A stretch of DNA of 32,000 nt from contig NZ_JQML01000001.1 in NCBI RefSeq assembly GCF_000744705.1, positions 2,768,017-2,800,016 of the forward strand, read 5' to 3'. Positions within the stretch are counted from its first letter, which is position 1; each line of letters starts with the position of its first letter. The notes below the pieces were generated by a model. That model made no database searches. It saw nothing but the letters and a program-made list of their open reading frames with translations, and was not told the origin of the DNA. Shown here piece after piece: positions 1-32,000 of the stretch. The DNA is from Streptacidiphilus albus JL83 (lineage in GTDB: Bacteria > Actinomycetota > Actinomycetes > Streptomycetales > Streptomycetaceae). A program made the translations under genes and the position numbers.

Positions 1-1033
1 AACGGGCGGACCAGGGAGACGACGGCACGGCCGCATCGGCCAGCACGGCCGCTGCGGCGTCGTCCACGCCCAGCAGCCGGGTGCGCAGCACGGCGGCCCG
101 GACAGCGGGGTCGGGCTCGTCCACCAGCGCGGGGCCGGCGGCGTTCCAGGCCCGGGCGAAGGCTGCGGCGCGGACCCCGAACATGCCCTCGCGGGCCTCC
201 AGGGCGGCGGCGACCGCGAGCGGCCGGGCCAGCACCCCGAGCAGCGGGTCGGCCAGCAGGGAGAGGGCGGGAGACGGCGGACCTGAATCCCCCGCCCTGG
301 CTATCGCCGTCCAGATCTCCGAGAGCAGGTCCTCCCCGGCCGAACGCAGGTCGAGGCGGCCGTCCGGGGTCATCGGCACCCTGGCGAGCAGGTCCACCAC
401 GCCGGCCGGCTCGGGCCGACCGGTCGGCCCGAGCGCCAGGCCCGGGCAGGGGTACGCGCCCGCGTCGGCCCCGCGCTTGGCGCACCAGGCGGCGAAGCGC
501 TGCCGGTCGGTCCACTGCGGGTCGTCCAGGTCGAGGACGGCCGCAGCCGCCGGGTCACCGAGCACGCGGGCCGCCGGACCGCCGGCGCCCGCCTCCACGA
601 TCAGCCTGACCTGCGGCAACTCCAGCATCGGCAGCAGCAGTCGAGTGATCAGTCGTTCGGGGTCGACCGCCCGGTCCAGCTCGGGCACGCAGACCACGGT
701 GCGCCGGTCGTCGGCGGCGAGCGCGGCGATCAACTCCTCGGGATCATGGGCGAGCAGACCGAGTTGCTGCGCCAGCGACCAGGCCGCGCCGCGTACGCCC
801 ACACCGTCGGCGGGCAGGACCGCGTGCACCCGCTGCTCGACCGGCGTCCCCGGGGTCGTGCAGGCCAGGAACAACCAGGCCAGCAGGTGCGATTTGCCCG
901 CCCCCGGCGCCCCGGCGACCCGGCAGAGCCGCGGTGCCGACGGGTCGTCCAACCATCCGAGCAGGGCCAGCCCCGCCGACCGCCGCCCCGCCCCGAGCGG
1001 CGGAATCCGTCGCCCCTCCACGACCGTGCCCAC
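1..1033 (-). CDS. P-loop NTPase, NACHT/STAND-like, N-terminal part (gene runs off the left edge)
   Basis: Absent from the supplied ORF track because no stop codon is reached. Hand translation of the minus strand from GTG at 1033 gives VGTVVEGRRIPPLGAGRRSAGLALLGWLDDPSAPRLCRVAGAPGAGKSHLLAWLFLACTTPG. It has a Walker A motif (GAPGAGKS) and a Walker-B-like TVVCVPELD about 60 aa later. The frame stays open for 344 codons down to position 1 and has GC-rich third positions. Confidence 0.6.
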   Translation of the reverse strand, partial: MGTVVEGRRIPPLGAGRRSAGLALLGWLDDPSAPRLCRVAGAPGAGKSHLLAWLFLACTTPGTPVEQRVHAVLPADGVGVRGAAWSLAQQLGLLAHDPEELIAALAADDRRTVVCVPELDRAVDPERLITRLLLPMLELPQVRLIVEAGAGGPAARVLGDPAAAAVLDLDDPQWTDRQRFAAWCAKRGADAGAYPCPGLALGPTGRPEPAGVVDLLARVPMTPDGRLDLRSAGEDLLSEIWTAIARAGDSGPPSPALSLLADPLLGVLARPLAVAAALEAREGMFGVRAAAFARAWNAAGPALVDEPDPAVRAAVLRTRLLGVDDAAAAVLADAAVPSSPWSAR

Positions 1034-1054
1034 GGTCCCTCCCGTTCGTCCCGG

Positions 1055-1162
1055 ACTTCCCGGCCCTGCGATTCCCAGCCCTGCGCTGCCAGCTTTGCGA
1101 TTCCCGGCCCTGCACTTCCCGGCCCTGCGATTCCCGGCCCTGCGCTGTCGGCTCTGTCCTGC
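1055..1162. repeat. Intergenic tandem repeat array, 13-mer core TTCCC(G/A)GCCCTGC
   Basis: The core occurs at 1057, 1072, 1101, 1116 and 1131, at spacings of 15, 29, 15 and 15 nt. It is organised as two higher-order units of about 50-59 nt (1055-1113 and 1114-1162). It fills the 143-nt gap between the stop at 1177 and the GTG at 1033. Confidence 0.85.
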
Positions 1163-1176
1163 TACCGCGCGCGGTA

Positions 1177-2052
1177 CTACTGCCGGTCGCGCAACTCTGC
1201 CACGCTGCGCATCAGCTCCTTCACGCCCGCCTCGCGCGAGGCGGCGGTTTCGCCGTAGTCGAAGCTGTGGGTGAACGCGGCGTTCGGAAACGTCCGGGCC
1301 ATCCACAGCGAGCAGTAGTGGCCCGGCATCATGCACGCCTCCAACTCGCAGTAGACCCGGGTGACCTGCTCCGCCCGGACGCCCTCGGCCCGCAGCCGGT
1401 ACCAGGCCAGCTCCTCGGGGTGCGGCAGGCCGATGCTCCCGATCGCGGTCGCGATCTGCTTCTCACCCCGACTGTCGAGGTACTCGAACGCCGCCGAGGA
1501 GTCGGTGTTGAGCGGCCTGCGCAGATCGTCCAGCACCCGGGGCCACCAGCTCTCCCGGTACTCGAACGCGGCGGCGTCCAGCGCGATCAGCGCCTGCCGC
1601 AGCTGCTGGTAGCCAGCCAGCGCCCCGGGGCGGTCCTCGGCGTCGCTCAGCGCCGGCAGCTGACGGTCCAGCAGCAGCAGGCCTTCGACGAAGGCCGCGA
1701 CGCTGCTGTTGACCGGCAGGTCCGGCAGCCCGGTGCCGAGCAGGGCCGCCCGGACGGAGCCGTCGGGCGCGAGGTAGAACTCCGCGCCCCGGTCGGTGCC
1801 GAGCCGCAGCTGACCGGCCATCGGCCCGGCCTCCTGGCCCTGCTGCTCCGCGTACTGCCCCAGCGCGAGCGGCTCAGCCGGACCTGCGGCGCTGAAGTAC
1901 ACCCCCACCTGCACCGGCAGCCCGGGCCCGCGCAGCGGCCCCTCCGGCGCGACGGGATTGCTCCGCAGCCCCTGCGCCCCGAAGTGCGCCAGCAGCGCGG
2001 CCGTCAGCTCGTCGCTCGTCATCGGTCGAGATCCATTCTCTGCTCGGTCCAT
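1177..2052 (-). CDS. SUKH-like N-terminal domain fused to a deaminase-fold C-terminal domain
   Basis: 291-aa ORF whose start lies 3 nt after the stop of the upstream paralog. The C-terminus LPHPEELAWYRLRAEGVRAEQVTRVYCELEACMMPGHYCSLWMARTFPNAAFTHSFDY aligns by eye with the toxin segment HSERSIGKPMLGGREMNVKELYTEREPCQASPNCKRWLGRYFEKANPGLSVTHGVKYD. Shared elements are HxE, then 23-25 aa, then (P/A)C..C, W(L/M), F and TH...Y. The N-terminal half contains FYLAPDGSVRAALLG...PVNSSVAAFVEGLLLLD, which resembles the C-terminal motif of SUKH immunity domains (recalled from memory). Confidence 0.6.
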   Translation of the reverse strand: MDRAENGSRPMTSDELTAALLAHFGAQGLRSNPVAPEGPLRGPGLPVQVGVYFSAAGPAEPLALGQYAEQQGQEAGPMAGQLRLGTDRGAEFYLAPDGSVRAALLGTGLPDLPVNSSVAAFVEGLLLLDRQLPALSDAEDRPGALAGYQQLRQALIALDAAAFEYRESWWPRVLDDLRRPLNTDSSAAFEYLDSRGEKQIATAIGSIGLPHPEELAWYRLRAEGVRAEQVTRVYCELEACMMPGHYCSLWMARTFPNAAFTHSFDYGETAASREAGVKELMRSVAELRDRQ

Positions 2053-2055
2053 CGC

Positions 2056-2625
2056 TCAGTACACGGGGTAGGAGTCGAGATATCTCTCCCAGAAGCCGTC
2101 CGCATCGGCAAAGGGAGTCACATCCCAGCGGGTGATCTTCTGCCGGATCGAGTCGACGGCCTCGCACCAGTCGAGGCCGTCCGGATCCTCTTCGTCCCTC
2201 GGCCGCTCCGCCTTCAGCAGGTACAGCATGTAGGCAAAGGAAGACACGTCCTGGTGCATCTTCTCGTACTCGATGTCGCAGTCGATGTCGGAGATCCAGA
2301 CCGAACCGTCGGCGGGATCGGTGAACACCTGGTTGTCGAAGATGACCCCGATGGGCTGGAAATTACCGTGCGGCGTGTCGACGGGCAGCGCCTCAAAGGG
2401 AATCGTGGATTCCTGGAAGGCAGTCGCCGAGGCCTCCGACTCCCGCACACTGATGCCCGCCAGAATCCTGAACGGGCCCTCGCCGCAGTGGAATCCGACC
2501 GTCGCTGCGAAGCTGGCGGCGGCCGCATCGCCCCAGATCCGGGCAGCGCAGTCGGGCCTCATCCTGACCGGGCTGCCAAGCGCCTTCTCGACGACGATCA
2601 CATCCCAGTCGACCTCTACCAGCAT
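2056..2625 (-). CDS. Tandem paralog 3 of 3, putative immunity protein (family unassigned, SUKH-like features)
   Basis: 189 aa from the ATG at 2625 (MLVEVDWDV...), with GAGGGGA about 8 nt upstream. It ends in SYPVY. It shares LV.VDW, RP..A.R.W, DG..W..D...EYE..H.D.SS..Y.L.LL..ERP and I..KIT.WD..P.A...G.W with the two neighbours. The ORF-track N-terminal extension to 2760 overlaps the previous gene and was rejected. Confidence 0.7.
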   Translation of the reverse strand: MLVEVDWDVIVVEKALGSPVRMRPDCAARIWGDAAAASFAATVGFHCGEGPFRILAGISVRESEASATAFQESTIPFEALPVDTPHGNFQPIGVIFDNQVFTDPADGSVWISDIDCDIEYEKMHQDVSSFAYMLYLLKAERPRDEEDPDGLDWCEAVDSIRQKITRWDVTPFADADGFWERYLDSYPVY

Positions 2626-2645
2626 GAAGCAGTCCCCTCGGGGCC

Positions 2646-3203
2646 TCAGTACATCGGATAGGAATCGAAGAACATTCCCCAGTAGCCACGGGGATCGGCA
2701 CACGGAAGATCGTCCCACCGAGTGATCTTTTCCGAAATGATGCGGATCGACTCCTCCCATTTCTCATAGGGTGCGTATCCACCTTCGACCGGCCTCTCGC
2801 TCTCCAATAGCAGCAGCAGGTAGACCAGCGACGACAGGTCCCGATGCACCTGCTCGTATTCGACATCACTATTGGAGTCGGAGAACCAGATCGTGCCGTC
2901 GGCCGTACTTACATAGAGTGCAGTGTCGTCGGAGAGCCAGCCGAACCGAAAGAGTCGACCGACCGGAGTCTCTTCCGGTTCCGACTCCGGCGAATTCTCA
3001 TAAGAATCTGCAGGCCGCCCCGGGTTCTCTCCGGCAACACCGGACAGCAAGGAGAAGAGCCCGCCGGTCCAAGGGATCCCGAACTCCGATGCGAACCGTG
3101 CGTCATCCGGATCGGGCCAGAGCCGTACAGCAAGCTCCGGACGAAACTTCAAGAGGTGCCCGCTCGGCACCTCCACTCTCGCCCAGTCAATTTTCACCAG
3201 CAC
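2646..3203 (-). CDS. Tandem paralog 2 of 3, putative immunity protein
   Basis: 185 aa from the GTG at 3203 (VLVKIDWARVEV...). It ends in SYPMY. The start was chosen by alignment with its neighbours. The ORF-track extension to 3431 overlaps paralog 1. Confidence 0.65.
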   Translation of the reverse strand: MLVKIDWARVEVPSGHLLKFRPELAVRLWPDPDDARFASEFGIPWTGGLFSLLSGVAGENPGRPADSYENSPESEPEETPVGRLFRFGWLSDDTALYVSTADGTIWFSDSNSDVEYEQVHRDLSSLVYLLLLLESERPVEGGYAPYEKWEESIRIISEKITRWDDLPCADPRGYWGMFFDSYPMY

Positions 3204-3231
3204 ACTACCCACCCTGCCCACCAGGTCGCGA

Positions 3232-3792
3232 TCAGTACATGAGATAAGACTCGAAGAATCTGCCCCAAAAGCCCTCGGCTTCGGCACAGGGAATCTCGTC
3301 CCAATGGGTGATCTTCGCTCGGATTCTTTCCTCTGCGGCAATCCAGTCACGCGTGTGCGGATCGCTCTCCGGCAGCGGGCGCTCCGCCTCCAAAAGGTAG
3401 AGCATGTACGACAACGAGGAGAGGTCCGCATGGATCAACTCGTACTCGGTCTCCGACTCCGGGTCTTCCACCCAGATACCGCCGTCGGCCGCGTGGGCGT
3501 AGAGAGTCCCGCCGTAGAGATCACCCAACGGCATGAGCTTTCCGTGCGGGGAGTCATGGGGCACGAACTCCGGCCCTACGACCGACGAGCCCCTGGGGTT
3601 GTCGGGATCTGCCACCCCCACTGCGGCGTACATCTGAAAGAGGCCTCGACAGTACGGGATCCCGAAATGCTCTGCGAACTGCGCGTCGTCCGGGTCGGCC
3701 CAGATCCGTGCAGCCACCTCCGGCCGAACCTTCAGGAGATGCCCACGCGGGATACCCGCCGCCACTGACGGCCAGTCCACCTTCACCAGCAC
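3232..3792 (-). CDS. Tandem paralog 1 of 3, putative cognate immunity protein of the deaminase toxin
   Basis: 186 aa from the GTG at 3792 (MLVKVDWPSV...), with GAGAGGAAG upstream. It ends in SYLMY. It is the first gene after the toxin stop, with an 89-nt gap. Sampled GC is about 55%. Confidence 0.7.
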   Translation of the reverse strand: MLVKVDWPSVAAGIPRGHLLKVRPEVAARIWADPDDAQFAEHFGIPYCRGLFQMYAAVGVADPDNPRGSSVVGPEFVPHDSPHGKLMPLGDLYGGTLYAHAADGGIWVEDPESETEYELIHADLSSLSYMLYLLEAERPLPESDPHTRDWIAAEERIRAKITHWDEIPCAEAEGFWGRFFESYLMY

Positions 3793-3881
3793 CGTTCCGC
3801 TTCCTCTCAGTCGTGCGACCGAACCCTGCTGGGTCCAGAAATCCCTGCTCAGCGCGCCCCGTCGGCGGGTCCGAAGCCAGA

Positions 3882-4736
3882 CTAGTCGAAAGCGCCATTG
3901 CCCATGGTGGGCGGGCGACCGGGGAGGCCGTGGTTGTCACGCAATGCGGCAATGTAGGCCTCGTGCCCGGCATTGCGTTCCTCCTTCCCCAGTGCAGCAT
4001 CGTACTTAACCCCATGAGTGACACTGAGACCCGGATTCGCCTTCTCGAAATAGCGCCCGAGCCATCGCTTGCAGTTGGGCGACGCCTGACAGGGCTCCCG
4101 TTCGGTGTAGAGTTCCTTTACATTCATCTCCCGGCCACCCAGCATCGGTTTCCCGATCGACCTCTCCGAGTGGTTCCGTGCGTAGGAGCTCTTTCCGACC
4201 AGGATAAATTCGTTTCCGTCGTCGTCGTGATACTTCAGCGCCGCATAGTTGCCACCGGAGTAGTCCCCCCGGGCGAATCTGGCATCCTCCACCGCTTTGG
4301 ACAGGTCGGTCGGCGCAGATATCTTGGTGCTCTGCACCCCGCTCTCACCGGGATTATTCTTGTCCTTGTTTCCGTGATACTTCTTCCTCATGTCCTCCGG
4401 CGAAGGGTCGACTGCCTTGTCGTCGGAGTCCAGGATGGTGCGGATGCCGGAGCTGTCGTCGGCGGTGATGGGGTGGAGTTCGCCGTCCTTGAGTGCCTGG
4501 ACCGAACCGTCGTCGTCGATGAAGTAGGTCTTGACGTTCTCGGCGTCCTTGCCGCCGGCGCGGGTCAGGTCCTTGGCGAGGCCGGCCTCGGTCTCCTCCA
4601 CGTTGCCGGCCACCTGCTCCGCGCCGTCGGCGACCGAGTGGAACGCGCGCTTCAGGGCGTTCTCGGTGTCGTGGACGGCCGGGACCAGGACCTCGTCGGT
4701 GCCGTTCTTGAGGGCGTTGGCTATCGCCTCGCTCAT
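3882..4736 (-). CDS. Polymorphic toxin with a C-terminal nucleic-acid/nucleotide deaminase-fold domain (SCP1.201/DddA-like by motif)
   Basis: 284 aa from the ATG at 4736 (MSEAIANALKNG...). There is no signal peptide. The C-terminal region reads YHDDDGNEFILVGKSSYARNHSERSIGKPMLGGREMNVKELYTEREPCQASPNCKRW, which gives HxE-x23-PCx5C. A sampled stretch in the 3' half has about 57% GC. The ORF-track extension to 5522 runs in another frame through the upstream gene and was rejected. Confidence 0.75.
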   Translation of the reverse strand: MSEAIANALKNGTDEVLVPAVHDTENALKRAFHSVADGAEQVAGNVEETEAGLAKDLTRAGGKDAENVKTYFIDDDGSVQALKDGELHPITADDSSGIRTILDSDDKAVDPSPEDMRKKYHGNKDKNNPGESGVQSTKISAPTDLSKAVEDARFARGDYSGGNYAALKYHDDDGNEFILVGKSSYARNHSERSIGKPMLGGREMNVKELYTEREPCQASPNCKRWLGRYFEKANPGLSVTHGVKYDAALGKEERNAGHEAYIAALRDNHGLPGRPPTMGNGAFD

Positions 4737-5446
4737 GTGTAGGTCACTCCCGCGAGCCGGCTGCTCAGCAGGGCGGCGTGACTGGACACCGTCTCGGCGT
4801 GGCCGCGCATCGTGGCGGCGTGGCCGCGCAGCTTCTCCGGGTGGACCGCGTAGCCGGGCCCCGTGCTGACGCCCAGCGCCCCTGCTGCGGCGTTGAAGAC
4901 GAAGCCCTCGATCGCCCGCTCGATCACCGGGCCCAGGGCCTTGAAGCCCGCCTCCACCACCTCGGAGATGATGTACTGCACCAACTGCTGTTCCAGGAAG
5001 TCCATCGCCTGCTCGGCGAGTTCGTCGGTGGCCACCGCGGCCGCCTCCGACGCACCGAAGGTGACCACCGCGGCCGCCTGCTCGGCGACGAACGCCGCTG
5101 CCAGGCCGACCAGTTCGGCGATGGCCGAGACCTTCATCGCGACTATGTAGTCGGCCGCGGCGTTCAGCGCGGTCACCACGTTGCGGCAGGCGTCCAGCAG
5201 TTCGGTCATGTGGGTGGCGGACATGTCCGCCCAGCGCTGGACCAGCTGCTGGTAGGAGTCGGCCTGGTAGGCGTCCCCCATCGCGCCGATGGTGTCGGTG
5301 GCGTCCTGGTGGGTGCTCTCGATGCTGTCCGCGAACTCCGCCACGAAGCCGGCCACCTCGCGCACCGTGTCCTCGTTGATCGACGGCCAGTTCACGCCGA
5401 TGAACTGAAGGAACTGCACCACCTCCGACGGCGGATCGAGCGCCAT
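4733..5446 (-). CDS. WXG100-like / CpnT-N-terminal-domain-like protein (putative toxin carrier or adaptor)
   Basis: 237 aa from the ATG at 5446, with GGGGGTGGGGG just upstream. It starts MALDPPSEVVQFLQFIGVNWPSINEDTVREVAGFVAEFADSI, followed by Ala-rich helical sequence. Its TGA stop overlaps the ATG of the toxin (ATGA at 4733-4736). Confidence 0.7.
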   Translation of the reverse strand: MALDPPSEVVQFLQFIGVNWPSINEDTVREVAGFVAEFADSIESTHQDATDTIGAMGDAYQADSYQQLVQRWADMSATHMTELLDACRNVVTALNAAADYIVAMKVSAIAELVGLAAAFVAEQAAAVVTFGASEAAAVATDELAEQAMDFLEQQLVQYIISEVVEAGFKALGPVIERAIEGFVFNAAAGALGVSTGPGYAVHPEKLRGHAATMRGHAETVSSHAALLSSRLAGVTYT

Positions 5447-5589
5447 CCCCCACCCCCCGACCGACACCTGAGTTCGATACTCGATCGAGCAGGCTGCCAC
5501 GGGGGTGGGATACAGTCAACATCGGTAAAGGAGAGGCAAATTGTTGCCTCCGACAGGTCGTGGACGCGGGTTTCTACAGGGGTGGGCAC

Positions 5590-5994
5590 ATGGAACTGGT
5601 GCAGGTGCGACTGGTTGTGACGGACTTCACCGCATGCTTCCGGTTCTACCGGGACGTGCTCGGACTGAAGCCGCAGGTGGACGACGAAGCCGGCCCCTAC
5701 GGGAAGTTCAGCCTCCCCGAGGGCAACGCCGCCATCGCGATCCAGCAGCGCGAGCACCTGGTGCAGAGCACCCCGTGGCTGCGCGGGGCCCCCGACGGCC
5801 GGGTGGACGGCCAGCTGCTGGTACTGAAGGTGGACGACGTCGACGCGGTGGTCGCCGACCTGCGCTCCCGGGGAGCGGAGTTCCTGGCGGAGCCGGAGAC
5901 CCAGTGGGAGCGGCTCCGGGTGGCGTACCTGCGGGACCCGGAGGGGAACCTGATCGAGTGGCAGCAGTGGCTGGCCCCCCGTCCCCCGCAGTAG
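5590..5994 (+). CDS. VOC family protein (glyoxalase/bleomycin-resistance/dioxygenase fold)
   Basis: 134 aa: MELVQVRLVVTDFTACFRFYRDVLGLKPQ...LRVAYLRDPEGNLIEW. This pattern is typical of VOC-family proteins. The start at 5590 was preferred over 5560. Confidence 0.8.
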   Translation: MELVQVRLVVTDFTACFRFYRDVLGLKPQVDDEAGPYGKFSLPEGNAAIAIQQREHLVQSTPWLRGAPDGRVDGQLLVLKVDDVDAVVADLRSRGAEFLAEPETQWERLRVAYLRDPEGNLIEWQQWLAPRPPQ

Positions 5995-6237
5995 GGCCCC
6001 GCAGTAGGGTCCCGCACTCACGCTCCGCACCCCGCACCCCGCACTGAGCGCTCGCCCTGAGCACTCGCACCGAGCGCTCGCCTGAGTACCCACGGAGCAC
6101 CCACGGAGCATCCGCGCCGAGCGCTGAACCCGTGCCGTGACGCTGCGGCGACCGCAGCGGCGCGACCAGGGTCGAACGCAGGTACGCTCACGCTCATCGG
6201 GCGTTCTTCGCCGCTCTCCCACCTGCGGAGTCCCACC

Positions 6238-7005
6238 GTGCCCCAGCCCCAGCGGCTCCAGCTCATCCAGCACTGCATCGTGCGAGAAATGGCCTGCCTC
6301 GGGCGTGAGTTCGTGATCGACGTGGAGGACGGCCTGGTACGTGGCCCGGGGACCACCGCCGTGACCGTGCGCGACCACGCGGACGCCACCGGCGGCCATG
6401 TCGACCTGGGCTACGTGCTGCGGCTCGGCGACGGCACCGGGCCGGTCGTCTGGGACTGCGCGGCCGGACTCGGGCGGACCGAGGAGGAGCGGCTGGAGAA
6501 CGCCGTCCGGATGTGGCGGACGACCACCGCCTCCGCCGTGGTCGAACTGCTGGAACGGCGCGGCGTCCACGGCGACCACTATCCGCCCGGAGCCCCCGGG
6601 GGAATGGCGGGCTGGCACACCGTCCAGGGGCCGGCCTGCGTCTTCGGCTTCCACAGCGGTCCGCTGGGCGACTGGGTGGCGGAGAACCAGCTGCTGTCGG
6701 CCATCGCCGACCAGATCCGACCACAACTGCGGGAACCCGCCCTCAACGGCGTCCGCTTCTTCTTCGGCGGACGCTCCGGCGACGAGGTCGCCGAGGTGCG
6801 GGTGAACGGGGAGTCGGTGCCGGACGCCTCGGCGGCGCTGCGCGGCCTCTCCTGGCCCAGGGGCGAACGGCTGTCCTGGGCCCGGTGCTTCGTGCTACTG
6901 GCCGCCGATCCCCATGCCCTGGGTGGGGTGGAGGGACAGGTACGGCGGGCAGAGCGAACTACCGGAGCGGGCGTGGGGCTGCTCCGGCGCTGGCTGTCGT
7001 CCTGA
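6238..7005 (+). CDS. Hypothetical protein
   Basis: 255-aa ORF from a GTG start with strong GC3 bias and a normal amino-acid composition, unlike the overlapping Arg/Pro/Gly-rich shadow ORFs. I do not recognise a family with confidence. Confidence 0.55.
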   Translation: MPQPQRLQLIQHCIVREMACLGREFVIDVEDGLVRGPGTTAVTVRDHADATGGHVDLGYVLRLGDGTGPVVWDCAAGLGRTEEERLENAVRMWRTTTASAVVELLERRGVHGDHYPPGAPGGMAGWHTVQGPACVFGFHSGPLGDWVAENQLLSAIADQIRPQLREPALNGVRFFFGGRSGDEVAEVRVNGESVPDASAALRGLSWPRGERLSWARCFVLLAADPHALGGVEGQVRRAERTTGAGVGLLRRWLSS

Positions 7006-7057
7006 CCTGCCGAGCGGGTGAGCGCAGCAGCGGCGACCGGTATGGAACGGCTTGCGC

Positions 7058-7282
7058 CTATTTGACGATGCCGTTGATGGTGTTCGCGACCTGGTCGATG
7101 AAGCTCTGCAGCGGGGTGGCCGCCGAGGTCTTCGCCAGGAAGAAGCCGAAGAGGATGGCAAGTATCGTGTAGCCGAGTCTCATGCTCTTGTTCCTGACGA
7201 ACACGATCAGGAGAATGCCCAGCAGGACGACGGCGGAGACTGAGAAGGTTGTCACTCGGGTCCACTTCCTCGTTTGGGGCAC
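7058..7282 (-). CDS. Small membrane protein, two predicted TM helices
   Basis: 74 aa; the hydrophobic segments are FSVSAVVLLGILLIVFV and LGYTILAILFGFFLA. The alternative GTG start at 7255 has AGGAAG upstream and would give 65 aa. The region has lower GC than its surroundings. Confidence 0.5.
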   Translation of the reverse strand: MPQTRKWTRVTTFSVSAVVLLGILLIVFVRNKSMRLGYTILAILFGFFLAKTSAATPLQSFIDQVANTINGIVK

Positions 7283-7500
7283 GCTGGGTTACGGGCCCAC
7301 CCGGCAGGCCGGTTCACTGTGCCGTCGTCCGGCACTGCGCCCTCCTCCCCCTCGCCCGACCCTCAGTGTCTCCGGAGCGGGACGCTCCGTAAAGCACTTC
7401 CGGGGCACAGGTGCCCAACGTGATCCAATTCGGCCGAGTTTGGCCGAACTTACATGTGAAGATCTCGGGTTGAATGCTACAAGTGCAGGGCAGGCCTGGG

Positions 7501-8652
7501 CTATTCGCGCCAGATCAGCAGTAGTGCCCGGTCGTCGTTGAGATCCTTGGCCACGCTCTCGATGAGCCGCCAGGCGGTGCCGGTGAAGGTCGACCCCATG
7601 AGCCGGTCGGCCTCTCCCATCAGCCGGTCCATGCCCTCGGTGAGGTCCCGCCCGGGGACCTCGACCATCCCGTCGGTGCAGAGCATCAGTACGTCCCCGT
7701 GGCGCATCCGGCCACGCAGCCCGTTGAACTTGGCGCCGTCGTAGATACCCAGCAACGGGCCCTCGGCCTCTTTGGTCTCCCAGTTGCCGTCGCCCATGCA
7801 GCGCTGCATCCCCGGCAGGTGACCGGCCGACAGCAGTTCGTACTCGCCGTTGTCCAGATCCAGGACCAGGTGGACGGCGCTCGCGAAGCCCTCGTCCCAC
7901 TCCTGGCGCAGCAGGTAGCCGTTGGCAGCGGGCAGGAACTCGTGCGGCGGCAGGGAGCCGAGCAGGCCGCCGAAGGCTCCGGAGAGCAGCAGGGCGCGGG
8001 AGCCGGCGTCCATGCCCTTGCCGGAGACGTCGGCGAGGACGGCCTCCAGCACCCGCTTGTCCTCGCCGGTGCGGGCGGCGACCAGGAAGTCCCCGGAGAA
8101 GGACTGGCCGCCGGCCGGGCGCAGCGCCATCTCGGCGTGCCAGCCCTCGGGCAGGCTCGGGATCTGGCTCTGCACCTTCAGTCGCTCGCGGAGGTCGAAC
8201 AGCATCGAGCCGCCGCCGCGCCAGGGCACGCCGACCCGGTTGCGGAGCTGGGCGAGGAACAGCCCGCCGGCGCCGACGGCTGTGACCACGATCACCGCGC
8301 CGGGGGTGAACTTGCCGTTGCCGCCCGGGCCGAGCACGACCGAGTCGACGCCCAGCGCGGTGGCGGCGACCGCGTACAGCAGCACCAGGCTGCCGGGGCG
8401 CAGCAGCAGCGCCCCGATGAGGACCGGCACCACCAGCGCGGTGGGCGGGCACCAGAGCGGGGCGAGCACGGTCATGACCGTCAGCAGCGGCATGACCAGC
8501 AGCAGGGCGACGAAGGGCAGCCAGTCGGAGGCGTCACCGCGGAAGTAGTCGACAGCGGATCGGCGCAGCTTTCGGCGGGCCCGGTAGAACGCTCTGCGCC
8601 CCCGTGCCGCGACTGGGTCCCGAGGCGGTCCCTCGGGCGGTCGGCCTGCCAT
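7501..8652 (-). CDS. Membrane-anchored PP2C/SpoIIE-family serine/threonine phosphatase
   Basis: 383 aa from the ATG at 8652 (MAGRPPEG...). Several N-terminal TM segments are followed by GGQSFSGDFLVAA...VLADVSGKGMDAG...LMLCTDGMVE, which are PP2C/SpoIIE-type motifs. The ORF-track extension to 9255 is Arg/Pro-rich and was rejected. Confidence 0.85.
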   Translation of the reverse strand: MAGRPPEGPPRDPVAARGRRAFYRARRKLRRSAVDYFRGDASDWLPFVALLLVMPLLTVMTVLAPLWCPPTALVVPVLIGALLLRPGSLVLLYAVAATALGVDSVVLGPGGNGKFTPGAVIVVTAVGAGGLFLAQLRNRVGVPWRGGGSMLFDLRERLKVQSQIPSLPEGWHAEMALRPAGGQSFSGDFLVAARTGEDKRVLEAVLADVSGKGMDAGSRALLLSGAFGGLLGSLPPHEFLPAANGYLLRQEWDEGFASAVHLVLDLDNGEYELLSAGHLPGMQRCMGDGNWETKEAEGPLLGIYDGAKFNGLRGRMRHGDVLMLCTDGMVEVPGRDLTEGMDRLMGEADRLMGSTFTGTAWRLIESVAKDLNDDRALLLIWRE

Positions 8653-9121
8653 GCTGGCTGACCCTACCGAGGGAAGGCGTCGCGCGTCGATGTCGGCGTC
8701 CGTGGCACCTGCGCCGCCCTTGCGAAGAAGTGTTCGTCCTGGCGGCGGGACTGTGGCGGGTGCGGGGCACGGCTGGACAGCCGTTCGCCCCGCCCGGGTC
8801 CTCGACCGGGTCCCCGGACGTCCGCGTCCCGCGTCCGGCCTCCGCTCCCGTGCCATCACCGATCTCCCCCCGAAGCCGTACTGCTGCCGGAGTGTCCCTC
8901 CGGCGGGAACCCCGAGTCCCCCGGGAACGAGTCCGGTGGCAGGAGCGTACCGAGCGGACCGGCTCACCGGGGCATCGCGCGACAATCGGCTGCGCCGGGC
9001 GCACGCCGGTGCTCCATGCAGCAGCGTACGGCGGATCCCCACGCGCCTCCCCCCACGACAGCACGCCCCCGACAGCACGCCCCCGAGGGCCGAGCAGCGG
9101 ACGGCGGTCGGCGGCGCGGGG

Positions 9122-9961
9122 TCAGTGCGGCAGGTTGTGCGGGGGTTGGCAGCGCGGGCACCAGAACAGGTTCCGGGAGGCGTGGGTCTCCTCGCGGACC
9201 GGCGTGCGACAGACCAGGCACGGGCGTCCGGCACGGCGGTAGACGTACACCTCACCGCCGTGGCGGTCCTCGCGCGGCGGACGGCCCATGGCCTCGGGGG
9301 TGTGCTCGGGCCGGACGGTGTCGATCCAGCCGTCCCGGACCCCGTCGCTCATCAGCGTCCGCAGGTCGTCCCAGATGGCGTCCCACTGGGCACGGGTGAG
9401 GGCGCGTCCGGGCAGGTGCGGGTCGATGCCCTGCCGGAACAGCACCTCGGCCCGGTAGATGTTGCCGACCCCGGCCAGCACCTTCTGGTCCATCAGCAGC
9501 ACCGCCACGGTGGCGCTGCTGCGGCTGACGCGCTGCCAGGCGGCGTCCGGCAGGTCGGCCAGGCGCAGTGGGTCGGGACCCAGCCGCTGGTGGATGTCCT
9601 TCTTCTCGAAGCTGCTGATCAACTCGCAGGTGGTCGGACCGCGCAGGTCGGACCAGCGGTCCTCGGCGGTGATCCGCAGCCGGATCTGGCCGACCGGCGC
9701 GGGCGCGGGGCCCTCGCCGAAGCGGACCTTGCCGTAGAGGCCGAGGTGGATGTGGATCCAGCCGGCCCGCTCCCCGGCCCAGTTGCGGAAGCCGAGGAAG
9801 AGGTGCTTGCCGTGCGACTCGGCCACGTCGAGGACGCAGCCGTCCAGGCGCGTCGCGGCGGGTGCGAACGGCCCCTGCGGGCTGCTGACATGCACCGACT
9901 CGCCACCGAATACCGTGCGGTACTGGGTGGCGAGTCGGTGGAGGGTGTGGCCTTCCGGCAT
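9122..9961 (-). CDS. nei: Fpg/Nei-family DNA glycosylase (endonuclease VIII-like)
   Basis: 279 aa starting MPEGHTLHR (catalytic Pro2/Glu3). It contains LMDQKVLAGVGNIYRAEVLF (H2TH) and a C-terminal zinc finger, CLVCRTPV...WCPRC. Confidence 0.9.
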   Translation of the reverse strand: MPEGHTLHRLATQYRTVFGGESVHVSSPQGPFAPAATRLDGCVLDVAESHGKHLFLGFRNWAGERAGWIHIHLGLYGKVRFGEGPAPAPVGQIRLRITAEDRWSDLRGPTTCELISSFEKKDIHQRLGPDPLRLADLPDAAWQRVSRSSATVAVLLMDQKVLAGVGNIYRAEVLFRQGIDPHLPGRALTRAQWDAIWDDLRTLMSDGVRDGWIDTVRPEHTPEAMGRPPREDRHGGEVYVYRRAGRPCLVCRTPVREETHASRNLFWCPRCQPPHNLPH

Positions 9962-10020
9962 CGTCGCTTCGTTCGGCTAGAGGGTCTCGGCGGCTCTCGG
10001 ACGGTCCGGCCGGGGCCGGG

Positions 10021-10509
10021 TCAGCCCTGCTGCGGGTGGTGAGCCGGGACCGGGGGCAGCTCGCCGGTGGTCTCGTACTCACTGATCATGTCGATGCGAC
10101 GGATGTGCCGCGGGTCCTCCGAGAAGGGGGTGCCGAGGAAGACCTCGACGAACTTGGTCGCCTCGTCCAGGCTGTGCATCCGCGCGCCGACGCTGATCAC
10201 GTTGGCGTTGTTGTGCTCACGACCCAGCTCGGCGGTCTCGACGCTCCAGGCCAGCGCCGCGCGGACGCCCTTGACCTTGTTGGCGGCGATGGCCTCGCCG
10301 TTGCCGGAGCCGCCGATCACGATGCCCAGCGCCTCGGGGTCGGCCGCGGTCCGCTCGGCGGCGCGGAGGATGAACGGGGGGTAGTCGTCCACCGCGTCGT
10401 AGATGTGCGGGCCGCAGTCGACCGGCTCGTGCCCGGCGTTGGTCAGCCACTGGACCAGGTGCTGCTTGAGTTCGTATCCGGCATGGTCGGATCCCAGGTA
10501 CACGCGCAT
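10021..10509 (-). CDS. rpiB: Ribose-5-phosphate isomerase B
   Basis: 162 aa starting MRVYLGSDHAGYELKQHL, with GIVIGGSGNGEAIAANKVKGVRAALAW. The start at 10509 was preferred over the ORF-track start at 10551. Confidence 0.92.
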   Translation of the reverse strand: MRVYLGSDHAGYELKQHLVQWLTNAGHEPVDCGPHIYDAVDDYPPFILRAAERTAADPEALGIVIGGSGNGEAIAANKVKGVRAALAWSVETAELGREHNNANVISVGARMHSLDEATKFVEVFLGTPFSEDPRHIRRIDMISEYETTGELPPVPAHHPQQG

Positions 10510-10577
10510 GGTCGTCAGTGTGGCACGCCCCGGTGACAGGCTGCGCGCCAACCCTCGCCGTCCGGCGGCCGAGTGGG

Positions 10578-11174
10578 TCAGCCCTTGCGGCCGACCAGCT
10601 TCCAGGCGGCCGGGAGCAGGCCCATCGCCAGCGCGATCTTCAGCGCGTCACCGATCAGGTACGGGTACAGGCCGAGCGAGGCCGCCTTGGCGAGCGAGAC
10701 GTGGACCGACGCGGCCAGGTAGGTGACGCCGACGGCGTAGATGGCGAGGTTGCCCAGGACCATCGTCCCCGCCGTGCGCAGCGCGCCGCGGTCGGCGCCG
10801 CGCCGGGCCAGCGCGCCGACGAGCGCGGCGGCGACGACGAAGCCGATGACATAGCCGAAGGTGGCGCCGGTGCCGGAGGTGCCCGAGGCGAACCAGGGCA
10901 TCCCGGCCAGGCCGGCCAGCAGGTACAGGGCCATCGAGGCGACGCCGCGCCGGGCGCCGAGGGCGGTGCCGACGAGCAGCACGGCGAGGGTCTGGCCGGT
11001 CACCGGAACGGGCGAACCGGGCACGGGCACCGCTATCTGCGCCGCGAGGCCGGTGAACGCGGCGCCGCCGACGACCAGGGCGACGTCCCGGGCGTAGCCG
11101 CGGGCCCGGGTGGAGGCGGGCACGAGGTCGGCGAGGACGGCACCGGGACGCAGGGAGGCAGTGGCGAGGCTCAT
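10578..11174 (-). CDS. bioY: Biotin transporter BioY (ECF S-component)
   Basis: 198 aa, polytopic. It contains PVPVTGQTLAVLLVG...GYVIGFVVAA...LGNLAIYAVGV, the typical BioY pattern. GGAGAAG lies upstream of the ATG. Confidence 0.85.
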   Translation of the reverse strand: MSLATASLRPGAVLADLVPASTRARGYARDVALVVGGAAFTGLAAQIAVPVPGSPVPVTGQTLAVLLVGTALGARRGVASMALYLLAGLAGMPWFASGTSGTGATFGYVIGFVVAAALVGALARRGADRGALRTAGTMVLGNLAIYAVGVTYLAASVHVSLAKAASLGLYPYLIGDALKIALAMGLLPAAWKLVGRKG

Positions 11175-11403
11175 GGGTCTTCTCCGCAGGGCAGGATCCG
11201 GCAGTGGGCGCCGGACGGGGACGGGCAGTGGGTACAGGCGGGCGGGGCGCCGGCGGGGGGCTCCAACAGTCGGGGTGGTGGCCTTGGCAGTGGGTCGGAC
11301 TGTGAACGCCTGTGAACCTATCGGCGAACCTAGTCACTGCGGGGCGCGTGCGCGTATGGCCTTCCCCACAAAAACCCAGGTCCCCGCCTTGGATGCTTAC
11401 GAC

Positions 11404-11447
11404 GTGGAGCCCGGAACCGACCGCTGGAGGTCGGCTCCGGGCTCCAC
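11404..11447 (-). terminator. Stem-loop downstream of the dsbA-like gene
   Basis: GTGGAGCCCGGAACCGAC, then the loop cgctggag, then GTCGGCTCCGGGCTCCAC. This gives 17 of 18 paired positions. It lies about 40 nt after the stop at 11486. Confidence 0.6.
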
Positions 11448-11485
11448 GCGTACCGGCAACCTGTGTACCGGCAGGGGCTCGACTA

Positions 11486-12124
11486 CTACTCGAAGCTGGG
11501 GCCCGCCTTGCGGGTGCGCTTGATCTCGTAGAAGCCGGGGGTGGACGCGACCAGCAGGGTGCCGTCCCAGAGCCGGGCGGCGGCCTCGCCGCGCGGGGTG
11601 GGGGTGACCACGGGGCCGAAGAAGGCGACCTGGTTGCCGTCGGCGCCGGGGACCGCGATCACCGGGGTGCCGACGTCCTCGCCGACCAGGGAGATGCCCG
11701 CCTGGTGGGAGGCGCGCAGCGCCTCGTCGTACTCCTTGGACTCGGCCGCGTCCGCGAGCTCGACCGGCAGGCCGGCCTCGGCCAGCGCGGACTCGAAGAC
11801 CTCGCGGGTCCGCGGCAGGTCCTGGTTGTGGAAGCGGGTGCCGAGCGCCGTGTAGAGCGGGCCGAGCACCTGCTCGCCGTGCGCCTGCGCGGCGGCGATG
11901 CAGATCCGGACCGGGCCCCAGGCCTCGTCCATCAGTGCGCGGTACTTCTCGGGGAGGTCGCGGCCCTCGTTGAGGACGGCGAGGCTCATCACGTGCCACC
12001 GGGTCTCGACCGGGCGCTGCTGCTCGACCTCCAGCATCCAGCGGGAGGTCATCCAGGCCCAGGGACAGAGCGGGTCGAACCAGAAGTCGGCGGGGGTGGG
12101 AGTGCTCTCTGCCGCAGCAGGCAT
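11486..12124 (-). CDS. DsbA-family thioredoxin-fold protein (Rv2466c-like position)
   Basis: 212 aa from the ATG at 12124, with GAGGAG upstream. The N-terminus is FWFDPLCPWAWMTSRW and carries a CPWA site with a single Cys. The gene diverges from pepN, as its counterpart does in mycobacteria. Confidence 0.75.
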   Translation of the reverse strand: MPAAAESTPTPADFWFDPLCPWAWMTSRWMLEVEQQRPVETRWHVMSLAVLNEGRDLPEKYRALMDEAWGPVRICIAAAQAHGEQVLGPLYTALGTRFHNQDLPRTREVFESALAEAGLPVELADAAESKEYDEALRASHQAGISLVGEDVGTPVIAVPGADGNQVAFFGPVVTPTPRGEAAARLWDGTLLVASTPGFYEIKRTRKAGPSFE

Positions 12125-12422
12125 GGGGAATCTCCTCGGAGGCGGAACGACGTACGCGGGGACGCGGAAGCGTCCCGACGCCTGCGGCAACATGCCCGCC
12201 CCGCAGTTCATTCCCGGTGCCGCGCGCCCGCTGCGCCCGCCCCGCGCCCCCGGTACGCCCGCAGTACGCCCGTGCCTTCGGCCGACGGAAAATTCGGTCG
12301 GCCGAATTGTCCGGTGGGCTGTGCCGTTGCCCCGTGAAAGGATGCGCGGGAATCAGCAGCACACGGTTGACCGTCCGCGCCCCTCACCCGGACGGACGAC
12401 GTCGAGGTTAGGGAGTAGCGCA

Positions 12423-15026
12423 GTGCCCGGGACCAATCTCACCCGCGACGAGGCCCGCGAGCGGGCCCGCATCCTCACGGTGGACAGCTACGACGTCCAG
12501 CTCGACCTGCGCTCTGCCGTCCTTCCCGTGGCGGAGGGACAGGGGGCCGGCCGGTTCGGCTCGCGCACCGTGCTGCGCTTCCGCTGCTCCGAGCCCGGCG
12601 CGGACAGCTTCGCCGACCTGCTCGCCCCCGCCGTCCGCAGCGTCGTCCTCAACGGCGTGGCGCTGGACCCGGCCGTGGTCTTCGACGGCTCCCGGGTCGC
12701 CCTGCCGGGGCTGGCCGAGACCAACGAGCTGGTCGTCGAGGCCGACTGCGCCTACAGCCGGAGCGGTGAGGGTCTGCACCGCTTCACCGACCCGGTCGAC
12801 GGCGAGACCTACCTCTACACCCAGTACGAGCCGGCCGACGCCCGCCGGGTCTTCGTGACCTTCGAACAGCCGGACCTCAAGGCCCCGTTCAGCTTCACGG
12901 TGACCGCCCCGGCGCACTGGGAGGTCTTCTCCAACTCCCCCGCCGGCGGTGACCCCGACGCCGTGGAGTCCGGGCTGACCTGGAGCTTCTCGCCGACGCC
13001 GCGGATCTCCAGCTACATCACCGCCGTCGTCGCCGGTCCGTACCACGTCGCCCGCGACCACTACAGCCGAGTGCTGGAGGACGGCCGCCGGCTGGAGATC
13101 CCGCTGGCCGCGATGTGCCGCAAGTCGCTGGCCAAGCACTTCGACTCGGACGAGATCTTCACCGTCACCAAGCAGGGCCTGGACTTCTTCCACCAGGAGT
13201 TCGACTACCCCTACCCCTTCGGCAAGTACGACCAGGCCTTCGTCCCCGAGTACAACATCGGCGCGATGGAGAACCCCGGCCTGGTCACCTTCCGCGAGGA
13301 GTACGTCTTCCGCTCCAAGGTGACCGAGGCCGCCTACGAGGGCCGCGCCAACGTCATCCTGCACGAGATGGCGCACATGTGGTTCGGCGACCTGGTCACC
13401 ATGCAGTGGTGGGACGACCTCTGGCTGAAGGAGTCCTTCGCGGACTTCATGGGCGCCTTCACCCAGGTCGCGGTGACCAAGTACGGCGCCGGCTGGATCA
13501 CCTTCGCCAACCGCCGCAAGGCCTGGGCCTACCGCCAGGACCAGCTGCCGACGACCCACCCGATCACCGCGGACATCCGCGACCTGGAGGACGCCAAGCT
13601 CAACTTCGACGGCATCACCTACGCCAAGGGCGCCTCGGTGCTCAAGCAGCTGGTGGCCTACGTCGGCCGGGACGCCTTCTTCGAGGGCGCGCGCCGCTAC
13701 TTCAAGCGCCACGCCTTCGGCAACACCACCCTGGCCGACCTGCTCGCCGTCCTCGCCGAGACCTCCGGGCGCGGCGCGGAGGCCATGGCCGAGTGGTCCC
13801 GCGCCTGGCTGGAGACGGCCGGCGTGAACGCGCTGACGCCGCAGCTGGTGACCGACGCCGAGGGCCTGATCACCGGCTTCGCGGTGCTGCAGGAGGCCGC
13901 CGAGAGCCACCCGACGCTGCGGCCCCATCGGGTGGCCATCGGCCTCTACGACCGCGACGAGGACGGCCGGCTGGTCCGCACCCACAAGGCCGAGCTGGAC
14001 GTCGCGGGCCCGCGCACCGAGGTCCCGGAACTGGTCGGGCTCGCCCGCCCGGCCCTGGTCCTGGTCAACGACGAGGACCTGACGTACTGCAAGATCCGCT
14101 TCGACGAGAACTCGCTGGCGACGCTGCGTGACGGCCTTGGCGACGTCGCCGACCCGCTCGCCCGCGCGCTGTCCTGGTCCGCGCTGTGGAACATGACCCG
14201 CGACGGGCTGATGCCGGCCCGCGACTACCTCGGCCTGGTGCTGCGCTTCTCCGGCCGGGAGAGCGACATCGGCGTCCTCCAGTCGCTGCACCAGCAGGCC
14301 AAGACCGCCCTGGACATGTACGTCACCCCGGAGCACCGGCCGGAGTGGGCCGCGCGGCTCGCCGAGGGCGCGCTGCGCGAGCTGCGCGCCGCCGCGCCCG
14401 GTGGCGACCACCAGCTGGCCTGGGCCCGGTTCCTGGCCCAGACGGCGACCTCCGAGGCCGACCTCCAGCTGGTCTCCGGACTGCTCGCGGGCACCGCCCG
14501 GATCGACGGCCTCGACGTCGACCAGGAGCTGCGCTGGGCGCTGCTGCACACGCTGGCCGCCGAGGACGTGGCCGGCGAGGAGGAACTGGCGGCGGAGCTG
14601 CGCCGGGACGACACCGCCAGCGGCAAGCGGCAGCTGACGGCCTGCCAGGCCGCCCGGCCGACGGCGGAGGCCAAGGCCGGCGCCTGGCACCGGGTCGTCG
14701 AGACCGACGAGCTGCCGAACGCCCTGGTGGAGGCCGAGATCAGCGGCTTCCAGCAGGCCGGTCAGCGCGACCTGGTCGCCCCCTACGCGGAGCCCTACTT
14801 CGAGGTGCTGGAGAAGGTCTGGGCCGAGCGCTCGATCGAGATCGCGATGCGGATCGTCAGCGGCCTCTTCCCGCGTCTGGTCACCACGGAGCGGACGCTG
14901 GAGCAGACCGACACGTGGCTCTCCGAGCACGAGGACGCGGCCCCGGCGCTGCGCCGCCTGGTCCTGGAGTGCCGCGACGACCTCGCCCGGGCCCTCCGCG
15001 CCCAGGCCAGCGACGCGGCCCACTGA
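12423..15026 (+). CDS. pepN: Aminopeptidase N, M1 family (copy 1)
   Basis: 867 aa from the GTG at 12423, with AGGGAG upstream. It carries the GAMEN motif and HEMAHMWFGD...WLKESFA (HExxH+E). The ORF-track extension to 11898 overlaps the divergent gene. Confidence 0.93.
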   Translation: MPGTNLTRDEARERARILTVDSYDVQLDLRSAVLPVAEGQGAGRFGSRTVLRFRCSEPGADSFADLLAPAVRSVVLNGVALDPAVVFDGSRVALPGLAETNELVVEADCAYSRSGEGLHRFTDPVDGETYLYTQYEPADARRVFVTFEQPDLKAPFSFTVTAPAHWEVFSNSPAGGDPDAVESGLTWSFSPTPRISSYITAVVAGPYHVARDHYSRVLEDGRRLEIPLAAMCRKSLAKHFDSDEIFTVTKQGLDFFHQEFDYPYPFGKYDQAFVPEYNIGAMENPGLVTFREEYVFRSKVTEAAYEGRANVILHEMAHMWFGDLVTMQWWDDLWLKESFADFMGAFTQVAVTKYGAGWITFANRRKAWAYRQDQLPTTHPITADIRDLEDAKLNFDGITYAKGASVLKQLVAYVGRDAFFEGARRYFKRHAFGNTTLADLLAVLAETSGRGAEAMAEWSRAWLETAGVNALTPQLVTDAEGLITGFAVLQEAAESHPTLRPHRVAIGLYDRDEDGRLVRTHKAELDVAGPRTEVPELVGLARPALVLVNDEDLTYCKIRFDENSLATLRDGLGDVADPLARALSWSALWNMTRDGLMPARDYLGLVLRFSGRESDIGVLQSLHQQAKTALDMYVTPEHRPEWAARLAEGALRELRAAAPGGDHQLAWARFLAQTATSEADLQLVSGLLAGTARIDGLDVDQELRWALLHTLAAEDVAGEEELAAELRRDDTASGKRQLTACQAARPTAEAKAGAWHRVVETDELPNALVEAEISGFQQAGQRDLVAPYAEPYFEVLEKVWAERSIEIAMRIVSGLFPRLVTTERTLEQTDTWLSEHEDAAPALRRLVLECRDDLARALRAQASDAAH

Positions 15027-15081
15027 GGGTCGCGCCGCGCACGGTCGAGTGACGTGCCGTCACCACGCTGGCGACGGCCCG

Positions 15082-16203
15082 TCACTCGGCTGATCCCTCG
15101 ACCACCCGCTCGGCTGCCGGCCCGGCGGACGGCCCGGCTGCACGCTCAGCCGTCAGTCCGGCTGCCGGCTCGGCTGCCGCCGGGGCGTAGCGGGCAGCCA
15201 ACGCGCGTGCAGTCTCGGCCATGCGGGCCCGAAGCTGCGGTGGTCCGAGAACCTCGACCTCCGTGCCCAGTCCGAGGAAGACCTCGTGGGCGTGGTCGAG
15301 GGACTCAATGGGCAGCACCGCACGGGTCCAGCCGTCCGGCTCGGCGGTACCGGTTTCGGCCAGCGCCCGGGCGACGGCTCCGGTGAGGCGGGACGCGGCG
15401 CGCGGGGAAACGCGGACCACCGCTTCGTCCGCGTACAGCCGGGCGTGGAAGTCCGCCTGCTGGCGCTGCCAGTAGTCGGCCAGGTCGAAATCCTCCGGAG
15501 GTTGGAACTCCTCCTCCCGGACCGTGAGTTCGAGGATCTGATCGACCCGGTAGGTACGGGCCCGCCGGTCCGCGTTGCGCTCCGGATCGCGTTCCTGCCT
15601 CTGCCTCTGCCTCTGCCCCTGCCCCTGCCCCTGCCCCGCGACCAGGTACCAACGGCCGGCCTTGAGCACCAGGCCGTACGGCTCCAGGCACCGGTCCACG
15701 TCGGTGGGCTCCTTCCAGCGCCGGTATCGGACGTCGAGCACCCGGCTGCGCCACACCGCGTCCGCGACCCGGGACAGCTGCGGGGTGTCGTCGTCCTCCG
15801 CGTACCAGCCGGGCGCGTCCAGGTGGAATCGGGAGCTCATCCGGTCCGCCTGCGCGCGCAGCTCGGGCGGGAGCGCCGCGCGCAGCTTGAGCTGGGCGCC
15901 TGCGAGGGCCGTGCCGAGCCCGAGCTCGGCGGCCGGCCCCGGGATGCCGGAGAGGAACAGCGCCTCCGCCTCGCCGGCGCTCAGCCCGGTCAGCCGAGTG
16001 CGGTAGCCGTCGAACAGCTGGTAGCCGCCGGAGTGCCCGGCATCTCCGTAAAGGGGTACGCCCGCCGCGTGCAGCGACTCGATGTCGCGGTACACGGTGC
16101 GGATCGACACCTCCAGCTGCTCAGCGAGTTGAGCGGCGGTCATCCGGCCCCGGGTCTGCAGCATCAGCAGGATCGACAGCAGACGGCTCGACTTCACTGA
16201 CAC
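15082..16203 (-). CDS. YafY-type HTH plus WYL-domain transcriptional regulator
   Basis: 373 aa. The N-terminus SRLLSILLMLQTRGRMTAAQLAEQLEVSIRTVYRDIESL is the HTH region, and GRWYLVAG...RTYRVDQI is the WYL core. The WYL core is interrupted by a GQ/RQ repeat. Confidence 0.85.
   Translation of the reverse strand: MSVKSSRLLSILLMLQTRGRMTAAQLAEQLEVSIRTVYRDIESLHAAGVPLYGDAGHSGGYQLFDGYRTRLTGLSAGEAEALFLSGIPGPAAELGLGTALAGAQLKLRAALPPELRAQADRMSSRFHLDAPGWYAEDDDTPQLSRVADAVWRSRVLDVRYRRWKEPTDVDRCLEPYGLVLKAGRWYLVAGQGQGQGQRQRQRQERDPERNADRRARTYRVDQILELTVREEEFQPPEDFDLADYWQRQQADFHARLYADEAVVRVSPRAASRLTGAVARALAETGTAEPDGWTRAVLPIESLDHAHEVFLGLGTEVEVLGPPQLRARMAETARALAARYAPAAAEPAAGLTAERAAGPSAGPAAERVVEGSAE
15595..15636. 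repeat. In-frame hexanucleotide microsatellite, (CTGCCT)3(CTGCCC)4
   Basis: Read directly from the sequence. On the minus strand it encodes GQGQGQGQRQRQRQ inside the WYL domain. Confidence 0.9.
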
Positions 16204-16221
16204 AAGATGTCAGTGAAGTCG
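16189..16221. promoter_or_regulatory. Perfect 14-bp inverted repeat spanning both divergent start codons (candidate operator)
   Basis: CGACTTCACTGACA, then caaga, then TGTCAGTGAAGTCG. The GTG of the WYL regulator (16203-16201) and the ATG at 16207 both lie inside it. Confidence 0.55.
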
Positions 16222-16716
16222 TCCTACGGTCCAGCCATGGCTTTCACGGAGAAATCGCTACTGGTGCTTCCACCGATCGAGGTGGGCGTTCGCCGGATCA
16301 AGCGCTACCACGTCAGCGGGGACCCGGCCGGCATCGAACCCGCAGTCGAGAAGGCGGCGTACGCGATCCTGCCCGAACTTCTGCCGGAGCCGGACGGCAC
16401 ACCGACTGCCTCCTTCGTCGTCCTCCACCGGGGAGGGGACGACGGCGCCTATCTGAACGTCTACAGCTGGGCGTGGGACAACGCCGTGCACTTCGCCGGG
16501 GCGGCGGCAGGCCAGCCGGTGCTGGGCTGCCCGGACACGGACCCGACGCACTTCGTCCGACTGGACGGGTCGCTGATCGGCTGTGTCTGGGAGCTTCCGC
16601 CGATCCTCCACGAACGTGACGCCTGGGTACGCCACATGCTCGTGCCCGACCGACCCGACCTGGCCGCATACCTCGCCGACTCGCTCGCCGAGGGCACGAC
16701 GGGAGACCGCGCATGA
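16207..16716 (+). CDS. Hypothetical protein, divergent from the WYL regulator
   Basis: 169-aa ORF with good GC3 bias. The alternative start at 16237 (MAFTEKS...) is equally plausible. No family recognised. Confidence 0.55.
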   Translation: MSVKSSYGPAMAFTEKSLLVLPPIEVGVRRIKRYHVSGDPAGIEPAVEKAAYAILPELLPEPDGTPTASFVVLHRGGDDGAYLNVYSWAWDNAVHFAGAAAGQPVLGCPDTDPTHFVRLDGSLIGCVWELPPILHERDAWVRHMLVPDRPDLAAYLADSLAEGTTGDRA

Positions 16717-16833
16717 ACGACTTCGACTTCTTCACCGATACCTGGGACGTCGCCAACCGATAGCTGACGTAAATGCCACGTTATAGGCGTCGAAGCGCAC
16801 CGGTTCCGCGCCCCAGAGGCCACAAAAGGCGAG

Positions 16834-17229
16834 TCAGCAGTCCCCGATCTCCATGAGCGCGTCGATGTACTCCCTCTCGCTGACCCCCAGCTCCCTGCGA
16901 TCAAGGCTCTTGATAGGTTCAAAGAACTGCATGCCGAAGAGCCCGGTATCCGAGATTTCACCGAGTGCGTGCAATTCGTCTTCGCGACAGCCCGGGTCGG
17001 ACTCCACCACGGCAATTGTCGACAGGGTCATGGCAAGTAGCCTGACCTGGAATTGGTCGAACGCAGTGACCCAGTCAGTGATGGTCCCACATGCAGCACT
17101 TCGTTCATCGCGGCTTTTCGAGGTCAACCCCCGAACAAGGTCCAACAATTCTGAATTGCCTACTGACACGATCTTCCCCGCTCTCCGACGGTAGGTATTC
17201 ACTAAAGTCCTGGAAATTCCGAGGGCCAT
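16834..17229 (-). CDS. Putative immunity protein for the Rhs C-terminal toxin
   Basis: 131 aa. It would be 111 aa from the GTG at 17169, which has GGAGAGCGGGGAAG upstream. The gene sits immediately 3' of the Rhs gene, overlapping its stop by 28 nt if the start is 17229. GC is about 54% and the protein is acidic. No family recognised. Confidence 0.55.
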   Translation of the reverse strand: MALGISRTLVNTYRRRAGKIVSVGNSELLDLVRGLTSKSRDERSAACGTITDWVTAFDQFQVRLLAMTLSTIAVVESDPGCREDELHALGEISDTGLFGMQFFEPIKSLDRRELGVSEREYIDALMEIGDC

Positions 17230-20200
17230 GGCATATGAGTGTTGTTGGCTGCCGTCGGATTGTAGTGCGGACTGTTGGGATTGTGGACGTTGGGATGGAA
17301 CAGATTTCCGTCAATGTCTTGGTAGCGCTTGCCCACCTGAACCCTGTAGACGTCTCCCGTTGCTGCGTGCGAGCCAACCGGTGCTGTTCCGTCGGGTCCA
17401 TGAGCCCGGAGACGCACCGTGTTGCCGTCGTCGTCCGACCATTTGAACTCCACGCCATACTGGGCGCCGCCGTTCGAATGTGGCGTGAGCCATCGCACCT
17501 CTGCATCGTCCGGAACGATACTCATCGGGTCCTTTCCTCGAAGATCGTAGCCATGAGCCGGATTCTTCGCCGCTTGCTGAGGACCAGCCGTCTCGTGGGG
17601 TGAGAGGCCGAGAGGATCAGTCCAGGTGTGGGGGTTGCTGACGTAGGTGTCGGGGTTCGGGGCGGGGGTGAGGCCGAGGGGGTCGGGGGTGGTGTAGCGG
17701 GCGGTTTCGGGGTCGTAGTAGCGGTTGAGGTTGTAGTGGAGGCGGGTTTCGGGGTCGTAGTACTGCCCCGGGAAACGGAGGGGGGTGTAGGTGGTGCTGT
17801 CGCGCGGCCAGGTGGTGTTGCCCCAGAGGGTGGTGGTGGCGCGCCAGGCGATGGTGCCGGTGGCCGGGTCGAGGAGTTCGGTGGGGGTGCCGACGAGGTC
17901 GGTGACGATGGCGAAGAAGCGGCGGTCGATCCGGGCCTGGTCGTCCTGGGCACTGGGGGTGGTGATGGTCTCGGTCTGGGTGAGAGGGGTGAAGCCCTGG
18001 TGGTCCCACGTGATGGTGTGGGGGCCGGGAAGGTGGGATGCGTGGGTGGTCTGCTCGGTGAGGGTGGGGCCGTCCCAGGTGAAGTCGGTGCGCTCGACGA
18101 CGGTCTGTCCGTCGGCGGCCAGGCGGGACTTGGCGAGCCGGCGGCCCAGGGGGTCGTAGTGGTAGCGCCACTGGGTGCCGTCGGGGGTGGTGACCTGGGC
18201 GAGCTGGTTCTCGGCGTTCCAGGTGTAGTGCCAGCTGTCGGGCTTGCGGGACAGCCGGGTGACCTGGCGCAGGGTGACCCGGCCGGCGGCGTCGTGTTCG
18301 TAGCGGACGCGTCCGGCGGTGGTCAGCTGGGTGCCGGTGTAGGTGCGGCTGCCTTGGGCGAGAGTGCCGGCCGGGGTGGCCGGCCACTGGGCGTCGGTGA
18401 GGTTGCCGGCGGGGTCGTAGGCGTAGCTCTCGGTCCAGTCGGCGGCGCGGACGGCGGTGACACGCCCGGCGGGGTCGAGGTCGAAGCTGCGCGGGCCGGT
18501 GAGGTGGTCCTCGGTGCCGGTGAGGTTGCCGTCGCTGCGGTAGCGGTAGGCGCGGCGCTGGAGGACGGTCTCGCCCGCCTGGACCGTTTGACCAGTGAGA
18601 CGGGTGAGCTGGTCCCATTCGTTGGTCAGGGTGAGGGTGCCGGCGATGGTGCGGCGGCGTTCGCGTCCGGCCGGGTCGTGGGCGAAGTCGAGGGTGCCGC
18701 CGGTGGAGGCGAGGGTGGTGACCTGTCCGGCCGGGTCGTAGGCGTAGAGGGTGCTGTGGCCGGTGGGGGTGGTGCGCCGGGTGCGCCGGCCCAGGGGGTC
18801 GCGGCTGTGGTTGAGGGCGCGGCCGTTGACGGACTCGCCGAGCAGGTTGCCGAGCGGGTCGTAGGCGCGGGATATCTCGGCGTCGGTGTTGGCGGCGTGG
18901 ACGAGGCGGCCGGCGGGGTCGTAGGCGTAGCTGGTGGTGCGGCCGTCGGCGGCCTTGGCGACGGTGCGGCCGAGGATGTCGTACCGGTAGTCGGTCCGGA
19001 TGCCCAGGGGGTCGGTCAGCGCGGTCAACTGGCCTGCGGCGTCGCGCTGGTAGCGCACCGAGCGGCCGTGGAAGTCGTCCTCGCCGATGAGCTGTCCAGC
19101 GGCGTCGTAGAGGTATCTCCACTGCCGTCCCAAGGGGTCGGTGACGGCGGTGAGTTGCATGTGGGCGTCGTGGGTGAAGGCGATCCGGGCGCCGTCGGGA
19201 CCGGTGCGCGCGGCCAGGGTCTCGAAGTGGGTGTACTCGTAGCTGGTGGCCTGCCCCAGTTCATCGGTGTGGACGAGGAGGTTGCCTTCGCCGTCCCACT
19301 GCCAGGTCTGGGTGGAGCCGTCGGCAGCAGTGCGGGTCGCCGGTCGGCCCTCCACGGTCCAGGTCGTCCGGGTGACCGCGCCCAGGGCGTCGGTGAGTGT
19401 GACGGGTCGGCCGAAGGCGTCGCGTTGGCAGCGGACCGTGGCGCCGTTCGGGTCGGTGCTCTCGACCGGCAGTCCGGCGGCGTCGCAGCGGATGCGGGTG
19501 GTGTGGCCGAGGGCGTCGGTGACGGCGGCGAGGTGGCCGGCGGCGTCGTAGGCGTAGTGGGTGGTGGCGCCCAGGGGGTCGGTCAGGGTGGTGCGGCGGC
19601 CTTGGGCGTCGTACTCCTGCTGCCAGGCAGCGCCGTCGGCGTCCACGACCACGGTGGGCAGGCTGAGTTCGGCGTCGTAGGCGGCGGTGGCCCGGGAGCC
19701 GTCGGGGCGGGTGACGGCGGTGAGGTCGCCTTCGGCGTCGTAGTCGAAGCGGACGGTGCGGCCCAGGGGGTCGGTCTCGGTCAGCAGGCGGTCGTACTCG
19801 TCGCGTTGGTAGTGGGTGGTGTGGCCGAGGGGGTCGGTCCGGGCGGTGACCTGGTGGCGGTCGTTGATCCGGTAGGCGGTGGTGTGGCCCAGGGCGTTGG
19901 TCTCGGTGTGGACGCGCAGGCCGGTGTCGGGGTCGGGTTCGCCGTAGCTGAACTGGAAGCGCAGGGAGCCGTCGGCGCCGCCCTCGTCGATGACGCGGTT
20001 GCGGTCGTCGTAGGTGTACCAGTAGTGGCTGTTGTTGCGGTCGGTCCAGGAGGTGATCCGGCCCCAGGCGTCGTTGGCGAACCGCATCGGCAGGCCGGAG
20101 GAGTTGTAGACCTCGGTGAGGTGGCCGTCGGTGTAGCCGTAGCGCATCAGGCTCTGGTCGCCGCCGTCGGGGGCGGCGCCGGCCAGCAGGAGTTCGGTGA

Positions 20201-21035
20201 TGCGGCCGTACGCGACGGTGACCAGCAGGCGGTAACCGCCGGAGTGGGTGATCGAGAGAGGGGTGCCGTTGCGGTCGTAGTCGAGGTCGTAGTGGCGTCC
20301 TGAGCGGTCGCGGACCTGGGTGAGCAGGGCGGTGGCGCCGTCGGGTTGGACGGTGAACTCGCGGGCCAGGCCGCTGGCGCGGTCGGTGAGGGTGTAGAAG
20401 CGCTCCGCGTCGTCGACGGTCAGGTCGCGCCGGACTCCCGCGCTGGCCTGGACGGCCTGTCCGGGGGCGGGGTGGGGATAGGCCTGGGTGCGGCGGTCCG
20501 CGCCGAGGTGGACCACGCCCTGGTCGTCGATCTCCAGCCGTTCGTCGAAGGTGCAGACCCAGCGGCGGCCCATCCAGCGGCCCGCCCGGTAACCGGACTC
20601 GAAGCAGCGGGTGAACAGCAGCGGCAGCGAGCCGGGGAGGGAGGCGTCGGTCTGGTCGATGAACATCCGGCCGGTGGCCATGTCGACGGGCTCGCCGCCG
20701 TCGCAGACCGCGTTCTCGGCGCGTCCGGCGTCCTGCGGGTCGGAGACCTGGTCGCGCCCCGCGCCGGGGCCACTGTCGCCCGTGTCCCCGCCTACCGGAC
20801 CGGGGTCCTCGGGGTGGGGGTCGCCCACGGAGGGTTCTCCGCCGGGGCGTTCGGCGGACTTGGTGAGGTCGTCGACGGTCTTGGCCTCGTTGTCGGCGGC
20901 GTTGTCCGCGACCTGTCCGGCCTTCTCCTCGGTGTCCTTGAGAATGCCGTGGTAGGCGTCGGAGAAGTCCTTCGACAGGCCCTGTTCGGCCTTCTTCGCA
21001 GCATCTTCCAACGCGTGGGCTATCGCCTCGCTCAT
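17202..21035 (-). CDS. Rhs/YD-repeat polymorphic toxin with a variable 133-aa C-terminal tip
   Basis: 1277 aa from the ATG at 21035 (MSEAIAHALEDA...). GEPVDMATGRMFIDQTD is an N-terminal element typical of Rhs proteins. There are about 27 YD-type repeats (YAYDPAGR, YDPLGNLL and others). The core-end motif is RFPGQYYDPETRLHYNLNRYYDPETARYTTPDPLGL...YVSNPHTWTDPLGL, followed by an unrelated low-GC tail at 17205-17603. The ORF-track start at 21200 adds an Arg/Pro-rich extension and was rejected. Confidence 0.9.
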   Translation of the reverse strand: MSEAIAHALEDAAKKAEQGLSKDFSDAYHGILKDTEEKAGQVADNAADNEAKTVDDLTKSAERPGGEPSVGDPHPEDPGPVGGDTGDSGPGAGRDQVSDPQDAGRAENAVCDGGEPVDMATGRMFIDQTDASLPGSLPLLFTRCFESGYRAGRWMGRRWVCTFDERLEIDDQGVVHLGADRRTQAYPHPAPGQAVQASAGVRRDLTVDDAERFYTLTDRASGLAREFTVQPDGATALLTQVRDRSGRHYDLDYDRNGTPLSITHSGGYRLLVTVAYGRITELLLAGAAPDGGDQSLMRYGYTDGHLTEVYNSSGLPMRFANDAWGRITSWTDRNNSHYWYTYDDRNRVIDEGGADGSLRFQFSYGEPDPDTGLRVHTETNALGHTTAYRINDRHQVTARTDPLGHTTHYQRDEYDRLLTETDPLGRTVRFDYDAEGDLTAVTRPDGSRATAAYDAELSLPTVVVDADGAAWQQEYDAQGRRTTLTDPLGATTHYAYDAAGHLAAVTDALGHTTRIRCDAAGLPVESTDPNGATVRCQRDAFGRPVTLTDALGAVTRTTWTVEGRPATRTAADGSTQTWQWDGEGNLLVHTDELGQATSYEYTHFETLAARTGPDGARIAFTHDAHMQLTAVTDPLGRQWRYLYDAAGQLIGEDDFHGRSVRYQRDAAGQLTALTDPLGIRTDYRYDILGRTVAKAADGRTTSYAYDPAGRLVHAANTDAEISRAYDPLGNLLGESVNGRALNHSRDPLGRRTRRTTPTGHSTLYAYDPAGQVTTLASTGGTLDFAHDPAGRERRRTIAGTLTLTNEWDQLTRLTGQTVQAGETVLQRRAYRYRSDGNLTGTEDHLTGPRSFDLDPAGRVTAVRAADWTESYAYDPAGNLTDAQWPATPAGTLAQGSRTYTGTQLTTAGRVRYEHDAAGRVTLRQVTRLSRKPDSWHYTWNAENQLAQVTTPDGTQWRYHYDPLGRRLAKSRLAADGQTVVERTDFTWDGPTLTEQTTHASHLPGPHTITWDHQGFTPLTQTETITTPSAQDDQARIDRRFFAIVTDLVGTPTELLDPATGTIAWRATTTLWGNTTWPRDSTTYTPLRFPGQYYDPETRLHYNLNRYYDPETARYTTPDPLGLTPAPNPDTYVSNPHTWTDPLGLSPHETAGPQQAAKNPAHGYDLRGKDPMSIVPDDAEVRWLTPHSNGGAQYGVEFKWSDDDGNTVRLRAHGPDGTAPVGSHAATGDVYRVQVGKRYQDIDGNLFHPNVHNPNSPHYNPTAANNTHMPWPSEFPGL

Positions 21036-21184
21036 GACGCGAAGTGCAGACCGGCGGGGGTCCGGGCGTAGGTGCGCAGGCCGTCGGGATGGAAGGCGGC
21101 GCGTGCCCGCTGCCGGGCGCCCCGTAGCTTCGCCCCGATGAGCTGCGGGAACGTCCCTGTTCCGCTGGACAGTTCGATCGCCAT
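21032..21184 (-). CDS. 50-codon ORF coupled by ATGA to the Rhs gene (possible remnant or mini-version of the carrier gene)
   Basis: The product is MAIELSSGTGTFPQLIGAKLRGARQRARAAFHPDGLRTYARTPAGLHFAS. Its TGA overlaps the Rhs ATG, as at 4733-4736. There is weak positional similarity to the carrier C-terminus: KLRG lies about 30 aa from the end, and AG(L/V) is near the end. Confidence 0.3.
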   Translation of the reverse strand: MAIELSSGTGTFPQLIGAKLRGARQRARAAFHPDGLRTYARTPAGLHFAS

Positions 21185-21412
21185 CCGTACCCCCGAACAC
21201 ACGAACCCGTGACCGTGGGGCTCACGCTACCAAGACTCACAAGCCCATTTGCAGCGAAGTGAGTTGACCCTCGCTCCAGGCTCACGTCCCATTGACGGCC
21301 ACCATGTGACGGCTCGACGGCCACCGCCACGGACCGCCTGCCGTGAGCCCCGAGGGCTGCCCCTACGATGTCTCGGGTTCGAGAACGGTCGACGGATAGG
21401 GCGTGGCGGGGG

Positions 21413-23053
21413 ATGTCGGATCAGATACCCGGACCGGGGCAGCAGCAGCCGGGATGGACACCGGGACAGCAACAACAGCAGCCGCAGCATTGGCCGGGCC
21501 ACCCGCCGGCGGCGGGGCCGCCCGGGCCGGAGGCCGCCGCCACCCAGACCTACGACCCGCGCTACGGGCAGCAGCAGCCCGTACCGCCCGCGCAGCAGGG
21601 CGAGATCCACTACGCCCCGACGCAGCCCGCCCAGCCGAGCGTGCCGCAGCAGGCCGCCTACCCTCCGCCGCAGTACCCCGCGCCCGGCCCGCAGGCCCAG
21701 GGCTACCCGCCGCAGAACTATCCACAGCCGGTCGGCTACCCGCAACCGCAGCACCAGCCGCCCCTCGCCGGGTACCCCGTGCCCCAGCCATCGACGCCGA
21801 AGCGCGGGCTCAGCGGCGGGGCCATCGGCGGGATCATCGCCGCCGGGGTCGTGATCGCCTGTATCGCCGGCGCGGTGGTCATCCTCAACAACGCCGACAG
21901 CAGCGCCTCTGCCGGAGCCGCCTACAAGAGTGCCTGGACGGTGGGCAACGGTGCGGACTCGGGTTCGGACGAACTCGTGGGCGGCTGGCTGACCAGCACA
22001 CTCATCGTCCGGGCCGGCAGCCTCGGGGTCTCGGCCTACAACCTGAGCAACGGCTCCACGGCCTGGACGTTGCCCGCGCCCCAGGGAACCACCCAGCCCT
22101 GTGCGATCTCGCCCACGCTCAGCGCCGGCGGAATCGGCACCATCGCCTTCGGCACCAGCACCACGTCCTGCTCGCTGCTGACGGGGGTCGACAGCAGCAC
22201 CGGAAAGATCCTCTGGACCATCCGACTCACCGACAGTCAGAACCCGACCCCGACTGCGGCCCAGACCTACGTCCAGGGTTCGGTCGCGACCGTCATCGCC
22301 GGTGAGGTCTTCGGCGGCGTCGACGTCGCCACCGGCAGGACCGCCTGGAACTACACCAATCGCAGCGCGAGCTGCGCCGACCGGGCCTACGGCACCACCG
22401 GGGTCGTGCTGGTCGTGGACGACTGCTACGGCAGCAGCCCGGAGAACGCGCTGACGGCGGTGGACGGGGTCACCGGCAAGGTCGAATGGCAGCACAGCGA
22501 GAGCAGCATCGTCGACTTCGACGGCGTCATCGCGGCCGAACCGGTCGTCGGCGTCGAATCGGGAGACAGCGGGGACAGTGCCCTGCTCTTCGACAACTCG
22601 GGCAACACCACACCGTTCCAGGTACCCGACGCGCTGAACTCGCCGACCGGCCCCTTCTCCGATTCCGGGACCGCCCGAGTCGTCGGGCAGAACCTGATCG
22701 TCCAGTCCCAGGGGCTGGTCACCGTCAGCGGCGGCGGCAGCACCGGCGGCACGGTCGAGGCCTACAACATCTCCACCGGGGCACTGGCCTGGTCCTACTC
22801 GGGCGAGAGCAAGTACGGCGCCGAGTTGGTCGCCCCGTCGCCGGACGGCGTCGTGTACGCCATGTCCACCGGCAGCGACGACGGAACCCCGCACCTGGTC
22901 CGGCTCGACCCGGTCACCGGCAAGTCCACCATCATCGGCCGGTTGACCGGGACCAGCGGCTTCGAGCTGTCCGAGGACGACTTCTTCATCCTGCCGGGCG
23001 GCGGCGTCGTCTACCTCGGGTCGATGGGCGACGACGTGGAGGCCTATCACTGA
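21413..23053 (+). CDS. Single-pass membrane protein with a PQQ-like beta-propeller ectodomain and a Pro/Gln/Tyr-rich cytoplasmic N-tail
   Basis: The start may be 21413 or 21368. The TM segment is GGAIGGIIAAGVVIACIAGAVVIL. Repeated blades carry tG..aW motifs: NGSTAWTL, TGKILWTI, TGRTAWNY, TGKVEWQH and TGALAWSY. Confidence 0.7.
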   Translation: MSDQIPGPGQQQPGWTPGQQQQQPQHWPGHPPAAGPPGPEAAATQTYDPRYGQQQPVPPAQQGEIHYAPTQPAQPSVPQQAAYPPPQYPAPGPQAQGYPPQNYPQPVGYPQPQHQPPLAGYPVPQPSTPKRGLSGGAIGGIIAAGVVIACIAGAVVILNNADSSASAGAAYKSAWTVGNGADSGSDELVGGWLTSTLIVRAGSLGVSAYNLSNGSTAWTLPAPQGTTQPCAISPTLSAGGIGTIAFGTSTTSCSLLTGVDSSTGKILWTIRLTDSQNPTPTAAQTYVQGSVATVIAGEVFGGVDVATGRTAWNYTNRSASCADRAYGTTGVVLVVDDCYGSSPENALTAVDGVTGKVEWQHSESSIVDFDGVIAAEPVVGVESGDSGDSALLFDNSGNTTPFQVPDALNSPTGPFSDSGTARVVGQNLIVQSQGLVTVSGGGSTGGTVEAYNISTGALAWSYSGESKYGAELVAPSPDGVVYAMSTGSDDGTPHLVRLDPVTGKSTIIGRLTGTSGFELSEDDFFILPGGGVVYLGSMGDDVEAYH

Positions 23054-23090
23054 GGCCCGCGCCGACGACGATCCGTGGGCGCGGGCCTCA
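23051..23090. terminator. Bidirectional stem-loop between convergent genes
   Basis: TGAGGCCCGCGCC, a 14-nt loop, then GGCGCGGGCCTCA, giving a 13-bp perfect stem. It lies between the stops at 23053 and 23103. Confidence 0.6.
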
Positions 23091-23102
23091 GCTCAGCTCG
23101 GC

Positions 23103-24491
23103 TCAGCCCTGGTAGGGGCCGTTGCTGTTGCCGCCGCCGTTGCTGTTGCCGTACGGCGGCTGGTAGTTGGGCGGCTGCTGCTGCGGGGCCTGCGGCAGCT
23201 GCCCGTACGGGTCGTACGACGGCTGCCCGGGCTGCTGCGGCGGCGCGTAGGGCTGCGTCGCGGGCTGGTAGGCGGGCTGGGCGTAGGGCTGCTGCTGGTA
23301 CGGCAGCGCGGCGCTCTCGTCCGCTGCCTCCCGCTTCCGCCGCCGCGAGCGCGACACGCGCACGAACAGCAGGATGATGAGCAGCAGGACGACGAGGCCG
23401 CCACCGAGGAGCGCCAGGGCGATCATGTCGTCGTCATCGGCCCCCGCCGAGCTGCCGGCCGGCGCCGCGACGGTCGGTGTCGACGAGGCGAGCGCCGCCT
23501 GCGGCAGCGGCCCCGCGGCCGGCCCCGGGTTCTTGGCCAGCTGCGCCCACAGGGTCCACTGGTCGGCACGGGCTGTCCCATAGCCGTAGTGCAGGTCCGG
23601 AGCCGTGGCACCGGCCGGCAGGGAAGCCCCCTTGATGATCATGTTAATGATCTGACCAGCCGTCAACTGTGGGTATGCGGATCGGAGAACCGCGGCAATA
23701 GCTGAGACATAGGCCGTCGCGTAGCTGGTGCCGTCGTCCTTGTACATCTGGGTGTCGCTGCCGTCGCCGTCACGCACAATGCCGACCGCCGGCGCGGCTA
23801 CGACGACGTGGGAACTGAAGGTCGATCCGGACCATGCACTGCCGCTCTGATCCACGCCGCTGACGGAGACGACACCGGGGTAGGAGGCCGGATAATCATC
23901 CTCCTCAGTACCACTGTTCCCCGCACCTGCGACAACCACTACGTTCTTGGATTCCGCATACGCAACGGCCTGCTCCTCCGGCACACTCTCGGAAAACTGT
24001 GCGGCCAACGACAGGTTGATGACCGATGCCCCGTGATCGACGGCATACCTGATCCCTTGAGTCACGGTCACGGTGTTCGGGACGTTCCCCACACCCACTG
24101 GCAGGATCTTCGCTCCCGGCGCCAGGCCCATGATGCCGTCCTCATCGTTGGGGCCGTGGCCATGGCCTGCGATCAGACTGGCTACCCCGGTGCCGTGGCC
24201 GTCCGTCGAATAGTCCGTCTGGCCGTTGCCACCGTGGACGAAGTCGGTTCCTGGAAGCACCTGGCCGGTCAGGTCGACGTGAGTTGCCCTCACACCGGAG
24301 TCGACGACAGCGACGATCACGCCTTTGCCGGTGGAGTGCGGCCAGACAAGTTGCGCCGCGCCGTAGGCCGACAACGGCCACTCCGCCGCCCGTGCTCCGT
24401 CGTTGGCGCTCGCCGCCGGAGCGGCCGACAGTACCAACGCCCCCGCCAGAAGGGTGCCGACACCGGCACGCAGCACTCCCGCGACTCGCAT
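23103..24491 (-). CDS. mycP: Mycosin-like subtilisin (S8) protease with a C-terminal TM anchor
   Basis: 462 aa from the ATG at 24491. The signal peptide is MRVAGVLRAGVGTLLAGALVLSAAPAASA. The catalytic triad contexts are VAVVDSGV, DGHGTGVAS and DGTSYATAY. The C-terminal TM segment ALALLGGGLVVLLLIILLFV is followed by a P/Q/Y-rich tail. Confidence 0.75.
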   Translation of the reverse strand: MRVAGVLRAGVGTLLAGALVLSAAPAASANDGARAAEWPLSAYGAAQLVWPHSTGKGVIVAVVDSGVRATHVDLTGQVLPGTDFVHGGNGQTDYSTDGHGTGVASLIAGHGHGPNDEDGIMGLAPGAKILPVGVGNVPNTVTVTQGIRYAVDHGASVINLSLAAQFSESVPEEQAVAYAESKNVVVVAGAGNSGTEEDDYPASYPGVVSVSGVDQSGSAWSGSTFSSHVVVAAPAVGIVRDGDGSDTQMYKDDGTSYATAYVSAIAAVLRSAYPQLTAGQIINMIIKGASLPAGATAPDLHYGYGTARADQWTLWAQLAKNPGPAAGPLPQAALASSTPTVAAPAGSSAGADDDDMIALALLGGGLVVLLLIILLFVRVSRSRRRKREAADESAALPYQQQPYAQPAYQPATQPYAPPQQPGQPSYDPYGQLPQAPQQQPPNYQPPYGNSNGGGNSNGPYQG

Positions 24492-24594
24492 GACCCGCCC
24501 CAATCGTCCTGTTTCATGGCGCTGGCTCCACAGGCACTCCTGTGGAGCCAGCAGGACCATACTCACACTTCCTGGGATCGCCTCGTGCGGGTCG

Positions 24595-26028
24595 TCAGGA
24601 AATGACCGCCGGGTTCACCGCGACCGGTGCACCCCATGCGTCCTCGTCCGCCACGAGATAGGACGCGCGCGCCTTGCGCTTCTTCTTCTTGGCGGCGGAG
24701 CCGAGGCCACCACCCATACCGCCCATCTCGCCCATGGCGCCCTCGCCCTCGCCGCTTGCGCCGACTCCGCCGACCCCGTCCCCAGAGCCGAGTTCGCCTT
24801 CTTCGCCCGCTGCCCCGGCACCGGCACCGTCGGCACCGTCGGCGTCTCCGGAGACCAGCCCCGAATCGCCCCCATAGCCATCGGCGCTATCGCCTTCACC
24901 AGCGCCAAAGGCTCCAGAACCTACGCCGCCGACGCCACCGAAGCCGAACCCGGCCCCATTGCCGCCACAACCGACCTGACCGACGGAGCCGTATCCGCCA
25001 CCGCTGCCGAATCCGCCGCCGTTCCCGCCGCCGCCGTATCCCGAACCGACACCGGTGACCGGACCTCCGGGGGTGCCGTCGATGGTGGTACCGGGTGGGG
25101 TGACCGGCTTGCCCGGCTGACCGCCGTAGATACCGCCGCCAGGATTCGGCGACTGAATCGGGGCCCCAGGAGTCGGCTGGCCCGGCACGTTCACACCTGG
25201 AATCGGCGTGCCAGGGCCGGTCGGATCGGTCGTCGGCGGAAGCAGGCCGCTCGAACCGGGCGACGGTGGAACGGTGCCGACCGGCTCCGTGACCGGAGGA
25301 CCGGGAGAGGTGGCGGGAGGCGGAGGCCAGACCCCGCCTCCGGTACCGACGTGGGGCTGACTCTGAAGCTGGCTGGTCGAACCGTTGTACGCCTTACCCA
25401 GGGCTTCCATGACCAGCACGGCCTTCTGCTGCGCCTCCTCATTGGCAGAGAGCTGGCCTCCGTCCAACTGGATCGCCTTACTCAGGCCCAGCTTGGCGGC
25501 GTCCTCCTTGAACTGGATGTCACTGCTCTCGCTGGTCAGCTTCCGCGACGCCTTGGCCCAGAAACTGGGGTCGTGCGGCATGTCCCCCTTGGCGGTAGTC
25601 AGGGCCTTCGATGCGCTCTCCAGCGCGGTGGAAGTGTTGGTGGCGTAGGCCGCGCCGTTACTGAGGCTCTCGTTCAGGCTGCTCGCGCTCTTGCGGAACG
25701 CGTCTGCGCTGGAACCGCTCCAGTGCTCCAGCAGGTTATTGACGTGAGTGCTGAGCCCCTTGGAGATGCTGGTGAGATCGTCGCTGACGCTGCTCCAGTG
25801 CTGGGACACCGTGTGAATGCCGTCCGGGTCGGCCGACTCGATCATGGCCCGGAGGCCGTCGAGCCCACCCGCCGCCTCGAAGTTCGTGCTGAATCCGCTG
25901 TCGCCGCCACCGGCGTTTGCCGCCAGGGCCTTCTTCCACTGCGCGTCTGCCGCCGCCTGCTGCTTCGCCTGCGCCGCATTGGCAGCTGCCAGGGACTTGG
26001 CCGCCTGGGCATCTCCAACACCACTCAT
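24595..26028 (-). CDS. PPE-like / WXG-containing putative type VII secretion substrate with a Pro-rich and then Gly-rich C-terminal region
   Basis: 477 aa, with GGGGGAGGGAA upstream of the ATG. The N-terminal helical domain reads NFEAAGGLDGLRAMIESADPDGIHTVSQHWSSVSDDL...LLEHWSGSSADAF and contains W103-S-G105. The C-terminal end is KKKKRKARASYLVADEDAWG. Confidence 0.65.
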   Translation of the reverse strand: MSGVGDAQAAKSLAAANAAQAKQQAAADAQWKKALAANAGGGDSGFSTNFEAAGGLDGLRAMIESADPDGIHTVSQHWSSVSDDLTSISKGLSTHVNNLLEHWSGSSADAFRKSASSLNESLSNGAAYATNTSTALESASKALTTAKGDMPHDPSFWAKASRKLTSESSDIQFKEDAAKLGLSKAIQLDGGQLSANEEAQQKAVLVMEALGKAYNGSTSQLQSQPHVGTGGGVWPPPPATSPGPPVTEPVGTVPPSPGSSGLLPPTTDPTGPGTPIPGVNVPGQPTPGAPIQSPNPGGGIYGGQPGKPVTPPGTTIDGTPGGPVTGVGSGYGGGGNGGGFGSGGGYGSVGQVGCGGNGAGFGFGGVGGVGSGAFGAGEGDSADGYGGDSGLVSGDADGADGAGAGAAGEEGELGSGDGVGGVGASGEGEGAMGEMGGMGGGLGSAAKKKKRKARASYLVADEDAWGAPVAVNPAVIS

Positions 26029-26073
26029 GTCGTTCCCTCCCCCATCGTGCTCACTGTTGCCTCTGCTCTTCCG

Positions 26074-26412
26074 CTAACTCAACTGCGTGACAGTCTGGGC
26101 GTCCTGGGCCGCGTAGGTGTCGTGGGTGTAGCCGACCTTGTCGGTGAAGTCACTGATCATCGAATTCAGGGTGGTGATCATCTGATTGATCGATTCCCTC
26201 ATCGAGTCGTGCGCGCCCGACAGCGCCTCGGCCTCCGCGAAACCCGTGCCGAACTGCGAGGGCTTCAGATTGGTGTTGTAGTTGGCCTTGCCCTTGGTCG
26301 CGTCCATGTCGCTGAGCAGGCCCTGCAACTGCTTCACGGCGGTCTTCAGCGCGTCGAGGTCGACCTCGTAGCCCGTGCCCGCCGGTGTACCCGTGCCTGT
26401 CTTCGTGCTCAT
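26074..26412 (-). CDS. Small helical PE/Esx-like partner protein
   Basis: 112 aa from the ATG at 26412 (MSTKTGTGTPAGTGYEVDLDALKTAVKQLQ...). The composition suggests two long helices. A YAAQD motif (Y100xxxD104) follows the second helix. The gene lies 45 nt upstream of the PPE-like gene. Confidence 0.55.
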   Translation of the reverse strand: MSTKTGTGTPAGTGYEVDLDALKTAVKQLQGLLSDMDATKGKANYNTNLKPSQFGTGFAEAEALSGAHDSMRESINQMITTLNSMISDFTDKVGYTHDTYAAQDAQTVTQLS

Positions 26413-26652
26413 CACTGCCCCCGTCCCCGTCGCGCCCCGGGTCCGCCTCTGCTGCGAACGCCCACGCGTACCGCACACATCATAAGGAGAGCATCAAAGA
26501 CTATGCATCTCTCTTCGCTTCCGATTCGGACAGCCCTCCCGATCACCCGCCGTTCCCGTTCCCGTTCGCCGGGGGAGGAGTCGGGTCGGACATGCGTCCG
26601 ACGTGGGAGGATGCCTGGAAGCTGAGAGAACCTGACGAAGGAGTCACGCAGC

Positions 26653-29250
26653 GTGCCTGGCACCAACCTGACCCGTGAGGAGGCCCGAACCCGGGCCGCG
26701 CTCCTCACCGTGGACGCGTACGACATCGCGCTCGACCTGAGCACCGCCCCCGAGGGGGGGACGTTCCGGTCCACCACCGTGGTCCGTTTCACGGCCACCA
26801 CCCCTGGCGCGTCCAGTTTCATCGACCTGATCGCGCCCACCGTGCACGAGGTCGTCCTCAACGGCACGTCGCTCGACCCCGCCGAGGTCTTCGCCGACAG
26901 CCGGATCGCGCTGCCGGCACTGGCCGCCGAGAACGAGCTGCGCGTTGTCGCAGACTGCGGCTACACCAACTCCGGCGAGGGCCTGCACCGGTTCGTCGAC
27001 CCGGTGGACCAGCAGACCTACCTCTACACCCAGTTCGAGGTCCCGGACGCGCGGCGCGTGTTCGCCTCCTTCGAACAGCCCGACCTCAAGGGCACGTTCC
27101 AGTTCACCGTGACCGCCCCCACCGGGTGGAAGGTGATCAGCAACGAGGTCTCGCCGGAGCCGGAGAAGGGCGAGTCCGAGGGCACCGAGGTGCACCGCTT
27201 CGCGGCGACGCCCCGGATCTCCTCGTACATCACCGCGCTGATCGCCGGTCCCTACGTGGGCGTGTTCGACGAGTACCGCAACGACGAGGACAACCAGCGG
27301 GTGCCGCTCGGCATCTACTGCCGTCCCTCGCTGGCGCAGTACCTGGACGCCGAGGCGATCTTCGAGGTCACCAAGCAGGGCTTCGAGTGGTTCCAGGAGA
27401 AGTTCGACTGCGCCTACCCGTTCAGCAAGTACGACCAGCTGTTCGTGCCGGAGTTCAACGCCGGCGCGATGGAGAACGCGGGCGCGGTCACCATTCGCGA
27501 CCAGTACGTCTTCCGCTCCAAGGTCACCGACGCGGCCTACGAGGCCCGCGCCGAGACGATCCTGCACGAGCTGGCGCACATGTGGTTCGGCGACCTGGTC
27601 ACCATGGAGTGGTGGAACGACCTCTGGCTGAACGAGTCCTTCGCGACCTTCACCAGCATCCTCTGCCAGGCCGACGCGGCCGGCAGCCGCTGGCCGCAGG
27701 CCTGGACGACCTTCGCCAACTCCATGAAGACCTGGGCCTACCGGCAGGACCAGCTGCCGTCCACCCACCCGATCATGGCGGACATCAACGACCTGGAGGA
27801 CGTCCAGGTCAACTTCGACGGCATCACCTACGCCAAGGGCGCCTCGGTGCTCAAGCAGCTGGTGGCGTACGTCGGCAAGGACGAGTTCTTCGCCGGCGTG
27901 CAGGCCTACATGAAGCGCCACGCCTGGGGCAACGCCCGCCTCTCCGACCTGCTCGGCGCGCTGGAGCAGACCTCCGGACGCGACCTCAAGGCCTGGTCGA
28001 AGGCGTGGCTGGAGACGGCCGGGATCAACGTCCTGCGCCCGGAGATCGAGGTCGACGCCGACGGCGTGATGACCTCGCTCGTCGTCCGCCAGGAGGCGCC
28101 CGCGCTGCCGGCCGGCGCCAAGGGCGAGGCGGTGCTCCGCCCGCACCGGATCGCCATCGGCCTGTACGACCTGGACGCGGACGGCGCGCTGGTGCGCACC
28201 GACCGCATCGAGCTGGACATCGACGGCGAGCTGACCACCGTGCCGCTCCCGGCCGGACGCCGCCGCCCGGCGGTCGTGCTGCTCAACGACGACGACCTCT
28301 CCTACGCCAAGGTGCGCCTGGACGCCGAGTCGCTGGCCAACGTCACCGCGCACATCGCCGACTTCACCGAGTCGCTGCCGCGCGCCCTGTGCTGGGCCTC
28401 GGCCTGGGACATGACCCGCGACGGCGAGCTCGCGGCCCGTGACTACCTGGCGCTGGTGCTCAGCGGCATCGGCCGGGAGTCCGACATCGGCGTGGTCCAG
28501 TCGCTCACCCGGCAGGTCAAGACGGCCGTCGACCTCTACGCCGACCCGGCGTGGCGCGCCGAGGGCCTGACCGCCCTCGCCGACGCCTCGCTGGAGCAGC
28601 TGCACGCCGCCCCCGCCGGTGGCGACCACCAGCTGGCCTGGGCGCGGATGTTCGCGACCGTGGCCACCACCCCGGAGCACCTGGCCGTGCTCTCCGGCCT
28701 GCTCGACGGCGGCACCGTGGTCGAGGGCCTGTCCGTCGACGACGAGCTGCGCTGGTCGCTGCTGGTCCGGCTGTCGGCGACCGGTGTCGCGGACGAGGCG
28801 GCGGTCCTGGCGGAGCTGGAGCGGGACAACACCTCGGCCGGTCAGGCCCACGCCGCGACCTGCCGGGCCGCGCGTCCGACGGCCGAGGCCAAGGCTGCCG
28901 CCTGGGCCTCCGTGGTCGAGGCGGAGACGCTGACCAACACCGTCCAGGAGGCCGTGATCCACGGCTTCGCCCAGGTGGAGCAGCGCGAGCTGCTCGCCCC
29001 CTACACGGCGAAGTACTTCGCCGCGGTCAAGGGGATCTTCGAGCAGCGCTCGCACGAGATGGGCCAGCAGATCATCGTCGGGTTCTACCCGACGATGCAG
29101 GTCGACCAGGCCACGCTGGACGCCACCGACGCCTGGCTGGCCTCGGCCGAGCCGGCTCCGGCACTGCGCCGGATGGTCGTCGAGTCGCGGGCCGGCGTGG
29201 AGCGCGCGCTGCGCGCCCAGGCCGCGGACCGCGCGGCCGGCGCGAAGTAG
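26653..29250 (+). CDS. pepN: Aminopeptidase N, M1 family (copy 2)
   Basis: 865 aa from the GTG at 26653, with GAAGGAG upstream. It carries GAMEN and HELAHMWFGD...WLNESFA. It is collinear with copy 1 along its whole length, at roughly two-thirds identity by eye over the N-terminal 170 aa. Confidence 0.93.
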   Translation: MPGTNLTREEARTRAALLTVDAYDIALDLSTAPEGGTFRSTTVVRFTATTPGASSFIDLIAPTVHEVVLNGTSLDPAEVFADSRIALPALAAENELRVVADCGYTNSGEGLHRFVDPVDQQTYLYTQFEVPDARRVFASFEQPDLKGTFQFTVTAPTGWKVISNEVSPEPEKGESEGTEVHRFAATPRISSYITALIAGPYVGVFDEYRNDEDNQRVPLGIYCRPSLAQYLDAEAIFEVTKQGFEWFQEKFDCAYPFSKYDQLFVPEFNAGAMENAGAVTIRDQYVFRSKVTDAAYEARAETILHELAHMWFGDLVTMEWWNDLWLNESFATFTSILCQADAAGSRWPQAWTTFANSMKTWAYRQDQLPSTHPIMADINDLEDVQVNFDGITYAKGASVLKQLVAYVGKDEFFAGVQAYMKRHAWGNARLSDLLGALEQTSGRDLKAWSKAWLETAGINVLRPEIEVDADGVMTSLVVRQEAPALPAGAKGEAVLRPHRIAIGLYDLDADGALVRTDRIELDIDGELTTVPLPAGRRRPAVVLLNDDDLSYAKVRLDAESLANVTAHIADFTESLPRALCWASAWDMTRDGELAARDYLALVLSGIGRESDIGVVQSLTRQVKTAVDLYADPAWRAEGLTALADASLEQLHAAPAGGDHQLAWARMFATVATTPEHLAVLSGLLDGGTVVEGLSVDDELRWSLLVRLSATGVADEAAVLAELERDNTSAGQAHAATCRAARPTAEAKAAAWASVVEAETLTNTVQEAVIHGFAQVEQRELLAPYTAKYFAAVKGIFEQRSHEMGQQIIVGFYPTMQVDQATLDATDAWLASAEPAPALRRMVVESRAGVERALRAQAADRAAGAK

Positions 29251-29266
29251 CGGGTCCGGAACGGAC

Positions 29267-29307
29267 GACAGCCCCGGTCGCCTCCCTGAGGGAGGCGACC
29301 GGGGCTG
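29267..29307. terminator. Bidirectional stem-loop between pepN copy 2 and a convergent small gene
   Basis: ACAGCCCCGGTCGCCTCCC, then tga, then GGGAGGCGACCGGGGCTGT. This gives perfect 19-nt arms. Confidence 0.75.
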
Positions 29308-29335
29308 TCCTGTCGATCGGCCAGGTGCCGGGGGG

Positions 29336-29578
29336 TCAGCTGTGGTTCTTGTCCGGCTTGGTGAGCAGCAGCACCAGGCCGGCGATGATGACGAAGAGGC
29401 CGACCGGGCAGCCCACGTAGAGGCCGATGGCCTGGGCCGGGTTCAGGCCCGCCAGCAGCTCCGAACCGGCGGGGGCGCCCGCCGGGGCGAGCGCGAAGGA
29501 CGGGGCGGTCATGAGCAGCAGCGTGAGCGCGGTACCAGCGGCGACAGCGCCGGCGCGCAGGGAGGTTCGAGTCAGCAC
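29336..29578 (-). CDS. Small secreted or membrane protein
   Basis: 80 aa from a GTG start, with GGTGAGAG upstream. The signal-like N-terminus is AGAVAAGTALTLLLMTAPSFALA, and the C-terminal hydrophobic helix is VGLFVIIAGLVLLL. Confidence 0.5.
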   Translation of the reverse strand: MLTRTSLRAGAVAAGTALTLLLMTAPSFALAPAGAPAGSELLAGLNPAQAIGLYVGCPVGLFVIIAGLVLLLTKPDKNHS

Positions 29579-29748
29579 GCTCTCACCGTAAGGGCGGGTG
29601 CCTCCGGCCCGCGCGGCGGGGTAACCCCTTTGGGGTGCCCTTTACCTTTGCCCGCCCACAGCAGCGCCTTCGTCCGGGCACAGCCGCACCGTCGTTCCCG
29701 GTCGCGACCCCGCCGCCGCTCCCGGTCACGGCAACGCCGGAGCCCCGG

Positions 29749-32000
29749 TCACGGCTGCTCCGCCGGGGGCTCGTTCAGCACCGCGCCCAGGGCCGCGGTG
29801 CGCGGCGAGGCGGTGAACTGTTCGAGCCCGGCCGGGCGGCCGGTGTCGTCGGCCAGCGGCAGCCGCCAGTTGGGGTACTCGGTGGAGGTCCCGGGCAGGT
29901 TCTGCGGGCGGGGGTCGCCGAGCGCGTCCGGCAGCCAGACGCCGACCAGCCGGGCCGGCGTGCGCAGCAGGTAGCGGTGCAGCGCGGCGACGGCCTCGGG
30001 CAGGACGTCGCCGCCGGCCCCGTCGCCGCCGGACTCGGCGGCCGGTCCCTCGCCGTAGGGGGGCACCGAGAGCAGCCCTTCGCGGGCCAGCTCGCCGAGC
30101 CACTCCTCGCGGTCGGCGTCGGCCTCGGCCTGCTCCTCGGCCAGCGGCCGGGTCAGCAGGCCCAGGCTCTGCCGCAGGTCGACGTACTCGCCGCTGAGCC
30201 GGGCGGCGGTGCTGGGCAGGTCGTGGGTGGTGAGGGTGGCGAGGCACCGCTCGCGCCAGCGCTCGGGCGGCAGCGGCCCGCCGCTGCCGTTGCCGGCCGC
30301 GTCGGCGTAGTCCCGCTCGAACCAGAGGACGGAGGTGCCCAGCACGCCCCGCTCGGTCAGGTGTTCACGGACGCCGGGCTCGACCGTCCCCAGGTCCTCG
30401 CCGATGACGGCGGTACCGGCCCGTTCGGCCTCCAGCGCGAGCACGCCCAGCATGGCCTCCGGGTCGTAGCGGACGTAGGCGCCCTCGGTCGGCGGGCGGC
30501 CCTCCGGCACCCACCACAGCCGGAACAGGCCCATCACATGGTCGATCCGCAGGGCGCCGGCGTGCCGGAGCGCCGCCCGGAGCAGTTCCGCGTAGGGGGC
30601 GTAGCCGGCGGCGGCCAGGGCGTCGGGCCGCCAGGGCGGCAGGCCCCAGTCCTGGCCACGGGCGTTGAAGGCGTCCGGCGGGGCGCCGACGGAGATGGCC
30701 GGGGCCAGCGCCTGCTGGTGCGCCCAGGCGTCGGCGCCCTCCGGGTGGACGCCGACGGCGAGGTCGTGGATCACCCCGACGGCCATCCCGGCGGCGTGGG
30801 CAGCCTCTCCGGCGGCGGCCAGCTGCTCGTCGACCAGCCAGGCGAGCCAGCGGTGGAACTCGACCCGCTCGCGCACCCCGGGGGCGTCGGCAGCGCTGCG
30901 GACGGCGGCGCTGCCGGGGTCGCGCAGCCCGGTCGGCCAGCTGCGCCAGGCGGGGCCGTGCACCTCGGCCAGGGCGCACCAGCGGGCGAAGTCGTCCAGC
31001 GCCGCGCCCTCGCGCTGCTGGAAGGCCCGGTAGCCGGCCTCCCGCCCGGGGCTCCGGGGGACGGCGTGGACCAGCTCCAGCGCCTCGCGCTTGAGCCCCC
31101 AGACGGCGTCGCGGTCGATCAGGCCGTCGTCCAGCAGCACGCTGTCGCGCAGGGCCGCGCCGCGCCGGGCCAGGGCGGCGACCTGCCGGTGGGCCCCGGC
31201 GTCCAGGTAGGCGTACTCGGGGACGGCCTCGACCCGGAGGTGGACCGGGTCGGCGAAACGGCGCGAGGAGGGCCGGTAGGGGGAGGGGTCGGCGGCGGCC
31301 CCCGGCGCGGCCGGGACGCCCGCGTGCATCGGGTTGACCTGGACGAAGCCCGCGCCGAGGGTGTGCCCGGCCCAGCTCGCCAGGTCGGCCAGGTCACCCA
31401 GGTCGCCCATCCCCCAGGAGCGCTGCGACAGCACCGAGTAGAGCTGGACCAGGAACCCCCAGCTGCGACCGGTGCCGGGGCTCCCGGCCTCGGGCGCCCC
31501 GGCATCAGGGACGCGGACGACATCGGGCACCCGGACCGGCGCGACGATCAGCGGCGCGGCGGCGGCACGGTCCCGCAGCCGGGCGCAGAGGGTGTGCCGG
31601 CCCACCGGCAGGTCGGCCGGGAGCCGGCCGTCGTGCACACCGCGCACGACGCCACCGGTCCCGCCGCCGGTCCCGCCGCTGCGCCCGCCGGGCGGCTGCT
31701 CCAGTTCGATCCAGACCTCGGCGGTCTCGGGCAGCCCGTGCTCGGCGCGGAGGTCGACGCCCCGGCCGACCCGGGTGACCAGGCAGCGGGGCAGCAGCCG
31801 GGCGGCGGCCTGCCGGTGGTGCAGCTCCAGCGCCGCACGGGCGGCCTGCGGGGTGGCGGCGTCGACGTCGAACGCGGCGAGGATCGCGACCAGGGTGTCG
31901 GCGGAGACCTGGCGGGCTCCGTCCGGGCCGTGGTGGACGGTGTCGATGCCGTGGAGTCCGGCCAGCTCCCGGAGCGTGTCCGAGGCGCTCTCGTCCTCCA
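29749..32000 (-). CDS. malQ: 4-alpha-glucanotransferase (amylomaltase, GH77); the 5' end lies outside the window
   Basis: Contains SWGMGDLGDLADLASWAG...GFVQVNPMHA...DPSPYRPSSRRF...RIDHVMGLFRLWWVP...GEDLGTV. The frame stays open upstream of the ORF-track start at 31647 and reaches the window edge. That upstream part reads ...LRELAGLHGIDTVHHGPDGARQVSADTLVAILAAFDVDAATP..., which is typical of an actinobacterial MalQ N-terminus. Confidence 0.9.
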   Translation of the reverse strand, partial: EDESASDTLRELAGLHGIDTVHHGPDGARQVSADTLVAILAAFDVDAATPQAARAALELHHRQAAARLLPRCLVTRVGRGVDLRAEHGLPETAEVWIELEQPPGGRSGGTGGGTGGVVRGVHDGRLPADLPVGRHTLCARLRDRAAAAPLIVAPVRVPDVVRVPDAGAPEAGSPGTGRSWGFLVQLYSVLSQRSWGMGDLGDLADLASWAGHTLGAGFVQVNPMHAGVPAAPGAAADPSPYRPSSRRFADPVHLRVEAVPEYAYLDAGAHRQVAALARRGAALRDSVLLDDGLIDRDAVWGLKREALELVHAVPRSPGREAGYRAFQQREGAALDDFARWCALAEVHGPAWRSWPTGLRDPGSAAVRSAADAPGVRERVEFHRWLAWLVDEQLAAAGEAAHAAGMAVGVIHDLAVGVHPEGADAWAHQQALAPAISVGAPPDAFNARGQDWGLPPWRPDALAAAGYAPYAELLRAALRHAGALRIDHVMGLFRLWWVPEGRPPTEGAYVRYDPEAMLGVLALEAERAGTAVIGEDLGTVEPGVREHLTERGVLGTSVLWFERDYADAAGNGSGGPLPPERWRERCLATLTTHDLPSTAARLSGEYVDLRQSLGLLTRPLAEEQAEADADREEWLGELAREGLLSVPPYGEGPAAESGGDGAGGDVLPEAVAALHRYLLRTPARLVGVWLPDALGDPRPQNLPGTSTEYPNWRLPLADDTGRPAGLEQFTASPRTAALGAVLNEPPAEQP

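Follow-up and report, generated by a model that had tools for sequence, protein, structure and literature searches.

Toxins of the XOO_2897 deaminase clade have T7SS, RHS and SUKH4 named as their contexts (Iyer 2011, PMC3239186), and in the surveys covering those that occur with SUKH-4 proteins the WXG trafficking domain is the toxin's own N-terminus (PMC3239186; PMC3482391). Hallmarks of the clade are a glutamate located between strand 3 and helix 3, an aromatic position following strand 4 and the lack of a strand 5 (Iyer 2011, PMC3239186); when assayed as base editors, members of the clade deaminated cytidine in ssDNA (bioRxiv 10.1101/2023.05.21.541555). CpnT of M. tuberculosis likewise carries its N-terminal domain and its TNT toxin on one chain, and is encoded in the operon esxF-esxE-cpnT-ift (PMC8593097). 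In LXG toxins with Lap partners (T7SSb; PMC9600955, PMC10801868) and actinobacterial Eat toxins with Tap partners (ESX-4; PMC13444075), composite T7SS signals are formed with helical partner proteins, and the gene order is partner, toxin, immunity, as also seen here.

The locus analyzed in this study is a two-gene bacterial toxin, consisting of a helical carrier protein (gene A) and a coupled cytosine-deaminase-type toxin (gene B), with antidote genes alongside. The features below are numbered within the window, that is, the whole 32,000-nt stretch of DNA that was analyzed.

4733..5446, minus strand: gene A, 237 aa, all-helical carrier/partner of WXG100_2 / CpnT-N-terminal type
4733..4736, minus strand: ATGA stop/start overlap of A and B, 3 bases common to A's TGA and B's ATG
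3882..4736, minus strand: gene B, 284 aa, XOO_2897-clade deaminase toxin (predicted)
4542..4736, minus strand: B residues 1-65, helical adaptor common to partners of A-family genes irrespective of cargo
3882..4541, minus strand: B residues 66-284, globular toxin, pre-toxin beta region and XOO_2897-clade deaminase domain
3232..3792, minus strand: SUKH-4 immunity gene 1, 186 aa, Pfam SUKH-4 E=1e-15
2646..3203, minus strand: SUKH-4 immunity gene 2, 185 aa, GTG start at 3203, Pfam SUKH-4 E=2.6e-12
2056..2625, minus strand: SUKH-4 immunity gene 3, 189 aa, ATG start at 2625, Pfam SUKH-4 E=9e-12
1177..2022, minus strand: SUKH-4–deaminase fusion, 281 aa from M11 of the ORF, SUKH-4 N-terminal, XOO_2897 deaminase C-terminal
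1..1180, minus strand: 5' part of a Walker-A NTPase / WD40-like gene, full gene ~560-650 aa, truncated by the window start

Similar to the surveyed XOO_2897 toxins, B falls in PF14440, with SUKH-4 immunity and T7SS/RHS contexts; unlike in those, the WXG domain is here a separate coupled gene, and the toxin retains only an adaptor of ~65 aa. CpnT and the A/B pair are both actinobacterial systems that place the toxin C-terminally and are followed by an immunity gene, and the Pfam model that A matches is centred on the WXG100-like N-terminal domain of CpnT type. However, CpnT is a single chain with the small EsxE/EsxF genes upstream, while A and B are two genes with a 4-nt overlap and no esxE/esxF-like genes upstream, and CpnT, not A/B, carries an NAD+ glycohydrolase, is directed at host cells and has a mycolic outer membrane to cross. 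In the LXG–Lap and Eat–Tap pairs, helical proteins jointly make up the export signal and the C-terminal toxins are polymorphic, and A/B is alike in this logic only. No sequence relationship of A/B to LXG, Lap or Tap was found. The proportions are also inverted: LXG/Eat toxins have a ~200-aa helical domain and partners of ~90-120 aa, whereas here it is the partner that is large (237 aa) and the helical part of the toxin that is short (~65 aa).

The translation of gene A opens MALDPPSEVVQFLQFIGVNWPSINEDTVREVAGFV, as given in the preliminary description of this DNA. Positions 4733-4736 read TCAT on the plus strand, i.e., ATGA on the minus strand, therefore A's TGA (4735..4733) and B's ATG (4736..4734) have three bases in common. 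This overlap, also claimed before, was confirmed on the minus strand and repeated in an independent public assembly (Logan, SRR29904083) together with identical 237-aa and 284-aa gene calls. It is consistent with translational coupling of the two genes, and a GGGAG is located 10 nt upstream of B's ATG. On its 5' side, gene A is separated by nothing but 113 nt from a divergent glyoxalase-family gene. When positions 1000-5700 were scanned, no minus-strand promoter was found and terminators occurred at chance level.

Gene A matched Pfam WXG100_2 (PF25547) over residues 17-139 with 36.2 bits (cut-off 27, E=7.3e-9), and Pfam WXG100 with 28.5 bits, barely above the cut-off of 27.3. Its score against NCBIfam TIGR03930 was 21.5 bits versus a cut-off of 44.85, which places A outside the canonical WXG100 / ESAT-6 proteins, a group of ~100-aa helix-turn-helix proteins as compared with the 237 aa of A. 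No canonical WxG was present in A, the turn being Y60-Q-A with a family consensus of YQG. The only YxxxE in A starts at Y158, with the E at +4 in just 8 of 30 homologues, and this T7SS motif was absent from B's adaptor. Signal peptides are absent from both A and B, and Pfam/NCBIfam scans returned no LXG or Lap family matches. More than 441 homologues of A were found, of which the best 120 are nearly all free-standing and about 240 aa long, and several carry the UniRef name 'outer membrane channel protein CpnT-like N-terminal domain'. The WXG100_2 match and these names bear out the earlier view of the upstream protein as WXG100-like and CpnT-N-terminal-like.

In the AF2 model (mean pLDDT 72), A consists of six helices, including an Ala-rich hydrophobic hairpin around residues 100-135 and a C-terminal helix formed by residues 203-232. 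Hydropathy (KD19) peaks at 1.9 around residues 109-121, a segment that the model places at the tip of a long hairpin of helices and that is more hydrophobic in the fused relatives described below. The Ala-rich hairpin is also the best-conserved stretch of A, with K105, I109, E111, L112, A116, F119, A121, Q123-A125, T129 and G131 invariant. Foldseek searches of the PDB with A returned generic long-helix proteins only (BAR domains, ciliary proteins), all at E>0.01, and no Esx, PE/PPE or LXG structure was among the matches, an outcome uninformative on kinship with Esx, PPE or LXG proteins. Profile searches of PDB sequences with the A family and the B family gave no meaningful match for either.

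Gene B matched Pfam XOO_2897-deam (PF14440) over residues 161-255 with 58.0 bits (cut-off 27, E=1.1e-15). Its motifs are YHDDDGNEFILVGKSS (residues 169-184), H189-S-E191 and, after 23 residues, P215-C216-x5-C222, the HSE-x23-PCx5C pattern already noticed in the toxin C-terminus. H189, S190, E191, E212, P215, C216, C222 and Y245 were invariant in an alignment of 20 homologues; the codons for the catalytic and zinc residues (H189, E191, C216, C222) lie at about 4071-4172. H189, S190, E191, P215, C216 and C222 are positioned at helix N-termini in the structure model. The order of elements in this model (pLDDT >90 for residues 70-280) is strands 164-170 and 176-182, helix 190-198, strand 206-213, helix 222-231, strand 238-243 and helix 251-269, so that helix 4 ends the chain, with no strand 5 and no C-terminal hairpin. 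The clade features of Iyer 2011 were found in B as E212, Y245 and the chain end after helix 4. Judged by these features, B is an XOO_2897-clade deaminase of the AID/APOBEC-like "helix-4" division.

The deaminase fold proposed for the toxin thus held, with the Pfam match and the zinc and catalytic residues intact, but its placement in the SCP1.201/DddA clade (PF14428) did not: apart from XOO_2897-deam, B had no Pfam match even at E<=1, and in the model its chain ends in helix 4, not in the hairpin of the SCP1.201 C-terminal-hairpin division. In Foldseek searches APOBEC3C, APOBEC1 and APOBEC3H ranked above DddA (E=0.11, TM 0.34), all of these matches being weak (best E=0.035). DddA/SsdA-type toxins and B have in common a zinc-deaminase centre of the HxE...PCxxC type and a cognate immunity protein, secretion and immunity being predictions for B; in contrast, DddA/SsdA belong to the C-terminal-hairpin division, take the T6SS route and pair with an immunity family other than SUKH-4. 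By analogy with its clade, the most likely substrate of B is cytosine in nucleic acid, ssDNA foremost.

To delimit the family, 281 loci with a free-standing ~240-aa A homologue were obtained from one-genome-per-species contigs, and 80 of them (L001-L080) were fetched and examined. The next gene opened with a B-type helical N-terminus of ~60 aa in 68 of the 80, and 61 of these 68 loci, from several genera, kept a 4-nt [A/G/T]TGA overlap. The ends at the junction were conserved as well, A terminating in ...LAGVSFE-stop and B starting with M-S-x. The A/B split is a conserved rule in this subfamily and no local accident, and the two-gene toxin family is, judging from these contigs, widespread among Streptomyces relatives. 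Delivery domain and warhead being separate overlapping genes had been proposed before and stands, but the split had been taken for an exception, and free-standing A is the rule. Single-chain relatives with WXG100_2 and XOO_2897-deam also exist (six, 519-591 aa), and the 495-aa P0018 has the same architecture in precomputed Pfam annotation. The fused relatives are colinear with A+B, the break falling between two helices, and are only about 27% identical to them. A -1 programmed frameshift giving an A–B fusion was rejected, because the junction has no slippery heptamer (C ACA TGA, and C GAA TGA in relatives). No description of the split architecture was found in the literature, of which our search had incomplete coverage.

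The cargo behind the adaptor was then compared across the 68 A+B loci. In 44 of them the partner is an RHS toxin of ~1,270 aa, ending in Pput2613-deam, Endonuclea_NS_2, DUF3990 or Ntox30, and in 23 a short deaminase of XOO_2897 or YwqJ type. A local HMM of partner N-termini matched B with E=1.4e-19, and one protein, P0021, has only the adaptor segment in common with B. The preliminary description had regarded B as a bare warhead, but B opens with a conserved helical adaptor of ~65 residues that RHS toxins share; helices are predicted in this segment, yet its pLDDT is <50 in the monomer model. The same helical N-terminus on RHS toxins and deaminases points to a cargo-independent adaptor, and the nearest relatives of the window-type adaptor are Actinocrinis RHS proteins. 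An RHS protein is also encoded in the window, and one genome can have paralogous pairs, as in Kitasatospora sp. GAS204B (L023, L028, L064). A and the adaptor diverge in parallel (Mantel r=0.83, p<=0.0005), a pattern that linkage of adjacent genes alone can cause.

GC3 was 0.94 in A and 0.98 in the adaptor, 0.78 in the toxin part of B and 0.70-0.86 in the immunity genes. Compared with the closest relative, L001, A and the adaptor were 95% identical and the remainder of B 74%, and the immunity genes were reshuffled. By these measures, the toxin domain and immunity genes appear as an exchangeable cassette, with A and the adaptor as the constant part. As in polymorphic toxins sensu Zhang 2012, a constant N-terminal trafficking part is combined with variable C-terminal toxin domains and followed by a downstream immunity array with a fast-diverging cassette. 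SUKH-4 gene 1 lies 89 nt downstream of B and is presumed to be its cognate immunity gene; no signal peptide was seen in it by eye. The start of SUKH-4 gene 2 was set via paralog alignment and HMM. Of the downstream paralogs mentioned in the preliminary description, three are SUKH-4 immunity genes, while Pfam revealed a further one, unrecognized there, as a SUKH-4–deaminase fusion.

For the secretion route, the window contains, ~18 kb away, a mycosin-like protease (TIGR03921, E=2e-75; 254 bits, barely under the NCBIfam cut-off of 278.75) and a WXG100/PPE-like protein. The same gene set adjoins an A–B(RHS) pair in L047, and among the 80 related loci a single one had a mycosin cluster within 6 kb. 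EccC, the core ATPase of the T7SS, was not detected in the window. By analogy with the composite-signal toxins, the A/B toxin is probably exported by a type VII system.

The profile matches, invariant residues and recurrent overlap of A and B exceed chance, and with a probability of about 0.7 the locus is a bipartite polymorphic toxin with immunity genes, in which a coupled A/B pair forms a helical bundle, the deaminase is exported by a T7SS and SUKH-4 proteins protect the producer. B would be translated by coupling at the ATGA overlap with A, and A together with B's adaptor would form one helical bundle, a two-chain version of the N-terminal domain of CpnT and the single-chain relatives. This bundle would target the toxin to a type VII (ESX) secretion system and may double as a membrane-translocation device. 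The exported deaminase would reach a competitor cell and deaminate cytosine in nucleic acid, most likely ssDNA, by which the target may be killed or mutagenised, and cytoplasmic SUKH-4 proteins encoded just 3' of B would guard the producer. We infer the binding of A to B, their co-secretion, T7SS dependence, substrate and target.

An origin of A and B from one single-chain toxin, disrupted through frameshift, sequencing error or pseudogene decay, would fit the existence of single-chain WXG100_2 + XOO_2897 proteins and the frame of B, which is open far upstream within a 546-aa ORF. However, long open upstream frames are common in high-GC DNA, and the recurrence of split and overlap in 61 of 68 loci from several genera, the conserved A C-terminus and B start, the identical gene calls in the independent assembly and the merely about 27% identity of the fused relatives effectively refute it. 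It is also very improbable that the locus is a non-secreted, intracellular toxin-antitoxin or abortive-infection module tied to the SUKH-4–deaminase fusion and the NTPase/WD40 gene, even though these two genes were found within about 3 kb in each of the 21 XOO_2897-type A–B loci among L001-L080, in L081 and in the window, no secretion machinery is adjacent, and A and B are without signal peptides. In 44 loci without the fusion/NTPase pair, A and the adaptor carry RHS toxins whose C-terminal domains are of the classic polymorphic kind, and SUKH-4 arrays and cassette-like divergence are typical of secreted polymorphic toxins (PMC3113570). Further, PADLOC defence families gave no convincing match: a scan of A, B, SUKH-4, fusion and DUF6348 proteins returned nothing credible, the only match being a weak one of A to Cas11e (E=0.0068).

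It is unlikely that A itself acts chiefly as a membrane-active translocator or pore, in the manner of EsxE/EsxF or the CpnT N-terminal domain, and not as a secretion-signal partner. Its hairpin would insert into the producer or target membrane and move the toxin across, with B's adaptor docking the cargo; the conservation of the Ala-rich hairpin, its KD19 of up to 1.9 and higher values in fused relatives, its place at the hairpin tip and the CpnT-like channel name of several homologues argue for such a function, as does the need of CpnT export for a channel formed by EsxE/EsxF (PMC8593097). Against this, the charged residues E111, D/E122 and E134 are conserved within the segment, which is borderline as a transmembrane helix. 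Streptomycetaceae, to our knowledge, have no mycolic outer membrane, and a pore role of A would be compatible with a signal role and not exclusive of it. Beyond the bipartite toxin, a broader reading is conceivable and is put forward only tentatively, namely that A (~240 aa) and the ~65-aa adaptor are a general, cargo-independent ESX export/translocation platform of Streptomycetaceae, serving RHS cages and small deaminases with several specific pairs per genome, and that, separately, the XOO_2897 toxin + SUKH-4 cassettes derive from or are tied to a widespread resident intracellular module of SUKH-4–deaminase fusion and STAND-like NTPase/WD40 protein, possibly an undescribed conflict/defence system.

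Streptomyces-type bacteria are major soil competitors, and antibacterial type VII toxins of Actinomycetota reportedly received their first experimental demonstration recently, in mycobacteria; no experimental tests of the A/B family were found in the searchable literature. As a 65-residue adaptor is reused with A for diverse cargo, the pair could be a tractable model for helical-bundle targeting to ESX systems and might also be used to export chosen proteins. The B warhead is a compact deaminase of ~220 residues with no solved relative, from the clade nearest AID/APOBEC, and together with three candidate natural inhibitors (SUKH-4) it may provide raw material for base-editor work, the activity of its relatives being that of an ssDNA C-deaminase.

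The SUKH-4–deaminase fusion protein matched Pfam SUKH-4 (1.8e-14) and XOO_2897-deam (4.1e-23), with an intact HPE...C...C, and its catalytic motifs are >=95% conserved in homologues, more than 329 of which have the same fusion architecture. The fusion gene was present in 21/21 XOO_2897-type loci among L001-L080 and also in the fused-toxin locus L081. The NTPase/WD40-like gene, which always follows it, shows weak sub-threshold Pfam matches to NACHT, AAA_16 and WD40, and matched its L001 copy with a phmmer E of 1.9e-201. The invariable pairing of the two genes constitutes a separate lead that merits attention in its own right.

Translation and strand reading of the locus gave the two genes that the preliminary description had reported, and its account of two ORFs, an ATGA overlap and the toxin motifs was correct throughout:

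4733..5446, minus strand, gene A, 237 aa, N-terminus MALDPPSEVVQFLQFIGVNWPSINED
3882..4736, minus strand, gene B, 284 aa

At 4733-4736 the plus strand reads TCAT, that is, ATGA on the coding strand, with three bases common to the TGA of A and the ATG of B, and GGGAG is located 10 nt upstream of the B start. The motifs of B occur in the order YHDDDGNEFILVGKSS, H189-S-E191, 23 residues, and P215-C216-x5-C222. The same two genes were called on identical sequence in an independent public assembly.

The split was found to be a family trait. More than 441 A homologues were retrieved; among the best 120, almost every one is a stand-alone protein of ~240 aa, the sources being Kitasatospora, Streptacidiphilus, Streptomyces and relatives, with multiple copies in several genomes. 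Scanning a single genome for each species gave 281 A-family loci, 80 of which were fetched. A conserved, B-like helical N-terminus of ~60 aa opens the next gene in 68 of the 80 loci, and 61 of these 68 pairs carry a 4-nt stop/start overlap, [A/G/T]TGA. Given this recurrence and the independent assembly, neither a frameshift confined to this locus nor an error of assembly can explain the split. The partners form two classes, one of RHS proteins of ~1,270 aa (44 loci) and one of 23 short proteins, each of <400 aa (most 260–345 aa), in which the B-like N-terminus precedes an XOO_2897 or YwqJ deaminase; the window pair falls in the latter. The nearest relatives of its adaptor (B residues 1–65) are the adaptors of Actinocrinis RHS partners, which argues that the adaptor is a module independent of the cargo. 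Roughly one in ten A-family loci showed no recognisable B-type partner directly downstream, and in the Streptacidiphilus subgroup A stops with TAG and the partner, when present, begins 14–88 nt later without overlap; these cases (L006, L010, L011, L019, L021, L022, L031, L032 and L045) may represent orphan carriers or another coupling mode.

The B family is small, with 21 matches in an indexed search and 80 cluster representatives in an exhaustive one, mostly short like B. Six relatives of 519–591 aa combine an N-terminal WXG100_2 with a C-terminal XOO_2897-deam domain, and the 495-aa homologue P0018 has the identical layout in precomputed Pfam annotation. In alignment, the single-chain relatives are colinear over their full length with A and B joined end to end, and the end of A maps to a short loop, after the helix matching its C-terminal helix and before those matching the adaptor. 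This colinearity indicates that the two-gene form arose by gene fission, or the single-chain form by fusion, inside one helical domain.

B matched Pfam XOO_2897-deam (E=1.1e-15, residues 161–255) and no other deaminase family up to E<=1; therefore, it is not a member of the SCP1.201/DddA clade. The XOO_2897 clade is characterized by an E located between strand 3 and helix 3, an aromatic residue following strand 4, a chain truncated beyond helix 4, and lack of strand 5 (Iyer et al., 2011; PMC3239186), and B shows all four features. Across 20 homologues, E212 and Y245 do not vary, and the AlphaFold model places a strand at 238–243 followed by a terminal helix at 251–269. Residues 66–284 were modelled with pLDDT above 90, and residues 1–65 as helices with pLDDT below 50, a pattern that suggests that the latter need a partner. 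A PDB sequence search gave no solved relative of B. The Foldseek deaminase matches in the PDB were all weak, with APOBEC3C (E=0.035), APOBEC1 and APOBEC3H outranking DddA (E=0.11). Other enzymes of the XOO_2897 clade deaminate ssDNA cytosines in base-editor assays (bioRxiv 10.1101/2023.05.21.541555).

Downstream of B, the following genes were annotated:

3232..3792, minus strand, SUKH-4 immunity gene 1, directly after B
2646..3203, minus strand, SUKH-4 immunity gene 2
2056..2625, minus strand, SUKH-4 immunity gene 3
1177..2052, minus strand, fusion of SUKH-4 with a second XOO_2897 deaminase (281–291 aa), next after the SUKH-4 genes
1..~1180, minus strand, Walker-A/WD40-like gene, incomplete at the window start

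The three SUKH-4 genes are paralogs. From B through the SUKH-4 genes to the fusion gene, intergenic gaps are 20–89 nt and all genes lie on one strand, which fits a single operon. The locus was compared with its closest relative, L001, which comes from a metagenome-assembled genome and shows 92–94% identity in the flanking DNA.

GC3 and identity to L001 along the locus
A: GC3 0.94, 95% aa identity
B residues 1–65: GC3 0.98, 95% aa identity
B residues 66–284: GC3 0.78, 74% aa identity
SUKH-4 genes: GC3 0.70–0.86, not colinear
Fusion gene: GC3 0.95, about 92% DNA identity

The SUKH-4 genes have no one-to-one match between the two loci, window gene 1 being nearest to the third SUKH-4 gene of L001. 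This pattern is typical of polymorphic toxins, in which the delivery part stays constant while the toxin/immunity cassette is exchanged; here the cassette boundary is just past the adaptor. Upstream of A, a glyoxalase/VOC-family gene (5560..5994, plus strand) is missing from L001 (window 5547..6130 vs. L001 5770–5901), an insertion/deletion at the very edge of the toxin operon.

The SUKH-4–XOO_2897 fusion family is large (>329 homologues), and its HPEE and CEL(e)pC..PGHYC catalytic motifs are at least 95% conserved. The fusion gene is always followed by a ~560–650-aa gene with a Walker-A N-terminus (weak NACHT/AAA_16 matches) and a WD40-like C-terminus. The pair was present in 21/21 XOO_2897-type loci among L001–L080, in L081, a locus with a fused toxin, and in the window, and in none of the RHS-class or YwqJ-class loci. 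Its side relative to the toxin genes varies (e.g., L001 9623–12423, L081 4290–6847), and it may constitute an intracellular conflict system or be the source of the toxin/immunity cassettes.

The WXG100-like carrier proposed preliminarily was borne out by the match of A to Pfam WXG100_2 (36.2 bits, cut-off 27). A also scored 28.5 bits with Pfam WXG100, narrowly above the cut-off of 27.3, and under the cut-off of the NCBIfam WXG100 model. Its T7SS motifs are weak, with YQA in place of WxG and a single, poorly conserved YxxxE. Six helices, including a long hairpin (25–59/64–129), were predicted with moderate confidence (pLDDT 72), and the fold matches are generic long-helix proteins. We propose that A and the adaptor of B would form a single helical bundle acting as a signal for export through a type VII (ESX) system, that the deaminase would attack the nucleic acid of a competitor, and that cytoplasmic SUKH-4 proteins would shield the producer. 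In support of the proposal, A belongs to the WXG100_2 family, and a Sec signal is absent from both A and B. Divergence of A is strongly correlated with that of the adaptor (Mantel r=0.83, p<=0.0005), a signal that linkage alone could yield. The XOO_2897 clade occurs with T7SS, RHS and SUKH4 in Iyer's survey (PMC3239186), and composite helical export signals have precedents in Eat–Tap of Actinomycetota (PMC13444075) and in LXG–Lap (PMC10801868). The best-conserved segment of A is its borderline-hydrophobic, Ala-rich hairpin; therefore, a role of A at the membrane or in translocation, instead of or besides that of a signal, is a live alternative. No EccC gene lies within the window, which holds these T7SS-type and adjoining genes:

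within 23103..26478, minus strand, mycosin-like S8 protease, membrane-anchored at its C-terminus (TIGR03921 E=2e-75, 254 bits, just under the cut-off of 278.75)
within 23103..26478, minus strand, 477-aa protein, WXG100/PPE-like at its N-terminus and with a tail rich in Gly/Pro
within 23103..26478, minus strand, 134-aa helical protein
21368..23053, plus strand, PQQ-like beta-propeller gene

In Streptacidiphilus sp. N8-3 (L047 1657–5123), these four genes adjoin an A–B(RHS) pair. The T7SS-type genes count in favour of the proposed mechanism, as does the ssDNA activity of other clade members; the weak T7SS motifs of A and the lack of EccC in the window count against it.

The components and their association (XOO_2897 deaminase, SUKH-4 immunity, WXG-type trafficking domain and RHS) were already catalogued computationally in 2011–2012, and export of T7SS toxins with the help of partners has been established in LXG–Lap systems and, from 2026 on, in actinobacterial Eat–Tap systems. 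The present locus differs in its division of labour: the large helical domain is a protein of its own, translationally coupled to the toxin, which retains only the ~65-residue adaptor, and one and the same module pair is used for RHS cages and small deaminases alike. No published account of this split arrangement was found in the literature searched, which was of incomplete coverage.

A helical adaptor of the B type, MSEAIAHALEDAAKKAEQGL (HMM E=1.5e-16), also stands at the N-terminus of a 1,277-aa RHS toxin (17202..21035, minus strand; DUF6531, RHS repeats, RHS core and C-terminal Ntox30). No A-family gene lies upstream of this toxin gene, the window having a single A gene; since its adaptor is of the Streptacidiphilus type, its cognate A may sit elsewhere in the genome. 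Just downstream, a 184-aa ORF without family match (16461..17015, minus strand) may be its immunity gene. WYL regulators are frequently tied to defence or conflict loci, and an HTH_11–WYL–WCX transcription regulator (15082..16203, minus strand) lies ~1 kb past the 3′ end of the RHS gene. The 32-kb window further carries two M1-family aminopeptidase N-like genes on the plus strand, at 26653..29250 (Pfam Peptidase_M1 and ERAP1_C) and at ~12400..15026, the latter recognized solely by eye from its HEMAHMWFGD motif.
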